NCBI GenBank assembly: GCA_041941365.1
Contig: JBGTQK010000001.1
Location: 190,727 to 254,726, forward strand
Reading direction: 5' to 3'
DNA from: Cellvibrionales bacterium
Lineage (GTDB): Bacteria > Pseudomonadota > Gammaproteobacteria > Pseudomonadales > UBA7434
Length of the DNA: 64,000 bases
Both the position numbers and the translations under genes were made by a program. The notes under the pieces are model-generated. The model was given only the letters and a program-made list of their open reading frames with translations, ran no database searches and was not told where the DNA came from. Positions 1 to 64,000 of this stretch are shown here, in pieces. How positions within the stretch are numbered: position 1 is the stretch's first letter; every line of letters starts with the position of its first letter.

Positions 1-311
1 CTGTATTCTTCTAACAGATAATCTTTGATATCGAACAGGGTTATCCAGGTAGCAGGGTCGTCGGTTTTATTTGCAAAGCGGGTAGTGATTTCAGAGACCA
101 GGTTATCTATATAGTCTCTGGTTTCTTGGTCAAAGCCATCAATAGGATCTTCTGCCCCTTTAGTTACAGTGTTATTTTTGTCTGTTTGTTCGGTATTTTC
201 TGTTTGTGTTGCTGAATCTATGCTTGATTTATGGAAGTGATTCTTAAAATAAACGATTAAAACGATGAATACAGCGATAACAGGGATGGATTTTAGTAGT
301 ACTTTCTTCAT
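1..311 (-). CDS. hypothetical membrane-anchored protein (3' end runs off the window)
   Basis: Absent from the supplied track because it has no stop inside the window. The reverse-strand ATG at 311-309 opens MKKVLLKSIPVIAVFIVLIVYFKNHFHKSS..., with one N-terminal hydrophobic helix followed by polar/acidic sequence. The frame stays open to base 1. No family recognised. Confidence 0.4.
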   Translation of the reverse strand, partial: MKKVLLKSIPVIAVFIVLIVYFKNHFHKSSIDSATQTENTEQTDKNNTVTKGAEDPIDGFDQETRDYIDNLVSEITTRFANKTDDPATWITLFDIKDYLLEEY

Positions 312-410
312 ATAGCTTTACTTTAAATTATTTTTTATTAAGGACCTTATACGCAAAAGCTCAGGATTTATCCTGAGCTTTCACTTATGGTACTACTAAT
401 TACTTGGAAT

Positions 411-1172
411 TTAAAGTAATGGTGCCAATCGAGGTGCAATCAAGTTCGCCAATTTACGAGAACCTGAAGCTCTAGGGTGAATACCGTCATTTTTAACATC
501 GCTGTTTCGGATAGATGAAACAGGATCGATAAACTGACAAGGGATTGGTGAGTTAGCACACGCACCACCAATAGTCGTATTACCGTATGCAACAGCTGCT
601 TTCAATCTGCTCAAGTTACCTAAAAAACCAAACTTGGTGTTGTAGTAACCCTGGTAAATGATATTTTGAATACCTGAGTTGGCATTTGCTTCCAAAATAT
701 CAGCACCAACTACAGCCAGGTTATCGATGAAGCCACGGCATTTGCTGCTTAAACTTCTTCTAAAGAAAGATGTTTTGCAGTCGTTTGGATCAAATGCAAC
801 GATTACTGGTATAAGAATGTCGTTACCACCGCCATCCATTATTAGTGTTTTGACAGCGCCATCACCTAGTGCTCGGTCTAACTGGTCCGGGATATTTCTA
901 GCTAACGAGCCGCCAATTAATTGTGCACCTGATACTGAGTAGTTACGGAATGTTGTGTTGAAGTCAGCTTCAAGAAAGTCCTGAATTTCGCCAGAAAGTG
1001 CGAATATTGAGTCGCCGATGATAACGACATCATTAGTATCTGCACTTCTTACTTCAGGCGCACTAATAAGAGAGCCAGCGCCTCCGCAGGCGACTAAACC
1101 AGAAAGTACAAGTCCACTCATTGCCAGTTTAGCAGCTGTTTTAGTATGGCTAATTAAAGATTTTAAAAACAT
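411..1172 (-). CDS. SGNH/GDSL-family hydrolase lipoprotein
   Basis: 253 aa. Signal peptide with a lipobox (LSGLVAC). The motifs VVIIGDSIF (GDS nucleophile block), DGGGNDIL and DGIHP occur in the order expected for SGNH hydrolases. Confidence 0.8.
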   Translation of the reverse strand: MFLKSLISHTKTAAKLAMSGLVLSGLVACGGAGSLISAPEVRSADTNDVVIIGDSIFALSGEIQDFLEADFNTTFRNYSVSGAQLIGGSLARNIPDQLDRALGDGAVKTLIMDGGGNDILIPVIVAFDPNDCKTSFFRRSLSSKCRGFIDNLAVVGADILEANANSGIQNIIYQGYYNTKFGFLGNLSRLKAAVAYGNTTIGGACANSPIPCQFIDPVSSIRNSDVKNDGIHPRASGSRKLANLIAPRLAPLL

Positions 1173-2173
1173 GATTGATTCTCCAAATGTAATTATTGCT
1201 TGTTGCTTAGATTAGGTTTTGTTTATTAAGTTTTTTATTAAGAAGATTAATATCGTTAGGTTCGTATCACTTTATTATTTATGATTAAAAAAACTAACTA
1301 TATCTCTCTGTTTGGCGTTAAACGTATTCAATTTTTAAAATTGTTACAATATCGTTAAGCCAGTAACTTATGCTATGAGATGACAACTCTTTGGTCAACG
1401 AGAATACTATTAAGCTTTATTCATTAATTGTCCCTTATTAGTTGGCTTTAATCATGCAGATTTTGCTGGTTAGTCTTTTTTATTAATACCTTTTCATCAT
1501 AAAAGTTTTAGTGGCTGATTTTCTGTTAATATTTTTTGATTAAAGGGTTGCCAGGGTAGAAAGAACAGACATTTCATTAATTCTAATTAACTTATTGCAG
1601 CTTATTTTTTTGTTAAAAGGTAAAAAACGTTGAGAGTGTTAGTATATATAATACTTATCTAATTAAAATTTAATAAAACGTTAGATTGGTGTTTTTTTGA
1701 GTAAAAGGGTTTTTTGCTGGTTTTAAAAAAAAGGGTTTAATCTGGTCATTTGATGTAGGGTTATTTTCTGACTTAAGCGTCAGTGATAAGGGATTTGTGA
1801 CTGTTAATGGTGATGCTGCCACTATAAGTATAAATGCTTACGCGCCTTTGCAGATTTGTAACCCCGATTAACACCCCTTAAGGGTTAATTTCACAGAGTA
1901 GGAAAAGCTAATCAATTGTTCTGACTTACTATTTATGCGAGTGTAAAATGTTTTATTAAAGTATTTAATTATATAGTTATCGTAAATTATTGTTATAGAA
2001 AGACATATTGGGTTATTTTTAATAATAAAGAAGCGAATTGTTAAAATGGTTATGAGTGAAAAACCAGGATTAACAGATTAAATGCAATTTTTATCTGTTT
2101 TCTTGATATTGGAAGAATGTTTTTTAGTCTAAAGCACTACTTATAGATAAAATTTTGTTTATTAACACAATAT

Positions 2174-2207
2174 CTTGCAATAAGATTGTCATCTTTCTTA
2201 TTGCAAG
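2174..2207. repeat. perfect 12-bp inverted repeat CTTGCAATAAGA-N10-TCTTATTGCAAG, about 200 bp upstream of smc
   Basis: Read directly. Arms 2174-2185 and 2196-2207 are exact reverse complements. No T-run follows, so this is more likely an operator or RNA hairpin than a terminator. Confidence 0.6.
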
Positions 2208-2401
2208 GCATCATATGCTTACTTCTCAAGAGGAATTTACTGGTTAGTTTTTTAGCTCAATTTGAGTGAGTTTTGAGCAATCATTCGATTGTATTTGGTT
2301 TTATTGAAATGATTATGGTAAGTGGTGTTAACAGCTGCAAAACCAGAATTTTTTTCTTAAAAAAGTAATGTCTACATATAAAAGAGATCTAAAAAAGAGA
2401 A

Positions 2402-5400
2402 ATGCGTTTAAAAAGTATTAAGCTTGCAGGTTTTAAATCCTTTGTTGACCCTACAACTGTTCAGTTCAAAAGTAATATGGCTGCAGTGGTAGGTCCTAAT
2501 GGTTGTGGTAAATCCAATATTATTGATGCTGTACGTTGGGTGATGGGTGAATCCTCAGCTAAAAACCTGCGCGGAGAGTCGATGTCAGATGTTATTTTTA
2601 ATGGCTCAACGGCACGTAAACCAGTTGGTCAGGCATCTATTGAATTGGTATTTGAAAATAATGAAGGCAAATTGAAAGGCGAGTACGGTGCTTTTAATGA
2701 GATTTCTATCAAGCGAAAAGTGACGCGAGATGGTCAGTCCCAGTATTTTATCAATAACGTTAAATCTCGTCGTCGCGATATAACCGATATCTTTTTAGGT
2801 ACCGGGCTAGGCCCGAGGAGTTACGCGATCATAGAACAGGGAATGATTTCTCGATTGATAGAATCCAAGCCCGAGGAGCTTCGCGTTTTTGTTGAAGAGG
2901 CGGCGGGTATATCAAAATACAAGGAACGTCGTAAAGAAACCGAAACCCGTATTCGACACTCTCGTGAAAACCTTGAACGTTTGACTGACTTAAGAGAAGA
3001 GTTAGAAAGACAGCTACAAAAATTGAAGCGACAATCGGCTGCTGCCGAGAAATATAAAGAGTACAAAGCTGAAGAAAGTGAATTAAAAGCGCAAACCCTA
3101 GCGCTACATTGGCAGAGCCTTAGAGAAAAGTCCCAGGGCCAGCGCGATAATATTGCTAAATTGGAAATTGATTTTGAGGCCTCCGTTGCAAAGCAGCGTG
3201 CGATTGAAGCTGAAATAGAAACACTTCGCGAGGCACAAACCGTATCCAAAGAAGAATTGAATAAAGTCCAGGCAGAGTTTTACGGTCTGGGTGGAGAAAT
3301 CGGTCAGTTAGAGCAAAAGCTGGATTATTGTGAGCAAAGAGCTAAGGAATTACAGCAGGATTTTGAAGACACGGAGTTGCAAGCAGCCGAAGCAAACCAA
3401 CATTTAACTGATGATCAAAAAAAGCTGGGTAGCTGGAAAGAGGAGTTAGAAACTATTTTACCTCAGCATGAGGCATTGGCCACTACAGAAGCTGAGTCGA
3501 GCCAGGCATTACAAACAGCCGAGCAGAATATGCAAGACTGGCAGCAGCGATGGGATACTTTTAATGAAAAGGCCAATGAGCCTCAAAAGAATGCTGAAAT
3601 TCAGCGTAATCGCATTGATCAGGTAGAAGAAACTCTGAAGAATCTGGTAAACCGAACGACAGAATTACTGAGGGAAAAAACAGAACTGGACGATCAGGAT
3701 TTTACCAATCAGCTGGAATCACAGCGTGAACAGCTGGCTGTTTTTTCTGGAGAAGCGACCGAAGTTGCAGAAATGATTGCATCAGCTACAGATTCATTGC
3801 AGTTAACTCGGCAGAAACAAAAAGAGGTAGAGCAAGATCTAAATCAACTGCGCAGTGAGCTTCAACAAATGTACGGAAAAGCAGCTTCGTTAGATGCTCT
3901 GCAAAAAGCTGCTCAATCTGATACGGGTGATGAAATAAATGAGTTTTTGTCTCGAAATAACCTAAACAATAAGCCGCGTTTGCTCGATCAGATAAAAGTG
4001 ACATCAGGCTGGGACGTAGCTGTAGAGACAGTGTTAGGTGATAGCTTGCAGGCAGTGATGGCTGATTCACTATCGGGACTTGAGCAAGTTGTGAATAATA
4101 TCCAGAGCAGTAACCTGTTGCTCATCGAAAATACGGATGTCGTAAAATCCAGCCAACAGGCAACATCGATTACATTACCTCGACTGAGCGATAAAATACA
4201 GTTAAAGCATGCTGGAAATTTTTCTTTGTTGGAAAATATTTATGCAGCAGATACGCTGTCTGAGGCGGCATCTCAACGTAGTGACTTGGCTTCTAATGAA
4301 TCGATAGTAACTAAAGAGGGTATCTGGTTAGGGGTGGATTGGATTAGAGTATATAGAGGCCAGGAAGGAACAGGGGTCATTGATAGGCAAGAGCAAATAG
4401 AAACCTTAGCTACTGAGATACAGCAGAAAGAGCAACAAGTCGAACAGTTAGAAACGGTTTTGTTAAATGCAGAATCTGTCGTTGCTGAAGCAGAGCAGTC
4501 GAAAGACCAGGCCATGCAGAAAAAGTCTGAAGTAGATAGCCAGTTTGCTTCAATGCAATCTGAAGTAAGAAGTCTTGAAAATACGATAGAACAAGTTAAC
4601 AAGCGTCAGCGACGTATTCAGGATGAATTGCAGCAATCTGAAAATAATCAGGCAGTTTATAAAGAAACACTTGCAGAAGCACGTGTATTACTGGAAGAAG
4701 CGATAGAGTCCATGCATAACGTAGAGGAAGAGCGTGAAAGCATGATGCTACAGCGCGACAAACTACGCGACGTATTAACCATCACACGTGAATCAGCAAA
4801 GACAGACAGAGAGGCTTATCAGGCTGTTGCTGTAAGAGCAGAAGGTTTAAAAGCACAAATAGAATCCGTAACTAGCACTGTGTCTCGTTTAGAAAAACAG
4901 GTTGAGTTATTGTCAGCGAAAAAAGAAACGTTACAGCAATCTTTACAGGAAAATAACGAGCCTGTTGAGGGTTTAAAAGCAACACTGGTAGAACAGTTAG
5001 AGGCGCGAGTTCAGGTTGAAGCATCGCTTACGGCATCAAGAGAAAAAGTAGAAGCCGAAGATCAAAAAATGCGAGCATTTGAGCAACAACGAAGCGAGCA
5101 GGAGCAATCTAATCAGGTTGTACGAGGTGCGCTGGAAAAAGCGCGTATCGAAAGCCAGGAAATGCAGGTAAGAACCAAAACAATAGAAGAACAGTTAGAG
5201 GAGTCAGGTCATGAGCTTCAGCAAGTCATTGAAAACTTGCCAGAAGAAGCAGAATTACAAGCCTGGCAAACGTCGTTAGACGAACTGGTCAAGCGTATTG
5301 AGCGTTTAGGTGCGATTAACCTGGCAGCCATTGAAGAATATCAAACCGAGCTTGAGCGTAAAAAATACCTGGATGCACAAAACGACGAGCTGGAATCAGC

Positions 5401-5920
5401 ATTGGCAACATTGGAAAGTGCAATTCATAAAATTGATAAGGAAACCCGAAACTTGTTCAAAGAAACGTTTGATAAGCTCAATGACAGTTTGCAGGAATTG
5501 TTTCCAAAAGTGTTCGGTGGTGGTGCAGCTAACCTGGAAATGACAGGTGATGACTTATTGAGTACAGGGATTACGATAATGGCTAGACCACCTGGTAAAA
5601 AGAATAGTACGATTCACTTATTATCAGGTGGTGAGAAAGCATTAACTGCAATAGCGCTTGTATTTTCTATTTTCCAGTTGAATCCTGCACCATTTTGTAT
5701 GCTGGATGAGGTCGATGCACCACTGGATGACGCCAATACAATGCGTTATGCAAGAATGATTAGTGAAATGTCGAGTAAGGTACAGTTTATCTTTATTACT
5801 CACAATAAAATTACCATGGAAATGGCCGATCATTTAATGGGCGTTACCATGCATGAGCCAGGCTGTTCACGCTTGGTGAGTGTCGATATAGATGAAGCAG
5901 TGGCTATGGCTACAGCGTGA
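2402..5920 (+). CDS. smc: chromosome segregation protein SMC
   Basis: 1172 aa. N-terminal Walker A (GPNGCGKSN), very long heptad-rich coiled coils with a central hinge, and a C-terminal ABC signature (LSGGEKALTA) plus Walker B (CMLDEVDAPLD). It is followed by zipA-ligA, the classic gammaproteobacterial order. Confidence 0.97.
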   Translation: MRLKSIKLAGFKSFVDPTTVQFKSNMAAVVGPNGCGKSNIIDAVRWVMGESSAKNLRGESMSDVIFNGSTARKPVGQASIELVFENNEGKLKGEYGAFNEISIKRKVTRDGQSQYFINNVKSRRRDITDIFLGTGLGPRSYAIIEQGMISRLIESKPEELRVFVEEAAGISKYKERRKETETRIRHSRENLERLTDLREELERQLQKLKRQSAAAEKYKEYKAEESELKAQTLALHWQSLREKSQGQRDNIAKLEIDFEASVAKQRAIEAEIETLREAQTVSKEELNKVQAEFYGLGGEIGQLEQKLDYCEQRAKELQQDFEDTELQAAEANQHLTDDQKKLGSWKEELETILPQHEALATTEAESSQALQTAEQNMQDWQQRWDTFNEKANEPQKNAEIQRNRIDQVEETLKNLVNRTTELLREKTELDDQDFTNQLESQREQLAVFSGEATEVAEMIASATDSLQLTRQKQKEVEQDLNQLRSELQQMYGKAASLDALQKAAQSDTGDEINEFLSRNNLNNKPRLLDQIKVTSGWDVAVETVLGDSLQAVMADSLSGLEQVVNNIQSSNLLLIENTDVVKSSQQATSITLPRLSDKIQLKHAGNFSLLENIYAADTLSEAASQRSDLASNESIVTKEGIWLGVDWIRVYRGQEGTGVIDRQEQIETLATEIQQKEQQVEQLETVLLNAESVVAEAEQSKDQAMQKKSEVDSQFASMQSEVRSLENTIEQVNKRQRRIQDELQQSENNQAVYKETLAEARVLLEEAIESMHNVEEERESMMLQRDKLRDVLTITRESAKTDREAYQAVAVRAEGLKAQIESVTSTVSRLEKQVELLSAKKETLQQSLQENNEPVEGLKATLVEQLEARVQVEASLTASREKVEAEDQKMRAFEQQRSEQEQSNQVVRGALEKARIESQEMQVRTKTIEEQLEESGHELQQVIENLPEEAELQAWQTSLDELVKRIERLGAINLAAIEEYQTELERKKYLDAQNDELESALATLESAIHKIDKETRNLFKETFDKLNDSLQELFPKVFGGGAANLEMTGDDLLSTGITIMARPPGKKNSTIHLLSGGEKALTAIALVFSIFQLNPAPFCMLDEVDAPLDDANTMRYARMISEMSSKVQFIFITHNKITMEMADHLMGVTMHEPGCSRLVSVDIDEAVAMATA

Positions 5921-5958
5921 TAAAGGCTATAGCGTGATTAATGGCTAGAGCGTATAAA
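5906..5958 (+). repeat. three tandem imperfect copies of a 17-18-bp unit spanning the smc stop codon
   Basis: Copies are ATGGCTACAGCGTGATAA (5906-5923), AGGCTATAGCGTGATTA (5924-5940) and ATGGCTAGAGCGTATAAA (5941-5958). The first copy encodes the last SMC residues (MATA) plus the TGA stop. Confidence 0.7.
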
Positions 5959-6043
5959 ACTGTAGTAACAAATTCAGCAGCTGCACGAAGTTTGGCTTGT
6001 AATATCAACCCCTGGAACGTTTTTGGGATTTGAGGTATATAAC

Positions 6044-6829
6044 ATGCAATGGTTTACAGAATTCAGTATGCGCGAATGGCTAATCGTTTGTGGCATTGCT
6101 CTCGTGCTGATTGTATTGATTGATGGTTTTCGGAGAATGTACACCGAACGTAAATCCAAAATTAAAATGTCAGCAATGATGGGTGGTGGTTTTCCCGAAG
6201 GCGATATTGAAGAGTTTGGAACTGAGCTGCCAAATGGTGGTGGTAGAGTTGTCAGTAGAGAGAATTTACAAAAGCAAGTACCAGATTCCTCAAGAACCTC
6301 TCATTCCGGGTTTGCTCGTTCAAGTAGCTCTTCTTTTGAACAAGATCCTTTAAGTGATGGCTTATTAGAACCGTCAGAAGAGTCTGCAACCAATTTTGAG
6401 GCATTACTTAGTCCGGAGCTGATTATTTTTCATGTGAAATCCAATGATGAAAAAGGATTTCAGGGGAAAGATTTGCTAGAAGTGTTGCTGGCTTGTGATT
6501 TGCGTTATGGTGACAAAGATATATTGCATCGCCATGAAAAAGCCGGTGGAATGGGAAGTTTGCAATTCAGTGTTGCGAATATGGTGGAACCAGGAATTTT
6601 TAAACTGGAAGAAATAGCCAGTTTCACGACACCAGGAGTTACTTTTTTCATGATGTTGCCAGGGCCGGATGATCCGGTACAGGCGTTTGAATGTATGATT
6701 GAGACAGCAAATTGCCTGGTAAAAAACCTTAATGCAACCCTATATGATGAGTCACATAAAGTAGTCACTCCTTCTTGTATTGCAAACTACAAGAAACGAG
6801 TGAACAGAGCAGTTTCCGCGACAGTTTAA
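6044..6829 (+). CDS. zipA: cell division protein ZipA
   Basis: The N-terminal single TM begins at MQWFTEFSMREWLIVCGIALVLIVLIDGFRR, so I prefer ATG 6044 over the track start 6023. A charged/Ser-rich linker follows. The C-terminal FtsZ-binding-type domain includes IIFHV...FQGKDLLEVLL...LQFSVANMVEPGIF...TPGVTFFMMLP. Sits in smc-zipA-ligA synteny. Confidence 0.85.
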   Translation: MQWFTEFSMREWLIVCGIALVLIVLIDGFRRMYTERKSKIKMSAMMGGGFPEGDIEEFGTELPNGGGRVVSRENLQKQVPDSSRTSHSGFARSSSSSFEQDPLSDGLLEPSEESATNFEALLSPELIIFHVKSNDEKGFQGKDLLEVLLACDLRYGDKDILHRHEKAGGMGSLQFSVANMVEPGIFKLEEIASFTTPGVTFFMMLPGPDDPVQAFECMIETANCLVKNLNATLYDESHKVVTPSCIANYKKRVNRAVSATV

Positions 6830-9103
<2,274 letters not shown>

Positions 9104-9266
9104 CGTATTTTTTAACGAGAATACTTCAGACAAAACAAATATTTGTAAAGTGTTTGTCTTATCATGTTTAATCTTATTGTGAAGCGCTATAATTTGCCAG
9201 GTTAGCTTATTTGAATGGGCAAAATCTTATTAGCAACGTGGTTGCCTAAAAGCGGGAGAAAATTTT

Positions 9267-10001
9267 GTGAGTAAAAATGATAATCGCGCAGAGCGTGTAA
9301 GCCCTAAAATAGGCAACGAATCGTTTAATGATATTGCTGGTCTGAGGGCAGAACGTACCGATGCCAACCATAGGCAAACAAAATCACGAGAAAAAACAAC
9401 GGGCGGAGGATCTGGTTTATTCACAATGATTACATTTGTGATTGCTATTGCCGCTGTTGGAGCGGCCTATTTTCTATGGGAACAGTACCAGCAAAGTTTG
9501 TACTTGATAAACGAAGCTGATAAACGAATTGCCAATCTGGAAGCTCAGTTACAAAGTACAGGTGATGAATTAAATCAATCCGATGCAGCAGTGAGAATTC
9601 AATTAAAAGAACTGGACTCTGAAGTACGTAAACTTTGGGATGCTCGTAAAAAGAGTAACCAACAGTTGAGTAGTAATTCGACTAACTTAAAAAAAGTTGT
9701 TGGTCAGGCAGCCGTACTGGATAAAAACCTTAAGCCTTTGGCTTCACAAGTAACGGCTCTTTCAGCAGAGCTGGATGATATTATCGATACATTCGAACGC
9801 CTTGATATTGAAAACCAGACTAAAAAACTGGATGAGGCAAGGAAACGTTTGTCATCTCTTCAGGTTTCTTTTGGCGATATTCAAAAACGGGTAAAAGAAA
9901 ATGAAGAATGGTTAGAATCTATCAATGCATTTCGCAGGCAGGTGAATGATAGATTGAACAAAATTCAAAATCCTTCAGCCGTACAACCTGTACTACAATA
10001 G
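9267..10001 (+). CDS. hypothetical single-pass membrane protein with a long coiled coil
   Basis: 244 aa with a GTG start. Basic N-terminus, one TM (MITFVIAIAAVGAAYFLW), then about 170 aa of heptad-like, Q/E/K/L-rich sequence. No family recognised. Confidence 0.6.
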   Translation: MSKNDNRAERVSPKIGNESFNDIAGLRAERTDANHRQTKSREKTTGGGSGLFTMITFVIAIAAVGAAYFLWEQYQQSLYLINEADKRIANLEAQLQSTGDELNQSDAAVRIQLKELDSEVRKLWDARKKSNQQLSSNSTNLKKVVGQAAVLDKNLKPLASQVTALSAELDDIIDTFERLDIENQTKKLDEARKRLSSLQVSFGDIQKRVKENEEWLESINAFRRQVNDRLNKIQNPSAVQPVLQ

Positions 10002-10058
10002 TACAGTCGTTTGTTATGACGTTTACATTAATGAAATCTATTCCATCGAGACGAAAGC

Positions 10059-11582
10059 ATGACTCCAATTAAACAGCAGGACTTAATACAAAGTGTTGCC
10101 GATGCATTACAGTATATATCCTATTATCATCCGCTCGATTTTATCAAGGCAATTCATCAGGCTTATGAGAAAGAAGAATCCAAGGCGGCAAAAGATGCAC
10201 TTGCGCAGATACTAATAAATTCGCGTATGTGCGCGATGGGAAAACGCCCCATTTGTCAGGATACAGGTATTGTTACTGTAATAATAAAAGTTGGCATGAA
10301 TGTGCAATGGGTAGATGCCACGATGAGTATCAGTGATATGATAAATGAAGGTGTTAGACAAGCCTACAAACTACCCGATAACATATTGCGTGCATCAATT
10401 CTGGCTGACCCTGATGGCAAGCGTCAGAATACAAAAGATAATACTCCGGCGGTAATTCACTACGAAGTCGTGCCAGGCGACACAGTTGATGTGCATGTAG
10501 CGGCCAAGGGTGGTGGCTCAGAAGCTAAATCCAAGTTTGCGATGTTAAATCCATCTGACTCAGTTGTTGATTGGGTGTTAGAGCAAGTGCCTAAAATGGG
10601 GGCAGGCTGGTGTCCACCTGGTATGTTAGGTATAGGAATCGGTGGCACTGCCGAAAAAGCCATGTTGTTAGCTAAAGAAGTATTAATGGAGCCCATCGAC
10701 ATTCAGGAGTTACAAGCGCGTGGTGCATCAAATCGTGCTGAAGAATTGCGTTTGGAATTATTTGAAAAAGTGAACCAATTAGGCATTGGCGCACAGGGTT
10801 TGGGAGGGCTAACAACTGTTGTCGATATAAAAGTTGCTGATTATCCTTCGCATGCAGCAAATAAAGCTGTTGCAATTATTCCCAATTGTGCTGCAACAAG
10901 GCATGCACATTTTGTATTAAAAGGTGAGGGCGCTGCTGCATTGACACCGCCAGAATTGTCCGAGTGGCCAGAGATAAGTTGGGAAGTAGGTGATGATGTA
11001 AGACGTGTTAATCTGGATACTGTAACAGCTGAGGATGTGACTTTATGGAAACCAGGTGAAACATTATTGCTCTCGGGGAAAATGTTGACAGGTCGCGATG
11101 CAGCCCATAAAAAGCTGGTTGATTTAATTGCCAATGAAAAATCTATTCCGGTTGATCTAACAGGGCGTTTTATTTACTACGTAGGCCCCGTCGATCCGGT
11201 AAGAGATGAAGTTGTAGGGCCAGCTGGACCAACGACTGCAACTCGAATGGATAAATTTACTCGTACTATACTAGAGCAGACAGGATTGCTCGGCATGATT
11301 GGAAAAGCCGAGCGCGGCCCAGCAGCGATAGAGGCCATAAAAGATAATAAATCTGTATACCTGATGGCAGTAGGTGGTGCAGCATATCTGGTTGCTCAAG
11401 CTATAAAGAGCGCAAAAGTTGTAGCGTTTGAAGAGCTTGGGATGGAGGCTATTTATGAGTTTGAGCTTAATGAAATGCCGGTAACAGTTGCTGTTGATAG
11501 CAACGGTGAATCAGTACACCAGACAGGGCCGGCTATATGGAAAGCTAAAATAGAAGAACAGGCATTAAAGGTCGGTTCTTAA
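10059..11582 (+). CDS. fumA: class I (Fe-S dependent) fumarate hydratase
   Basis: 507 aa single-chain class I fumarase/tartrate dehydratase fold. Motifs include PICQDTGI, AAKGGGSE, NCAATRH and a C-terminal beta-type domain (GRDAAHKKL...GPTTATRMD...GKAERG). Confidence 0.9.
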   Translation: MTPIKQQDLIQSVADALQYISYYHPLDFIKAIHQAYEKEESKAAKDALAQILINSRMCAMGKRPICQDTGIVTVIIKVGMNVQWVDATMSISDMINEGVRQAYKLPDNILRASILADPDGKRQNTKDNTPAVIHYEVVPGDTVDVHVAAKGGGSEAKSKFAMLNPSDSVVDWVLEQVPKMGAGWCPPGMLGIGIGGTAEKAMLLAKEVLMEPIDIQELQARGASNRAEELRLELFEKVNQLGIGAQGLGGLTTVVDIKVADYPSHAANKAVAIIPNCAATRHAHFVLKGEGAAALTPPELSEWPEISWEVGDDVRRVNLDTVTAEDVTLWKPGETLLLSGKMLTGRDAAHKKLVDLIANEKSIPVDLTGRFIYYVGPVDPVRDEVVGPAGPTTATRMDKFTRTILEQTGLLGMIGKAERGPAAIEAIKDNKSVYLMAVGGAAYLVAQAIKSAKVVAFEELGMEAIYEFELNEMPVTVAVDSNGESVHQTGPAIWKAKIEEQALKVGS

Positions 11583-11647
11583 TACTAATTTTCGAGTAAT
11601 CGATATAAAGACAAGTTTTATAATTGCAGTAGCTTGGGAGTAACTTT

Positions 11648-13126
11648 GTGAGTAGTGAAAATCATAATCATCTACACCATAAGCCAGTGGTTAGGCGACG
11701 AACAAAGATTGTGGCTACGTTGGGGCCGGCATCCAGCTCTGCTGAAGTTATTGGTGAAATGATCGATAACGGAGTGAATATTTTTCGCCTGAATTTTTCT
11801 CATGGTGATCATGCAGCGCATACGACTAATGTTAAAACAATTAGAGAGTTGGCTGAGGTAAAAAAGCGTCATGTCGGTATTCTAGGCGATCTACAAGGAC
11901 CCAAGATTCGATTGGGGAATTTACAGGAAGAGAGTAAACCCTTATCGCTTGAGCAAGAGCTTGTTTTAACAACGGATGAAGCGACAGCAGACAGTCGCAA
12001 TGATCGTATCCATGTCAGCTATGAACCATTACCGGTATCAGTTTCTAACGGTGATACCTTGTTGTTGGATGATGGTCGAATACGTCTGCAAGTAACGAGT
12101 GTTGCGGGTAATGATGTGCACTGTAAAGTGATTCAACCAAGTACATTAAGTTCACGAAAAGGCATTAATAAATTGGGTGGTGGTCTGGCAGCGGATGCAA
12201 TTACTCCAAAAGATATGATCGATTTACAATGTATTATTGATAATGCATTAGAGTATGTTGCCGTTTCATTTCCATGCAAAGGTAGTGATCTGGATCCTGT
12301 TAAGGAGGCACTTTATAAGTCGGGTTCATCGGCTAAAATTATCGCTAAAATTGAGCGTGCAGAAATTGTTGCTACAGATGAAGCGCTAAAAGAAATTATT
12401 GATGCAGCTGATGGTGTCATGGTGGCTCGTGGTGATTTAGGTGTAGAAATTGGTGATCCACAATTAGTAGGTGTACAAAAGAAAATTATTCACTTTGCCC
12501 GTTTGGCTAATAAACCTGTGATAACAGCAACACAGATGATGGAATCCATGATTACTGAACCGGTACCAACTCGGGCCGAGGTATTTGATGTAGCCAATGC
12601 TGTTCTTGATGGTACTGATGCAGTCATGCTCTCTGGTGAGACAGCAATGGGTAAATTGCCATCGGCTGTCGTTAGAGCGATGTCAGAAACAGCATTGGGT
12701 GCTGAGCAACATCCTTTGGTGAGAAAGTCCGATTATAGAATTTCTCAGACATTCGAAAAGATAGATGAATGTATTGCGATTTCTACTATGTACGCCGCTA
12801 ATCATATTACTGGGATAGAGGCGATTGTTTGTTTAACAGAGTCGGGCACTTCACCGTTAATCGCTTCTAGAATAAGTTCAAGCTTGCCAATTTATGGTAT
12901 GTCGAGGCACTTATCGACATGCCGGCGGATGGCACTTTACAGGGGGGTTGTGCCAATACATTTTGACGTAACCAAGGTGGGCGATGACCCCTGGATAGAG
13001 GCACTCAAATGTTTAGGAGAGCGAGGAGATTTGGGTCCCGGGCAGCGAGTGGCTGTGACATGTGGCGATTTTGCAGGTCAGGGTGGATCGACAAATACAC
13101 TCAAAATTCTGGAATACAATCCATAG
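11648..13126 (+). CDS. pyk: pyruvate kinase
   Basis: 492 aa, GTG start after a GGGAG Shine-Dalgarno. Motifs RRTKIVATLGPAS, NFSHG, GDLQGPKIR, MVARGDLGVEI and TATQMMESM. Confidence 0.95.
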   Translation: MSSENHNHLHHKPVVRRRTKIVATLGPASSSAEVIGEMIDNGVNIFRLNFSHGDHAAHTTNVKTIRELAEVKKRHVGILGDLQGPKIRLGNLQEESKPLSLEQELVLTTDEATADSRNDRIHVSYEPLPVSVSNGDTLLLDDGRIRLQVTSVAGNDVHCKVIQPSTLSSRKGINKLGGGLAADAITPKDMIDLQCIIDNALEYVAVSFPCKGSDLDPVKEALYKSGSSAKIIAKIERAEIVATDEALKEIIDAADGVMVARGDLGVEIGDPQLVGVQKKIIHFARLANKPVITATQMMESMITEPVPTRAEVFDVANAVLDGTDAVMLSGETAMGKLPSAVVRAMSETALGAEQHPLVRKSDYRISQTFEKIDECIAISTMYAANHITGIEAIVCLTESGTSPLIASRISSSLPIYGMSRHLSTCRRMALYRGVVPIHFDVTKVGDDPWIEALKCLGERGDLGPGQRVAVTCGDFAGQGGSTNTLKILEYNP

Positions 13127-13332
13127 ATTACGAGAAAGACAGTAATCTTGGAAAACAAGCCATAATAATGGTAAAAATATTTTCAAGAGATTGTCATCTA
13201 TACATATTTTTTTAACAAAACTGTCATACTTGGGCTTTATCTTTCCATCCACATTAATGGTTGTCTTATGCTAGTTGTAACATGGCTTAAAAGCGCCTTT
13301 GTGCAACGATAATCCTATGATGGAGGCTTCAA

Positions 13333-14070
13333 GTGAATCAGTTGGCCACACAAACAGAATTTGTTTCTATGCTTAAAGTTCTTATTGTTGATGATGAACC
13401 ACCCATTCGTGAAATGGTACGAATGGCGTTGGAGCTTGAAGGGTATCAATGTTATGAGGCAGGTTCAGCAAATGAAGCGCTTCCTATTATTGTTGATGAA
13501 CGTCCAGATCTTGTGATTCTTGACTGGATGATGCCAGAGGTCAGTGGTCTTGAATTGCTCAGACGTGTGAAGCGTGACGAGCAAATAAATGAAATTCCAG
13601 TGATTATGTTAACAGCCAAAACAGATGAACAAAATACGGTTTCTGGCCTCGATGCTGGTGCGGATGACTACATTCACAAACCGTTTAGACCCAGAGAATT
13701 AATTTCACGTGTTAGAGCAATCGTTAGGCGTAGCGGTAAACTGACTGATGATCAAATGCTCAGCGTGTCTGGTTTAGCTCTGGATCCAATGGCACACCGT
13801 GTCTTTATAGAAGACCGACCAATCTCGATTGGACCTACAGAGTTCAAATTACTTGAGTTTTTCATGAGCCATATCGAGAGAGCATATACGCGAAGCCAGC
13901 TACTGGATCATGTTTGGGGTAGTAATGTATATGTCGAAGAAAGGACTGTCGACGTGCATATCAGACGCTTGCGCAAAGCATTAAACCCTGATTTTGCTTC
14001 TATCAATTATGGCAATTATATCCAAACGGTAAGAGGGACAGGTTACCGTTTTTCTGACAGATTACTTTAA
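13333..14070 (+). CDS. phoB: phosphate regulon response regulator PhoB (OmpR family)
   Basis: Receiver domain (LIVDDE...DLVILDWMMP...TAK) plus a winged-helix output domain (VDVHIRRLRKAL...IQTVRGTGYRF). It lies immediately upstream of phoR. GTG 13333 is preceded by GGAGG (13322-13326). ATG 13372 is an alternative start. Confidence 0.9.
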   Translation: MNQLATQTEFVSMLKVLIVDDEPPIREMVRMALELEGYQCYEAGSANEALPIIVDERPDLVILDWMMPEVSGLELLRRVKRDEQINEIPVIMLTAKTDEQNTVSGLDAGADDYIHKPFRPRELISRVRAIVRRSGKLTDDQMLSVSGLALDPMAHRVFIEDRPISIGPTEFKLLEFFMSHIERAYTRSQLLDHVWGSNVYVEERTVDVHIRRLRKALNPDFASINYGNYIQTVRGTGYRFSDRLL

Positions 14071-14229
14071 TTTCCCAGATTACTCACTCGACTAATCACA
14101 TAATACTCTATAGACTAGATTTCTTAAGGAAAGAAGTCGGTTCAAGCGTGTCTTGAGCTTATTCTTTGAATCTAACATATAACAATTCATTAACGTTTAA
14201 CTTCCGGTTTTAACCTTCACTTGGATTAG

Positions 14230-15600
14230 ATGAATTCTCTTTTTAGGATCACAATCTTACGGCTCACTCTGGTATCTGGAATAGGTTTTCTCATTGGAGA
14301 CTTATTTGGAAAAGTGGCGTTGGGTGTGTTGGTAGCAGTAATGGGCTATCTGGTGGTTTTCTTGTTGAATTTTAGACGTTTTCAGTCATGGATGGACTCG
14401 GGTTTTACATCGGATAGATATAACCCAATGGCAATCAGTTACTGGTCGTCTATAAAACATCAAATTGAAAGGCGCTTTAAGCTTTTTGAAGATGAAAAAA
14501 TAGCGCTATATCAGGATGTCGAGTTTTTTAGAGATTCATTTCAAGCGTTAGATAGTGCAGTAGTTGTAGTAGATAGCAAGGGTTTAATTACCTGGGCAAA
14601 TCAGCAATCAATAAAATTGTTGGGTATTGATATACAGAAGGATAAAGACCGAGTATTGCTTAATTTATTAAGAGAGCCAACGTTTAAAAGTTATTTTCAG
14701 GAGAAAGATTTTTCTAAACTATTAAAAATTGATTCGCCACTTAGTGCAGATGTTAAGCTCGAAATTCAAATTAGTGAGTTTCGTGAAGGTTCTTCGTTAA
14801 TTTTTGCCAGAGACATTACTGAGCTCGTGCAGCTTGAAAATGTGAGGCGAGATTTTATCGCTAATGTTTCTCATGAGCTAAGAACACCTCTTACTGTTAT
14901 CAATGGTTATCTAGAGATGTTTAAAGATATGTTAGGCAGTGCAGAAGATGAAAATGCTGAATCAGTGGAAAAGGCTCAACCGGTGATTCCAGCAAACTTT
15001 AACCGAATCTTCGAGCAAATGCTTAGCCAGTCTCAGCGGATGGAAGGGATGGTAAATGACCTGTTATGGCTTTCCAGAATTGAGTCAATGCCGGCCCCTG
15101 CTCAGTTGGAAAAAGTTCCGGTAGAAAGTTTAATACGTGGCATTGTGCAGGATGCAGAAATCGCTGCCAAGAATAAGCAGTTCACTTTGGAGTTTGACTT
15201 GCCAGAGAATTCAGAGTTTGCTTTGCCTTTATGTATAGCGGGTAGTTATGAAGAGTTAAGAAGCGCATTTAATAATCTGGTTAATAATGCGGTCAAGTAT
15301 ACACAGGAAAATGCCGAGATTCAGATACGTTGCTTTCAGCAAGGTGATACATATCGAGTCGCTGTAAAAGATAATGGAGAAGGCTTTGATCCTGTGCATA
15401 TACCACGATTAACGGAACGTTTTTATCGTACAGATGAGAGTCGGAATTCAACCACAGGGGGTAGTGGTCTGGGTTTGGCGATTGTAAAGCATGTGCTTCA
15501 AAGGCATTCAGCAAATCTGGAGATAGAGACTGCAATAGGTAAAGGAAGCAAATTTACTTGTGTATTTCCGCTTGATAGATTGGTTCAAAAGGAAAATTGA
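14230..15600 (+). CDS. phoR: phosphate regulon sensor histidine kinase PhoR
   Basis: Two closely spaced N-terminal TM helices with almost no periplasmic loop, a PAS-like segment, H-box FIANVSHELRTPLT, N-box NLVNNAVKYT and G-boxes DNGEGF/GGSGLGLAIVK. Adjacent to phoB. Confidence 0.92.
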   Translation: MNSLFRITILRLTLVSGIGFLIGDLFGKVALGVLVAVMGYLVVFLLNFRRFQSWMDSGFTSDRYNPMAISYWSSIKHQIERRFKLFEDEKIALYQDVEFFRDSFQALDSAVVVVDSKGLITWANQQSIKLLGIDIQKDKDRVLLNLLREPTFKSYFQEKDFSKLLKIDSPLSADVKLEIQISEFREGSSLIFARDITELVQLENVRRDFIANVSHELRTPLTVINGYLEMFKDMLGSAEDENAESVEKAQPVIPANFNRIFEQMLSQSQRMEGMVNDLLWLSRIESMPAPAQLEKVPVESLIRGIVQDAEIAAKNKQFTLEFDLPENSEFALPLCIAGSYEELRSAFNNLVNNAVKYTQENAEIQIRCFQQGDTYRVAVKDNGEGFDPVHIPRLTERFYRTDESRNSTTGGSGLGLAIVKHVLQRHSANLEIETAIGKGSKFTCVFPLDRLVQKEN

Positions 15601-15660
15601 CAGGTTATAAGTTTATTCCAAAAAGTTATTAGAAATTTATCTCTTTATACCTTATTGTTT

Positions 15661-15695
15661 GCGCCCTAAAATAAGGGTGGCTTTCCCCTTTTTTT
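15661..15695 (+). terminator. possible intrinsic terminator after phoR
   Basis: In GCGCCCTAAAATAAGGGTGGCTTTCCCCTTTTTTT, either GCCCT/AGGGT or AAGGG/CCCTT can pair, and a 7-T run follows. The stem is short and GC-poor. Confidence 0.35.
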
Positions 15696-15766
15696 AAAAA
15701 CTTTTAAATTCAGGTGCTTGCGAATAGAGTGGCTGAATACTTAATTTAATTGGAAATCGAATCAAC

Positions 15767-16447
15767 GTGGATACTTTAGGTCTCAGTAGCGCAGTTAGTG
15801 AAGAACGTTTTGATATAGAAAATATCGAAGCTCTCAATGCGATCAATGCCAGGTTAAAAAATGCATCGCCTGATGAAATAATCCAGTGGGCACTTAGTCT
15901 AAATAAAAAGACGATATCTACCACCAGCTTTGGAAAAAATGCTGCGGTGACTTTGCACATGACACAGAAAGTAGCGCCTGATATGCCAATTATATGGGTC
16001 GACACTGGCTATAATTTGCGTGATACCTATGTTGTTGCCGAAAAATTAATGAACCAGCTTGACCTAAATATGAAGATTTATTCGCCGCTCATTACCTCAG
16101 AACGACGAAATGCAATAATGGGTGGAATTCCAACTATTGAGGATGAAGATCTTCATAAAGAGTTTACCCATCAAGTCAAGCTAGAGCCTTTTGCAAGAGC
16201 GATCGATGAATTAAAGCCTGAAGTCTGGATAACGGGTATACGCCGTGAAGAGACTGATCATCGAAAAACACTTGATATTGTTAGTGTGGATGCGCGTGGA
16301 ATATTGAAGGTAGCCCCCATTTTTTATTGGTCTGATGAGCAGGTGGAGGAGTACATGTCTGAGCATCAGTTAATCACATGTCGTCACTATTTTGATCCCA
16401 CAAAGGTGCTCGATGGTAGAGAGTGTGGATTGCACACTTCAGCTTGA
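15767..16447 (+). CDS. cysH: phosphoadenosine phosphosulfate (PAPS) reductase
   Basis: 226 aa, GTG start. PP-loop-like region SFGKNAAVTLH, motif VDTGY and the C-terminal hallmark ECGLH. It has no CC...CxxC Fe-S motif, so it looks like the thioredoxin-dependent PAPS type rather than the APS type. Confidence 0.85.
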   Translation: MDTLGLSSAVSEERFDIENIEALNAINARLKNASPDEIIQWALSLNKKTISTTSFGKNAAVTLHMTQKVAPDMPIIWVDTGYNLRDTYVVAEKLMNQLDLNMKIYSPLITSERRNAIMGGIPTIEDEDLHKEFTHQVKLEPFARAIDELKPEVWITGIRREETDHRKTLDIVSVDARGILKVAPIFYWSDEQVEEYMSEHQLITCRHYFDPTKVLDGRECGLHTSA

Positions 16448-16644
16448 TTATAAGCACTGAACCTGTCGAGAAAGTATACTTTTTCTCTATTTTATATCTA
16501 AAGTAAAGTCTTTAAGTATATTGTAATAGCCTGTTTTTAAAAAAGAAAATTCTAAAAGGTATATTCTTCGCTTTATTTCGTTGGCATTAAATGTTGAAGA
16601 GATGGTTGTCAGTCATTGATTAAAGTAAAGCCGGGGTATATTAA

Positions 16645-17142
16645 TTGTTAAGGTTTTTGTGTTTGTTTTTTTTCTTTTCATCCGTTTGGATGAAGAGTCA
16701 GTTTGTTTATGCAAATCCTCAAAACATTACTTTGCAGTCTGATGAAGCGGGTGACGCTGTCCAGATTGTTTCTCCTGCTGATGTAATGAGAGATGCATGG
16801 CAGGTGGGTAAAGATCAGGGTAAGCCAGTAATGCTGGTTTTGGGTTCTGAGGCCTGCGACCGTTGTGCTTTATTAAATCGTTATCTTGATGATAGTGAGA
16901 TATATGAAAGAGTATCAAATCAATTTGTAATCTTAAGTGTTAATGTTGCAATGGGTAAAGCAACATTAAAAGCAAGACGCCTGTTAGAAGAAAGTTTTCC
17001 TGCTATTGTATTGATGGATATTGAGCAAAGTTTTGATGCCTTGGTTGATACGGATCAATTAGTTACATTTTCTCCAGAGCCCCAGATGCCCATATTTACC
17101 TGGTTAGAGTATATTCTGGAATATACTCATAGTCCCTCATAG
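16645..17142 (+). CDS. secreted thioredoxin-fold protein (CxxC)
   Basis: 165 aa, TTG start. Signal peptide (MLRFLCLFFFFSSVWMKSQFVYA/NP). GKPVMLVLGSEACDRCALLNRYL matches the thioredoxin-like pattern with a CDRC redox motif. Confidence 0.6.
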   Translation: MLRFLCLFFFFSSVWMKSQFVYANPQNITLQSDEAGDAVQIVSPADVMRDAWQVGKDQGKPVMLVLGSEACDRCALLNRYLDDSEIYERVSNQFVILSVNVAMGKATLKARRLLEESFPAIVLMDIEQSFDALVDTDQLVTFSPEPQMPIFTWLEYILEYTHSPS

Positions 17143-17158
17143 TCCTGTTTGGATAACT

Positions 17159-18031
17159 TTATTCTTCAACTAACAGTTCCTTAAAGGCAAAAGCGGCATT
17201 TGATAAATCCCTTCCATTGTGTTCAATGATGCCCAATGTCCTCTCTATGTAGGTGTCAGGGACATGTATGCGTTCCAGGTTTTCAATCATGGTTTTGGGA
17301 AGAATGCTCCAGCCAAGTCCTATAGAAACCATCATTTTAATGGTTTCCAGATAGTTTGTGCTCATGCTTTTATTGAGGGTAAGATTTTGCTTGTTGAAGG
17401 TTTCTGCCACCATTCTTCCGGTATAAGTATTTTCGTTTGGAAGAATCGCATTCAGGGATGCAAGAGTATTGAGTGTAACATCGTCTCTAAGGTGAAGTTC
17501 ATGGTCCTGGCTGCAAACAAAAATTAAAGGGTCTTTCCATAGAGGTGTTGTTTTGATGTCTCTAAGGGATGACGGCGTCAACGTTATAACCCCTAGTTCA
17601 ATCTGACCATTTATTATCTTGTCGTAAGCTTGTTCAGAATCGATAAATTGTATGTTCAGGTTAACTTGTGGATAGAGTTCGTTAAACCTCTTCAGGTAGG
17701 GGGGTAATCGATGAAGACCAATATGATGGCTAAATGCAATGGATAGTGTTCCAGCAATACTTCCTTTAGCATTGTGAACGGCCTGGTTGGCTTCTTTGTG
17801 TGCCTGAAGTACCGCTACAGCATGAGGTAATAGTGCTTTTCCTGCTTCTGTCAGAAAGACTTTTTTATTTATCCTGTCAAACAAACGGCTCTCTAGTTGT
17901 GCTTCGAGTAGCGCAATGCGTTTACTGATTGCTGGCTGTGTGATAAATAATTTATCGGCGGCGGCTGAAAAGGAGCCATATTCTGCAATGGTCAAAAAGG
18001 CTTTAAGTGCTTGAGGGTCTAAGAGGTTCAT
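17159..18031 (-). CDS. LysR-family transcriptional regulator
   Basis: 290 aa. N-terminal wHTH (FLTIAEYGSFSAAADKLFITQPAISKRIALLE) plus a LysR substrate-binding domain. Divergent from leuC. Confidence 0.9.
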   Translation of the reverse strand: MNLLDPQALKAFLTIAEYGSFSAAADKLFITQPAISKRIALLEAQLESRLFDRINKKVFLTEAGKALLPHAVAVLQAHKEANQAVHNAKGSIAGTLSIAFSHHIGLHRLPPYLKRFNELYPQVNLNIQFIDSEQAYDKIINGQIELGVITLTPSSLRDIKTTPLWKDPLIFVCSQDHELHLRDDVTLNTLASLNAILPNENTYTGRMVAETFNKQNLTLNKSMSTNYLETIKMMVSIGLGWSILPKTMIENLERIHVPDTYIERTLGIIEHNGRDLSNAAFAFKELLVEE

Positions 18032-18221
18032 TTTTAATCAGCAGTTGCTGTTGAGTTCTGTCTGGTGTTTTGTAAGTATAGATTCCATTTGGTTATGAAA
18101 TCCATAAAAAATATAAATTTTATTTATGGTTGATGCTTGTGTATTATGAGTTTTATACAAGCTTTTTAATTTGCTTATTAAAGTATTTGTATATACAGAC
18201 AGATGAATGAGGAGTGCAAAA

Positions 18222-19649
18222 ATGGCGGGTAAGACGCTGTACGACAAATTATGGGATCAGCATTTGGTAAAGCAGCGTGATGATGGTACTGCTTTGATTT
18301 ACATTGATCGTCAATTAATTCATGAGGTAACTTCACCTCAAGCCTTTGAAGGATTGCGCTTGACAGGTAGGAAACCCTGGCGTGTTGAAGCAAATATTGC
18401 TACACCCGATCACAATGTTCCGACAACAACCCTGGAGCGCAAAGCGGGTCTGGATGGTATAGAAGATCAAGTTTCGCGTATTCAAATTAAAACCCTGGAT
18501 GAGAACTGCGATGAGTTGGGTATCACTGAATTTAAAATCAATGATATTCGTCAGGGGATTGTTCATGTGGTTGGGCCTGAGCAAGGTGCAACATTGCCTG
18601 GAATGACGGTTGTGTGTGGAGATTCGCATACATCAACTCATGGTGCACTAGGAGCATTAGCGCATGGTATTGGTACTTCAGAAGTAGAGCATGTTTTAGC
18701 TACCCAGTGCTTGTTACAGCGCAAAATGAAGAATATGTTAGTTCGTATTGATGGCAAGCTACGCCGAGGAGTTACCGCAAAGGATCTTGTATTAGCGGTC
18801 ATTGGTGAAATTGGTACTGCAGGTGGTACCGGTTATGCCATTGAGTTTGGTGGTGAAGCAATACGAGAGCTTTCAATTGAAGGACGTATGACCGTTTGTA
18901 ATATGGCGATAGAGGCAGGGGCTCGTGTGGGTTTGATTGCAGTCGATCAAAAAACTATTGATTATGTAGAAGGTCGTCCAATGGCGCCTAAAGGTGAGCA
19001 CTGGGATTTAGCCGTAACAGCATGGCGTGATCTTGTTAGTGATGACGATGCTGAATTTGATCATGTAGTAGTAATAAAGGCAGAAGATATAGCACCTCAG
19101 GTTACCTGGGGTTCATCGCCAGAGCTGGTTGGGGCGATAACTGACCGGATTCCAGAGCCTTCAGAAGAGCTTGATGAAACAAAACGAAAATCGTTAGAGC
19201 GAGCACTAAACTATATGGGGCTGGAAGGCGGTATGCCGATAAAGAATATTCCTGTTGATAAGGTTTTTATTGGCTCATGTACTAACTCAAGAATTGAAGA
19301 CCTTCGTGCGGCAGCAGATGTTGTAAAAGGACATAAAGTCTCAGACAAAATTAAACTGGCAATGGTAGTCCCCGGATCTGGTTTGGTGCAAAAACAGGCT
19401 GAAGAGGAAGGGCTGGATAAAGTTTTCTCTGAAGCAGGTTTTGAATGGCGTGAGCCTGGTTGTTCAATGTGTCTCGCTATGAATGCTGACAGGCTTGAAG
19501 AAGGTGAGCATTGTGCATCCACATCTAATCGTAACTTTGAAGGTAGACAAGGGTTCGGTGGGCGTTCGCACCTTGTCAGTCCTGCAATGGCCGCAGCGGC
19601 AGCTATAGCAGGTCGTTTTATTGATGTTAGAGAAATGGGAGAGGCTTAA
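18222..19649 (+). CDS. leuC: 3-isopropylmalate dehydratase large subunit
   Basis: Aconitase-family motifs ([35 protein letters not shown]). ATG 18222 ([11 protein letters not shown]) is preceded by GAGGAG, so I prefer it to the track start 18207. Confidence 0.95.
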
Positions 19650-19651
19650 TT

Positions 19652-20290
19652 ATGAGAGTATTTACAGAACATAAAGGCATTGTTGCTCCGTTAGATATTG
19701 CCAATGTCGATACAGATATGATTATTCCCAAGCAATTTCTGAAATCAATCAAGCGTTCGGGTTTTGGTCCTTATTTATTTGATGAAATGCGCTATCTTGA
19801 TAAAGGAGAGCCAGATATGGATTGCACTCATCGTCCATTGAATCAGGAGTTTGTTTTGAATCAGGCGCGATACCAAAATGCATCGGTGTTACTATCACGC
19901 CGCAATTTTGGTTGTGGTTCCAGTCGGGAGCATGCACCCTGGGCGTTAGACAATTTTGGCATTCGTGTAATGATTGCGCCAAGTTTTGCTGACATTTTTT
20001 ATAACAACAGCTTTAAAAACGGGTTGCTGCCAATAGTGCTTGATGAAGCAATTGTTGATGGATTGTTTGCAGAGATTGCTGAGACGGAAGGCTATGAATT
20101 AGCTGTTGATCTTGAATCACAAACCATAATAAAACCATCGGGTGAAAGCATAGCTTTTGAAGTTGATGAATTCAGAAAGCATTGCTTGTTAAATGGTTTG
20201 GATGATATTGGTTTAACATTGCAGGATGCCGATGCTATTCGAGTTTTTGAAGAAAAGTATAAACAGCAGGCTCCCTGGTTATTTGCGTAA
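19652..20290 (+). CDS. leuD: 3-isopropylmalate dehydratase small subunit
   Basis: 212 aa. Motif [15 protein letters not shown]. It starts 2 nt after the leuC stop. Confidence 0.95.
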
Positions 20291-20341
20291 GCATAATTAG
20301 TCTGTGAACAAAGCAATCCGATTCAAAATAACGAGTTTATT

Positions 20342-21364
20342 ATGTCTAAAAACTATGATGTGGCTGTAGTTGGCGCAACCGGTGCAGTTGGCGAAACAAT
20401 GATGGAAATTCTTGAAGAAAGGAATTTTCCAGTTGGCAATTTATACCCTTTGGCAAGTGAGCGTTCGGTAGGCAAGCGAATTCAATTTAAAGGGCAGTCT
20501 GTTAAAGTGGAAAACCTTGCTGATTTTGATTTTTCTAAAGTCCAGATTGGTTTATTTTCTGCTGGAGGATCAATATCGGCTGAGTATGCGCCTAAAGCGG
20601 GTGAGGCGGGTTGTGTGGTGATCGATAATACATCCCACTTTCGCTATCACGATGATATTCCATTGGTTGTGCCAGAAGTAAATCCTGAGATGATCGCGGA
20701 ATATAAAAACCACAATATTATTGCCAACCCAAATTGTTCGACAATCCAAATGCTGGTCGCATTAAAACCGATTCATGATGCAGTTGGTATTTCACGTATC
20801 AATGTAGCAACTTATCAGGCTGTATCTGGTACTGGAAAAGAAGCAATAGAGGAACTGGCTGCACAAACAGCCAGGCTGTTAAATGCCCAGCCGATAGAGA
20901 CAAAAGTGTATCCTAAGCAAATTGCATTTAATGTGTTGCCACACATTGATACCTTTCAGGAGAATGGTTACACCAAGGAAGAAATGAAAATGGTTTGGGA
21001 AACACAAAAAATATTTAATGACCCTTCCATTGCAGTAAACCCTACATGTGTCAGGGTGCCTGTTTTCTTTGGTCATTCAGAAGCTGTTCATATTGAGACA
21101 AAAGAGCCTTTATCTGCCGAAGAAGCGCGCAAAATGCTTAAAAATGCTCCGGGCGTTTCTGTGCTTGATGAAAGAGAAGACGGTGGTTATCCTACAGCAG
21201 TAACAGATTCAGCAGGACAAGACCCTTGTTACGTCGGTCGTATTCGGGATGACATTTCACACTCGAATGGGCTTAATATGTGGATTGTGTCAGATAATGT
21301 GCGGAAGGGGGCGGCACTAAATAGCGTACAAATTGCCGAGTTCTTGATAAAAACGCATATCTAA
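20342..21364 (+). CDS. asd: aspartate-semialdehyde dehydrogenase, short (about 340 aa) form
   Basis: N-terminal NAD(P) fold VAVVGATGAVG, active-site NPNCSTIQ, AFNVLPHID...GYTKEEMKM, FFGHSEAVH and SDNVRKGAALNSVQIAE. It occupies the slot before fimV/truA where USG-1 or short Asd paralogues sit in other gammaproteobacteria. The catalytic residues look intact, but Asd versus an Asd-like paralogue cannot be settled by eye. Confidence 0.75.
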   Translation: MSKNYDVAVVGATGAVGETMMEILEERNFPVGNLYPLASERSVGKRIQFKGQSVKVENLADFDFSKVQIGLFSAGGSISAEYAPKAGEAGCVVIDNTSHFRYHDDIPLVVPEVNPEMIAEYKNHNIIANPNCSTIQMLVALKPIHDAVGISRINVATYQAVSGTGKEAIEELAAQTARLLNAQPIETKVYPKQIAFNVLPHIDTFQENGYTKEEMKMVWETQKIFNDPSIAVNPTCVRVPVFFGHSEAVHIETKEPLSAEEARKMLKNAPGVSVLDEREDGGYPTAVTDSAGQDPCYVGRIRDDISHSNGLNMWIVSDNVRKGAALNSVQIAEFLIKTHI

Positions 21365-21497
21365 CCAATACTTACCGAATATCAATGAGTTTTGGCTGCT
21401 ATACTGGCTTTGGCAGGCAGTGTCTTGTTGTTATATTTGTATGCGGCTTTTAAAGTGTCTGCTATCTTTGCTATAAAGCTACAGGATCTCAATAACT

Positions 21498-23585
21498 ATG
21501 ATGAAAAGAAAATTAGCAGCGGCTATTTTTTGTTTGAGTGTATTTTATTCTTCCTGGATTAATGCACTTGGACTCGGTGATGTCGAGCTCAATTCTGCAC
21601 TGAATGAGCAGCTCGAGGCTGAAATCCCACTCGTTAATTTAAAAGGCGTTTCTGCAGGATTGATTCAGGTAAATCTGGCAACGAAAGAAGACTTTCAGCT
21701 GATGAACCTTGATCGGCCGTTTTTTTTAAATCAATTGGAATTCAAAATCCAAAAGAACAACCGTGGCCAAAGAGTTATTGAGGTTACTACTGATGAGGCT
21801 GTAGAAGAGCCCTATTTAAACTTTTTAATTGAGGTGGTGTGGCCAAACGGTAGATTATTGAGAGAGTATTTGGTGTTGTTTGATCTTCCGGAATTTTCTG
21901 GAACACCTTCTGCCAACTCCGGCGTTACAGGTTCAATACCTTCAGTGAATGCGCCTACCTATTCTTCTACATCATCGTATAGTGGATCGATCAGTTTACC
22001 CAAGGGAAGCCGTTTAGGCATGGAATCCAGATTGGAAGGTGACTCATACTGGGTAGGCAGTATGGATACCTTGTTTAATGTTGCCAGACAAGTACAAGGG
22101 TCAGGCATTGATATTAATCAGGCTATGCTTGCTATCTTTGATGCTAACCCTGATGCATTTATCAATTCAAATATCAATTTATTAAAAAGTGGCACCACTT
22201 TGCAAATACCGGACTTTGATCAGGTAGATGTGTTAGGTCAGGTTGCTGCGAGTAATAAAGTAAAAGCATATCAAAACGGATCGATTAAGGGGCAGAACGC
22301 AGAAGTGCCAAAGGCAACTCAGCAAGTAGCAAAAGCTGAACCGGCTACGGATCAAAAAAAAACCAGCGCACAGATTGTTAGTGATATAAGAGATACGCAG
22401 CAAGTAAACGATAAAGCTTCTTTAGCTGCAGCTACTAACGTTACTAGTTCCGCATCCATTGCAGAAATTGAACGTTTACAGTCAGAGTTGGCAAGTAGCT
22501 TAGAGAACCTGGATAAAGCATCGTTAGAAAATGAGGCACTCAACGATAGAATTGATTCAGCAGAATCCAAGTTAAACGATGTAGAAAACTTATTATCGTT
22601 AAAAGCTCAGGAGTTAGAAACCTTACAGGACCAAATGACCGGTAGGGAAGCTGAGTTACAAAAAGAGCTAGAAGAAGTTAAACAGTCGGCAGCATCCCCA
22701 CAACCGGCTGTTACTGCAGTACAGAATGTGGCACCCCAAACAGTACCCACAACAGCGCCAGCTAAGCCATCACCCTTTTCTTTTAATACACTATCAGCTA
22801 TTTTGTTAGGTGCGGTTGCATTGTTGGCTGGTCTGGTAGCGTGGTTATTTATGCGTTCAAGAGGTGATACTACTGAAGAGGCTTATGAGTTTGTTCAAAC
22901 TGCCTCTAGTGAAACCGGTGAACTCTTACCAGCAAATGAAGCGGGGGCTACAGCGCCAGATTATGAAGAGCCTCAGGAGTTTGGTGCAGTTTCCAGTGAT
23001 GTGCCCGAAGAGTTTGGTGGGCAAGCCCTTTCAGAAAGTACTGAACAACATGATGATACTGATCTTGTGAATGCTGTTGCTGACGCGATCCCTGAAGATC
23101 CTTTAAGTGAAGCAGATGTATATATTACATACGGTCGTAATGAGCAGGCAGTTTCAATGTTGACACAAGCGTTACAAAAAGAGCCAGAGAATACAGACTA
23201 TCGCTTAAAGCTTATCGAAGCTTATGCAGCAATGGGAGACATGAAAAATGTCGACGAACAATGTGATAAAGTTTTATCGATTGACCCATTGTTAAGACCT
23301 CAGTTAGAAAAAATGTTTGCTGATAAAGAAGAGGAGTCGGTATCATCTGAGGTCGTTGAAGACATGGGGCTTGAAGTAGATAATTTGGCTCCTGAACAAA
23401 GTGTTGCAGATAAGGCACCAAGTGCAGATTTTGAAGAAGAGGTAGCAACAAAATTGGACCTTGCAAAAGCTTACTTCGATATGGGTGATTATGATGGTGC
23501 TAAAGATATTCTTGATGAAGTTATGGAAGAAGGAAACGGCGAGCAACAATCATTGGCACGTGAACTACTGAATAAGTTAGCATAA
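21498..23585 (+). CDS. fimV: FimV-family peptidoglycan-binding pilus/polar assembly protein
   Basis: 695 aa. Signal peptide, conserved FimV N-domain (LGLGDVELNSALNEQLEAEIPL), LysM-like segment (YWVGSMDTLFNVARQV...LLKSGTTLQIP), coiled coil, one TM, an acidic cytoplasmic region with TPR-like repeats and the FimV C-terminal motif (KLDLAKAYFDMGDYDGAKDILDEVMEEG). Sits in asd-fimV-truA synteny. Confidence 0.9.
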   Translation: MMKRKLAAAIFCLSVFYSSWINALGLGDVELNSALNEQLEAEIPLVNLKGVSAGLIQVNLATKEDFQLMNLDRPFFLNQLEFKIQKNNRGQRVIEVTTDEAVEEPYLNFLIEVVWPNGRLLREYLVLFDLPEFSGTPSANSGVTGSIPSVNAPTYSSTSSYSGSISLPKGSRLGMESRLEGDSYWVGSMDTLFNVARQVQGSGIDINQAMLAIFDANPDAFINSNINLLKSGTTLQIPDFDQVDVLGQVAASNKVKAYQNGSIKGQNAEVPKATQQVAKAEPATDQKKTSAQIVSDIRDTQQVNDKASLAAATNVTSSASIAEIERLQSELASSLENLDKASLENEALNDRIDSAESKLNDVENLLSLKAQELETLQDQMTGREAELQKELEEVKQSAASPQPAVTAVQNVAPQTVPTTAPAKPSPFSFNTLSAILLGAVALLAGLVAWLFMRSRGDTTEEAYEFVQTASSETGELLPANEAGATAPDYEEPQEFGAVSSDVPEEFGGQALSESTEQHDDTDLVNAVADAIPEDPLSEADVYITYGRNEQAVSMLTQALQKEPENTDYRLKLIEAYAAMGDMKNVDEQCDKVLSIDPLLRPQLEKMFADKEEESVSSEVVEDMGLEVDNLAPEQSVADKAPSADFEEEVATKLDLAKAYFDMGDYDGAKDILDEVMEEGNGEQQSLARELLNKLA

Positions 23586-23598
23586 CTTTTTGCGCTTG

Positions 23599-23628
23599 AA
23601 AAAAACCGGCTGCTGGCCGGTTTTTTTT
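23599..23628 (+). terminator. rho-independent terminator after fimV
   Basis: AAAAAAACCGGC-TGCTG-GCCGGTTTTTTTT: the GC stem CCGGC/GCCGG is flanked by an A-tract and an 8-T run, 14 nt after the stop. Confidence 0.85.
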
Positions 23629-23713
23629 GGTGTTTTATTTAATTTAAAAAGCACTTACAGTTCATTTCATTTAGCGTAGTTTTATCGTCAAATTAAAACA
23701 GGTTACTTAGACC

Positions 23714-24571
23714 TTGTCGGATTATTCACCCAAAAACAAGCCAACAATAAAGCAGCCCTATCCGGTAGTTTACGAAGGCGGGGCAAGAATTGCCATTGGT
23801 ATTGAATACAATGGCAGTCAGTTTTTTGGGTGGCAGCGCCAGCAAAACCCTGAAGTGATCTCTGTTCAAGGTGCGCTTGAGAATGCTATTGCCAAAGTAG
23901 CTGATCACCCGATCAAGTTATTTTGTGCTGGTCGTACTGATGCACGTGTCCACGCTACTCATCAGGTTGCGCATTATGATGTGAGGGTTGACCGGGGAGA
24001 GAAAGCCTGGGTTCAGGGTGTTAATAGCCATTTGCCAGATTCGATATGTGTTTTATGGGCCAGGCCAGTCAATGATTTGTTTCATGCGCGTTACACAGCA
24101 CTATCTCGCGAGTATCAGTACTGGATCGAAAATACGGCAGTAAAACCTGCTATTTTATCCGGTTTAATTACCCCTTATCGATACCAATTAGACGCTGAAA
24201 TAATGCATTCTGAAGCTCAGTGCTTATTAGGTGAAAATGATTTCAGTGCGTTTCGTGCGGCGAGTTGTGAAAGCTCAACGCCAATGAGAAATGTTTACCA
24301 TCTTAATGTCTTCACCCATATCGAATTTGATCGGCGTATTTGTATTGAAATCAAAGCGAATGCTTTTTTGCTGCATATGGTTCGAAATATTGCCGGTTCG
24401 TTATTGTCGGTGGGTTGTGGAAGAAAACCAAAAGGGTGGTTAAATTCGTTGATGCTAAAAAAAGACAGAAATCAAGCAGAGCCGACAGCCAAGCCCGACG
24501 GTCTTTATTTATGCCAGGTTGATTACCCCCCAGAATTTAATTTACCAATAGTTAAGCGACCGCCATTCTAG
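23714..24571 (+). CDS. truA: tRNA pseudouridine(38-40) synthase TruA
   Basis: 285 aa. Motifs IEYNGSQFFGWQRQ, catalytic GRTDARVHA and LHMVRNI. The TTG start gives an N-terminal extension of about 25 aa. No in-frame ATG or GTG lies closer to the conserved core. Confidence 0.9.
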   Translation: MSDYSPKNKPTIKQPYPVVYEGGARIAIGIEYNGSQFFGWQRQQNPEVISVQGALENAIAKVADHPIKLFCAGRTDARVHATHQVAHYDVRVDRGEKAWVQGVNSHLPDSICVLWARPVNDLFHARYTALSREYQYWIENTAVKPAILSGLITPYRYQLDAEIMHSEAQCLLGENDFSAFRAASCESSTPMRNVYHLNVFTHIEFDRRICIEIKANAFLLHMVRNIAGSLLSVGCGRKPKGWLNSLMLKKDRNQAEPTAKPDGLYLCQVDYPPEFNLPIVKRPPF

Positions 24572-24693
24572 TTTATTGTTGTCTTTTTTGTATACAATCA
24601 AGTGCTCACGGTATTACTGCTTGCATAAGCTTACAGCTTCGTTGGGTAAGTTTTGATAGAATGCTCAGTTTGGTGTTATCTCTTTGAGTCAAG

Positions 24694-25392
24694 ATGAATA
24701 ACGATTGTCAGGTGAGCAAAAAGAATACTGCGATTAAGATTTGTGGTTTAACCCGTTGTTCAGATATCGAAACCGCTGTTTGTGCTGGTGTTGATGCGAT
24801 AGGGTTTGTTTTTTATGCTCCCAGCCCTCGGTTCATTTCTACAGACTGTGCCAGGGAATTATGCAATAACATACCTCCCTTTGTCTCGCGTGTTGGTTTA
24901 TTTGTTAATGCTGAACCCGAACTGGTTAAGAAAGTGCTTTCATCTGTACCATTGTCGCTTTTACAGTTTCACGGTGACGAAAGCCCGGATTATTGTGAAC
25001 AGTTTGAGCGGCCTTATATCAAGGCAGTGCGTTTTGCTATCGATACAAAAGATCTTTCAAACAGGCATGCAAGCCAACAAGAGGCCAGCGATCGTTTCAA
25101 ACAAATAGTTGATTCGCACTCCAATGCTTCTGGCTTTTTATTGGATGCATTTCATGAAGGTGCTTATGGTGGAACAGGTAAGACTTTTGATTGGGGTTTG
25201 ATCCCTGAAGGTATACAACGTCCAATCATTTTGGCAGGTGGTCTCAATGAACAAAACGTCGCTGAGGCTATCCAAAAAGTACAACCGTATGCAGTTGATG
25301 TTAGTAGTGGTGTCGAAGCAGGTGAGCCAGGAATTAAAGACCCGGAAAAGATCAAAAACTTTATTCAAAGCGTATTAAGAACTCACCATTAA
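24694..25392 (+). CDS. trpF: phosphoribosylanthranilate isomerase
   Basis: 232 aa. Motifs IKICGLT, DAIGFVF, LQFHGDE, ILAGGL and VDVSSGVE. Precedes trpB-trpA. Confidence 0.9.
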   Translation: MNNDCQVSKKNTAIKICGLTRCSDIETAVCAGVDAIGFVFYAPSPRFISTDCARELCNNIPPFVSRVGLFVNAEPELVKKVLSSVPLSLLQFHGDESPDYCEQFERPYIKAVRFAIDTKDLSNRHASQQEASDRFKQIVDSHSNASGFLLDAFHEGAYGGTGKTFDWGLIPEGIQRPIILAGGLNEQNVAEAIQKVQPYAVDVSSGVEAGEPGIKDPEKIKNFIQSVLRTHH

Positions 25393-25415
25393 TGAGTTAA
25401 AGATTGGAAAGTTTT

Positions 25416-26645
25416 ATGAGTAATTCATCAGAAGATATATCGGATATAGATTTTTCCACTGTACCAGATGCACGTGGCCATTTTGGTCCATATGGTGGTC
25501 GTTTTGTCGCTGAAACGCTGATTTCAGCTTTGGACGAGCTTCAGGCTGCATACACCAAACTTAAAAGTGATCCAACATTTCAGGCAGAGTTTGATTCTGA
25601 CCTGTCAAATTATGTGGGTCGTCCATCGCCAGTCTATCATGCAGAAAGATGGAGTGAAAAACTCGGAGGCGCCCAGATTTTTTTGAAGCGCGAAGACTTG
25701 AATCATACGGGTGCACACAAAGTTAATAACACAATTGGTCAAGCTTTATTAGCAAAATATATGGGTAAGCCAAGAGTGATTGCTGAAACAGGCGCTGGAC
25801 AACACGGAGTGGCCTCAGCAACAGTTGCAGCACGTTTTGGTATGGAATGTCATGTGTTTATGGGCGAGGAAGATGTCAGGCGCCAATCGCTCAATGTTTA
25901 CCGAATGAAATTACTGGGTGCCGAAGTGATACCTGTAAAATCGGGGAGTCGAACGCTAAAAGATGCAATGAATGAAGCTCTACGCGACTGGGTCACTAAC
26001 GTAGATAATACGTTTTATATTATAGGAACAGTTGCAGGCCCTGCGCCTTATCCACAGCTGGTAAGGGATTTCCAATCTGTCATAGGTCGTGAAGCCAGAC
26101 AGCAAATGTTAGATCAAACCGGGAATCTTCCGGATGCACTGGTAGCATGTGTCGGAGGCGGATCTAACGCGATAGGTTTGTTCCATCCTATGCTGGATGA
26201 TAAAAGTATTGCTATGTATGGAGTTGAAGCTGGTGGTGAAGGTGTTGAAACAGGAAAGCATGCAGCACCTTTAAATGATGGGCGACCAGGAGTGTTGCAT
26301 GGTAATCGTACCTATCTCATGGAAGATGATAACGGCCAAATTATAGAAACGCACTCAATTTCTGCAGGTCTGGATTATCCAGGAGTGGGTCCGGAACATT
26401 CGTGGTTAAAAGATGTTGGACGAGTTAACTATGTTGCTGTAAATGATAATGAAGCGATGGATGCCTTTAGGCAGTTAACGCGTATTGAAGGCATTATGCC
26501 TGCATTGGAAACCAGTCACGCTCTGGCTTATGCTGCTAAACTTGCGCCGACAATGAGAAAAGACCAAACTATTCTGATTAATTTATCAGGGCGTGGAGAT
26601 AAAGATATTCTTACCGTAGCTGATATTGATGGAATTACTCTGTAA
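25416..26645 (+). CDS. trpB: tryptophan synthase beta chain
   Basis: [14 protein letters not shown]-lysine motif [19 protein letters not shown] and GGGSNAIG. I prefer ATG 25416 to TTG 25404. Confidence 0.96.
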
Positions 26646-26671
26646 AATTTATTTTAAGTATAGGTATTATT

Positions 26672-27505
26672 TTGAGTCGTTTGAAAGCCTGCCTGGCTGA
26701 ATTAAAAGCAAAACAAAGCAAAGCCGTTATACCCTATATCGTAGCAGGCGACCCTTGGCCAGAGGCAACTGTTTCATTAATGCACAGTCTGGTAGAAAAA
26801 GGAGCTGATGTAATAGAGCTGGGGATTCCGTTCTCTGACCCTATGGCTGAAGGCCCTGTAATTCAATTAGCTCATGAACGTGCTCTAGTGCATAAAGTCG
26901 GCTTGAAGAATGTGTTAGCCATGGTGGCAGAGTTTCGTCAAAAGGATATTGAAACGCCAGTCGTTTTAATGGGGTATGCAAATCCTGTAGAGGCAATGGG
27001 TTATGATATGTTTGCATCTATGGCAGAAAAGTCAGGTGTGGATGCGGTTCTGATTGTTGATTTACCGCCAGAAGAGGCGATGTTACTTCATGATGTATTA
27101 GAATCAAAATCAATTGATACTATTTTCCTGATTGCACCAACAACATCAGAAGAAAGAATACGTTCTATCTGTGAAAATGCATCGGGTTATATTTATTATG
27201 TATCATTAAAAGGTGTCACAGGTGCTGGTCATCTGGATACTGATGAGGTGCAGTCCAAGCTTGCACAAATCACGGCTTATACTGACTTACCTGTTTGTGT
27301 AGGGTTTGGTATTAAAGATGAAACCTCAGCAAGAGCTATTGCGAGTTACGCTGATGGTATTGTTGTTGGGAGTGTATTGGTTAATGCAATTCATGAAGCA
27401 AGCCAGGCGACGGAACAACAAAACCCGGATAGTCAGCAGGTGTTGATCAATAGAGTACATGGGGTTTTTGAAAATATCTGCGAAGGTGCCAAAAAACCTG
27501 ATTAA
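26672..27505 (+). CDS. trpA: tryptophan synthase alpha chain
   Basis: 277 aa, TTG start. Motifs IPYIVAGDP, IELGIPFSDPMAEGPVIQ, YYVSLKGVTG and GFGI. Confidence 0.93.
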   Translation: MSRLKACLAELKAKQSKAVIPYIVAGDPWPEATVSLMHSLVEKGADVIELGIPFSDPMAEGPVIQLAHERALVHKVGLKNVLAMVAEFRQKDIETPVVLMGYANPVEAMGYDMFASMAEKSGVDAVLIVDLPPEEAMLLHDVLESKSIDTIFLIAPTTSEERIRSICENASGYIYYVSLKGVTGAGHLDTDEVQSKLAQITAYTDLPVCVGFGIKDETSARAIASYADGIVVGSVLVNAIHEASQATEQQNPDSQQVLINRVHGVFENICEGAKKPD

Positions 27506-27565
27506 AGCTGATCTGTTAATATCGGTATTTTTTTAAATGTTATTTTAAAAGATGTGAGAGACTGA

Positions 27566-28528
27566 ATGAGTTGGTTAGATAAAATAAAACCTTCCTTCGT
27601 TTTAAATTCGGAGCAAAAACAGGAAAAACAACGAGCTTCAGTTCCAGAGGGCCTCTGGAAAAAATGTGTTCGTTGTGAAGCCGTTCTATATCGTCCAGAA
27701 CTTGAAAAGAATCTCGATGTATGTCCAAAATGTGGACATCACATACGCATTGATGCGCGAAGACGATTGGCCATTTTTCTTGATGAAGAAAATCAACAAG
27801 AAATTGGTGAAGATGTAAAACCTGTTGACCGTTTAAAATTTAAAGATGTAAAGCGTTATAAGGATAGACTGACGCAGGCACAAAAAGCGACGGGTGAGCA
27901 GGATGCGTTAATAGCTATCGCAGGTACGTTAAAAGAAAAGCCCATTGTCTGTACGGCTTTTGCATTCAGTTTTCATGGCGGCTCTATGGGATACGCTGTT
28001 GGAGAGAAGTTTACTCGAGCAGCAAATGAAGCGATTGAAAGGGAATGTCCTCTGGTTTGCTTCAGTGCCACCGGCGGAGCACGAATGCAGGAGGCATTAA
28101 TCTCTTTAATGCAAATGGCAAAAACCAGTGCAGTGTTAGAGCGCATGAAACGTTTGGGTTTGCCCTATATTTCTGTACTTACCGACCCGGTTTATGGGGG
28201 TGTTTCAGCCAGTTTGGCAATGTTGGGCGATATAAATATTGCTGAACCCAATGCTCGAGCTGGATTCGCAGGCCCAAATATTATTGAACAGACAATTCGA
28301 CAAAAGTTACCTGCCGGTTTCCAAAGAAGCGAGTTTTTATTACAACGAGGTGCAATTGACATGATTGTACATCGTCTGGAAATGCGTGACACAATTGCTC
28401 GCTTATTATCAGCATTGATGCATAAGCGCGATATAGTAACTGACACAGTTGTTGAAAATGAACAGGGTCCAGAATCTGATGACTTACAACAAACTGCTTC
28501 ATCTGAAGATAACCCTGTTGAAGAATAA
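27566..28528 (+). CDS. accD: acetyl-CoA carboxylase carboxyltransferase beta subunit
   Basis: N-terminal zinc ribbon (CVRCEAVLY...CPKCGHH) followed by the carboxyltransferase domain ([15 protein letters not shown]). Confidence 0.95.
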
Positions 28529-28551
28529 ACGTCTGGTTTTATTCACTTTTA

Positions 28552-29931
28552 ATGCGTTTTAACACCTTATCAGAATGGTTAGAATGGCTTGAAGAGCAGC
28601 ACCCCGTATCGATTGATTTGGGGCTTGAGCGAATACACAAGGTTGCTTCACATCTTGATATATTGTCATTCACTGCTCGGATCGTCACAGTTGCAGGAAC
28701 GAATGGCAAAGGATCTACCAGTAAAATTATTTATGAGCTGTTATTGTCTTTATCAAAAGATAGAGCTGTTAATATAGGTTTGTATACCTCTCCTCATCTC
28801 ATCGCTTTTAATGAAAGAATAATAATCAATAATGAACTTGCAAAAGACTCAGAAATTATTGCGGCCTTTGCTCATATTGATAATGCAATACAACGCATCA
28901 ACGAATCTGGTTCAGAAGTTACATTAACGTATTTCGAATATACAACATTAGCAGCGCTTTGGTTATTTCAACAAGCAGACCTGGATTATATTATTCTGGA
29001 AGTTGGTTTAGGGGGCAGGCTGGATGCAGTCAATATTGTTGAACCTGAAGTGAGTGTGATTACCAGTATTGATCTTGATCATCAAGAGTTTTTAGGCACA
29101 ACTCGCTCGGAAATAGCGCTGGAAAAAGCAGGTATTGCAAGACAAGGTAAGCCTGTTGTCATTGGGGAGGAAGTGCCACCTGAATCTTTGCTTTCACACC
29201 TTGGTTCAATAGGCGCTAAAGCTTACTGGTATTCCAAATCTGTTCCAGCAGAAAGAATGTCTCACTATTTCTCAATGTTAGATAATGGTGAGTATAGTTG
29301 GAGGGGGTTGGATGCAGATAATCATTTAATAGTGTTGAAAGGATTAACTGAACCTGAATTATATTTGAGTAATTGGAGTTGTGCGTTACAGGTTGTGAGT
29401 TTATTAGGATTTCCCCTCACTACGGATACGGTAAATTTATTATTGAATACAACCTTAAGAGGTAGATGTTCTGTACATCAATGGAAAAATCGTTCTTTTA
29501 TTCTTGATGTAGCGCATAATACAGAGGCTGTAAAATTATTGCGCAAAAAAATAATGGCGAGTACTAACAATAAAAGTACAAATACAAAATGCATTGCTAT
29601 TTTTGCAGCGTTAAACAATAAACCTGTGGTAGAGATGCTTAATATAATGGAAGATTGTGTTGATGATTGGCTATTTCCTTCACTTAATCAGGTGCAACGT
29701 GCAATGCCGGCAGAATTGATTCTGGATCAATACAAAGCCATAAAAAAAACGATTCCTAATAAAAAACACCAGAATCAGGATGTACAATTGCCAACCTTAT
29801 ACGAGAGTGTAGAAAGTGCTATGAAATCTGCTATTGTTAGCAGCGATCAAGACGATAAAATACTCGTATTTGGATCATTTTACACAGTATCGCAAGCCAT
29901 GCAGGTTATGATGAACTCAGTGGAAGTGTAG
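28552..29931 (+). CDS. folC: bifunctional folylpolyglutamate synthase / dihydrofolate synthase
   Basis: 459 aa. Mur-ligase P-loop VAGTNGKGST, LEVGLGGRLDA, and DVAHN in the C-domain. Sits in accD-folC-dedD-cvpA-purF synteny. Confidence 0.92.
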   Translation: MRFNTLSEWLEWLEEQHPVSIDLGLERIHKVASHLDILSFTARIVTVAGTNGKGSTSKIIYELLLSLSKDRAVNIGLYTSPHLIAFNERIIINNELAKDSEIIAAFAHIDNAIQRINESGSEVTLTYFEYTTLAALWLFQQADLDYIILEVGLGGRLDAVNIVEPEVSVITSIDLDHQEFLGTTRSEIALEKAGIARQGKPVVIGEEVPPESLLSHLGSIGAKAYWYSKSVPAERMSHYFSMLDNGEYSWRGLDADNHLIVLKGLTEPELYLSNWSCALQVVSLLGFPLTTDTVNLLLNTTLRGRCSVHQWKNRSFILDVAHNTEAVKLLRKKIMASTNNKSTNTKCIAIFAALNNKPVVEMLNIMEDCVDDWLFPSLNQVQRAMPAELILDQYKAIKKTIPNKKHQNQDVQLPTLYESVESAMKSAIVSSDQDDKILVFGSFYTVSQAMQVMMNSVEV

Positions 29932-29960
29932 CCTGATTTGAAGTTAACAGAGAGACTTAT

Positions 29961-30653
29961 TTGCAAGAAATAAACGCTTCTATAAAACAGAGATTGATTG
30001 GAGCCATTACTTTACTGGTGGTGGCAGCATTAGTGTGGCCATTCTTATTTGATTTCAATGAATCGCATAAGGTTGTCGAAGTCGATCTGGACAAGCAGCG
30101 TCTAAAAAAAGTAGCATCAGATAATACCGGGAAATCGCCAGAACCCCGTTCTATTTCAAAAATAACAAAAACGGATACCAAAAAAGTTGTTGCCAATACA
30201 AATGATAGTGAGGGCAATAGCAATAGTCTTGTGCAAGAGAGCTCACAGAGTAAAAATACTGGTTCATTAAAAAGTGTTGAAAAGAAAATAAAAACACTTC
30301 GAACAGAACGCATTGAGAAAACAGCACTATATACTTCTGAAGAAAATACGACAGCTGATGAAGCTGGTAATCGATCAGCTACACCTGATATTCCATCTCT
30401 TGATAAAAATAAAGTGCCTGTAACTTATGTAGTGCAGGTCGGCGTTTTTAAAGAGTGGAAGAATGCTACTCGATTAAAAGATAAGTTGGTTTTTAGAGGC
30501 CATAAAGCATTTCTGAAACCTGCAACACCAGCGAAGGGAGGGCCCTATAAACTCTCGGTTGGCCCTATGTTAACGTTGAATGGCGCTAAAGATCTAGAAA
30601 AGCGTTTAAAAGCACTTAATGAAGTTAATGACACGTATATCAGAGAGTATTAG
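29961..30653 (+). CDS. dedD: SPOR-domain cell division protein (DedD-like)
   Basis: 230 aa, TTG start after GAGAG. N-terminal TM (KQRLIGAITLLVVAALVWPF), a low-complexity linker and a C-terminal SPOR domain (YVVQVGVFKEWKNATRLKDKL...YKLSVGPM). Confidence 0.8.
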   Translation: MQEINASIKQRLIGAITLLVVAALVWPFLFDFNESHKVVEVDLDKQRLKKVASDNTGKSPEPRSISKITKTDTKKVVANTNDSEGNSNSLVQESSQSKNTGSLKSVEKKIKTLRTERIEKTALYTSEENTTADEAGNRSATPDIPSLDKNKVPVTYVVQVGVFKEWKNATRLKDKLVFRGHKAFLKPATPAKGGPYKLSVGPMLTLNGAKDLEKRLKALNEVNDTYIREY

Positions 30654-30692
30654 TCAGCATTAACTTGAAGCCAGATTAAAGTTATATCGATA

Positions 30693-31226
30693 ATGAATGA
30701 AATAGATTGGATAATTATAGGCATTCTTGGCATTTCGGGTTTCATCAGTTTGTTAAGAGGGTTTGTGAAAGAAGCGATCTCACTTTTTATTTGGGTGATT
30801 GCATTAATATTAGCAATTTCACTTGCACCCAAGTTAGCCCTGATTTTGTCTCAATGGTTGAGCCATCCAGCGCTACAAATGATGATAGCGTTTGTTTTAA
30901 TTTTTATTGGAACGTTAATTGTTGGTGGTTTGGTTAATCAGATAATCTATGCGTTATTAAAAAAAGCAGGATTAGGTTATCTGGATCGCTTGTTAGGTGT
31001 AGTTTTTGGTGTTTTAAGAGGGAGCATTATTGTTATAGCCTGTTTAATAATAGTGCCATCAGTTATTGCTGTTGAAGAACATCAACTCTGGAAAGATTCG
31101 CAATTAATTCCAAAATTCCTGCTATTGGAAGATTGGGCAAAAGCAACCTTTAGTGATGTAGCGCGTTGGCGCTTTGATATGATTAATGGTGCAATGAATT
31201 CAACCTCTAGTGAGTCAGGTAACTGA
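30693..31226 (+). CDS. cvpA: CvpA-family membrane protein (colicin V production protein)
   Basis: 177 aa, four hydrophobic helices. It opens MNEIDWIIIGILGISGFISLLRGFVKE, as is typical of CvpA. Located directly upstream of purF. Confidence 0.88.
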   Translation: MNEIDWIIIGILGISGFISLLRGFVKEAISLFIWVIALILAISLAPKLALILSQWLSHPALQMMIAFVLIFIGTLIVGGLVNQIIYALLKKAGLGYLDRLLGVVFGVLRGSIIVIACLIIVPSVIAVEEHQLWKDSQLIPKFLLLEDWAKATFSDVARWRFDMINGAMNSTSSESGN

Positions 31227-31287
31227 TACTTATGGTAGTAACAACTTTCTTTATAAATGAGACTCTTCTATATAAGGAGGCAAACCT

Positions 31288-32820
31288 GTGTGTGGCGTAG
31301 TTGGTGTAGTAGGACAAACTAATGTCAATCAAGTGCTTTACGATGCGTTAACCATATTACAGCATCGTGGGCAGGATGCCGCAGGTATGATGACTTATGA
31401 TGAAGGTCGTTTTAATCAGCGGAAGGGTAATGGGCTGGTTCGTGATGTTTTTATGCAGCATCATATGGAGCGTCTTTCCGGGAAAATAGGCATGGCTCAT
31501 TGTCGTTATCCGACAGCAGGGAGTTCCAGTCCTGCATTAGCCCAACCGTTTTATGTTAACGCACCTTATGGTATAGCGTTAGGACATAATGGTAATTTGG
31601 TAAATTCTGATAAACTCAATAAAGAAGTATTTGAACAGGATTTGCGTCATGTGAATACAGATTCTGATTCAGAGGTTATGCTTAATGTATTTGCACATGA
31701 GTTACATGCGCAAAAAAAACTGATCCCAACCCAGGATGATATATTTGAAGCACTAAAAGGTGTTTATCGGAGATGTTCAGGCGGTTATGCTGTCATTGCA
31801 ATGATTTCAAATTTTGGCATGGTGGGTTTTAGAGATCCAAACGGAATAAGACCGTTAGTCTATGGTGAGAGGGAGACCAGTTCGGGTAAAGAATATATGA
31901 TAGCTTCCGAGAGCGTAGCCTTAAGTGCTTTGGGATTCAGGGTTATCGCTGATGTTGAACCGGGACAAGCAGTTTTTATATCCAATGATGGTCAGGTTTA
32001 TTTACAACAATGTGCTGAGACAACCAGGCACACGCCTTGTATTTTTGAATATGTTTATTTTGCCAGGCCGGATTCTATTATTGATGATATCTCTGTTTAT
32101 AAAGCACGATTACGAATGGGTGAGAAACTGGCGGAGAAAATTAAACGCCTTTATCCAGACCATGATATTGATGCGGTTATTCCTATACCTGATACCAGCC
32201 GGGTTTCTGCACAAGTTTTGGCGTACAATCTCGAAGTGAAATTTAGAGAAGGATTAGTGAAGAACCGTTATATTGGTCGTACATTTATCATGCCTGGCCA
32301 GAGTGTAAGAAAAAAATCGGTTCGACAAAAACTGAATACGATTAGCCTTGAGTTTAAAGACAAGAATGTTTTGTTAGTCGATGATTCAATCGTAAGGGGC
32401 ACAACTTGTAACGAAATTATCGAAATGGCCAGAGAGGCAGGTGCAAGAAAAGTATATTTTGCTTCTGCTGCCCCACCGGTTCGTTATCCGAATGTTTATG
32501 GCATTGATATGCCATCGGCAGAAGAATTAATTGCTCACAATAAAACAGCTGAACAGGTTTGTGAAGAAATTGGTGCAGACTGGTTGATCTATCAGGATCT
32601 TGAAGATTTGATTGAATGTGCCAGAGAAGGTAATCCTGATATTGAGCAATTTGATTGCTCGGTATTCAATGGCAATTATATTACAGGTGATGTTGATCAG
32701 GAGTATTTGGCTAATTTACATGACTCCCGGAATGACAAGGCAAAAAAGCGCAAACGGGAGTACAGTAATGCCAATAGGGCAACTACGGCTGTGGTCGATC
32801 TTTATAATGATGTTTCCTAG
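31288..32820 (+). CDS. purF: amidophosphoribosyltransferase
   Basis: GTG start 7 nt after AAGGAGG. It has the N-terminal nucleophile MCGVVGV, RGQDAAG, and the PRTase motif [13 protein letters not shown]. Confidence 0.96.
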
Positions 32821-32873
32821 CATAGCAACTCTTTGAGTTTAATCGCTTTCTAGTTACAACTGAATTACAAACT

Positions 32874-34112
32874 ATGAATGACAAAAATGACAAAGCAACT
32901 CAGCCAGTAAATGATCTTGATTGGTCTTTAGAGACACTTGCTATTCGAAGTGGTCATAGGCGTACACATGAAGATGAGCATAGTGAACCGCTATTCTTGA
33001 CTTCCAGTTACGTATTTAATAGCTGCGAAGAAGCTGCTGCTCGATTTAAAGGCGAGACAGAAGGCAATGTTTATTCACGTTATACGAATCCAACAGTTGC
33101 TATTTTCGAGCATAGGTTAGCAGCCTTGGAAGGAGCAGAGGAATGCGTTGCTACTGCGTCTGGAATGGGAGCTATTCTCTCTCTTTGCCTTGCACATTTA
33201 AAACAGGGCGATCACATGATTTGCTCACAGGATGTTTTTGGCTCCACGGTTGTTTTGTTAGATAACTTTTTTGTAAAGTTCGGTATAGAGGTTACATACC
33301 TGGCATTAAATGATATACCGAATTGGAAAGATTCAATCAAAAATAATACTCGTTTAATTTTTGTTGAGTCACCTTCCAATCCATTAAATGAAGTGGCTGA
33401 TTTTTCGGTTTTATCACAATTGGCAAAGACAAATGATGTGCTATTAGCTGTCGATAATTGTTTCTGTTCTCCTGCGCTTCAACAGCCATTAACACATGGT
33501 GCTGATATAGTCATTCATTCTGCAACAAAATATATTGATGGCCAGGGACGATGCCTGGGAGGCGCTGTTCTTGGTTCATCTGATTTGGTCGCTCCCGTTC
33601 GGAGTCTGGTAAGAGCTGGTGGACCAGCGATGAGCCCTTTTAATGCCTGGGTTTTTACCAAAGGACTTGAAACGTTATCATTGAGAATGAAAGCACACTC
33701 GGAAAATGCAAGGAATCTGGCTTTGTGGCTGACACAACAAAGCTGGGTAGAAAAAGTCTATTATGCCGGATTATCTAGCCATGCTTCTCATAACCTGGCT
33801 AAACGACAACAAAAAGATTTTGGTGGGGTTTTATCATTTTTAATCAAGGTCGAATCAGGTGATGACAATGCAGAAAAAAATGCAGCCTGGAGATTTATTG
33901 ATGCTTCCCGGATGCTGTCGCATACTGCAAATTTAGGTGATACAAAAACAACCATTGTGCATCCAGCAACAACAACACATGGGCGTTTATCGCCAGAACA
34001 ACGCAAAGCAGCTGGTATTGCAGATAATCTGGTTAGAATTGCAGTCGGACTGGAAGCATTGGATGATATTAAAGCAGATTTAATGGGTTGTGCCAAAGTG
34101 TTACAAGCCTGA
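32874..34112 (+). CDS. metZ: O-succinylhomoserine sulfhydrylase (Cys/Met-metabolism PLP enzyme)
   Basis: 412 aa. The PLP-lysine motif SATKYIDGQG sits in a cystathionine-gamma-synthase-like fold. Its position after purF matches metZ in Pseudomonas-type chromosomes. The family call is secure. The exact substrate is inferred from synteny. Confidence 0.8.
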   Translation: MNDKNDKATQPVNDLDWSLETLAIRSGHRRTHEDEHSEPLFLTSSYVFNSCEEAAARFKGETEGNVYSRYTNPTVAIFEHRLAALEGAEECVATASGMGAILSLCLAHLKQGDHMICSQDVFGSTVVLLDNFFVKFGIEVTYLALNDIPNWKDSIKNNTRLIFVESPSNPLNEVADFSVLSQLAKTNDVLLAVDNCFCSPALQQPLTHGADIVIHSATKYIDGQGRCLGGAVLGSSDLVAPVRSLVRAGGPAMSPFNAWVFTKGLETLSLRMKAHSENARNLALWLTQQSWVEKVYYAGLSSHASHNLAKRQQKDFGGVLSFLIKVESGDDNAEKNAAWRFIDASRMLSHTANLGDTKTTIVHPATTTHGRLSPEQRKAAGIADNLVRIAVGLEALDDIKADLMGCAKVLQA

Positions 34113-34289
34113 ATGAATCCAACGGTTTGATATTCATAGAGAAATGCGGTCTACCCGACATTATTTGACCAAGCACTTCAATAAAAACACGAGAAAAGGG
34201 TAGTTTGCCTATACTCTACAGATCAATCTGAAAATTATGCTGTCTATAATTCAGCATTTTAATTCTTTAATCGTTTTTTCTGGTGGAGT

Positions 34290-35255
34290 ATGTCAACGGT
34301 TTCTTCTATATCTTCCTCAACATCTGCACATAGTGATATTCAATGGCAGGCAGTTATCGATTCTGTAGCATCTGTCTTACTGGGTAAAGAACAACAGATC
34401 AAATTAGCATTGTGCTGCTTATTGGCCAGAGGACATTTGTTAATAGAAGATTTGCCTGGCATGGGGAAAACAACTTTATCTCATGCGCTTGGTGAAGTAT
34501 TGGGCCTCTCGTATCAACGTGTTCAATTTACTAGCGATATGTTGCCAGCAGACATTGTTGGTGCATCGATTTATGATAAAGAAACCGGTCAGTTTAAATT
34601 TATTAAAGGGCCAGTGTTTACACAGCTGTTGTTAGCAGATGAAATCAATCGTAGTACTCCTAAAACACAAAGTGCATTTCTTGAAGCAATGGAAGAAGGC
34701 CAGGTTTCAGTTGATGGCATAACACATCAGTTGCCTTCACCATTTTTTGTTATTGCTACCCAGAACCCGGTTAGTCAGTCAGGCACGTATCCATTACCCG
34801 AATCTCAGCTTGACCGTTTTTTGATGAGAATTCAATTGGGTTATCCTGATCCTGAAGCAGAAAAACAAATGCTGTTAAGAGCCCAGGTAAGAGGAAGTAG
34901 TATTGCCGAGAACAAACTGGAAGCAATCGTTAGTGCAGAAGAACTTGTGGTTGCACAAGCAGAAATCGATAATATAAAAGCCTCTACGGTTCTTATTGAG
35001 TATTTACAGCGGTTGGTTAATTTCACTCGTTCATCATCGGATTTTGCTTTTGGAATATCTCCACGAGGATCTTTAGCTATTTTACAAGCCGCTAAAGCCT
35101 GGGCATATTTAGCAAAACGTGATCATGTTATACCTGAAGACATCCAGTCTATACTGTCATCAGTTGTATCTCATCGTTTACCATTATCGAATGGTGTTAT
35201 CAGTAACAGTGATGCGCTTATTACACAAATGCTAAATGAAGTTAATGCTGTCTGA
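34290..35255 (+). CDS. MoxR-family AAA+ ATPase
   Basis: 321 aa. Walker A EDLPGMGKTT, Walker B LLADEINR, ATQNP and SPRG (sensor 2). First gene of a MoxR-DUF58-transglutaminase operon. Confidence 0.9.
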   Translation: MSTVSSISSSTSAHSDIQWQAVIDSVASVLLGKEQQIKLALCCLLARGHLLIEDLPGMGKTTLSHALGEVLGLSYQRVQFTSDMLPADIVGASIYDKETGQFKFIKGPVFTQLLLADEINRSTPKTQSAFLEAMEEGQVSVDGITHQLPSPFFVIATQNPVSQSGTYPLPESQLDRFLMRIQLGYPDPEAEKQMLLRAQVRGSSIAENKLEAIVSAEELVVAQAEIDNIKASTVLIEYLQRLVNFTRSSSDFAFGISPRGSLAILQAAKAWAYLAKRDHVIPEDIQSILSSVVSHRLPLSNGVISNSDALITQMLNEVNAV

Positions 35256-35281
35256 ATAAGTTAAGAAGGTAGCTTTTCTTA

Positions 35282-36394
35282 ATGCACGATATACCAGAAG
35301 ATCTCTATAAACAAGGTGCTCAGGAAAGGCGGCAGAAACGTCGAAACTGGTTGCTGACTCAATGGCATCAAAAACGTAGAGAATTTCTTAATAGAAGAAT
35401 ACCCGCAACTAACACGATAACACTTAATCAAAAAAATATATATATCTTCCCAAGTTATGCAGGACTGGGCTTCATTTTTGTTTTAATTCTTTTATTACTC
35501 GTAGCAATCAATTTCGAAAATAATTCGGTTTATGCGTTGACCTTTCTGGTATCAGGCATCCTAACAGTTTCTATATTGCATACTTTTTTTAACCTGGCTG
35601 GATTAAATTTACAGGGTTTTTCTGCCAAACCGACTTTTTCAGGAAGAGAAGCTGAATTTAAAGTTTTAATGTCATCATCCTCAGGAGATCATTTAGGTAT
35701 TGTCCTGAGCTGGCAAGCGCATTCTCAGGTTGTCGATATTGAGAAAAACCGACAACAAAAATTGGTTTTACCATTCCGCACAGGGCCAAGAGGATATTGC
35801 GTACCTGGTCGCCTAAAAATAGAAACAAGCTACCCATTGGGTTTGATTCGAGCATGGACCTGGGTAGATCTGGATATGAGTAGCATTGTTTACCCTTTTC
35901 CTGATGAAGAGACAGTGACAGATAAAGAGAAAAGCAAAAATAATGATGAAGGCACACAATATGTTATGGGAAATACGGATTTTTACGGCTTGAGAAGTTA
36001 TGTTCATGGCGATAGTGTAAAGTCTATTGCCTGGAAAAATTATGCTAAAAGAGATGTCCTTACGACTAAGGAGTTCGTTGACAGTGTAGATGAACAGTTT
36101 TGGCTCGACTGGGATAGTGTTACAGGTGATGTAGAACAGAGGCTTCAGAAATTAACACATCTGGTAATTCAAGCTGAGCTTAGTGGGCAAGAATATGGAC
36201 TAATATTGCCCAACAGTCATTTGCCTAACAATAGTATTCAGCCTGACAAGGGAGAGCATCATCTCCACCAGATATTATATGCTTTGGCCATTTATCAACT
36301 TCCATCAAAAATAAATATGAAAGTGGAAAATGCGCCTGGTTCTTCGCAAGAAAATACTTTATCAGCAACCGAGAGTATTCAGGGTAAAGTATAA
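35282..36394 (+). CDS. DUF58 domain protein (MoxR partner)
   Basis: 370 aa. Two N-terminal TM helices and the DUF58-type motif DFYGLRSYVHGDSVKSIAWKNYAK. Confidence 0.85.
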   Translation: MHDIPEDLYKQGAQERRQKRRNWLLTQWHQKRREFLNRRIPATNTITLNQKNIYIFPSYAGLGFIFVLILLLLVAINFENNSVYALTFLVSGILTVSILHTFFNLAGLNLQGFSAKPTFSGREAEFKVLMSSSSGDHLGIVLSWQAHSQVVDIEKNRQQKLVLPFRTGPRGYCVPGRLKIETSYPLGLIRAWTWVDLDMSSIVYPFPDEETVTDKEKSKNNDEGTQYVMGNTDFYGLRSYVHGDSVKSIAWKNYAKRDVLTTKEFVDSVDEQFWLDWDSVTGDVEQRLQKLTHLVIQAELSGQEYGLILPNSHLPNNSIQPDKGEHHLHQILYALAIYQLPSKINMKVENAPGSSQENTLSATESIQGKV

Positions 36395-36395
36395 G

Positions 36396-38435
36396 ATGGC
36401 TTTTTATCAGCAGATCCCTCGCCAAAGTATATTCTGGTTGCTCATCGCTCAAACGCTTGTGGTAATACCCCATTTACCACGATTAGGCATATGGATGACA
36501 GGATTCTGGGCGATTTGTATTATCTGGCGTATAGCAATGTACCGTGGTCAGGCATCTTACCCTAGCCAGTATTTAAAAATAACATTAATCATTGCTGGTA
36601 CTGTCGGTGTGCTGATTTCATTTGGAAATTTAGGTGGCCTGGATTTGGCTGTAGCACTTCTAATATTGGCTTTTTCGCTTAAATTGGTAGAAGCAAAAAC
36701 TCGACGAGATTTAAACATTATTTTTTATCTGGCCTTCTTCGTTGTAGGGACATCTTTTTTATTTTCACAGGCTCTCCCATTAGTATTATTTCAAATATTA
36801 AGTATAGTTGTTGTACTAACAGCGATGATTGCGACGCAACGAAGTTTATCTCAGCATTCTTTTTTTCAACCATTTAAAGTAGCAAGCAAGTTATTACTTC
36901 AAGCTATACCTTTAATGCTCTTACTCTTTATTGTGTTCCCCAGAATTGATCCGTTATGGGCTGTTCATGATGGTACGACTCAGGCTGGTACAGGTTTTAG
37001 CGATGAAATGGCGCCTGGTGATGTCGTTGATTTAATGCAATCAGCTGAGGTTGTTTTTCAGGTTGAGTTTAGAAATAATAAAACGATACCTGAAAATAGA
37101 AAGCTTTATTGGCGAGGGTTATCATTAAATCAATTTGATGGAAGAGCATGGCGTTATACACCATTAAATGATGAATACCTACAAAACCTGAATGATGGAG
37201 AAAAAAATACAAACAGCGAATGGGTTTATGGAGAGCCTATTAGTTATTCAGTCATTATGAGGCCCAGTAATCAACACTGGTTATTTGCATTACCAATTGC
37301 AGATATATCATTAATGCAAAACAGGAAATTGAATAAATTATATTCCGGGAGAGATCTTTCCTGGCGATCTAGTGAAAAGATAAATAGTATTATTCAATAC
37401 AACGTTGATTCCTATCTGAATTATCGTGTCGACCCTTACTTAAGTCATTACGAGAAGAGGTTTTTTACTCAGTTACCTGAAGGGTTTAATCCAAAAACAC
37501 TCGCGCTTGTCGAGCAAATAAAACAAGAGAATGATAAGGCACAAGATATCATAAAAGCGGTCATTAGTTATTTTTATAATAACCCTTTTACATATACTTT
37601 AAAGCCAGAAAAGCTGGGTCGTAATACAGTAGACGATTTTCTTTTTAATACACAAAAAGGTTATTGCGAACATTATTCTAACGCCTTTGTTTTTGCATTA
37701 CGTGCAGCTGGTATACCATCCAGAGTTGTTATTGGTTATCAGGGTGGGGAAATAAATCCTGCTAATAATATTTTAACTGTGAGACAAATGGATGCACATG
37801 CATGGGCAGAATATTGGATAGAAGGAAAAGGGTGGCAAAGGTATGACCCAACAACATTAGTGGCGCCTGATCGAATTGAGTATGGTATGAATAGTTTTGC
37901 TCTAAATCAAAGTGAGGAGCTTTCTTTATTTTCACCAATACTAATTAAAAATGTTAGTTTTATTAAATCAATCAGCAATCAATTTGACTCAATAAATTAT
38001 GCATGGAGGAAATGGCTGGTAGGTTTTGACGGGGATATTCAGTATAGCGTTTTAAAAGCATTGTTAGGCGAGGTAACATCTTTAAGAATTGCCACATTTA
38101 TGTTTTTTGTGATGAGTGGAGTATTATCGATAGTTGCAGTCCTATTGTATCGTCGTTTACAGCGTAAAAAATTGAGTCCTGAATTACAGCTTTATTATCG
38201 CTTTTGTAAAAAGTTATCAGAAAAAGGCTTTCAGAGAAGAAATCATGAGCCACCTCAGCGTTTTTATGAGCGGCTATCAAAAGCTGTCTCACCAAAGCTT
38301 TCAGAAAAAGCTGAGAAAATTACGCATCTATATCAGCAAATTGTCTATAACGAAGTGGATAAAAAGGGTAATTTGCAGCAGCTAAAACAGGAAATAAAAA
38401 AATTTCAGGTTTCCAAGGCAGACTTTATTCAATAA
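36396..38435 (+). CDS. transglutaminase-domain membrane protein (TgpA-like)
   Basis: About six N-terminal TM helices, then a transglutaminase core with Cys-His-Asp (GYCEHYSNAFVFALRAAGIPSRVV...MDAHAWAEYW...RYDPT) and a C-terminal TM plus tail. ATG 36396 lies 1 nt after the DUF58 stop, so I prefer it to the track start 36330, which overlaps the preceding gene. Confidence 0.88.
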   Translation: MAFYQQIPRQSIFWLLIAQTLVVIPHLPRLGIWMTGFWAICIIWRIAMYRGQASYPSQYLKITLIIAGTVGVLISFGNLGGLDLAVALLILAFSLKLVEAKTRRDLNIIFYLAFFVVGTSFLFSQALPLVLFQILSIVVVLTAMIATQRSLSQHSFFQPFKVASKLLLQAIPLMLLLFIVFPRIDPLWAVHDGTTQAGTGFSDEMAPGDVVDLMQSAEVVFQVEFRNNKTIPENRKLYWRGLSLNQFDGRAWRYTPLNDEYLQNLNDGEKNTNSEWVYGEPISYSVIMRPSNQHWLFALPIADISLMQNRKLNKLYSGRDLSWRSSEKINSIIQYNVDSYLNYRVDPYLSHYEKRFFTQLPEGFNPKTLALVEQIKQENDKAQDIIKAVISYFYNNPFTYTLKPEKLGRNTVDDFLFNTQKGYCEHYSNAFVFALRAAGIPSRVVIGYQGGEINPANNILTVRQMDAHAWAEYWIEGKGWQRYDPTTLVAPDRIEYGMNSFALNQSEELSLFSPILIKNVSFIKSISNQFDSINYAWRKWLVGFDGDIQYSVLKALLGEVTSLRIATFMFFVMSGVLSIVAVLLYRRLQRKKLSPELQLYYRFCKKLSEKGFQRRNHEPPQRFYERLSKAVSPKLSEKAEKITHLYQQIVYNEVDKKGNLQQLKQEIKKFQVSKADFIQ

Positions 38436-38588
38436 AGGTCATTTTACCATCTCCATATCTCAAGCTTTGTATTGGCAAATATCAATTTAGGTATTTCGTA
38501 GCTTAAATTCCGCGACATATTTCTTGAATAGATAGTGATAGGTATATGTTAATATCGTTCGGATAAGTCAAAGGTTTGAGGTTTAAGT

Positions 38589-39710
38589 GTGAAAAACGTC
38601 GTTATTACCGGTACCGGTTTATTTACTCCAGAGCATTCAATTTCTAACGAGGAACTGGTTACAGCATTTAATCAGTATGTCGAGAATTACAATAAAGAAT
38701 ATGCTGATGAAATCAGTTCGGGAGCTCGTGAGCCGCTACAACCTTCGTCCTGTGAATTTATTGAAAAAGCTTCAGGTATCAAAAGCCGTCATGCAATTAA
38801 TAAAGAAGGAATTATCGATCCTCAGCGCATGTGCCCAAAAATTCCTGAAAGAGATAACGAATCAAATAGTTTGCAATGTGAAATGGCCATTGCTGCTGCC
38901 AACGAAGCAATGGCTCAGGCAGGCAAAACTGTAGAAGACATTGATATCGTTATCTGTGCGGCTTCCAATATGCAACGCGCCTACCCGGCAATGGCCATAG
39001 AAATTCAGGCAGCGCTGGGAATTGACGGTTACGCTTATGATATGAATGTGGCCTGTTCGTCGGCAACATTCGGAATACAAAATGCTGCAAGTGTTGTTGA
39101 ATCCGGAAATGCCAAATGTGTGTTGATGATCAATCCGGAAATTACGACTGGCCATCTTAACTTTCGAGACAGAGACAGTCATTTTATTTTTGGTGATGCT
39201 TGCACAGCTGTGATTGTAGAGAATAGAGATAACATTTCTACTACTGAAAGTTTTGAAGTGCTGGGTACAAAATTAAAAACAGTTTTTTCCAGTAACATAC
39301 GTAATAACTTTGGTTTTCTTAATCGTTGCGATGAGCAATTTGCAGATGCAGCAGATAAATTATTTATTCAGGAAGGCCGCAAAGTTTTTAAAGAAGTGTC
39401 TCCAATGGTGGCTGAACTTATTGCCGAGCATCTGGCCGAGCACCAAATTCCTACCCTTTTATTAAAGCGATTATGGTTACACCAGGCTAATGCCAACATG
39501 AATAATTTAATCGCTAAAAGATTATTAGGACACGAGCCAACACCAGAGTTTGCACCAACTGTCCTGGACACTTATGCAAATACCAGTTCAGCTGGTTCTA
39601 TTATCGCTTTTCATAAATGTCGCGAAGGAATATTGCCTGGTGACGTAGGAATAATCTGTTCATTTGGCGCAGGTTATTCTGTAGGTAATGTCATAGTAAG
39701 AAAGTGTTAG
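38589..39710 (+). CDS. beta-ketoacyl-ACP synthase III family condensing enzyme (FabH-like, long form)
   Basis: 373 aa, GTG start 7 nt after TGAGG. Cys-His-Asn triad contexts are present: NVACSSATFG, WLHQANANM and YANTSSAGS. Confidence 0.85.
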   Translation: MKNVVITGTGLFTPEHSISNEELVTAFNQYVENYNKEYADEISSGAREPLQPSSCEFIEKASGIKSRHAINKEGIIDPQRMCPKIPERDNESNSLQCEMAIAAANEAMAQAGKTVEDIDIVICAASNMQRAYPAMAIEIQAALGIDGYAYDMNVACSSATFGIQNAASVVESGNAKCVLMINPEITTGHLNFRDRDSHFIFGDACTAVIVENRDNISTTESFEVLGTKLKTVFSSNIRNNFGFLNRCDEQFADAADKLFIQEGRKVFKEVSPMVAELIAEHLAEHQIPTLLLKRLWLHQANANMNNLIAKRLLGHEPTPEFAPTVLDTYANTSSAGSIIAFHKCREGILPGDVGIICSFGAGYSVGNVIVRKC

Positions 39711-39743
39711 ACTATTAACTCATTATGATTATTCGTCACTTAT

Positions 39744-41954
39744 TTAAGTATAAGTGGCTTTTAAAGATGATAAGACTAAAGCACGCTCTATCTTTTCACT
39801 GAAAGATTGCGGTTCTTCCAGGTCCATTCGTTGTAAATACAGTTTGAAATCTTCGCCTTTATCCAAAAAGCTTTGGCTAATCAATTTAGCCAATTCTATT
39901 TTATTATCTGAGCGTTGAGCTAGCCATTTGAGTGCTTGCCCCAAGCGTAATTCCTCGTCAGAAAAATCACAACCAAAAGGAAAGCGGGGTAGAAACCCTT
40001 TTGCTCTAAACGCCTTTAGCTGATTTCTATCGGCAGTAGGCAGATTGTTTTTATATAATTCAGGTATTTCATAGTCAGCTTCAAGTTTGCCCGCGTCTTT
40101 TGCCTGTTGCATTAAATCTGATTGAAAGCGCGAATCAGCAATATTCAACATCGACTTAATAACTTCGGCGTCTGATTTTCCTCTAAGATCGGCAATACCA
40201 TACTCAGTAATATAAATATCCCGTAGATGGCGGGGGATAGTAGTATGCCCATAATTCCATACAACATTTGAGGTTACTTTACCCTTTTTAGTGCGTGTTG
40301 CTCTTAGTAAAAGAATCGAGCGAGCACCTTTTAGTTCATTACCTTGGGCAACAAAATTATATTGGCCGCCAACTCCACTTACCATTTGCCCATTATGTAA
40401 TCCGTCAGATGTAGCGGCGCCTAATAAGTTGACGGTAAAGGTTGTATTAAAAAAGCGAGCATGTTGTCGTTGAGCTGCTTTTAACGATTGTTCACCATAA
40501 AGGCTGTTGATGTAACAAATCCCTGTCATGTTAATTTTTTCAAGCTCTTCTGCTGGCATTTCCCTTAAGGCATTATAAAAAGATTCAGGACCTAAAAAGA
40601 AACCGCCATGCATAACAATGCCATGTTGAAGAGTAGCGGAAAAGCAGTTATTTTCGATTGCAAGCATTGTATTTTCGTCAGATAAGTCATTATCTGCCAA
40701 TACGTTTCCATCTATAAGGATTGATTCTTTCTTATTGTTATTATCCGTAGTTGAGTTATTCGAGAGAGAAACTGTTCTTTTAAATATACCATAATGGATC
40801 AGCCAGTCTAATTCTGCCTGATTCAGCCTGTTATTGACTTTCCCCAGTGAGATTAGAATTTTTAATAAATCGACCCCTGGTATTATTGGTGTCGATTTTT
40901 TTTGTTCGGTTTGTTGCTGTTCTAATTGGTTAATAGCAATTTGCAGTTCAGTGTCTGGATATACTTTTCGTGTAAGTATATTAGCGTCTATAAGGTCCAG
41001 AAAACCATCGACAAACATTTCACTGCATCCATATAGACCGCTTGAAAACGTATCCGTATCGCCAAATGTTTTAACGATTTCCCCGAATTTTTCTTTAATT
41101 TTTAAAGTTCTTATTATTTCCTGATAAACATTATTGTTTTCATGTCTGATTTTACAGGCATAAACTATCGCATCGCTTAATGAACCAATACCTATTTGTA
41201 GTGTTCCACCATCTTTTATTAGTGTGCTGGCATATAACCCAATCAGATAATCATTTTTGGTTACAGGCATATCGGGTGGTGCAAAAAGGCGAGTATCGTA
41301 ATTTCTGTTGTTGATAATGAAATCAAAACCATCTTCATCAATTGCGGCATCGTTAGGCATGTAGGGAAGGTCTTCGTGGGTTTGTCCCACAATACACATA
41401 GGCTCCCCATTAGCTTTTTTTTGCTGTATCCATTCCTGTAACTCTAAAGAAATTTCCGGGTTGGAACTGAAGCTGTATTTTTTTTCCTGTTTTTCATTAA
41501 AAGCGATTGCTTGGGCGACAACATTGAGATCGTAAGCCATTAAATCACGTGGAACATGTGTGTAGTTGCAATTTAAATAATGTTGTTGAACATAATCATG
41601 TTTTAAAAAAGAACCGGATTTAACAAAAAATTCGTAGACATTAATGTGCGCAGGTAACTGATTGCGGCGCATATCAGTGAGATAGTCCAGCGTTTGATAC
41701 CCTCCAAATATTCTTTCGTAAAAAGGCGACAAAAAGCGTTTTTCAAGGCTGTTTTTAGCGTCCGGAAGTTCCAGGCTTAGTGCTGTGTAGATATCAAGCT
41801 TTATCGAACTGTCTTCTTTTACTCGTTGATAAAGCGCGTTTACCCACTGATTTGGTTTTCCTAAACCTAGTGGCAGACCCAAACGAATATGAGATCCGAC
41901 GGTTTTAATGACGGCTTCAACACAATCTTCGACATTGTCATAATAAACAGGCAT
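39744..41954 (-). CDS. acetyl-CoA hydrolase/transferase family protein (long form)
   Basis: 736 aa. The C-terminal domain motif MVSGVGGQYNFV and a GSLSDA-type N-domain match the acetyl-CoA hydrolase/CoA-transferase family. An Asn/Asp-rich low-complexity insert lies in the middle. Confidence 0.7.
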   Translation of the reverse strand: MPVYYDNVEDCVEAVIKTVGSHIRLGLPLGLGKPNQWVNALYQRVKEDSSIKLDIYTALSLELPDAKNSLEKRFLSPFYERIFGGYQTLDYLTDMRRNQLPAHINVYEFFVKSGSFLKHDYVQQHYLNCNYTHVPRDLMAYDLNVVAQAIAFNEKQEKKYSFSSNPEISLELQEWIQQKKANGEPMCIVGQTHEDLPYMPNDAAIDEDGFDFIINNRNYDTRLFAPPDMPVTKNDYLIGLYASTLIKDGGTLQIGIGSLSDAIVYACKIRHENNNVYQEIIRTLKIKEKFGEIVKTFGDTDTFSSGLYGCSEMFVDGFLDLIDANILTRKVYPDTELQIAINQLEQQQTEQKKSTPIIPGVDLLKILISLGKVNNRLNQAELDWLIHYGIFKRTVSLSNNSTTDNNNKKESILIDGNVLADNDLSDENTMLAIENNCFSATLQHGIVMHGGFFLGPESFYNALREMPAEELEKINMTGICYINSLYGEQSLKAAQRQHARFFNTTFTVNLLGAATSDGLHNGQMVSGVGGQYNFVAQGNELKGARSILLLRATRTKKGKVTSNVVWNYGHTTIPRHLRDIYITEYGIADLRGKSDAEVIKSMLNIADSRFQSDLMQQAKDAGKLEADYEIPELYKNNLPTADRNQLKAFRAKGFLPRFPFGCDFSDEELRLGQALKWLAQRSDNKIELAKLISQSFLDKGEDFKLYLQRMDLEEPQSFSEKIERALVLSSLKATYT

Positions 41955-41987
41955 ACAATCGCTCTCGTTTTAAAAAGTGACAGGTTG

Positions 41988-42536
41988 TTATTCGGAGCGA
42001 TTTGCTTCAATGGCGTCTCGTGTATCCAGCCTGAGCTTACGTCGTATTTCTGCTTCTTTCGCACGGCGTTTATCCATATCGGATGTGAGTGTTAGATCAG
42101 GTACTTCAATCGGCTTATTGTTTTCATCTAAAGCAACAAAAGTAAAATAGGCTGACACAATATGTCGTCTGTCTCCGGAGTAGCTGTTTTCGGCTTCCAC
42201 CCTGATTCCTATTTCCATAGAGCTGCGCCAGGCATTGTTGATTGAAGCGGAAAAGATTAATGTGTCACCTTTTCGGGCAGGTGCCATAAAATGCATTGAA
42301 TCGACTGATGCTGTGACACAGACATAGCCACTGTGCCGTTCCGCCACGACCAGTGCAAGTCGATCACACTCTGCCATAATCAGGCCACCGAAAACTGTGC
42401 TATGCGCATTTAGATCGTTGGGGAAGACTTTAGAAACTTGTCCATCAATTGCTGAACTGGAAGGGGTTTTGGCGTTGGTTTGTTGTGAATCAGAAGGCAT
42501 ACTAAAGCTCAAAAAGTTATCAATTACAAGTTTCAA
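41988..42536 (-). CDS. acyl-CoA thioesterase (hotdog fold, YciA-like)
   Basis: 182 aa. NAHSTVFGGLIMAECDRLA...SMEIGIRVEAEN is typical of YciA/Acot-type hotdog thioesterases. It sits 33 nt upstream of the CoA hydrolase/transferase gene on the same strand. Confidence 0.85.
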   Translation of the reverse strand: MKLVIDNFLSFSMPSDSQQTNAKTPSSSAIDGQVSKVFPNDLNAHSTVFGGLIMAECDRLALVVAERHSGYVCVTASVDSMHFMAPARKGDTLIFSASINNAWRSSMEIGIRVEAENSYSGDRRHIVSAYFTFVALDENNKPIEVPDLTLTSDMDKRRAKEAEIRRKLRLDTRDAIEANRSE

Positions 42537-42635
42537 AGTGTAAGTAAATTAAGTGACAGGATTCAAGTAGAATAAATTAAACTTGATTTTATGCATGTTA
42601 AAGTTATTAAAAAGAGAGAAGAAATTAAATAATTG

Positions 42636-43109
42636 ATGAAACTTTATTCAAAAGTGCGTACACCTTGTATTGGTGTATGTTCAACAGGCCTGGGTGATTC
42701 GGTGTGTCGAGGTTGTAAACGCTTTGAGCATGAAGTCATTGATTGGAATAGCTATTCTATGCCCCAAAAATGGGCTATCGATAACAGGCTCGCTCATTTA
42801 CTCAAACAGGTAGTCTCTTCGCATTTAACGTTAGTAGATGAAGCGTTATTGTTACAGCAAATGCAATTACAGCAAATTCGCTTTTCAGAACACCGGTGTG
42901 GTTATTGCGCCTTGTTTGAGCTGCTTAGAGCTGGTGCAAGTCAGATTAACGATTTCTCTGAGTATGGTTTTAGTATTAATAAGGTATCGGAGCGATTGTC
43001 GTTGATTCAAATCAGAGACGCTATTGATAAAGAGTTTTATCAATTATCTGTCGCGCATTTTGAACGTTATATAGTGGCAAATCAGTATCGAGCCAAGTGT
43101 ATAACCTAA
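42636..43109 (+). CDS. DUF1289 (Cys-rich, putative Fe-S/metal-binding) domain protein with a long C-terminal extension
   Basis: TPCIGVCSTGLGDSVCRGCKRFEHEVIDWN matches the DUF1289 pattern C-x-G-x-C...C-x-G-C-x-R...E...W. About 110 further residues are unassigned. I prefer ATG 42636 to TTG 42633. Confidence 0.65.
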   Translation: MKLYSKVRTPCIGVCSTGLGDSVCRGCKRFEHEVIDWNSYSMPQKWAIDNRLAHLLKQVVSSHLTLVDEALLLQQMQLQQIRFSEHRCGYCALFELLRAGASQINDFSEYGFSINKVSERLSLIQIRDAIDKEFYQLSVAHFERYIVANQYRAKCIT

Positions 43110-43131
43110 AATTGTTTTTCGATATCTGTAT

Positions 43132-43797
43132 TTATTCATTGCTCATTGCATCACTAACCAGGCGTAAATAAAGCGCTGCATGCTCTGGAAAAGGTTGAAT
43201 AGACCCATCTTTAAAATTGATTCCTGCAAAGCGAAAATTTCTATCTGCGCTTGCTGCCCAATAACTACTGGCTTTGGTGTTAGGAAAAAGACAAGAGCAA
43301 ATTAAAGGACCAGGTTCAGGGTAACTTGGATCGACCAGTTTTTTGAGTTCGTCCACTGATGGAACACGCCAATTAGAAAGGCCACACCATTTTTCCTGAT
43401 TTGCTTTTTTTATATAATTATTCACATAGCAACCGCTGATACCTGCGCAACTACCTTCTTTAGCATTCAAAGCGCTATTTTGGTTGTTTATCCATGTATA
43501 TGTCCAGCCACCATAGTGAATACCTTCATGCAGGCTTTTATTTTCCCAGACCAGGCCAGTTTTCGGGTCTTTTACACATAACCATGGTCCATCTTTTTCA
43601 TCCACTGTATTCCCGTTAGATGATAGCTTTTGCCAGTCTTTATATTGTTCTCTTTCTAAAAAAGAACTTTTATTAAAAAGTGAAGGTAATTGCGTGAAAA
43701 GTATAACTGCAATAAAAAGTATAAATACAAAAGTGCTGGAGAGGAAATAAAAAGGTTTCATTACATATACTTTTTCATTTATTAATTTTCGGTCCAT
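43132..43797 (-). CDS. membrane-anchored DUF1566 (Lcl C-terminal-like) domain protein
   Basis: 221 aa. N-terminal anchor (FYFLSSTFVFILFIAVILF). Motifs GLVWENK...WTY and CGLSNWRVPSVDELKKLVD are typical of DUF1566. An alternative start at M13 (43761) would remove the 16-nt overlap with the upstream gene. Confidence 0.65.
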   Translation of the reverse strand: MDRKLINEKVYVMKPFYFLSSTFVFILFIAVILFTQLPSLFNKSSFLEREQYKDWQKLSSNGNTVDEKDGPWLCVKDPKTGLVWENKSLHEGIHYGGWTYTWINNQNSALNAKEGSCAGISGCYVNNYIKKANQEKWCGLSNWRVPSVDELKKLVDPSYPEPGPLICSCLFPNTKASSYWAASADRNFRFAGINFKDGSIQPFPEHAALYLRLVSDAMSNE

Positions 43798-45401
43798 TTA
43801 AGTGTTAATGGCCATAAATGGTAACTATGCCGCGTTTGTGCATGATCGAATGTAGCAACCCATATAAATGTTCCAGATTGAATAGGGGTATCAAAAGGTG
43901 AATCGCTATTGAGTGCTCTTGACATTTCCAGATTCCAGTAACCATTTTTCCATGTTCCAAATGCACCGACATTGCCTCGATCACCTTCGAAATTACCTTT
44001 ATGAATAATGCCCTCTATACGAGTACCGATTGGGATTCTTTTATCAAGATGGAAGTTGTAATTGTCGCCATCTGACCAGCGCATCCATGTTTTTATCGGT
44101 GGCTCATCTGCAGTCAGGCCCAGAGTTTTAGGTAGTCTTAATGGAGTAACAGTTTCAGCATAGCGGTCTTTAAAGTAATCATAATTATGGGCATAACCAC
44201 CACTAAGTGATGGATCGCTTGCATAACCGGCTGTATATCTTGGCGAGCATGAGAGTGGTAGCTTCTTTTGCCCGAAATAACTATCATCTGCTTGCTGAAG
44301 AGTATTGCTACGCACAGCTTTCCATTGCCATATATCTAACGTTTCATTAAAGCTTGTGTAATGGTATCCACGCTGGTGCCTTGGTTCCGGAGCATTGGCA
44401 ATGGAGTTGGCACCTAAATGGATACTGTGCAGAGCTGAAAATTTTGACGTATTAGACAGCATAACAGCGAATTTATCTTCATAGAATGTGCGTTCATCAT
44501 CATTTAAAAATCCATCACTTTCAACTCGCCATCCTTCTTTAGACTTAATTAATGGAAGGTGATTAATGCTTTTATCTTTGTCTGGCCAGCGAAAGGCAAG
44601 ATACAGCCGCTCAGAATCTTTTACAGCTCGCACTTCAACAGAAATTACTTTAGCTGTATTGCCATATCTTGTATTAATCATAATCGGTTGTGTGAGTTCC
44701 CATGCTTCGTCAGTAAGCATGCCATCAATGATTGGAGGAGAAGGGGCTTCTGCTACATAAAGTGTATTTCCAAACGTATTGAATAAAATCAAAAAAAATG
44801 GAAAAGCAACAGTTAATGCCAGGCAGGCATACCAGAGCTTTTTACTCTGATTTTTTGTTGTGAAAGTCACTATGCTGAGTAAATGTTTAACATGTTTGGC
44901 AGCTATTACACTAATAACATGCAGTAAGAAATAAAATGCGATTACCCACGAAAAAAACTGATGAACGTTGGCAAGCATTATAAAACTGGAGCTATGTTCC
45001 TGACTTAGAATAAATCCGCTGATACATTGTATCGCTAATAAGAATATCCCAAACCAGATAACAAATTTGTTTTGTTTGCTCTTGAAGGATTCATGGATAT
45101 TAAACAGTAAATATTTGAATCGGCCTGTGAAAACAATGTAAATCAGGTAAGCCAGTAAAAAGGTTCCAACTAATTTACCACTGGCAATATGCCAATCAAA
45201 AACTGTTCCTTGCAGTAAAGCCTTATCCCATAGTAAATCGATTTTATTGTTTATTTCTTGCTCCAGATTGCGATCTTTTGCAATCCGGTGCCCGGATAAA
45301 AAGCATATTACAACTGTTAGGACAATGCTCCAGTGAAAAGCAATAACAGCCAATCCGTTTTTTGGCGTCAATGTTTCAGATTTTGTATTACTTTTGATCA
45401 C
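43782..45401 (-). CDS. cytochrome b561-type membrane domain fused to a DOMON-like haem-binding (ethylbenzene dehydrogenase gamma / EB_dh) domain
   Basis: 539 aa. It has five predicted TM helices with conserved His residues (AFHWSIV, SGHRI, DWHIA, NVHQFF, LLHVISV). The soluble domain reads IDGMLTDEAWE...VEVRAVKDSERLYLAFRWPDKDKS...DIWQWKAVRSN...GYWNLEMSRAL. Family assignment is by motif recognition only. Confidence 0.65.
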   Translation of the reverse strand: MIKSNTKSETLTPKNGLAVIAFHWSIVLTVVICFLSGHRIAKDRNLEQEINNKIDLLWDKALLQGTVFDWHIASGKLVGTFLLAYLIYIVFTGRFKYLLFNIHESFKSKQNKFVIWFGIFLLAIQCISGFILSQEHSSSFIMLANVHQFFSWVIAFYFLLHVISVIAAKHVKHLLSIVTFTTKNQSKKLWYACLALTVAFPFFLILFNTFGNTLYVAEAPSPPIIDGMLTDEAWELTQPIMINTRYGNTAKVISVEVRAVKDSERLYLAFRWPDKDKSINHLPLIKSKEGWRVESDGFLNDDERTFYEDKFAVMLSNTSKFSALHSIHLGANSIANAPEPRHQRGYHYTSFNETLDIWQWKAVRSNTLQQADDSYFGQKKLPLSCSPRYTAGYASDPSLSGGYAHNYDYFKDRYAETVTPLRLPKTLGLTADEPPIKTWMRWSDGDNYNFHLDKRIPIGTRIEGIIHKGNFEGDRGNVGAFGTWKNGYWNLEMSRALNSDSPFDTPIQSGTFIWVATFDHAQTRHSYHLWPLTLKWTEN

Positions 45402-45483
45402 TATTTTTTACGCGTAAATAATCTTATGACACTTTTGTTTCAGTATTGAAAAAAAGTATGTGAAGTTTCCATGATGACAGTTC

Positions 45484-45517
45484 TTTTCATATAAATTTCA
45501 TATTCGAGTAGTATAAA
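45484..45517 (+). promoter_or_regulatory. candidate PhoB-dependent promoter: Pho-box-like direct repeat plus -10
   Basis: TTTTCAT-ATAA-ATTTCAT (45484-45501) is two 7-mers on an 11-bp period with an A/T spacer. It matches 14 of 18 positions of the E. coli consensus CTGTCATAWAWCTGTCAY. TATAAA (45512-45517) lies exactly 10 nt downstream, the canonical Pho-promoter geometry, and about 140 nt upstream of the phosphoesterase gene. Confidence 0.35.
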
Positions 45518-45654
45518 AAATGGCGGTAGAAAAGGCTATTCATATACCAACTTCAACAATGAATTCAAAGTTATAACAGTGGATTCTGATTGACACATTA
45601 CACCGAAATTAACTTTTAAAGCCCAAGCTTAATCGATAGGAATATTACAATCAT

Positions 45655-48600
45655 ATGTACAAGCATTCCGTTAAATTATTTTCTCATTTTTTATTTGCTC
45701 TTCTTATTTCTTCTCAAGTAAATGCTTATACAGATTTGTACCGATTAGTCTGGACGGATGATCCGTCCTCTACGATGACTATTGGCTGGCGTCAGGGCAG
45801 TGGCAGTTTTACCGAAGTAAAGTATCGTGTGAAAGGAAGCCTGGCTATCTGGCAATCGAATACCAGCCTTACTCAATACAATTATCAAAATACTGTGAAT
45901 GGTACTTCAGATGTTTTGAATAATTCATTTGTCACCTTAACAGGATTATCTGCTAATACAGATTACGAGTTTACAATATGTGATAGTGATGGCTGTTCTG
46001 ATCGATATATGTGGTTTAGAACATCACCCAATACAGCTCAAACCGTTACCTTTGTTGCTGGTGGTGACTCACGTCGCGATACTTCAACCAATTACGCCAA
46101 AAATGATCAGGCTCGTACAGACGGTTTTAAACTGGTTTCCAAATTGCGACCTACCTTTGTTTTGTTTAGTGGCGACTTCATGAATGACGGAACATTCGAA
46201 GAATGGTTGATCTGGCTGGATGAATGGCAGTTGACTCAAAGTAGTGATGGACGTATGTACCCAATTGTTCCAACGCATGGAAATCACGAAAATGATGCAC
46301 TGGATATGGTTCAGCAGGTGTTTAATGTACAAGGTGTTGTAGGTAATTCAGCATACGGAACTTATAACGCATTGAGCTTCGGAGGAGATTTACTGAGGAT
46401 CTGGACACTCAATACAGAACTGGAGCCAGGAATAGGTTATAGCGCATTTCAAAATCAGAATTCTACAGCCTGGAATGAACAAGCAACATGGTTAGGCAAT
46501 GATCTTGCAGCAAATAGTAACGTACAATGGAAAATTGCTAATTATCACCGCCCGTTGAGACCTCATACATCTGGAAAATCAGAAGGTAACTTACGTTACA
46601 GTGCCTGGGCTCCTCTGTTCGATACTCATGATGTTGATCTGGCAATTGAGTCAGACTCTCATATGGTCAAATACACAGCGCCTGTTAATGCTTCAAGTGG
46701 TGCTGGATCTGATGAAGGTTTTATAGAAGCCGATCATGCCAATAGTGAGCACGGTACTGTATTCATAGGTGAGGGTAGCTGGGGTGCACCAAAACGACCA
46801 ATCGATGACGATAAAGACTGGACAATAATCAGCAACTCATTCTGGCAATTCAAGCATATTACGGTTTCTCCAAGTAATCTTGAGGTTCGTACTGTACGCT
46901 TTGAAAATAGTTCATATCCAAACGGTGTTGATGTGGATGTGGCTGCTCTAACACAACTTGAACAGGATAATGATCCAGCAGCATTACCTACAGGTTTGGA
47001 CTTGTGGTTACCTTTTGAAGGAGATATTCCTCTAACACTCCCTTATAGTGATACATATACAGTTAAAGCCGATGCTAATGAAGTTCCTGTTGATGATAAT
47101 AATGACCCGCAAGCACCAGAGAATGCGCTGTTTTTTACCAATTTTACTGGCGCAGTTGTTGACGGAGCAACAGGGTCGATAGTAACAAGCTATGGCGATA
47201 TTACTCAATTCAGTCAGGCATGTACCGATGCTCCTTGGTATATTTATTCAGGTTCATCAGGTTCGAAAGCGAGTGCCAATGGTTATGCGCCAGGTTCAAC
47301 ACCCGAAAATTGCAGTAACTGGTTATTCTTGCCTCCACAGGACTTGAGTGGCACAGATGCTATTACATTGACATTTGATTCTGATTATAACTTTAACGGA
47401 CCTGATCTGGAGCTTGTATATTCCAGTGATTATGATCCCTCGGTAAATGCGGATCCAGCCAGTGCGACCTGGACCACACTAAGCTGGGATATACCATCCA
47501 CTGGTGGCTACACAGTTGAATCGTCAGGACCAGTTGTTATCTTTGCAGCAGATATTCCGCTGGCTGAGCAAGCTAATGTCACAATCGCTTATCACTACAC
47601 ATCAAATGGTCGTGAAGCAGGCGATGGAAAAATCTGGGAAGTCGATAACATTGCGATCGTAGATGGTGAGCAAGTCGGGGAAGGTGATACCGAAACTATC
47701 ATGTTCTTTACGGACTTTACTGGAGCCGTTGCTGATGGAGTGACTGGTTCTATAGCGACAAGCTATGGTGATATCACGCAATATACTGAAACCTGTTCAG
47801 ATGAATCCTGGTACATCTATCAAAGTTCTAAAGTGAGTGCCAATACGTATTCTCCAGGCGCTACACCAGAAAATTGTAGTCTGTGGCTATTTGTACCCGC
47901 ACAGGATCTCAGTGCTCTTGATGCGATGACCTTAACATTTGATTCTGACTATAACTTTGATGGTCCCGAATTAGAGCTGGTTTATTCAAGCGATTATGAC
48001 CCTCAGGTTAATGCGGATCCTTCAACGGCAAACTGGACTACATTAAATTGGACAAAACCAGCAACAGGTGGTTATACCGTTGCGCCATCTGGGCCTGTAG
48101 TGATTCAGGCGACAGATGTTCCAGTTGCAGAACGCGGTAATGTGACCATTGCCTATCATTACACATCGAATGGCCGTGAAGCAGGTGATGGACGTATCTG
48201 GGAAGTTGATAATATAAAAATTATTGAAGGTGAGGAAGCGCCAGCCCCGGTTGTTGACGATACAGTGCCGGCTAAACCGACAGGTACATTACGTGTTGCT
48301 TCCTTTAACGTTTTACTTGCCAATCGCGGAGCTGGTTCTGAGCCAAGTGATGTTTATGATCCTTCTATAGATCCTGACGCATTAAAAGATGATTTGGTTG
48401 GTGGCAATGATTCTCAAGCGCAAGGCGTAGCTGAAATTATCCAACGAATTAACCCGGATATCATACTACTCAATGAATTTGATTGGGATGCCACAGACGT
48501 TGCTGTCAACTCATTCAGAACAGAATATCTTGAAGTAGCACAGGCAGCTGATACAACGGCAGTTACCTATCCTTATTACTATGTGGCGATATCTAACACA

Positions 48601-49836
48601 GGTGTTCAGCCAGAAAGTGAAGGTGAAGCAGATTGTGATTTCAATGACTCTGGTGTGGGTTGTGGTGTAGCAGGATCGGCAAATGATAACCCTGAAGATG
48701 CATACGGATTTGGCTATTATCCTGGTGCGTTTGGTATGGTTATGTTATCCAAATATCCAATCGATAGTGCAAACGTTAGAACCTTCAGAAAATTCTTATG
48801 GAAGGATATGCCTGCAAATGTTATTCCGGCAGGATGGTATGCTTCTGATGAATTGGATATTTTCCGTGTATCGTCAAAGAGTCACTGGGATATTCCTGTT
48901 AATGTAAACGGTGAAACCGTTCATATTCTCGGTAGTCATCCAACACCACCAGTATTTGACGGCACAGAAGATCGCAATGGTCGACGCAACCATGACGAAA
49001 TACGACTTTGGGAAAATTATGTCAGCGAAACAGGCAGTAACTGTTTTCTGTATGACGACGATAATACAGCTGGTTGTTTAGGTTATGGAAAACGCTTTGT
49101 CGTTGTCGGTGACCAGAATGCAGACCCATCTAACGGAGATAGTTTTGGGTCAGCTATCCTGCAGCTCTTGAATAATCCGTTTATTGATGGAAGTTTCACT
49201 CAAACTGCTAGTGGAGGAGAAGGTCGTACATCCGGGTTAGCTGCAACTGCTGACTTTGGATTACGTGCAGACTATGTTGTACCGGGTAAAGCTGGTCTGA
49301 ACATCCGGATGGATAGCTGTGATAGTGCAGACCCTGGTTTATCTTGTGGTATTTACTGGCCTAGAGTGGGTGATCCTAAACGGGATCTAACAGGAAGCTG
49401 TAGTGATTCAGGGCCAAGCTGTGCGTCTTCGGATCATCGTCTGGTATGGCTTGATCTGGAGATCGTAGCTGACCAGGATAATGATGAAATTCCTGATGAT
49501 ATTGATAATTGTTTGGCTATCAGTAATAACGACCAGCAAGATCTTGACAAAGATGGTCTGGGTACTGTTTGTGATACAGACGATGATAATGACCAAATGG
49601 ATGATGCGTGGGAAGCACTCTATGGCTTTAGTTCTGCCGATCCAAGTGATGCCCTATTAGATACCGATGGAGATGGCGTGATCAATCGCGATGAATTTTT
49701 AAATGATACCAACCCGCTGGTAAATGATGAAGCTGAAGTTCCTTTATTGCCTGTATTAGCGCAATGGTTATTGGGATTAAGCCTGATTTTAGTAGCACGT
49801 CGTTATCTAAGAAAAATTGTTAGTAATGTTCTTTAA
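45655..49836 (+). CDS. secreted multidomain phosphoesterase: FN3-like N-domain + calcineurin-like metallophosphatase, 2 x unassigned 190-aa module, endonuclease/exonuclease/phosphatase (EEP) domain, TSP3-like Ca-binding repeats and a PEP-CTERM-like tail
   Basis: 1393 aa. Signal peptide (aa 1-24). Metallophosphatase motifs GGDSRRD, SGDFMNDG, HGNHEN, YHRPLRPH and SDSHM. EEP motifs LRVASFNVLL, ILLNEFD, VVGDQNADP and SSDHRLVWLDLEI. Asp-rich repeats DQDNDEIPDDIDNC/DLDKDGLGTVCDTDDDND/DTDGDGVINRDEF. Tail VPLLPVLAQWLLGLSLILVARRYLRK. Confidence 0.85.
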   Translation: MYKHSVKLFSHFLFALLISSQVNAYTDLYRLVWTDDPSSTMTIGWRQGSGSFTEVKYRVKGSLAIWQSNTSLTQYNYQNTVNGTSDVLNNSFVTLTGLSANTDYEFTICDSDGCSDRYMWFRTSPNTAQTVTFVAGGDSRRDTSTNYAKNDQARTDGFKLVSKLRPTFVLFSGDFMNDGTFEEWLIWLDEWQLTQSSDGRMYPIVPTHGNHENDALDMVQQVFNVQGVVGNSAYGTYNALSFGGDLLRIWTLNTELEPGIGYSAFQNQNSTAWNEQATWLGNDLAANSNVQWKIANYHRPLRPHTSGKSEGNLRYSAWAPLFDTHDVDLAIESDSHMVKYTAPVNASSGAGSDEGFIEADHANSEHGTVFIGEGSWGAPKRPIDDDKDWTIISNSFWQFKHITVSPSNLEVRTVRFENSSYPNGVDVDVAALTQLEQDNDPAALPTGLDLWLPFEGDIPLTLPYSDTYTVKADANEVPVDDNNDPQAPENALFFTNFTGAVVDGATGSIVTSYGDITQFSQACTDAPWYIYSGSSGSKASANGYAPGSTPENCSNWLFLPPQDLSGTDAITLTFDSDYNFNGPDLELVYSSDYDPSVNADPASATWTTLSWDIPSTGGYTVESSGPVVIFAADIPLAEQANVTIAYHYTSNGREAGDGKIWEVDNIAIVDGEQVGEGDTETIMFFTDFTGAVADGVTGSIATSYGDITQYTETCSDESWYIYQSSKVSANTYSPGATPENCSLWLFVPAQDLSALDAMTLTFDSDYNFDGPELELVYSSDYDPQVNADPSTANWTTLNWTKPATGGYTVAPSGPVVIQATDVPVAERGNVTIAYHYTSNGREAGDGRIWEVDNIKIIEGEEAPAPVVDDTVPAKPTGTLRVASFNVLLANRGAGSEPSDVYDPSIDPDALKDDLVGGNDSQAQGVAEIIQRINPDIILLNEFDWDATDVAVNSFRTEYLEVAQAADTTAVTYPYYYVAISNTGVQPESEGEADCDFNDSGVGCGVAGSANDNPEDAYGFGYYPGAFGMVMLSKYPIDSANVRTFRKFLWKDMPANVIPAGWYASDELDIFRVSSKSHWDIPVNVNGETVHILGSHPTPPVFDGTEDRNGRRNHDEIRLWENYVSETGSNCFLYDDDNTAGCLGYGKRFVVVGDQNADPSNGDSFGSAILQLLNNPFIDGSFTQTASGGEGRTSGLAATADFGLRADYVVPGKAGLNIRMDSCDSADPGLSCGIYWPRVGDPKRDLTGSCSDSGPSCASSDHRLVWLDLEIVADQDNDEIPDDIDNCLAISNNDQQDLDKDGLGTVCDTDDDNDQMDDAWEALYGFSSADPSDALLDTDGDGVINRDEFLNDTNPLVNDEAEVPLLPVLAQWLLGLSLILVARRYLRKIVSNVL
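47131..48233 (+). repeat. intragenic tandem duplication (period 573 nt = 191 aa) inside the 1393-aa gene
   Basis: Copy 1 starts FFTNFTGAVVDGATGSIVTSYGDITQF (nt 47131) and copy 2 starts FFTDFTGAVADGVTGSIATSYGDITQY (nt 47704). Both end ...VTIAYHYTSNGREAGDG(K/R)IWEVDNI. The copies align over their whole length at both protein and DNA level. Confidence 0.9.
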
Positions 49837-49871
49837 TAAATCCCCTAAAATTTAATCTGGAGTATGTAGTT

Positions 49872-50603
49872 ATGAAATTGAAGTCTCTATTTGCTGGAAT
49901 GCTGGTAGGCGGTATCGCTTTACAAGCAAACTCGGCACTTATTATTTCTGAAGTTGTTGATGGCAGTTTATCTGGCGGTTTACCAAAATTCGTTGAATTA
50001 ACGAATACTGGTACAACATCTATTGATTTATCTGCTTATAGTATTGGTAACCTCAATAATGGTGGTACTGACTTGGGTGGTAGCAGTGGTTCTACTCTGT
50101 TGTCAGGTATTTTGGCTGCTGGCGATTCATACGTGATTAGCTATGAAAACAGCGACTCAGCCGGAAACAGCACGTTTTTTGATGTGTATGGTTTTGATGC
50201 TGATAACCTTTCACAAGGTTCTTTTATTAATGGTGATGACGTTATTGCATTGTTCTCTGGTTTGGCAGTAGATGGTTCTGGTGATGATTCAGCTGCTCCA
50301 AACGTACTTGTTGATGTTTACGGTGTTGTTGGTGTTAATGGTGACGGTGAAGTTTGGGACTATACAGATGGTTACTCATTCCGTAACTTTAACGTTATAA
50401 GCGCAACAACAACGTTTGATTCAAGTGAGTGGACGTTTGGTGGTTTGAACAGTTTAGCAGGAGCTGACGCTGCTGCTGAGACGGCGCTATTGCTTTCTTT
50501 AACAACACCAGGTACACACTCTTTTGCAGCTGTTCCAGTTCCAGGTGCTGCGTTCCTTTTCGGTTCTGCGCTTATTGGTCTTTTAGTTGCAAGACGTAAG
50601 TAA
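49872..50603 (+). CDS. secreted lamin-tail-domain (LTD) protein with VPLPA/PEP-CTERM-type sorting tail
   Basis: 243 aa. Signal peptide, then the LTD-type opening ALIISEVVDGSLSGGLPKFVELTNTGTTSIDLSAYSIGN. The C-terminus VPVPGAAFLFGSALIGLLVARRK has the motif + TM + basic end of a PEP-CTERM tail. It starts 35 nt after the 1393-aa gene. Confidence 0.8.
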   Translation: MKLKSLFAGMLVGGIALQANSALIISEVVDGSLSGGLPKFVELTNTGTTSIDLSAYSIGNLNNGGTDLGGSSGSTLLSGILAAGDSYVISYENSDSAGNSTFFDVYGFDADNLSQGSFINGDDVIALFSGLAVDGSGDDSAAPNVLVDVYGVVGVNGDGEVWDYTDGYSFRNFNVISATTTFDSSEWTFGGLNSLAGADAAAETALLLSLTTPGTHSFAAVPVPGAAFLFGSALIGLLVARRK

Positions 50604-50662
50604 TTATACAAAAACAATATATAAAAATAGCGAATAAAAATTTGCTTGTATTGATAAGAATA

Positions 50663-50695
50663 AAAAGCCCAGCCATTGGTTGGGCTTTTTTTTTT
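50663..50695. terminator. bidirectional rho-independent terminator between convergent genes
   Basis: AAAAAGCCCAGCC-ATT-GGTTGGGCTTTTTTTTTT: a 9-bp stem with one G-U pair, flanked by an A-tract and a 10-T run. It lies between the stop at 50603 (+) and the stop at 50715 (-). Confidence 0.8.
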
Positions 50696-50714
50696 GCTTA
50701 TTGATTATATAAGT

Positions 50715-51521
50715 TTAAATACTAGCCCCGCAGTGTTTACAGTGCATAGCATCTAACTCATGGCCAGATCTACCGCAATTACCGCAGGTTCTCTGGTCTC
50801 TTTCCATACGCATTTCATTGGCAATTTCAGCAGTAAAAATACCAGTGGGAACAGCGATGATAGAGTATCCTAACACCATTACCATGCTCGCGAGAAACTT
50901 GCCTAAAGGAGTGTTGGGAGAGATATCGCCATAACCGACAGTTGTAATGGTAACGATTGTCCAGTAAATGCTTTGAGGCATACTAGTGAATCCGTTTTTA
51001 GCACCTTCAACCAAATACATTAATGCACCAAAAACAACTGCGAAAATAATGACAACAAACAGGAAGATTAATATTTTGCGGCGAGAAGCCCATAATGCAC
51101 GAATCAATAAATTTGCTTCGGTTGAATAACGAAAGAGTTTGAATATTCTAAATAATCGCAATACGCGTAGTAAACGCACGACAAGAAAATATTGTGTACC
51201 GGCGAAAAAAATGGCCAAATAGCTTGGTAAAAATGAGATGAGATCAATAATGCCATAAAAACTTCGTGCATAACGAACAGGATGAGGTGCGCTATACAAC
51301 CTTAGAAAATACTCAACGGTAAATAATATGGTAAATCCCCACTCAATATTCCAAAAGAGTTTTTCATATCTGACATGAAAAATATTGATTGAGTCGATTA
51401 CAACGAGTAGTACGCTAGACACAATAGCAATTAACAGGAAAATATCAAAAGTTCTCCCGGCTCTTGTTTCAGTGCCAAAAATAATAGCGTTAATTGTGTT
51501 TCGCAGTTTGGAACGTGACAC
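50715..51521 (-). CDS. voltage-gated-type (6TM) potassium channel with a C-terminal zinc-ribbon
   Basis: 268 aa. S4-like Arg repeat (VVRLLRVLRLFRIFKLFR), K+ selectivity filter TTVGYGD and a C-terminal CGNCG...H...CKHCG motif. Confidence 0.88.
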   Translation of the reverse strand: MSRSKLRNTINAIIFGTETRAGRTFDIFLLIAIVSSVLLVVIDSINIFHVRYEKLFWNIEWGFTILFTVEYFLRLYSAPHPVRYARSFYGIIDLISFLPSYLAIFFAGTQYFLVVRLLRVLRLFRIFKLFRYSTEANLLIRALWASRRKILIFLFVVIIFAVVFGALMYLVEGAKNGFTSMPQSIYWTIVTITTVGYGDISPNTPLGKFLASMVMVLGYSIIAVPTGIFTAEIANEMRMERDQRTCGNCGRSGHELDAMHCKHCGASI

Positions 51522-51534
51522 TTTTTTATAACCT

Positions 51535-52854
51535 CTAACAATTTTCTATAATATTAAACATAGCATCTGCGATTTTTTTAATTTCATCATTACTGATAAT
51601 ATAGGGCGGCATGGTATAAACCAATTTGCCAAATGGTCTTAACCATACACCAAGCTCTGGTAATAATGCTTGTACTTTCTGCATATCAACTGGTTCGTGT
51701 GTTTCAATTACACCTATAGCACCTTTCACTCTGATATCGTAAATTTTATTCTGTAATGGTGTAGAGATATCTCTGTTAAGCAGGTTATCTTGTAGAGCAT
51801 TTTCGATTCTGAGAATATTTTTTTGCCATTCTGAAGATAATAGCAATTCAATATTTTTATTCGCGATAGAACATGCTAAAGCGTTAGCCATAAATGTTGG
51901 GCCGTGCATAAATGCACCGGCTTCACTTTGTGATATTACATTGCTAATCGTTTTTGTTGTGAGCGTAGCCGCGAGACTCAGATAACCGCCGGTAAGTGCT
52001 TTTCCCAGGCACAGAATATCTGGTGTTATTGATGCTTCTTCGCACGCGAATAAGTGACCAGTACGACCAAAGCCGGTTGCAATTTCATCAGCAATCAGCA
52101 GGATATTGTATTTTTTACAAAGTACATTTGCCTGATACAAGTATTCTTTTGAATAAAAATACATACCACCAGCACCTTGTACTAGCGGTTCAAGAATGAA
52201 AGCGGCTATTTGTTCATGGTGTGTTTTAAACAGTTGTTCCAGAGCATTGATCTCTTCGGGGTTGTAATCGACTGATGGGCGATCGACAAAATACTGTTTT
52301 TGAAGAGAATCATTAAATAAGTGATGCATGCCGGTTATCGGATCACAGACACTCATTGCTCCGATTGTATCGCCATGATAACCACCTTTTAAAGCAACAA
52401 ACTTATTTTTATTGGCCAGGTTTTCTTTACCAATCTCTTGTTTATTTTTTGCTTGCCAGTACTGTATTGCCATTTTCATAGCGACCTCAACAGCGACTGA
52501 GCCTGAATCACTGAAGAAAACGGTATCCAGTCCTTCCGGTGTTATCTTCACTAATCGTTGTGCAAGATCAATTGCAGGGCGGTGTGTAAGTCCCCCGAAC
52601 ATAACATGAGAAAACGAATCCAGCTGTGTTTTTGCGGCTTTATTCAATTCAGCATGGTTATAACCATGGATAACAGACCACCAGGAGGCCATTGCATCAA
52701 CAAGTTTAACTTGATTAGAAAGCGTTAAATAAACACCTTGGGCGTGAATGACTTCCAAAGCAGGAATAGGGTTTGGGAGGGAAGTGTATGGGTGCCATAG
52801 TTGATTTCGATCAAATAGCAGTGGCTCTGGTGAATTGATAATACTCTCGTTCAA
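51535..52854 (-). CDS. bioA: adenosylmethionine-8-amino-7-oxononanoate aminotransferase
   Basis: 439 aa class III aminotransferase. Motifs LWHPYTS, SDSGSVAVE, ADEIATGFGRTG and the PLP Lys in LCLGKALTGG. Confidence 0.9.
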   Translation of the reverse strand: MNESIINSPEPLLFDRNQLWHPYTSLPNPIPALEVIHAQGVYLTLSNQVKLVDAMASWWSVIHGYNHAELNKAAKTQLDSFSHVMFGGLTHRPAIDLAQRLVKITPEGLDTVFFSDSGSVAVEVAMKMAIQYWQAKNKQEIGKENLANKNKFVALKGGYHGDTIGAMSVCDPITGMHHLFNDSLQKQYFVDRPSVDYNPEEINALEQLFKTHHEQIAAFILEPLVQGAGGMYFYSKEYLYQANVLCKKYNILLIADEIATGFGRTGHLFACEEASITPDILCLGKALTGGYLSLAATLTTKTISNVISQSEAGAFMHGPTFMANALACSIANKNIELLLSSEWQKNILRIENALQDNLLNRDISTPLQNKIYDIRVKGAIGVIETHEPVDMQKVQALLPELGVWLRPFGKLVYTMPPYIISNDEIKKIADAMFNIIENC

Positions 52855-53166
52855 GGGAACCTTCAGGTTAGTGATTGTTTCAGGTTGATTAATGTGTCTA
52901 TTTACATTTTTATATTATGCCAACTAATTGAATAACTTGCAGTGATTATCTCGATTTGTTGCTATCTATAGACTTTATATCTTTTATATAAATAAACAAG
53001 TTAGAAGGTGTTATTAAAGAAAATTATAGTTGGTTGCTCATAGTAATGATTTTCTTGAAAAAGTGCCTCTATTAATTAATGTCAAATGCTTTATACCCAT
53101 GGAACCTGCCGTTAAAATGAAATCTAATATTCCTTCTGGATAATACTTCTCAATCGTTCTAATTTC

Positions 53167-54726
53167 ATGGATTCTCTAACAAAAACTGATAGTAAAGCAA
53201 AAAGCACGATTGCAGGTAAAAAGTCGTCAGGACGATTTTTGCGTTTTTTTCAGCTGCCCTTTGGCAATCGGCGTTTTCCATTTACTTTTCGTCTAGGCCT
53301 GGCAATGAGTTTTTTGTCAATTGGCAGTGCTTTGATTCTGGTTTATCTGGCTGTGCATCAAAACTGGCGTTTGGCACAAAAGCAAACTCAGGCTTTTGGT
53401 CAGACCATAGCTGAACAGCTTGCATCAAGCATTATCGAGCCTGTTTTTACTGACGATCATCTTGCAATACAACTTAATCTTAATCAGCTGACACATAAGC
53501 CGGTGATAGTGGCGGCAGCAGTTTACGATAACAATGGCGGTCTGTTAACAGTTTCAAGTCATACAAGTGTGAATCAGTCAAGTGATCTTACATTAAATGC
53601 GCTAACAGAAAAAAGAGCCAAGCAACAGTTAGAGCGTTTTGTTGGTAGACAGTTTTCTTATCACCTTACTCATTTGCCTTCTGGTTATTATGCTTCTCCA
53701 GTGATTTTTAATAATGTCACAGCAGCACATGTGATCGTTGTTTTAAACCAGACACCGATGAATCTTATCTACACTACTTTTTCTAACCAGTTAATCTTTG
53801 CTGTGATTATTATAAGTTTGCTATCTTTGATTGGTGCATACTTTTTAAGTCGAATGCTTAGTAAACCAATCAATACTCTCCGTTTAATGAGTACAGCTGC
53901 AGGAAGAGGTGAGGTTCAGTCGCTTCCCAAATTTAGCGGTCGACGTTCATTAACAGCTGAATGGGATGAGATACTTTCAGTTTATGATTTACTTGGTAAA
54001 GAGGTTAAAAATAAAAAAGAAGCAGAAAAACTATTACAACAATTTGTCGATAATGATGTAGCAGTGAGCTTACTTGATGAAGCCGATAGTATTACAGCCG
54101 ATGGCGAAATTGTTGATGCATCTATTTTATTTGTCGATATTGTGTCATTTACTTCAATTAGCGAAAAATTACCTCCAGAGGAAACTGCTCGCTTGTTAAA
54201 TCGTTACCTGTCTATCTTTGCAGCCTGTGCCAGAACTTATAAAGGTACAGTCGACAAATTTATTGGTGATGCAGCAATGATCGTATTTGGTGCTCCACGT
54301 AAAAATAATCGCCATAGCCAACATGCCGCCTGTTGTGCGATGGCAATTCAAACGGTTGCCAGAGCAATTAATAAAGAACGTTTGAATATTGGTTTGGAGC
54401 CAATCCAGTTGAGAATTGGCGTCAACTCCGGAAAAGTCAGAGCAGGCGTCATTGGTTCAGAGCTCAGAAAGGAATTTACTGTAGTCGGTGATCCCGTCAA
54501 TCTGGCGTCCAGGTTATGTGATATGGCAGGGGCTGGAGAGATTTATGTGTCGCATTCACTATTTCGCTCGTTGGATCAACGCGATGTCGATATAACAGAC
54601 TTAGGGAATTTATCGATTAGAGGTAAAGAGGGTGAAGTAGCTGTGTATCGCCTGGATAACACACGCTCATCACAGGATTGGGTAATCAGTAATTTTATTG
54701 AAGATATTTTATCTGTTTATTCGTAA
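53167..54726 (+). CDS. membrane-bound class III adenylate/guanylate cyclase with periplasmic sensor region and HAMP
   Basis: 519 aa. Two TM helices bracket about 150 aa. A HAMP-like segment is followed by the cyclase core (ASILFVDIVSFTSISE, KFIGDAAMIVFGAP, RIGVNSG, VGDPVNLASRL). Confidence 0.88.
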   Translation: MDSLTKTDSKAKSTIAGKKSSGRFLRFFQLPFGNRRFPFTFRLGLAMSFLSIGSALILVYLAVHQNWRLAQKQTQAFGQTIAEQLASSIIEPVFTDDHLAIQLNLNQLTHKPVIVAAAVYDNNGGLLTVSSHTSVNQSSDLTLNALTEKRAKQQLERFVGRQFSYHLTHLPSGYYASPVIFNNVTAAHVIVVLNQTPMNLIYTTFSNQLIFAVIIISLLSLIGAYFLSRMLSKPINTLRLMSTAAGRGEVQSLPKFSGRRSLTAEWDEILSVYDLLGKEVKNKKEAEKLLQQFVDNDVAVSLLDEADSITADGEIVDASILFVDIVSFTSISEKLPPEETARLLNRYLSIFAACARTYKGTVDKFIGDAAMIVFGAPRKNNRHSQHAACCAMAIQTVARAINKERLNIGLEPIQLRIGVNSGKVRAGVIGSELRKEFTVVGDPVNLASRLCDMAGAGEIYVSHSLFRSLDQRDVDITDLGNLSIRGKEGEVAVYRLDNTRSSQDWVISNFIEDILSVYS

Positions 54727-54822
54727 AAAAATGAAATAATCGTTATTTGCTAAACTAACATTACTTTAGAATTAAAAAAGAAAACAGTTTCATTTTATTC
54801 TTCATTATTTAAGGCACTTTGG

Positions 54823-55980
54823 GTGAAAGTAGTTAATAGGTTGTATTTATTATTGATGTTGTCAGTGTTTACTGCATTGCCTTCCTGTAGCTTATTGTCA
54901 CAAAAAAACGATACGATAACAGCTTCAATTGAAAAACATAACTACAAAGAAGCACTAGTTACATTATCGCATGAACAGAAGGCGATAAAAAAACAAATAA
55001 CCAGTCTCGACAAACAGATAAGTAAGCCACCCAAGGAAGATGTTCCAGTTGATGAATTAAAGCAACAGCGTAATACTTTAATTAACCAGCTATCTGATCT
55101 GGAAAAGCAGCAAACCAGCATCATTGCAGAAGCGAAGTCGTTTTTTTACAAAGAACAATTTCGAATCAATCAATTAATTGAGCAGAACGATTGGCAACCT
55201 GCAGTTACCGGGCTTGAATTTTTGAAGCTTCATTTGCCTGAGGGTATTTCTATAGAGGAATTTGAAGAGCACTTTAATCAAAAAAAACAGAACGCTTTAG
55301 AAGAGCATAAGAAAAACCTTGTTATTCTGGATGCAAAATATTTGCCCGAACAACTGAACTTGCTTGAAGTTTTGCAGGTTATTTCTGAGGATAAAGAGCA
55401 GTTGGGTCGTTATCGTCAATCACTTGCAAGAAAAATAGAAGTAGAAAAAGTATTAAAGGAAAACATTGAACAAGCTAAAGCTTTGCAGGAATGGGATCTG
55501 GCATTATTTTATGCGAGATCATTGAGCCGCATTGACAATTCGTTAGCAACAAAAAACATGCTCGCAGAAATTCAAAACAGAATTGAATACATTTCTAAAA
55601 GCGCTCAAGCAAGTGATGCTAAAAAGAAAAGCAATGCAGCATCCGCAAATTATAAAAAAATTCAGGCAGATATTCAGTTAGCGTTTGAGGAAAACCGATT
55701 ACTGGATGCAAAAAAAATGCTATCAAAAGCAATAAAACAATATCCTGATAATTCGAGTATTCTTTCCGAACAAGCAGCTTTGAATGAAAAAATAAACCAA
55801 AAAGTAATATCTGCCAAAACAGTAGGTGAGAATCTTTATTCAAATGGCGATATAGAGCAGGCGTTAGAATTATGGCGGGAAGTATTGCCATTGGTGCCAG
55901 ATGACCTTGATCTGATATCCAATATTGAGCGAGCTGAAAGGATATTGAATAAAGTGAATAAGCTTAAAGAAGAACAATAA
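54823..55980 (+). CDS. probable lipoprotein, coiled-coil plus TPR-like C-terminus
   Basis: 385 aa, GTG start. Signal peptide ending in a near-consensus lipobox (FTALPSC). Long K/E/Q-rich helical sequence and a TPR-like end (GDIEQALELWREVLPLVPDD). No family recognised. Confidence 0.6.
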   Translation: MKVVNRLYLLLMLSVFTALPSCSLLSQKNDTITASIEKHNYKEALVTLSHEQKAIKKQITSLDKQISKPPKEDVPVDELKQQRNTLINQLSDLEKQQTSIIAEAKSFFYKEQFRINQLIEQNDWQPAVTGLEFLKLHLPEGISIEEFEEHFNQKKQNALEEHKKNLVILDAKYLPEQLNLLEVLQVISEDKEQLGRYRQSLARKIEVEKVLKENIEQAKALQEWDLALFYARSLSRIDNSLATKNMLAEIQNRIEYISKSAQASDAKKKSNAASANYKKIQADIQLAFEENRLLDAKKMLSKAIKQYPDNSSILSEQAALNEKINQKVISAKTVGENLYSNGDIEQALELWREVLPLVPDDLDLISNIERAERILNKVNKLKEEQ

Positions 55981-56000
55981 AGTAGATGATTGCTAATCAA

Positions 56001-56468
56001 TTACTGACTTTTATTTAACAAAACAAAAACAGCTTCTAAACGCGCGCATTCAGTTTCGCCGGATGTCAGTGTACTACTCATTGTAATTGATGTTTTCCCG
56101 GTATGTTTGTAATGTTCTATAAAGGTATGCCATTGTCTGGGAAGTGGCTGTTTGCATCGTGCGATTATATCCGGCTCGTTAAAAGGGTGGCGATAACGAA
56201 TTTGTGCATCTCGCACTACGATAGCCGGTTTTTCAATATGATCAACGCTGGCAAGATAAACTGAAGACCAGCCAGCAAATAACGCGAGATTAAATATGCT
56301 GCCGCCAAAGGCAGTTCCATGATCATTATGGTTAAGTGCCAAAGGTGCCTGAATAGAAAGAAAATCTTCATCATAACCAATGAGCTTAGCCTGGCTGGCA
56401 CGTATCAATGGTAAATTCTCTTCAACAAATTGGTGAATTTTTTGTGAAGCATCTTCAAATGAAAGCAT
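56001..56468 (-). CDS. hotdog-fold thioesterase (YiiD C-terminal domain-like)
   Basis: 155 aa. HGTAFGGSIFNLALFAGWSSVYL and overall length match the YiiD_Cterm putative thioesterase family. Confidence 0.6.
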   Translation of the reverse strand: MLSFEDASQKIHQFVEENLPLIRASQAKLIGYDEDFLSIQAPLALNHNDHGTAFGGSIFNLALFAGWSSVYLASVDHIEKPAIVVRDAQIRYRHPFNEPDIIARCKQPLPRQWHTFIEHYKHTGKTSITMSSTLTSGETECARLEAVFVLLNKSQ

Positions 56469-56510
56469 TCGATGTATCCTGTATTATAAAAATAACATTA
56501 TACAAAGTGT

Positions 56511-57275
56511 TTAAGATAATTCAAAACTGAGCAATTCTATCTGGTTGTGATCCAATGCAATACACCAGCCAGTTTTATCCCAGTCACCTAAAACATAGCG
56601 CTTGGCTTTCCTGTCAGGCAATGTGTGTATTTTCGGTCTATGTGTATGGCCATGAATCATTGTATCGACAGAAAAAAGCCGCATGATTCTATCAACTTCA
56701 GAAGTGGTAACATCCATTATCATCGCTGTTTTATCCAGTTTTTCACTATGACTTTGTTTTTTTATTTTATTAGCTATTTTTTTTCGCAGTTTAAAAGGCA
56801 GGTGGCTTAAAACAAACTTTGTTACCGGGTTCTGAATACGTCGACGAAACTTCATATAGTTTATATCCTGTGTACACAAAGTGTCGCCATGCAAAAGCAA
56901 ATATTCATGATGGTAGATCGAGCGCTTAATGGGTTGTTTGAGTAACGTCATGTCTGTTGCTCTAGCAAATTTTTCACCCACAAGAAAGTCCCTGTTTCCC
57001 TGCATAAAAAAAACCTGCGTGCCATTATCACTTAAGTCTTTTAACAGTTTTCTGGTAATTTGTGCGGTTTGACTATCATCATCATCACCCAGCCATGCAT
57101 CAAACAGGTCGCCAAGAATATATAACGCTTCGGCTTTGCTGGCATATTCAGAGCAAAAAGTTTCAAAAGCCTGTATTAAATCAACTCTATCGTCAGAGAG
57201 ATGGAGGTCAGAGATAATCAAGGTAAATTTATCGGAAAGCTTTTCGAACAGGGTATCCAGTTCAGAAAAAACCAT
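56511..57275 (-). CDS. lpxH: UDP-2,3-diacylglucosamine diphosphatase
   Basis: 254 aa metallophosphoesterase. Motifs ISDLHL, LYILGDLFDAWLGDDD, GNRDFL, HGDTLC and HGHTHRP. Downstream of ppiB, as in Pseudomonas and E. coli. Confidence 0.92.
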   Translation of the reverse strand: MVFSELDTLFEKLSDKFTLIISDLHLSDDRVDLIQAFETFCSEYASKAEALYILGDLFDAWLGDDDDSQTAQITRKLLKDLSDNGTQVFFMQGNRDFLVGEKFARATDMTLLKQPIKRSIYHHEYLLLHGDTLCTQDINYMKFRRRIQNPVTKFVLSHLPFKLRKKIANKIKKQSHSEKLDKTAMIMDVTTSEVDRIMRLFSVDTMIHGHTHRPKIHTLPDRKAKRYVLGDWDKTGWCIALDHNQIELLSFELS

Positions 57276-57304
57276 AGGGACGTCCTTTTTACTTTACACC
57301 AGTA

Positions 57305-57799
57305 TTAATCTTCAACAATCGCTTTTTCGATAACAATGGCTTCTGAAGGGACATCCTGATGGTAGCCATAAGATCCAGTATCGGCAGCTTTAATTGCTTC
57401 TACGACATCCATACCTTCTTTGACTGCCCCGAAAACGGCATATCCCCAACCTTGAGGTGTTTTACCTGAATGGTCAAGAAAATCATTATCAGCGACATTA
57501 ATAAAAAACTGGGCAGTGGCTGAATGTGGATCTTGTGTTCTTGCCATTGCCAATGTGCCTGTTTTATTTTTTAGGCCATTGTCTGCTTCGTTTTCAATAG
57601 GAGCGCGGGTTTCAGACTCATTCATTTCGGCATCGAAACCACCACCCTGAATCATAAAATTATTAATGACACGGTGAAAAATTTTTCCGTCATAAAACCC
57701 GTCTTCCACATATTGTTGAAAGTTCTCAGCCGATTTGGGGGCATTTTCAAAATCTAGTTCAATTAAAATATCACCTTTATTTGTACTGAAACGTATCAT
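57305..57799 (-). CDS. ppiB: peptidyl-prolyl cis-trans isomerase B (cyclophilin)
   Basis: 164 aa. Motifs [22 protein letters not shown] and [10 protein letters not shown]. Confidence 0.95.
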
Positions 57800-58016
57800 G
57801 ATGGTTTATCCCATTATTTTTAAAAAGAATTGGTTAAATAATAAAAAAGTAAATCCTGAAAGAAGGCTGAATTTTCCCATAGCTCAGGATCATACAATTA
57901 TTGCTAAGCGGCTATAATACTTCTGATTTTTTAAACATTTTATGCAATATTGACAGCTTTAAGCCCTTGTTGCAATTTACTCAATACTTTCCCGGTAGAG
58001 CGGGCTAATGAAACTC

Positions 58017-59684
58017 ATGGAATCCGAAGTAAAACCTACCAACTTTATCCGTCAGATTATCGAACAGGATTTAAAAAGCCAGAATATAGAAAATGTGGTG
58101 ACACGGTTTCCTCCTGAGCCTAATGGTTATTTACATGTGGGTCATGCCAAATCTATCTGCCTTAATTTCGGATTGGCAGAAGATTATGAGGGCGCTTGTC
58201 ATTTACGTTTTGATGACACCAACCCCGAAAAAGAAAGTGAGGAGTTTATTCGTTCAATTTGTGAAGACATTGAATGGTTGGGTTTTAAATGGCGTGGTGA
58301 TATTCGTTTTGCTTCTGCTTATTTTGAGCAGTTACATCAATGGGCAATCTATCTGATCGAGCAGGGACTCGCCTATGTTTGTGATCTTTCTGCTGAACAG
58401 GCGCGTGAACACCGTGGAACACTGACTCAATCCGGTACTGATAGTCCCTATCGACAGCGTAGCGTTGAAGAAAACAAAGCATTATTTCAACGTATGACAG
58501 CAGGTGAATTTGATGAAGGTGCTTGCGTATTACGCGCAAAAATCGATATGGCATCACCTAATATGAACATGCGTGACCCGATAATCTACCGAATCAGAAA
58601 AGTGATACATCATCAAACGGGTGATAAGTGGTGTGTTTACCCGACCTATGACTTTGCACATGGTCAGTCTGATGCTATTGAGGGTATTACTCACTCTGTA
58701 TGTACGTTAGAGTTTGAAGACCATCGACCTTTGTATGAATGGTTTCTGGCAAATTTACCGGTTGAGGCCGAACCCAAACAATATGAGTTTTCGCGTTTAA
58801 ACCTAAACTACACAGTTACCAGTAAAAGAAAATTAAAAAGATTGGTTGATGAAGGCGTTGTTAATGGCTGGGATGACCCACGTATGCCGACTATTGCAGG
58901 AATGCGCAGGCGTGGTTATGCACCTGAATCCTTGCGAAACTTTTGTGAATCAATCGGTGTTACCCGAGTTAATGGTGTCGTTGACATGTCCATGCTTGAG
59001 TTTCAGGTGAGGGAATTTCATAACACTCATGCTCAGCGTGCAATGGTTGTGATACATCCGGTAAAGGTTGTAATAACCAATTTTCCCGAAGATAAGATTG
59101 AACAACTGGACTCACCAAATCACCCTCAGGATGAAACAAAAGGTACTCGTAAAATTCCTTTTACAAGAGAGATTTATATCGATCAGGATGACTTTAGAGA
59201 AGAGGCCAATAAGAAGTACAAACGCCTGGTATTGGGCAAAAAGGTACGCTTAAGAAATGCCTATGTTATTTTGGCAGAGGATATCGTCAAGGATGATAAT
59301 GGAAATATAACTGAAATACATGCCAGTTATGATGTTGGAACACTTGGTCAGGACCCTGCAGATGGGGTAAAACCCAAGGGTGTTATTCAATGGGTTTCTG
59401 CTGCAGAAGGCACCAGAATAACCGTTAGAGAGTACGATAGATTATTTAAAGTCGAGGAGCCGGAAAAGGTTGAAGGGGAAGAAGGGTTCCTCTCTGCTTT
59501 AAATGAAGCATCATTAAAAATATATGAGAATTGCATAGCAGAACCTTCATTGCTTGGTGCTAGCCCTGAACAGGTTTTCCAGTTTGAAAGAGAAGGTTAT
59601 TTTGTTGCAGATCGTTTTGATTATTCAGAGAAAACGCCAGTATTTAATAAAACTATTGGCTTAAGAGATAACTGGCAAAAGTAA
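58017..59684 (+). CDS. glnS: glutamine--tRNA ligase
   Basis: HIGH motif ([14 protein letters not shown]) and KMSKS-type motif (VTSKRKL). The N-terminus [19 protein letters not shown] aligns with the enterobacterial GlnS start, so I prefer ATG 58017 to 58008. Confidence 0.96.
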
Positions 59685-59735
59685 GGCTGATAAAATAAGT
59701 TAGGTAATGTTAAATAGTTTGATTAAATGAAAGTT

Positions 59736-61118
59736 ATGAATAAATTATCGCTATACAACACAAAAAAACGTCAAAAAGAAATTTTTGAACCTATCGATTC
59801 ACAACGCGTAACGATGTATGTTTGTGGGCCAACTGTTTACAACCGTGTTCACATCGGCAATGCCCGCCCGGCGGTGGTTTTTGACGTGTTATATCGTTTG
59901 CTTTCACTGTTATATCCGGATGTTGTCTATGCACGTAACATCACAGACATAGATGACAAAATAATGAAAGCAGCAGACGAATTAAATGAAAGCATTACCC
60001 AAATCAGTGAGCGTTTTGCTGCAGCTTATTTTGAAGATATGGCAGCGATTCATAATCTTGACCCAACTATTCAGCCTTACGCGACTGATCATTTACCGCA
60101 AATGATCAGTTTAATCGAACGTTTGCTGGAAAAGAATCATGCCTATGTTGAACAAGGGCATGTATTGTTTGATGTGCTGTCCATGGAAAACTATGGAGAG
60201 TTATCCAACAGGAACCTTGAAGATATGTTGGCAGGAGCGCGTGTAGAGGTTGCACCCTATAAAAAATATGCGGGAGACTTTGTGCTTTGGAAACCATCGA
60301 GCGATGAGGAGCCTGGTTGGGAAAGTCCCTGGGGAAGAGGGCGGCCAGGTTGGCATATAGAATGTTCGGCGATGGTTGAAACTCATTTGGGTGAATCGAT
60401 CGATATTCATGGCGGTGGACGTGATTTAATTTTTCCTCATCACGAAAATGAAATTGCGCAGAGTGAATGTGCACATGATGGAAAAGTATATGTCAGGTAT
60501 TGGATGCATAACGGATATATCAATATTGACGGTGAAAAAATGTCTAAATCGTTAGGCAACTTTAGGTTGGTTAATGATTTATTGAAACAATACTCAGGCG
60601 AAACAATACGGTTTGCTCTATTAACTGCAAGTTACCGTTCAGAGTTGAATTTTAGTAGCGAGCTGCTTGAGCAGGCGAAAGCCACTCTCGATACATTATA
60701 CGGTGCTCTACAAATGGTAGAAACAATTGAAGCTGAAACGCCTGAGTCTATAATGGATGAGCCTTTTTTTGCAGCATTACTTGACGATTTGAACACACCC
60801 AAAGCCATCAGTGAATTACATCAATTAGCCAGGCTTCTCAGAAATGCTGAAGCTGCTGATGCGCCAAAAATCAAAGGGCGTATGCTGGCATGTGCAAATT
60901 TGTTAGGTTTATTGCAACAAAATCCAACACAATGGTTTCAGGCAGTCATTGGTGAGGCAACAATAACTGATGAAGAAGTTGAGGGACTTATTGCCGAAAG
61001 AAACCAGGCCAAGCTTGATAAAAATTATCAACGAGCCGATGAAATTCGTAATGAGTTAGAAGAAAAATCAATTATTCTCGAAGATAGCCGTGAAGGAACT
61101 CAGTGGCGGCGTAGCTGA
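59736..61118 (+). CDS. cysS: cysteine--tRNA ligase
   Basis: [19 protein letters not shown] (HIGH-type), zinc-site contexts ([17 protein letters not shown]) and KMSKSLGN. I prefer the start at MNKLSLYNT (59736) to 59727. Confidence 0.96.
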
Positions 61119-61178
61119 TTTTTATACGGGTTTAGTTTCAAAAAATAACACCAAAAACAGGAATCGATAGACAGTTCT

Positions 61179-61207
61179 ATTGAGAAGCACTCAATATTTT
61201 TTGTTTT
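61179..61207 (+). terminator. weak terminator-like hairpin after cysS
   Basis: ATTGAG-AAGCA-CTCAAT followed by ATTTTTTGTTTT. The stem is only 6 bp and AT-rich. Confidence 0.3.
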
Positions 61208-61313
61208 ACATTTATAGGCAGAAACTGCTTGTGACCCTCTACACAAATTGACTGGGTATTGTCTGTTATTGTGGCTTCCATATTCACCGTAAGGAACCAG
61301 CAAGGAGGTAACA

Positions 61314-61829
61314 GTGAGCGGTATCCCGGCAGTAAGAAATACACTTAATGAAACTTCAAATCAGGTAAAAAATCTCAATGAAAGACAATGCTTTTTTAGC
61401 AGTAGTACTTTGCTAAGAAACATTAATTTTGCGCAATATGACCCGGCTGCTAAAGCTGCTTTAACAAATTCATCAGACAGTTTCTGGTCTAAAGTTATTA
61501 AACGTCCTTCTAACGTTTCAAATATAACGCCAGAATTTAAACGAAACTTCAGACTGAGTATTGGTGGATGGTTGAATTTACCTTTTAATTGTCATAACAC
61601 ATTATCTCTAGTCTTATGTGTAAAAGATAAAAAAAGAGAATTATTTTATACGATTGATACAATGAATGCCCGCGGTGCACAGCAAATCTTACTTTCTGGC
61701 GCAGTGGAAATTTCGATTTTTGGTAAAGTCGAAAGTGTTCAGTTATTTTGTCACGGTATTTCGGATGATACTTTATGGATTGATGATCTTCATTTTAAAG
61801 CAGAGTTAACCCACCAACCTCAGAATTAA
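61314..61829 (+). CDS. hypothetical protein (orphan, no family recognised)
   Basis: 171 aa. GTG start 8 nt after a strong AAGGAGG (61299-61305). No signal peptide or TM. The C-terminal half looks beta-rich (LSLVLCVKD...AVEISIFGKVESVQLFCHGISDDTLWIDDLHFK). Confidence 0.6.
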   Translation: MSGIPAVRNTLNETSNQVKNLNERQCFFSSSTLLRNINFAQYDPAAKAALTNSSDSFWSKVIKRPSNVSNITPEFKRNFRLSIGGWLNLPFNCHNTLSLVLCVKDKKRELFYTIDTMNARGAQQILLSGAVEISIFGKVESVQLFCHGISDDTLWIDDLHFKAELTHQPQN

Positions 61830-61957
61830 TCAGGTCATGTCTGCAGCTTAAGTATTTTCTTTATTCAATGTTATAAAAGTGTCATATAAGCCATATTGGT
61901 TTGTATACAATTCAACCATTGATTGTTATCTGAATTGACTTTCTGAATCAAGAAATT

Positions 61958-61972
61958 CAGCAATTATTGCTG
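61958..61972. promoter_or_regulatory. 15-bp perfect palindrome CAGCAAT-T-ATTGCTG upstream of the TerB-like gene
   Basis: Read directly. The 1-nt centre excludes a hairpin, so a dimeric-regulator site is the natural reading. A TATAAT lies at 62025-62030, with TGGACG 18 nt upstream of it. Confidence 0.35.
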
Positions 61973-62079
61973 TTTCCATCAGATTACATCAGATAAACAG
62001 TGGACGATCGAATAGCCAGCTTCCTATAATGTGGCGATCAAATATTTTATAAATATCCTAATCGTTTGAGGTTTTTTTA

Positions 62080-62508
62080 ATGAGTATCTTTAAGTTAGAC
62101 ATGATCAAGTCAATGGTTATAGGCGAGAAACTATCGCCAGAAAAAGAAAAAGCACTGTTTGCTGAGCTTCTTTTTATGGTATTGACTCGTGCTTCACGTG
62201 CTGATTTAAATGTTGAATCCTCAGAAGTGGATATGATTGTCAAAGTGTTAAAAGATAATTTAGATCAGGACTTCACAGAGAAAGATATCCGGGTTGCTGC
62301 AATAACCGAGCTGTATGAGCATGCGCCATTCGAAAAGTATGTATATCGCCTGGGTAGAAAGCTATCAGTTGAGTATCGGGTAAGAATTCTGGATGCAGTG
62401 GCTGAAGTTTTTGCTTCTGATGGAACAATAGGCGTTCTGGAAGCTGATTTCTTTAATCTGGTTGCCAATTCACTTGACCTGACTCCAGCACAAATTCGAA
62501 AACTTTAA
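62080..62508 (+). CDS. TerB-like (tellurite-resistance TerB family) domain protein
   Basis: 142 aa all-helical protein. It shows the TerB-type pattern: ELLFMVLTRASRADLNVESSEVDMIVKVL in the first half and ILDAVAEVFASDGTIGVLEADFFNLVANSLDL in the second. Confidence 0.65.
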   Translation: MSIFKLDMIKSMVIGEKLSPEKEKALFAELLFMVLTRASRADLNVESSEVDMIVKVLKDNLDQDFTEKDIRVAAITELYEHAPFEKYVYRLGRKLSVEYRVRILDAVAEVFASDGTIGVLEADFFNLVANSLDLTPAQIRKL

Positions 62509-62607
62509 AGTTGATCTAAGCTTTTTTCTAAATAAAACAATAACATGTCTGATTCCAGGCATCTGTCCAGAACCCTATACGGCAGATGCTTAAATTTTCT
62601 ATTAATT

Positions 62608-62635
62608 GTCAACCATTTTGGCTTTTCAACGTTAT
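62608..62635 (+). promoter_or_regulatory. candidate ECF-type promoter (GTCAAC-N16-CGTTAT)
   Basis: An AAC-containing -35 and a CGT-containing -10 with a 16-nt spacer lie about 90 nt upstream of the ECF sigma gene. ECF sigmas are commonly autoregulated. This is pattern match only. Confidence 0.2.
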
Positions 62636-62726
62636 TACCTATAAGTCGTTAAAATCAGAAGCAAATGCTGATTTATCGGACTGAGATGAAAGTATTTTTA
62701 ATCAGTAGGCCTAAGATACCTTTTTA

Positions 62727-63281
62727 ATGACAAATGTTTCAGCACTGGATTTAAATGCTTTCCTTGCATCTGTAGAAAAGCGAGCTTATCGGATAGCACG
62801 AATGGCTACGCGTAGTCATACAGAGGCTTTGGATATTGTCCAGGAAGCGATGTTAAGTCTTTGCGAAAAGTATTCTCAGAAACCCTCAAAAGAATGGGGG
62901 CCTTTATTTCAAAGGATTTTGCAAAACAAAATAATGGACTGGTATCGTAAAGATCAGAGACAACGAGGTTTAATTAAACCTTTGGAAGATTGGGACGAGG
63001 GTACAGACAATATGCAAAATGCTACAAGCAGAATGGATATGTTAGAAGATACAAAAGACCTGAATCCGGAGCATTTGCTCAATCAGGCAAGAGATATGAA
63101 TCAGGTAATAGCATCAGTTGAACAATTACCTATACGGCAACAACAGGCATTTTTGTTACGGGTATGGGAAGGTTTGGATATACAGGAAACTGCAGAAATC
63201 ATGCAATGCAGTTCAGGGTCTGTAAAAACACACTTTCACCGGGCACTTAAAAGTATTCGATCTGCATTATTAAGTGAGTAG
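62727..63281 (+). CDS. ECF (group IV) RNA polymerase sigma factor
   Basis: 184 aa. Region 2 (DIVQEAMLSLCEKY...WYRK) and region 4 HTH (LDIQETAEIMQCSSGSVKTHFHRALKSIR). Confidence 0.9.
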   Translation: MTNVSALDLNAFLASVEKRAYRIARMATRSHTEALDIVQEAMLSLCEKYSQKPSKEWGPLFQRILQNKIMDWYRKDQRQRGLIKPLEDWDEGTDNMQNATSRMDMLEDTKDLNPEHLLNQARDMNQVIASVEQLPIRQQQAFLLRVWEGLDIQETAEIMQCSSGSVKTHFHRALKSIRSALLSE

Positions 63282-63687
63282 ACTGAACAACGATAGAGGC
63301 GAATTAATTAATACGATGAACGATTTTGAAAAAGAATTTAGCCGCACAATGTTAGAGTCATTAGATCAAAGTCTCGATGAGATTGATCCATCAATACAGG
63401 ATGAACTTGCTGCTATTCGACATAAAGTATTAAATCAAAGTGAAGTGCCACCGCTGGATGAGGTGCCACAGCGACATGAGGTGCCACAGCTGAATTCAAA
63501 AAATAAAGCAAAACAGTGGCAATACTATGCAATAGCCGCCAGTGTTCTAGTCTTATTCACGATACCTTTGATATACCTGCAAAATGAAAAGCAAAGCGAA
63601 AGCTACCAGAGTTATTTGAGTGTTGATCCGGACATGCTTCTGGATTGGGATATGCTTGAATTGATAGGTGAAGAATATGGCGCCTGA
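63274..63687 (+). CDS. probable anti-sigma factor (DUF3619-like single-pass membrane protein)
   Basis: It directly follows the ECF sigma gene. Either GTG 63274 overlaps the sigma stop by 8 nt, or ATG 63316 (MNDFEKEFSRTMLESLD...) is the start, which matches the usual DUF3619 N-terminus better. One TM (YYAIAASVLVLFTIPLIYL). Confidence 0.6.
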   Translation: MSRLNNDRGELINTMNDFEKEFSRTMLESLDQSLDEIDPSIQDELAAIRHKVLNQSEVPPLDEVPQRHEVPQLNSKNKAKQWQYYAIAASVLVLFTIPLIYLQNEKQSESYQSYLSVDPDMLLDWDMLELIGEEYGA

Positions 63688-63910
63688 TTTAAAGCATTAT
63701 GCGTTCTCTATGATATTTTTTTCCGCTATGCAGCTAGCAAACGCTACTGAGCACGCTTCATTTAATGAAGATTTTTGGGATTATCTTATTGAGTTTAGTG
63801 ATGAAGATGGGGAATTATTTGATCCTGTTGATTTTTCATCAGTAAATTCATCAGAAGATTCAAGCAATGAAACTCAATTCAATGAGCAAGAAAGGGTAAA
63901 TGTAAAATGA
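63668..63910 (+). CDS. small secreted acidic protein (hypothetical)
   Basis: 80 aa. Signal-like N-terminus (YAFSMIFFSAMQLANA/TE) followed by a D/E/S-rich tail. It overlaps both neighbours (20 nt upstream, ATGA-type downstream), which suggests translational coupling. ATG 63677 is an alternative start. Confidence 0.5.
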   Translation: MKNMAPDLKHYAFSMIFFSAMQLANATEHASFNEDFWDYLIEFSDEDGELFDPVDFSSVNSSEDSSNETQFNEQERVNVK

Positions 63911-64000
63911 AATATTGTTTGTTTATAACACTTTTATTGATTTCCTCTTTATCTATGGCGAATAACCCATCCTGGGATGAGCTACCTGCAGATTCTAAAA
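63907..64000 (+). CDS. signal-peptide protein, probably DUF3106-like (truncated by window end)
   Basis: Absent from the track. ATG 63907 overlaps the preceding TGA and opens MKYCLFITLLLISSLSMANNPSWDELPADSK... The frame is open to the window end. The W-x-x-L-P start after the signal peptide resembles DUF3106 proteins that accompany ECF/DUF3619 pairs. Confidence 0.45.
   Translation, partial: MKYCLFITLLLISSLSMANNPSWDELPADSK

Follow-up and report, generated by a model that had tools for sequence, protein, structure and literature searches.

Several described systems resemble parts of the locus that we report here. In formate dehydrogenase-N and hydrogenase-1, electrons from the periplasmic side reach quinone through a membrane cytochrome b (FdnI and HyaC, respectively), and in MsrQ/Fre and in proteins with the NOX/FRE ferric-reductase domain electrons run from NAD(P)H to flavin, through two transmembrane b haems and on to an outside acceptor. 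Mammalian purple acid phosphatases (PAPs) require the Fe(III)-Fe(II) state for activity, and reductants activate them. The Pho regulon includes PhoD, an iron-containing enzyme related to PAPs (PMC4223295), and two plant CYBDOM proteins, HYP1 and CRR, are ferric reductases that act under phosphate deficiency (PMC10784544, PMC10784552). Among the gamma subunits with a DOMON-type haem domain, EbdC has a haem potential of +256 mV (PMC8840923), and the axial haem ligands of NxrC are Met155 and Lys305 (PMC8387239).

We analysed a stretch of 64,000 nucleotides from a Cellvibrionales bacterium (the window), in which a first-pass annotation had read one gene as a fusion of a b-type cytochrome with an EB_dh/DOMON domain (Table 1). 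Both domain calls hold. Pfam places Ni_hydr_CYTB (PF01292) at residues 17-178 (E 3e-11; 43.8 bits against a cut-off of 30.1) and EB_dh (PF09459) at residues 248-528 (E 1.8e-37; 130 bits against a cut-off of 33.3). The gene starts with GTG, and the AF2 model of its product (pLDDT 92.4, pTM 0.91) has five transmembrane (TM) helices, at residues 17-44, 67-92, 106-133, 140-178 and 185-208, with a beta-rich domain, residues 212-536, on their C-terminal side. The N-terminus and loops 2 and 4 carry the basic residues; this positive-inside pattern, together with the five helices, supports an N-in protein with its DOMON domain in the periplasm, as had been proposed. A search of the PDB with the single sequence returned no useful match, but a family profile matched FdnI (1kqf_C, E 2.7e-4) and HyaC (4gd3_A, E 3.8e-3). 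In Foldseek, the membrane domain resembles HyaC-type 6g94_B (prob 0.97), and the DOMON domain resembles NxrC (7b04_C, 7.7e-10) and EbdC (2ivf_C, 1.8e-7), with CBM9 modules (7nwn, 1i82) as its next-best matches.

Table 1. Coordinates of the genes, domains and candidate regulatory sites at the locus (positions in the window)
Feature	Position	Strand	Description
Membrane-anchored periplasmic DUF1566/Lcl_C protein	43132..43797	-	221 aa; PF07603, E 2.2e-19
Cytochrome b–DOMON fusion gene	43782-45401	-	539 aa; ORF list and Pfam
Periplasmic EB_dh/DOMON domain of the fusion, residues 211-539 and stop codon	43782..44771	-	PF09459, Foldseek, hhalign
Membrane part of the fusion, residues 1-210	44772..45401	-	Four-helix core, predicted di-haem, and fifth TM helix
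Pho-box-like site CTGAAACAAAAGTGTCAT	45426..45443	-	10/14; begins 42 nt before the GTG start of the cytochrome gene, to which it points
Pho-box-like direct repeat TTTTCATATAAATTTCAT	45484..45501	+	10/14; points to the phosphoesterase operon
Exported phosphoesterase, whole gene	45655-49836	+	1393 aa; Pur_ac_phosph_N, Metallophos and Exo_endo_phos domains (Pfam)
PAP-like metallophosphoesterase domain, N-terminal ~470 aa	45655..47064	+	Pur_ac_phosph_N and Metallophos

Conserved His residues in both parts of the protein are candidate haem ligands. An alignment of 106 family sequences shows H71, H147 and H161 without exception and H23 in at least 90% of cases, and in the profile match all four align with the FdnI ligands in 1kqf_C. 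They lie on TM1, TM2 and TM4, the two on TM4 being 14 residues apart, as in the FdnI-HyaC type. We take H23 and H161 to be the candidate pair on the cytoplasmic side, and H71 and H147 that on the periplasmic side. The annotation's description of five helices carrying conserved His is correct as regards these four residues, but not for H38, the His of ‘SGHRI’, which is not conserved. In the DOMON domain, the Met/Lys ligands of EbdC and NxrC are absent and conserved His residues stand in their place: H328, H347, H525 and H528, of which H347 and H525 are invariant. When the domain is aligned to canonical gamma subunits with hhalign, H328-L329 occupies the columns of the canonical Met-Met and H528 that of the Lys, with H347 and H525 near these positions, so that the profile-profile alignment offers two candidate His on each side of the haem. 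Relatives that consist of the DOMON domain only have a C-x3-C-H haem-attachment motif at the proximal ligand position. Ligation by His instead of Met/Lys fits a lower-potential, donor-type haem.

The fusion family is proteobacterial, with relatives in at least 531 species genomes. Our literature search found no published functional study of it and nothing relevant on a fusion of cytochrome b with DOMON in bacteria (although the architecture may have been mentioned before), on DUF1566 in a redox or phosphate context, or on a PAP-cytochrome link. We surveyed the gene neighbourhoods of 81 loci, about the 80 closest of these relatives, and observed two mutually exclusive contexts, which are new here. 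In type A (41 of the 81 loci), the cytochrome gene lies beside a gene for a reductase with Fer2, FAD_binding_6 and NAD_binding_1 domains, an adjacency that argues for outward electron flow; such a reductase also adjoins three of the four full-length fusions in an independent sample of the phylum. Type B (28 loci, the window's among them) consists of 25 loci with a PAP-like metallophosphoesterase gene, 16 of them also with DUF1566, and three with DUF1566 only. Motilimonas, Pseudoalteromonas luteoviolacea, Microbulbifer and Hahella are among the culturable relatives of this type. The other 12 loci have neither partner beside the cytochrome gene. The impression that no redox partner is encoded nearby is therefore right for the window but not for half of the family. 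In this genome, a search for a dedicated reductase yielded nothing beyond generic Fer2-FNR-like paralogues; their identity to the type A partner is 29% at most, and none of them lies near the locus. No molybdoenzyme gene lies within 8 kb in the window or belongs to the recurrent neighbour clusters of the 81 loci. In 20 other species of the genus, the fusion could not be found. These congeners are very divergent (bioA is about 60% identical), and the thioesterase gene on the left flank of the locus is likewise absent from them.

The annotation had regarded a link to the metallophosphatase as weak, and at the level of genes this view has to be reversed. The neighbourhood is conserved in relatives, many of them marine bacteria, the PAP-like gene adjoining the cytochrome gene in three different arrangements among the 25 loci. 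PAP-linked sequences are spread over several deep clades of the cytochrome tree, and the tree of the type B phosphatases mirrors that of the cytochromes (r 0.77; Mantel, 0 of 2000). In a class-wide sample of 400 genomes, the cytochrome occurs in five, the phosphatase in four and both in three, where 0.05 shared genomes would be expected (hypergeometric 3.8e-6). One genome that is 97% complete, in 260 contigs, has the phosphatase with no cytochrome detected, and some cytochrome-bearing genomes (those of type A and of the 12 loci with neither partner) are without such a phosphatase. Redox maintenance of the phosphatase metal centre would be a possible mechanism behind this link.

As originally noted, the fusion and phosphoesterase genes diverge from a shared region of 253 bp (45402-45654). 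The phosphoesterase carries a Sec-type signal peptide, so its metals would be taken up in the periplasm. Since the mature enzyme is probably displayed outside the cell, it would be out of reach of a DOMON domain held at the inner membrane, except in transit. It shares with purple acid phosphatases the fn3-like N-terminal domain and the metallophosphatase core, and it keeps the GD and GNHE motifs and the His of YH[KR]P. In contrast, the PAP Tyr, whose absence had been pointed out, is indeed missing from motif II (GDFMN in the window) and is not conserved in the family, which has GDxx[N/D/Y]; and motif V in the family alignment is ESD[ST]H, not GHxH, with one motif V His missing. The enzyme thus lacks the full set of seven PAP ligands, which includes the Tyr of GDxxY, and without this Tyr and one motif V His its iron centre stays putative.

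The gene for the membrane-anchored DUF1566 (Lcl-C-like) protein abuts the fusion gene, as had been noticed; the two overlap by 16 nt. In 16-19 of the 81 loci, the gene that directly follows the cytochrome gene encodes DUF1566, and co-transcription of the two genes is supported. The protein has a C-type-lectin-like fold (AF2 pLDDT 82) with four invariant Cys in the alignment, and its best Foldseek match is the Lcl C-terminal domain 8q4e_A. We considered and rejected a role as an FGE-like, O2- and reductant-dependent maturase: Foldseek ranks Lcl C-terminal and C-type-lectin-like domains highest and lists no FGE among the top 50, and the C-x-C of the window's protein, which is not conserved in the alignment, also counts against this reading.

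The divergent region contains a Pho-box-like site directed at each of the two genes. A match at 10 of the 14 consensus positions, the score of both sites, is reached by about 6.8% of background windows, so the cytochrome-side box on its own is only suggestive; the box in the pstS promoter of this genome also scores 10/14. The cytochrome-side candidate leaves almost no 5′ leader, and a sigma-70 scan of the spacer gave no convincing minus-strand promoter, which is compatible with dependence on an activator, but is no evidence for it. Across the family, a correctly oriented Pho box scoring at least 11/14 is found in 8 of 39 type B promoter windows, with a background of 0.8% of windows (binomial 1.3e-9), and in 0 of 34 type A promoter windows. 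One relative's locus has a perfect 14/14 box.

The idea of a transmembrane electron conduit, already put forward in the first-pass annotation, finds support, and the electron path is well supported. The four-helix cytochrome b would hold two stacked b haems through its four conserved His residues, and the fifth helix would deliver the DOMON-fold haem domain into the periplasm. Electrons would come in on the cytoplasmic side. In this organism their source is probably quinol or a housekeeping flavin reductase; roughly half of the relatives would draw them from the dedicated Fer2-FAD-NAD(P)H reductase. The two b haems would then pass them across the membrane to a His-ligated DOMON haem and on to a periplasmic acceptor. 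In the window's lineage, this conduit is inherited along with the Sec-exported PAP-like phosphoesterase, often together with the lectin-fold DUF1566 protein, and in several relatives it would be expressed from Pho-box promoters. Such co-inheritance and such promoters suggest that the most likely role of the conduit is reductive support of the phosphoesterase, in which reduction of Fe(III) to Fe(II) could load or re-activate the binuclear metal centre in the oxic periplasm during phosphate starvation. We consider it probable that the fusion carries electrons outward in support of phosphate scavenging. That it is a conduit induced by phosphate starvation that serves the exported phosphoesterase, through reduction of Fe(III) to Fe(II) at the metal centre, is the reading that we tentatively prefer, with slightly less than even confidence. 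A more ambitious proposal is speculative and somewhat unlikely: the fusion would combine with the DUF1566 protein and the PAP-like enzyme into a hitherto unrecognised, Pho-regulated module for redox maturation in the periplasm, in which a dedicated transmembrane electron supply makes or keeps a Sec-exported, iron-dependent phosphoesterase active in oxic seawater. It would be a bacterial, convergent counterpart of the connection that plant CYBDOM proteins make between iron redox and phosphate starvation, and in the sister lineage the same conduit with its own NAD(P)H reductase would amount to a new NOX-like system of outward electron transport.

Alternatively, the conduit might be a general periplasmic reductase of ferric iron, or of another metal or chelate, that belongs to the phosphate-starvation response without acting on the phosphatase. 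Such an enzyme could mobilise iron, or it could free the phosphate held in soluble complexes of Fe(III) with phosphate or organic ligands. It would resemble HYP1 and CRR, the ferric reductases of the CYBDOM type that plants use under phosphate deficiency. Shared regulation would equally yield the Pho-box enrichment and the gene linkage, and type A loci show the conduit working without the phosphatase. However, shared regulation alone cannot account for a linkage that is kept through rearrangements or for the mirrored trees, and it leaves unexplained why two genes, each in only about 1% of genomes, co-occur almost exclusively. As the 81 loci also have no recurrent iron-uptake genes, we regard a general ferric reductase as unlikely.

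The direction of flow and the nature of the DOMON domain could be read differently as well. The DOMON haem might take electrons from a periplasmic donor, for example superoxide or other reactive species made around the metal phosphatase, and feed them, by way of the two b haems, into the quinone pool, in the manner of FdnI, the EbdC/NxrC-type haem subunits or the superoxide oxidase CybB. FdnI and HyaC are the closest solved relatives of the membrane domain, and the haems of EbdC and NxrC accept electrons from their enzymes (PMC8840923, PMC8387239). Inward flow nevertheless seems quite improbable to us: in half of the family, the partner is a Fer2-FAD reductase of the NAD(P)H type, a cytoplasmic electron donor; the Met/Lys ligands of the high-potential, acceptor-type haems are not retained; and no periplasmic dehydrogenase recurs in the 81 loci. 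It is less probable still that the DOMON domain is a haem-free, CBM9-like carbohydrate-binding module, through which a di-haem cytochrome b is anchored to a glycan or a partner in the periplasm, and that there is no third redox centre. The CBM9 modules that rank behind NxrC and EbdC in Foldseek, and the missing canonical Met/Lys ligands, would fit such a module. Yet the domain matches the haem-type EB_dh family strongly, it has invariant or near-invariant His at or beside both ligand positions, its DOMON-only relatives carry C-x3-C-H at the proximal position, and a terminal redox centre is needed to make sense of both the fusion to a di-haem cytochrome b and the pairing with a reductase.

Reductive support of the phosphoesterase, the reading that we prefer, would matter beyond this locus. 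Marine bacteria rely on metal-containing phosphatases for phosphorus, enzymes that are believed to be limited by the supply of iron and by redox state. If an exported phosphoesterase needs a dedicated electron conduit, models of how microbes scavenge phosphorus would gain a step that they now lack, and the acquisition of phosphorus would be tied to respiration and to the redox chemistry of iron. This would also give a function to a widespread ‘ethylbenzene dehydrogenase-related’ family that is now without one, and the reductase-linked sister group would add a new bacterial transmembrane electron chain from NAD(P)H to the periplasm.

In comparison with known systems, the fusion would follow the same logic as eukaryotic CYBDOM proteins (Arabidopsis HYP1/CRR, AIR12-type DOMON), in which two transmembrane b haems lead to an extracytoplasmic DOMON haem; a connection with phosphate deficiency is a further parallel. 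The label ‘CYBDOM-like’ is apt in this sense, but not with regard to the membrane part or the order of the domains. CYBDOM proteins have a six-helix b561 core (PF03188), whereas the membrane part of the fusion, in which Pfam finds PF01292 and not PF03188, is of the four-helix FdnI/HyaC type with an extra helix, and matches b561 (4o6y) in Foldseek with an E of only 0.087. CYBDOM proteins run from DOMON to cytochrome, whereas the fusion has its cytochrome first and its DOMON domain last, and its donor is not ascorbate. The likeness is thus one of analogy, not homology, and looks like convergent design. With FdnI and HyaC the fusion has in common the Pfam family, the four-helix core with four His for two predicted haems, and the N-in topology; it differs from them in having no dehydrogenase partner, in its fifth helix and periplasmic haem domain, and in a likely opposite electron flow. 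Its DOMON domain shares fold and Pfam family with the EbdC/NxrC/DdhC-type gamma subunits, but exceeds them by about 100 residues, sits on a membrane anchor, has His in place of Met/Lys, and is encoded away from any molybdoenzyme alpha and beta genes. The type A relatives match the three-step logic of MsrQ/Fre and NOX/FRE, with an added [2Fe-2S] cluster, but they realise it with an unrelated membrane fold, a separate Fer2-FAD-NAD reductase and an extra periplasmic haem domain.

The open reading frames of the first-pass annotation were confirmed, and its reading of the fusion as a b-type cytochrome joined to an EB_dh/DOMON domain was borne out by Pfam, in which residues 17-178 match Ni_hydr_CYTB (PF01292, 43.8 bits) and residues 248-528 match EB_dh (PF09459, 130 bits). 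No model for the fusion was found in NCBIfam. The AlphaFold2 model, for which 106 homologues were used, has high confidence (pLDDT 92.4, pTM 0.91), with five transmembrane helices followed by a beta-rich domain (212-536). In Foldseek searches, the soluble part matches NxrC of Kuenenia (7b04_C, 7.7e-10) and EbdC (2ivf_C, 1.8e-7), and the membrane part resembles hydrogenase-1 cytochrome b (6g94_B, probability 0.97). Lys and Arg residues are concentrated at the N-terminus and in loops 2 and 4, which argues for an N-in topology; the fifth helix thus places the DOMON domain in the periplasm, as had been proposed from the helix count. An alternative start at TTG, codon 17, would cost most of the basic N-terminus.

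Features of the fusion locus, in window coordinates
Feature	Position	Strand	Remarks
DUF1566/Lcl_C protein	43132-43797	-	Lcl_C, E 2.2e-19; ATG 16 nt before fusion stop codon
Cytochrome b-DOMON fusion	43782-45401	-	539 aa; two Pfam domains, both above threshold
Fusion start region	45399-45443		GTG start immediately 3′ of in-frame TAG; no Shine-Dalgarno visible
Pho-box-like site, cytochrome side	45426-45443	-	10/14; starts 42 nt 5′ of fusion GTG
Pho-box-like site, phosphoesterase side	45484-45501	+	10/14
PAP-like phosphoesterase	45655-49836	+	1393 aa, exported; Pur_ac_phosph_N, Metallophos, Exo_endo_phos (Pfam)

The family profile also matches FdnI (1kqf_C, 2.7e-4), whose four His residues align with H23, H71, H147 and H161 of the fusion; among 106 sequences, the last three never vary and H23 is kept in at least 90%. 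By analogy with FdnI, H23 and H161 should hold a haem on the cytoplasmic side, and H71 and H147 one on the periplasmic side. For the DOMON domain, the relevant precedents are NxrC, in which the axial ligands of haem b are Met155 and Lys305 (PMC8387239), and EbdC, whose haem b has Met/Lys ligation and a midpoint of +256 mV (PMC8840923). Canonical gamma-type EB_dh proteins, taken for comparison from a phylum sample, have conserved ‘PMMG’ and ‘GSRK’ exactly at the ligand sites predicted by NxrC numbering. A profile-profile alignment (97% probability) places H328-L329 of the fusion under the canonical Met-Met and H528 under the Lys; two invariant residues are close by, H347 at 19 residues past the first ligand position and H525 at 3 residues ahead of the second. 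The Met/Lys pair is thus missing from the fusion; ligation is likely to be His/His, by two of these candidate residues. Bis-His haems are generally lower in potential than the Met/Lys type, and the predicted ligation fits an electron-donating DOMON haem, although it is no proof of one. In DOMON-only relatives from the phylum sample (L102, L103, L104 and L107; 350-483 aa), a C-x3-C-H motif stands where the fusion has H328, which again marks the proximal ligand site and suggests that haem may be covalently attached to their EB_dh-fold domain.

Relatives of the fusion form 262 clusters in the protein database (E <= 1e-3), nearly all with both Pfam domains, under the source names ‘ethylbenzene dehydrogenase-related protein’, ‘cytochrome b/b6 domain-containing protein’ and ‘cytochrome b subunit of formate dehydrogenase’. 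A relative was found in at least 531 species genomes, mostly of Alpha-, Beta- and Gammaproteobacteria. The distribution is patchy: in a 400-genome sample of the class only 5 have the fusion, and searches of 20 other species in the window's genus did not find it.

We clustered the neighbours of the fusion in the 80 best loci and the window (81 loci). In 41 (type A), a reductase of about 355 aa with Pfam domains Fer2, FAD_binding_6 and NAD_binding_1 is encoded next to it, usually directly downstream. A Pur_ac_phosph_N and Metallophos protein is adjacent in 25 (type B), 16 of them also with DUF1566. Three loci have DUF1566 only, which may reflect contig ends cutting loci short, and 12 have no adjacent partner gene. 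The two types are mutually exclusive, no locus having both partners. In a maximum-likelihood tree, reductase-linked fusion genes form a single clade (51 rows, support 100/99) and phosphatase-linked ones several deep, long-branched lineages; the window's fusion clusters with a Thiotrichales MAG and an Oleiphilaceae MAG, both encoding the same giant two-headed enzyme. All four full-length fusions in the phylum sample, which is independent of these loci, fell under one type or the other (one type B, three type A). Type A pairs (e.g. L036:4201-5268 and L011:9630-10691, in loci ranging from L006 to L082) occur in Alpha-, Beta- and Gammaproteobacteria without Pho boxes, and fusion and reductase together would make an NAD(P)H-to-periplasm electron chain. 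In Pelagibius/Kiloniellaceae loci (L014, L015, L020, L025, L028, L055 and L062), genes for a secreted 143-aa rhodanese-domain protein and a HAMP/histidine kinase lie directly 5′ of the pair, a possible sign of a sulfur-related acceptor or a dedicated sensor.

The link between fusion and phosphatase, which the first-pass annotation had judged weak, proved strong at the level of the genes. In type B loci the phosphatase gene is found in three positions: upstream of the fusion and on its strand, downstream beyond DUF1566, or divergent, the window's arrangement; the linkage has thus outlasted rearrangement. The phosphatase catalytic-domain tree repeats the clades of the fusion tree (patristic distance r = 0.77; Mantel, 0 of 2000 permutations); part of this mirroring stems from shared species history, but the clades combine members of different orders. 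Of 400 genomes in one class sample, 4 encode the phosphatase, 5 the fusion and 3 both, against an expected overlap of 0.05 (hypergeometric 3.8e-6, related genomes not being fully independent). One sampled genome, G175, has the two genes adjacent and divergent, like the window. Another (G183; 97% complete, 260 contigs) encodes, on contig C167 (locus L092), a PAP-like enzyme of 1762 aa (52% identity with the window's), with no cytochrome b-DOMON detected; either the pairing has a real exception here or the assembly has a gap.

In the phosphatase family, the GD, GNHE and YH[KR]P motifs are conserved. The PAP Tyr ligand was correctly reported missing from the window's protein: across the family this motif II position is N, D or Y, and motif V is ESD[ST]H. 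The enzyme is therefore PAP-like in fold but does not have the PAP ligand set. From its Sec-type signal peptide, the phosphoesterase would take up its metals outside the cytoplasm. The next gene encodes a lamin-tail-domain protein. In relative loci L040, L050 and L079, the catalytic domain of the ~1200-aa protein does not begin until about residue 400-434, and an additional N-terminal module thus precedes it. The DUF1566 gene, whose overlap with the fusion had also been recognized, is found in only some of the type B lineages. Its product is anchored N-terminally and contains four invariant Cys; it is modelled as a C-type-lectin-like domain with the Legionella Lcl C-terminal domain, which binds glycosaminoglycans (PMC11162425), as top structural match. 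An FGE-like enzymatic role is unsupported by this model, and a binding or scaffolding component seems more likely than an enzyme.

Type B loci are further set apart by their promoters. We scanned the 200 nt that precede each transcription unit, in transcribed orientation, for CTGTCAT-N4-CTGTCAT, scoring out of 14. Among 39 type B promoters, 8 reached at least 11/14 (binomial probability 1.3e-9) and 17 at least 10/14; the corresponding figures were 0 and 2 for 34 type A promoters, and 0.8% and 6.8% for background windows. L040 has a perfect box, CTGTCATGTAGCTGTCAT, 73 nt upstream of the PAP-like gene, L079 has tandem boxes ahead of its phosphatase-cytochrome operon, and in L065, L072 and L083 boxes lie directly 5′ of the cytochrome gene. 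The window's divergent spacer, 253 bp as previously described, has one site facing each operon; that on the cytochrome side is so close to the start that the mRNA leader would be very short. The genome's own pstS promoter box likewise scores 10/14. For the window alone, Pho control is only suggestive; taken as a whole, the type B lineage has good sequence support for belonging to the Pho regulon. Outside the window, at G000:C2:360754-366346 of the same genome, pstS-phoU, with Pho-box-like GTGTCATTAAAATAGCAT 5′ of pstS, adjoins a probable AraC-type regulator (assigned from sequence); past it lies a divergent gene pair, for a Fer2-FNR-like reductase (29% identity with the type A partner) and for a membrane protein of 413 aa.

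A path through three predicted haems, leading from the cytoplasmic face into the periplasm, is well supported. So is outward electron flow in the family, because half of its members have a dedicated NAD(P)H-type reductase; this speaks against the rival in which electrons run inward from a periplasmic donor. The earlier statement that no obvious redox partner is encoded nearby holds for the window, where no dedicated reductase partner is encoded, but not for the family with its type A loci. Elsewhere in the genome there are only generic Fer2-FNR-like paralogues, so that the fusion of the window is likely to take its electrons from quinol or from a housekeeping reductase. Another rival makes the DOMON domain a sugar-binding module without haem; in its favour are CBM9 modules among the Foldseek matches of the soluble part, and against it the conserved His residues at or beside both ligand positions.

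Purple acid phosphatases are active only as reduced Fe(III)-Fe(II). By analogy, the best-candidate acceptor would be iron bound for, or already in, the co-inherited phosphoesterase. Alternatively, the fusion could be a free-standing ferric or chelate reductase inside the phosphate-starvation response, for which the plant CYBDOM proteins HYP1 and CRR are a precedent (PMC10784544, PMC10784552).

The fusion and eukaryotic CYBDOM proteins work alike, but they differ in the fold family of the membrane domain and in domain order, which is reversed in the fusion, so that the label ‘CYBDOM-like’ is apt for the similar working and not for membership. The fusion belongs to both PF01292 and PF09459, and, judging from the alignment, its haem ligand set in the PF09459 part is non-canonical. 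Our literature search found no paper describing or testing the cytochrome b-DOMON architecture, which is already present in databases. What is new, as far as can be told, is that the fusion occurs in two mutually exclusive contexts and is co-inherited with the phosphatase, that its type B promoters are enriched in Pho boxes and that its Met/Lys ligands are replaced.

Follow-up and report, generated by a model that had tools for sequence, protein, structure and literature searches.

The window, that is, the whole 64-kb stretch of DNA analysed here, carries a four-gene cassette (43132-50700) of a marine gammaproteobacterium. The central enzyme of the cassette is P1, the 1393-residue product of the ORF 45655-49836 on the (+) strand. 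The second ORF of this strand, 49872-50603, codes for P2, a protein of 243 residues, and is separated from the P1 gene by 35 nt containing a GGAG ribosome-binding site. An intrinsic terminator (50662-50700 (+); hairpin at 50662-50690 with a 13-bp stem of which 6 are GC pairs, then a T-run) closes the two-gene transcription unit. The ends of both ORFs, their spacing and the bicistronic arrangement with a strong terminator are as described in an earlier note on this DNA. The two other genes are located on the (-) strand and code for a cytochrome b (Ni_hydr_CYTB)-EB_dh fusion of 539 residues (43782-45401; PF01292, 43.8 bits; PF09459, 130 bits), divergent from P1, and for a 221-residue Lcl_C (DUF1566) protein with an N-terminal membrane anchor (43132-43797; PF07603, 70.3 bits). 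The region common to the P1 and cytochrome genes (45402-45654, unstranded) is a divergent promoter region with two Pho-box-like heptamer pairs. The homologue loci compared with the cassette are designated by L-numbers.

P1 starts with a Sec signal peptide (residues 1-24, ...SQVNA/YTD; 45655-45726 (+)), found by direct reading of the sequence, and its first catalytic half has a purple acid phosphatase (PAP) fold (45742-47064 (+)), delineated by Pfam, an AF2 model, Foldseek and conservation. This half is composed of an FN3-like N-domain (residues 30-118) and a binuclear metallophosphoesterase domain (about residues 125-470). The Pfam profile search assigned residues 30-118 to Pur_ac_phosph_N (PF16656) with 36.1 bits for a cutoff of 30, and residues 161-336 to Metallophos (PF00149) with 31.8 bits for a cutoff of 21.5, in agreement with the signal peptide, the FN3-like PAP-type module and the calcineurin-like metallophosphatase core read previously. 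The metallophosphatase motifs quoted at that time are invariant across 62 family members, as are the residues D138, R140, D174, N210, H211, H298, H304, D334 and H336. The AF2 model (pLDDT 93.4) resembled the plant PAPs 1xzw/4dhl with E about 1e-22 and TM of 0.64-0.69, and the Foldseek matches to 1xzw, 4dhl and 1kbp had E values of 1e-22 to 1e-20. The metal site of kidney-bean PAP is canonically built from seven ligands (D, D, Y, N, H, H, H), among which the Tyr of the GDxxY motif binds Fe(III). When mapped by motif order and spacing, the position of this Tyr corresponds to N177 in P1 (D in 28, N in 22, S in 6 and Y in 1 of the 62 members) and the first His of the GHxH motif to D334, an Asp invariant family-wide. 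On these two substitutions P1 was rejected as a canonical seven-ligand purple acid phosphatase; its PAP-like active site is predicted to be non-canonical, which counts against the scavenging role proposed below.

Two beta-sandwich modules of about 185 residues stand between the catalytic domains of P1: copy 1, residues 489-672 (47119-47670 (+)), and copy 2, residues 681-862 (47695-48240 (+)), the latter assigned by its identity to copy 1. They are 72% identical in amino acids and 71.6% in DNA. Module 1 scanned alone matched NF038128 with 35.6 bits (cutoff 30), and each module is a choice-of-anchor J domain; the earlier note had rightly counted two copies, of 190 residues, but had left them unassigned. 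Copy 1 is orthologous to module 1 of the relatives, and both copies match one and the same ortholog region. Copy 2 arose from copy 1 by a duplication specific to this lineage and takes the place of the divergent second module of the orthologs.

The second catalytic domain is an EEP domain of the 'SHPTPP' subtype (residues 876-1275; 48280-49479 (+)), assigned by PF03372, an AF2 model and Foldseek. In the Pfam profile search residues 917-1218 matched Exo_endo_phos (PF03372) with 78 bits (cutoff 24.5), and the catalytic Asn, Glu, Asp-x-Asn, Asp and Asp-His typical of the superfamily are present. The residues N885, E941, H1095, D1153, N1155, D1206, D1260 and H1261 are invariant, and the EEP motifs of the earlier note are unchanged across 54 family members. 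Profile-HMM searches thus recovered both catalytic domains that had been proposed, with catalytic residues intact on alignment. The EEP domain is predicted to be a Mg-type phosphodiesterase/nuclease domain joined to the PAP-fold metallophosphoesterase. Its AF2 model (pLDDT 89) exhibited the generic EEP fold, with 4ruw as best Foldseek match (E = 9e-12), and the ranking placed an uncharacterised EEP first, then nocturnin, sphingomyelinases, TDP2 and AP endonucleases, which also counts against the scavenging role. Since this match is generic, the nucleic-acid substrate is deduced only from the neighbouring genes. The EEP domain might instead act on phosphodiesters outside nucleic acids or on inositol/lipid phosphates (for example inositol phosphates, the head groups of phospholipids or sphingolipids, or polymers akin to teichoic acid), and phosphorus would then be scavenged from these. 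Such a substrate would fit with the fold search, in which nucleases rank no higher than sphingomyelinases and nocturnin; with the Nostoc relatives, in which the EEP subtype is joined to phytase and phytase-like domains; and with the choice-of-anchor J and CBM4/9-like partner domains, a hint of glycan or particle binding. We nevertheless consider it unlikely: Endonuclease_1 genes repeatedly adjoin the EEP subtype in several unrelated lineages (L002, L006/7, L056, L059, L085, L100 and L102), and LTD is associated with known nucleases (PMC6085458, PMC8289736).

Downstream of the EEP domain, residues 1276-1352 (49480-49710 (+)) form Asp-rich thrombospondin type-3 / EF-hand-like Ca-binding repeats. 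With 21 bits the single P1 sequence falls short of the Pfam TSP_3 cutoff (25), and the repeats also match the NCBIfam MtsC region; the family profile matched COMP (E = 6e-17) and thrombospondin-2 (E = 2e-14), which bears out the thrombospondin-type-3-like reading of the earlier note. P1 ends with a C-terminal tail (49738-49836 (+), up to the stop codon), VPLLPVLAQWLLGLSLILVARRYLRK followed by IVSNVL, which is tripartite by eye: VPLLPVLAQW-LLGLSLILVA-RRYLRK. It matched none of the sorting-signal models at E <= 10, neither the PEP-CTERM models TIGR02595 / PF07589 nor IPTL-CTERM TIGR04174 (cutoff 20.5 bits), and it runs 6 residues beyond the basic cluster; both points count against the scavenging role. 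The tails of the ortholog enzymes, [DE][DE]IPFLPxWAL..., are IPTL-CTERM-like on TIGR04174, with scores of 20.8 (P0003, which passes), 20.2, 19.0, 18.7, 17.2 and 17.1 around the cutoff of 20.5, and GlyGly-like tails were seen only in distant family members, for example P0038 and P0053. The tail of P2 (residues 220-243, VPVPGAAFLFGSALIGLLVARRK), scanned alone, gave 17.5 bits on TIGR02595 (cutoff 16) and 20.8 on PF07589 (cutoff 20.7). Only in this tail-alone scan does P2 pass these thresholds. The claim that both tails are PEP-CTERM-like therefore probably holds for P2, but P1 is sub-threshold and belongs to an ortholog group with IPTL-CTERM-like tails.

By tblastn no exosortase or exosortase partner was found within the 64-kb window, again a point against the scavenging role. 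Six of nine close relatives (L002, L003, L006, L093, L094 and L095), however, have an exosortase-signature protein inside the cassette, which speaks for the exosortase-type sorting proposed earlier. These mini-exosortases of 167-185 residues gave 38-57 bits on TIGR04178 (cutoff 23) in the three that were scanned; their best named model is XrtM (86-113 bits, just under the cutoff of 125), then XrtH or XrtX, and they are under the XrtH cutoff too. Their multi-TM partner matched no Pfam or NCBIfam family. The tails of the relatives' partner proteins pass the VPLPA-CTERM or PEP-CTERM cutoffs. In this genome the tails of P1 and P2 might also be simple C-terminal anchors that keep both proteins in the inner membrane, facing the periplasm, without any exosortase processing. 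Besides the lack of an exosortase in the window and the failure of the extended P1 tail on all sorting models, this reading can call on L004 and L005, likewise without linked exosortase, and on ExeM, which stays membrane-associated and for which processing is dispensable for activity (PMC6085458). We hold it to be rather improbable, as the motif-helix-basic layout is kept in all close orthologs, those six relatives have an XrtM-like exosortase gene within the operon or cassette itself, and the P2 tail alone passes the PEP-CTERM cutoffs, although within full-length P2 it scored 14.9, under the cutoffs.

P2 (49872-50603 (+)) contains a signal peptide, an LTD (residues 18-129) and the probable PEP-CTERM tail. 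The Pfam profile search gave 49.7 bits for the LTD (PF00932, cutoff 34.3), as expected from the signal peptide-LTD protein of the earlier note. P2 shares 62% identity with the LTD partner of L005 and belongs to a stand-alone family of signal peptide-LTD-PEP-CTERM proteins with at least 188 members, 50-69% identical. The family is also found in Planctomycetota and Verrucomicrobiota, and its members can lie away from any phosphoesterase, which counts against the scavenging role. Depending on the genome, the slot 3' of the enzyme gene is filled by one of at least four small PEP-CTERM proteins unrelated to each other, with the LTD protein recurring in the window, L005 and L100; small PEP-CTERM proteins, P2 among them, appear to be interchangeable occupants of this slot. 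It had been suggested that the pair is an ExeM-like enzyme with a split-off LTD, that is, that P1 derives from an ExeM/Xds/NucH-type nuclease whose LTD became a separate co-transcribed subunit, the metallophosphatase being gained later. ExeM combines LTD, OB-fold, EEP and a sorting tail (PMC6085458); the LTD region of P2 scores 39.8 bits (positions 15-174) against the N-terminal part of the ExeM model NF033680, an in-chain LTD accompanies the P1-type EEP subtype in L056 and L024, and the recurrence of the LTD protein 3' of family members is in line with such an origin. P1 itself, however, gave no match to NF033680 (cutoff 1300 bits) at E <= 0.1 and has no OB-fold/YhcR region in Pfam or NCBIfam, a region that ExeM cannot do without (PMC6085458). 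An in-chain LTD (PF00932) is missing from all of the 120 homologs listed, the P2 family is stand-alone and spans phyla and contexts, and the downstream slot in most orthologous loci is occupied by non-LTD proteins. P1 was rejected as an ExeM/Xds-type nuclease for want of an NF033680 match, an in-chain LTD or OB-fold and a GlyGly-CTERM. Because the EEP domain is not of ExeM type, the LTD family stands alone and the downstream slot is interchangeable, the split is unsupported, and we regard it as highly improbable.

The cytochrome b/EB_dh and Lcl_C pair, absent from the earlier note, is the most faithfully conserved partner of the enzyme. The cytochrome protein has 5 predicted TM helices and an EB_dh domain, which is a DOMON-like haem domain; its membrane histidines H23, H71, H147 and H161 are invariant in 10 sequences, and the fusion is a putative transmembrane electron conduit. 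A 16-nt overlap of the Lcl_C gene with the cytochrome gene makes translational coupling of the pair probable, and the two adjoin each other in 9/9 close-clade loci. The cytochrome gene adjoins 14 of about 19 large family members bearing choice-of-anchor J modules, and none of about 65 EEP-only or 75 PAP-only loci. Within the clade both genes are obligate companions of the enzyme; this strict linkage is unaccounted for by the scavenging role and counts against it.

A Pho box consists of at least two direct repeats of 7 bp, phased at 11 bp. Among six intergenic Pho-box-like matches in the whole window, two lie inside the 253-bp divergent region, at 45426-45443 (-) (CTGAAACAAAAGTGTCAT) and 45484-45501 (+) (TTTTCATATAAATTTCAT), both with heptamers at 11-bp phasing. 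A third is in the phoB promoter at 13210, the PhoB gene being 30 kb upstream of the cassette. The divergent-region sites reach only 10/14, which counts against the scavenging role, and are equal in quality to the site of the phoB promoter. Similar or better sites were found upstream in L002, L003, L006, L093, L025, L037 and L079 (11/14 in the last three); none was found upstream in L004, L005 and L088, a further count against that role. PhoD and 5'-nucleotidase genes adjoin the family member in L003, and L006 has a polyphosphate kinase gene close by.

The PAP-N/Metallophos and Exo_endo_phos fusion was found in about 60 of the 120 homolog clusters listed, and the two-phosphoesterase fusion is thus a recurrent yet unstudied enzyme family and not a one-off. 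The earlier statement that this architecture is not characterised stands insofar as no characterised counterpart was found in the literature, but the family is common in the databases. Elsewhere the P1-type EEP subtype is fused to PhoX and LTD (L056), PhoA (L085) or a beta-propeller phytase (L016), which supports a diesterase-plus-monoesterase logic. Together with the phosphorus/nuclease neighbours and the Pho-box-like repeats, these fusions give comparative support to the tethered diesterase and monoesterase proposed in the earlier note. The cassette might otherwise serve mainly to remodel the matrix of the cell itself, for instance in trimming biofilm eDNA or in adhesion/dispersal, and not in nutrient uptake. 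PEP-CTERM proteins are classically tied to exopolysaccharide and floc formation, and the TSP3, choice-of-anchor J, LTD and Lcl_C modules are adhesin-like. ExeM and Xds also influence biofilms (PMC6085458, PMC6746945). A role of this kind is nonetheless very unlikely in our judgement: the fusions to phosphomonoesterases (PAP, PhoX, PhoA, phytase), the PhoD and 5'-nucleotidase neighbours and the Pho-box-like sites point to phosphorus acquisition, and the cassette lacks EPS genes.

The domains of P1 are intact, and its catalytic residues and gene linkage are conserved. On balance, and from sequence comparison, we favour somewhat the reading of the cassette as a Pho-inducible, envelope-tethered organic-phosphate scavenger that would cut DNA-like matter for phosphate. 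Under phosphate limitation PhoB would activate the divergent promoter common to both gene pairs. P1 would stay tethered to the cell envelope by its C-terminal tail, in the relatives possibly through the IPTL-CTERM-like signal and the XrtM-like mini-exosortase of the same operon. The EEP domain would cut phosphodiesters, most likely of extracellular nucleic acid, and the PAP-like domain would take off the resulting terminal phosphate, giving Pi at the cell surface. P2 would belong to a set of surface-anchored beta-sandwich partners that can replace one another, with a possible part in substrate capture or as a scaffold.

The cassette proteins share the tripartite tail layout of the exosortase systems (XrtH with IPTL-CTERM, XrtM, VPLPA-CTERM) but differ by two signal classes in one operon, a window without exosortase and a sub-threshold P1 tail. 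Eukaryotic CYBDOM proteins, cytochrome b561 and DOMON ferric reductases, are active in the plant phosphate-deficiency response (PMC10784552, PMC10784544). Like the cassette fusion, they associate a two-haem transmembrane cytochrome b with an extracytoplasmic DOMON/EB_dh-type haem domain, and the link to phosphate limitation would be common to both (PMC10784552, PMC10784544), whereas the bacterial cytochrome b is of Ni_hydr_CYTB type and not a eukaryotic b561. We use this resemblance as a lead, by analogy and with no claim of homology.

ExeM of Shewanella oneidensis and Xds of Vibrio cholerae serve in the use of extracellular DNA (PMC6085458, PMC6746945). They have in common with P1 export, envelope association, an EEP domain, a C-terminal motif-helix-basic sorting tail and association with LTD. 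ExeM, however, carries LTD and two OB-folds in one chain, relies on GlyGly-CTERM and rhombosortase and lacks a phosphomonoesterase domain; P1 has no OB-fold, an exosortase-type tail (IPTL-like in orthologs) and a fused PAP-fold domain, and the LTD of the cassette is on a separate PEP-CTERM protein. With plant PAPs P1 shares the FN3-like domain, the binuclear metallophosphoesterase fold and the order and spacing of the five motifs, but they are no more than 16-18% identical, P1 lacks the chromophoric Tyr ligand (Asp or Asn in 50/62 members) and the domain sits inside a multidomain protein. Bacterial PhoD is an example of a PAP-related enzyme with which bacteria scavenge phosphorus (PMC4223295), although the PAP-like domain of P1 is not of the PhoD family by Pfam. 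The EddA phosphatase and EddB DNase of Pseudomonas aeruginosa are made under low phosphate and give access to DNA as phosphorus source (PMC3572637). They are two separate secreted proteins, with a phosphatase of another family and without surface-sorting tails, LTD partner or linked cytochrome, but as a phosphatase and an EEP-type DNase they have the same two-step logic as P1.

The giant enzyme P1 (45655-49836, forward strand, 1393 aa) and the small protein P2 (49872-50603, forward strand, 243 aa) were both found where the earlier note had placed them. They are separated by a 35-nt gap containing a GGAG ribosome-binding site, and the terminator proposed after P2 is an intrinsic one with a 13-bp stem at 50662-50690. 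Profile-HMM searches matched the two catalytic domains that had been read in P1 as well as the lamin-tail domain (LTD) of P2: Pur_ac_phosph_N (P1 residues 30-118), Metallophos (161-336) and Exo_endo_phos (917-1218) all scored above the Pfam gathering score, and the Pfam LTD covered P2 residues 18-129. Nothing pointed to chance ORFs or pseudogenes: both genes are intact and conserved and the catalytic motifs are complete. The Asp-rich stretch of P1 corresponds to genuine thrombospondin type-3 (TSP3) repeats (family profile against COMP, E = 6e-17). The internal modules of P1 share 72% identity and are indeed two copies of one module; described at first as unassigned, they are choice-of-anchor J (CoA-J) domains (NF038128, 35.6 bits for a cutoff of 30). 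This tandem duplication, at 47119-48240 of the window, shows 71.6% DNA identity between the copies. An ancestral origin of the pair was rejected because both copies resemble module 1 of the orthologs, the second module of all of which is another, divergent one; the second CoA-J of P1 is then a lineage-specific duplicate of the first.

Sequence searches of PDB chains with each catalytic domain of P1 returned no relative, and a family-profile search against the PDB retrieved the TSP3 repeats and a marginal match to the N-domain of purple acid phosphatases (PAP), nothing else. Because these searches missed the catalytic domains, the folds were placed with Foldseek from confident AlphaFold2 models built on family alignments, which had a pLDDT of 93.4 for P1 residues 25-470 and 89.0 for residues 870-1282. 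The plant PAPs 1xzw, 4dhl and 1kbp superposed on the N-terminal half of P1 over both the FN3-like and the catalytic domains (E = 1e-22 to 1e-20, TM 0.64-0.69, identity 16-18%). All five metallophosphoesterase motifs are present in PAP order and spacing, and D138, D174, N210/H211, H298/H304 and D334-x-H336 are invariant in 62 relatives. The ligand set departs from that of PAPs at two positions: the chromophoric Tyr is replaced by Asn in P1 (Asp or Asn in 50 of the 62 relatives), and GHxH has an invariant Asp in place of its first His. The N-terminal half of P1 has the fold of a PAP with a metal site that is non-canonical and richer in carboxylates; it is not a canonical purple acid phosphatase. 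The model of the endonuclease/exonuclease/phosphatase (EEP) domain gave a generic superfamily match, with the uncharacterised EEP protein 4ruw on top, followed by nocturnin, sphingomyelinases, TDP2 and AP endonucleases. The EEP catalytic residues are all invariant in 54 relatives; going by these models, the fold does not by itself define the substrate.

The EEP domain of P1 belongs to a subtype with an SHPTPP motif, for which at least 545 loci were found in the reference-genome collection. This subtype occurs alone, as proteins of about 400-460 aa, in Actinomycetota and Alteromonadales, together with CoA-J and PKD domains, and fused to phosphomonoesterases of unrelated folds (PhoX, PhoA, phytase, PAP-like). 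A Sulfuricurvum MAG encodes PhoX, PKD, EEP and an in-chain LTD in one protein (L056:7301-11695), and an Endonuclease_1 gene follows it; Colwellia encodes an EEP-PhoA fusion (L085:9713-12214) followed by an 828-aa Endonuclease_1-containing protein; and Nostoc combines EEP, a phytase-like domain, a beta-propeller phytase and RTX (L016:9836-15457), an arrangement found in many Nostocales in proteins of 1800-3100 aa. Endonuclease_1 genes also adjoin family members in several unrelated lineages (L002, L006/7, L056, L059, L085, L100 and L102), and the L003 ortholog is flanked by PhoD and 5'-nucleotidase. This pattern of fusions and neighbours constitutes the strongest support for the pairing of a diesterase with a monoesterase, and also makes nucleic acid a likely substrate. 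The tethered diesterase and monoesterase for organic phosphate that the earlier note had proposed is the best-supported explanation of P1.

A search of 5.8 billion proteins yielded 271 relatives of P1, and the fusion of a PAP-type domain with EEP was present in about 60 of the 120 clusters listed. These came from Pseudomonadales MAGs, Agarivorans, Agaribacterium, Corallincola, Reinekea, Pontiella, Desulfosarcina and Candidatus Uabimicrobium, and are annotated as 'choice-of-anchor J domain-containing' or 'EEP family' proteins, nothing more. Full-length orthologs at 55-70% identity derive almost throughout from marine metagenomes; among reference genomes, one Oleiphilaceae MAG carries a close copy, which is the nearest named relative (EEP domain 63% identical). 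As the name 'choice-of-anchor' implies, the C-terminal ends vary: tails of the IP(F)LPxWAL type characterise the close clade, GlyGly-CTERM-like tails the Agarivorans and Corallincola members, many members have dockerin-like Cys-rich ends, and the tail is absent in those of Reinekea and Uabimicrobium. Each single part of the P1 family belongs to a known class. The whole architecture, which had not been recognised as characterised, is uncharacterised in the literature searched but is no one-off, being common in databases; a literature search, not exhaustive in coverage, found no paper on a PAP-EEP fusion or on a bacterial PAP/DOMON link.

The idea that P1 is an ExeM-like enzyme whose LTD was split off to give P2 was not upheld, because P1 has no match to the ExeM model and lacks an OB-fold region of the ExeM type, a region essential in ExeM (PMC6085458), because no in-chain LTD occurs among the 120 homologs listed, and because the P2 family is stand-alone. 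This family (signal peptide, LTD and PEP-CTERM) counts at least 188 members at 50-69% identity and reaches Planctomycetota and Verrucomicrobiota; in Mucisphaera its gene lies amid outer-membrane biogenesis genes with no adjoining phosphoesterase. What is conserved after the giant enzyme is the slot and not the domain: the product of the gene or genes directly following is always a small secreted protein of 205-243 aa with a VPLPA/PEP-CTERM tail, and of ten tails tested six pass TIGR03370 and four TIGR02595. The slot holds an LTD in the window, L005 and L100, a CBM4/9-like domain of the 'YGWEDG' type in L003, L004, L006, L093 and L094, a divergent type in L002, a DNRLRE-like domain of the 'FFNVEG' type in L005, and further types in L100 and L103. 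Given these differing domains, the LTD is one of several interchangeable anchored beta-sandwich partners, and its repeated occurrence beside divergent members of the family points to a real functional link and not to descent from the enzyme.

The DNRLRE-like type was also seen fused in frame to the enzyme in four homologs of 42-43% identity (P0019, P0020, P0022 and P0025). Their VPxP / hydrophobic / Arg-rich tail is internal: past it, the frame runs on through a second signal-peptide-like segment to a domain of about 200 aa, the one also found in the separate protein downstream in L005. This reflects either an in-frame fusion of the partner or a stop codon that has been lost or is read through. 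In L100, a distant dockerin-tailed family member (L100:2-7428) has a divergent Endonuclease_1 gene upstream and two small PEP-CTERM proteins downstream, one of them a full-length LTD protein. A dockerin-type end beside PEP-CTERM-anchored small proteins suggests a cohesin/dockerin-like tethering.

The PEP-CTERM-like tails that had been ascribed to both proteins hold for P2, whose tail alone passes PEP-CTERM models; the P1 tail has the tripartite layout, with six residues beyond the basic cluster, and matched none of the sorting-signal models. Tails of ortholog enzymes scored 17-20.8 bits on IPTL-CTERM (cutoff 20.5). Six of nine close-clade loci (L002, L003, L006/7, L093, L094 and L095) carry two extra genes, for an exosortase-family protein of 167-185 aa and a multi-TM partner. 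The three mini-exosortases scanned showed the TIGR04178 signature (38-57 bits, cutoff 23), and their best named model was XrtM at 86-113 bits, under its cutoff of 125, followed by XrtH or XrtX. From its NCBI name, we take XrtH to be the IPTL-CTERM-specific enzyme; a literature search on IPTL-CTERM, XrtH and XrtM turned up nothing relevant. The two closest orthologs for which context was available have the enzyme first, then the small protein, the mini-exosortase and the partner, all on one strand. The partner (about 200-220 aa; L002:6277-6939, L006:6476-7093, L003:15035-15637, L093:12205-12816 and L094:6965-7624) is always paired with the XrtM-like mini-exosortase, frequently overlapping it, matched no Pfam or NCBIfam family, and may be an uncharacterised exosortase accessory subunit. 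Within the 64-kb window neither an exosortase nor its partner was detected, pseudogene remnants downstream of P2 included (tblastn), and the cassettes of L004 and L005 are likewise without the pair. The locus gives a handle on what small XrtM/XrtH-type exosortases and IPTL-like signals do, and on the purpose of stand-alone LTD and other PEP-CTERM mini-proteins.

On the other side of the promoter region, divergent from P1, lie a cytochrome b/EB_dh gene (43782-45401) and an Lcl_C gene (43132-43797). Close orthologs keep this layout, with Lcl_C and cytochrome b/EB_dh leftward and the giant enzyme and the small PEP-CTERM protein or proteins rightward, and the chromosomal neighbourhood of the cassette differs from genome to genome. 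The GC content of the enzyme gene was 0.43 versus 0.38 for the flanks; together with the varying chromosomal contexts, this hints at lateral mobility of the cassette, without recognisable mobility genes. Immediately downstream in the window, an ion-transport (K+ channel-like) protein (50715-51521, reverse strand) bears a Cys-rich CxxC...CxxC zinc-ribbon-like tail, CGNCGRSGHELDAMHCKHCGASI, unusual in such a channel family. Further away, a three-gene cluster (34290-38435, forward strand) for a MoxR-type AAA ATPase, a DUF58 protein and a TgpA-like transglutaminase membrane protein appears unrelated to the cassette.

The divergent gene product is a five-TM cytochrome b fused to an extracytoplasmic EB_dh (DOMON-like haem) domain, and its four invariant membrane histidines imply two haems in the cytochrome b. 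The gene stands alongside 14 of about 19 family members that are large and bear CoA-J, among them distant ones from Corallincola, Agaribacterium and an Alcanivorax MAG as well as a Vibrio protein lacking the EEP domain (PAP-only, L088), and beside none of about 65 EEP-only loci. The Vibrio case raised the idea of a general companion of the PAP-like domain; this was refuted by a metagenome scan, in which 0 of 75 PAP-only loci had the cytochrome. Only the large enzymes with CoA-J, mostly gammaproteobacterial, show the link. Redox activation of the PAP centre was downgraded, and the maintenance of the redox state of the enzyme's metal centre by the cytochrome is a speculative lead. The cytochrome might also reductively mobilise Fe(III)-bound phosphorus, a lead only, drawn by analogy with the plant CYBDOM proteins, which are ferric reductases in phosphate deficiency (PMC10784552, PMC10784544). 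The tightly conserved pair of cytochrome b/EB_dh and Lcl_C and the dedicated mini-exosortase are the most novel aspects of the cassette, and the locus is a handle on the reason for the strict genetic coupling between a transmembrane cytochrome b/DOMON-like protein and a hydrolase outside the cytoplasm.

Two pairs of Pho-box-like heptamers, phased at 11 bp and each in agreement at 10 of 14 positions, lie in the divergent promoter region of 253 bp. Six Pho-box-like matches were present in all in the 6.4 kb of intergenic DNA of the window, and one of the remaining ones is the site of the phoB promoter, TTTTAACAAAACTGTCAT at 13210, close to a perfect TTGTCAT heptamer, which served as an internal calibration of the Pho-box call. 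The phoB-phoR two-component pair itself (region 13127-15600, genes at 13333-15600 by eye from translations) lies 30 kb upstream of the cassette. Comparable or better sites were found upstream of the family genes in L002, L003, L006, L093, L025, L037 and L079, and none in L004, L005 and L088. From these motif matches, PhoB control of the cassette promoter is plausible.

These elements could be assembled into a 'phosphorus-harvesting organelle' on the cell surface that is self-contained and can be passed on horizontally, a reading that we consider unlikely with its three parts taken jointly. In the first part, the XrtM-like mini-exosortase and the multi-TM partner would install two classes of sorting signals, IPTL-like on the giant dual phosphoesterase and VPLPA/PEP-CTERM on the interchangeable small beta-sandwich protein. 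In the second, the small protein (LTD, CBM-like or DNRLRE-like) would serve the Ca-binding C-terminal repeats of the enzyme as an anchored substrate-capture or docking subunit; distant members have dockerin-type repeats in their place. In the third, the two-haem cytochrome b/EB_dh protein would export electrons, either to keep a redox-active metal centre in the PAP-like domain active or to free by reduction the phosphate and DNA that Fe(III) minerals bind. The latter, if true, would give bacteria a counterpart of the CYBDOM ferric reductases of phosphate-deficient plants.

In the sea, phosphorus is stored to a large extent as dissolved organic phosphorus and as extracellular DNA. To our knowledge, the known bacterial phosphorus toolkit (PhoA, PhoX, PhoD, PafA, nucleases and nucleotidases) consists of separate enzymes; the P1 family, judged from its domains, would unite putative diesterase and monoesterase activities in one tethered polypeptide. 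The spread of the fusions suggests a widespread design principle, in which phosphate is captured at the cell surface and intermediates are not lost to diffusion. For the two-step logic of P1, EddA/EddB of P. aeruginosa represent a two-protein analogue (PMC3572637).
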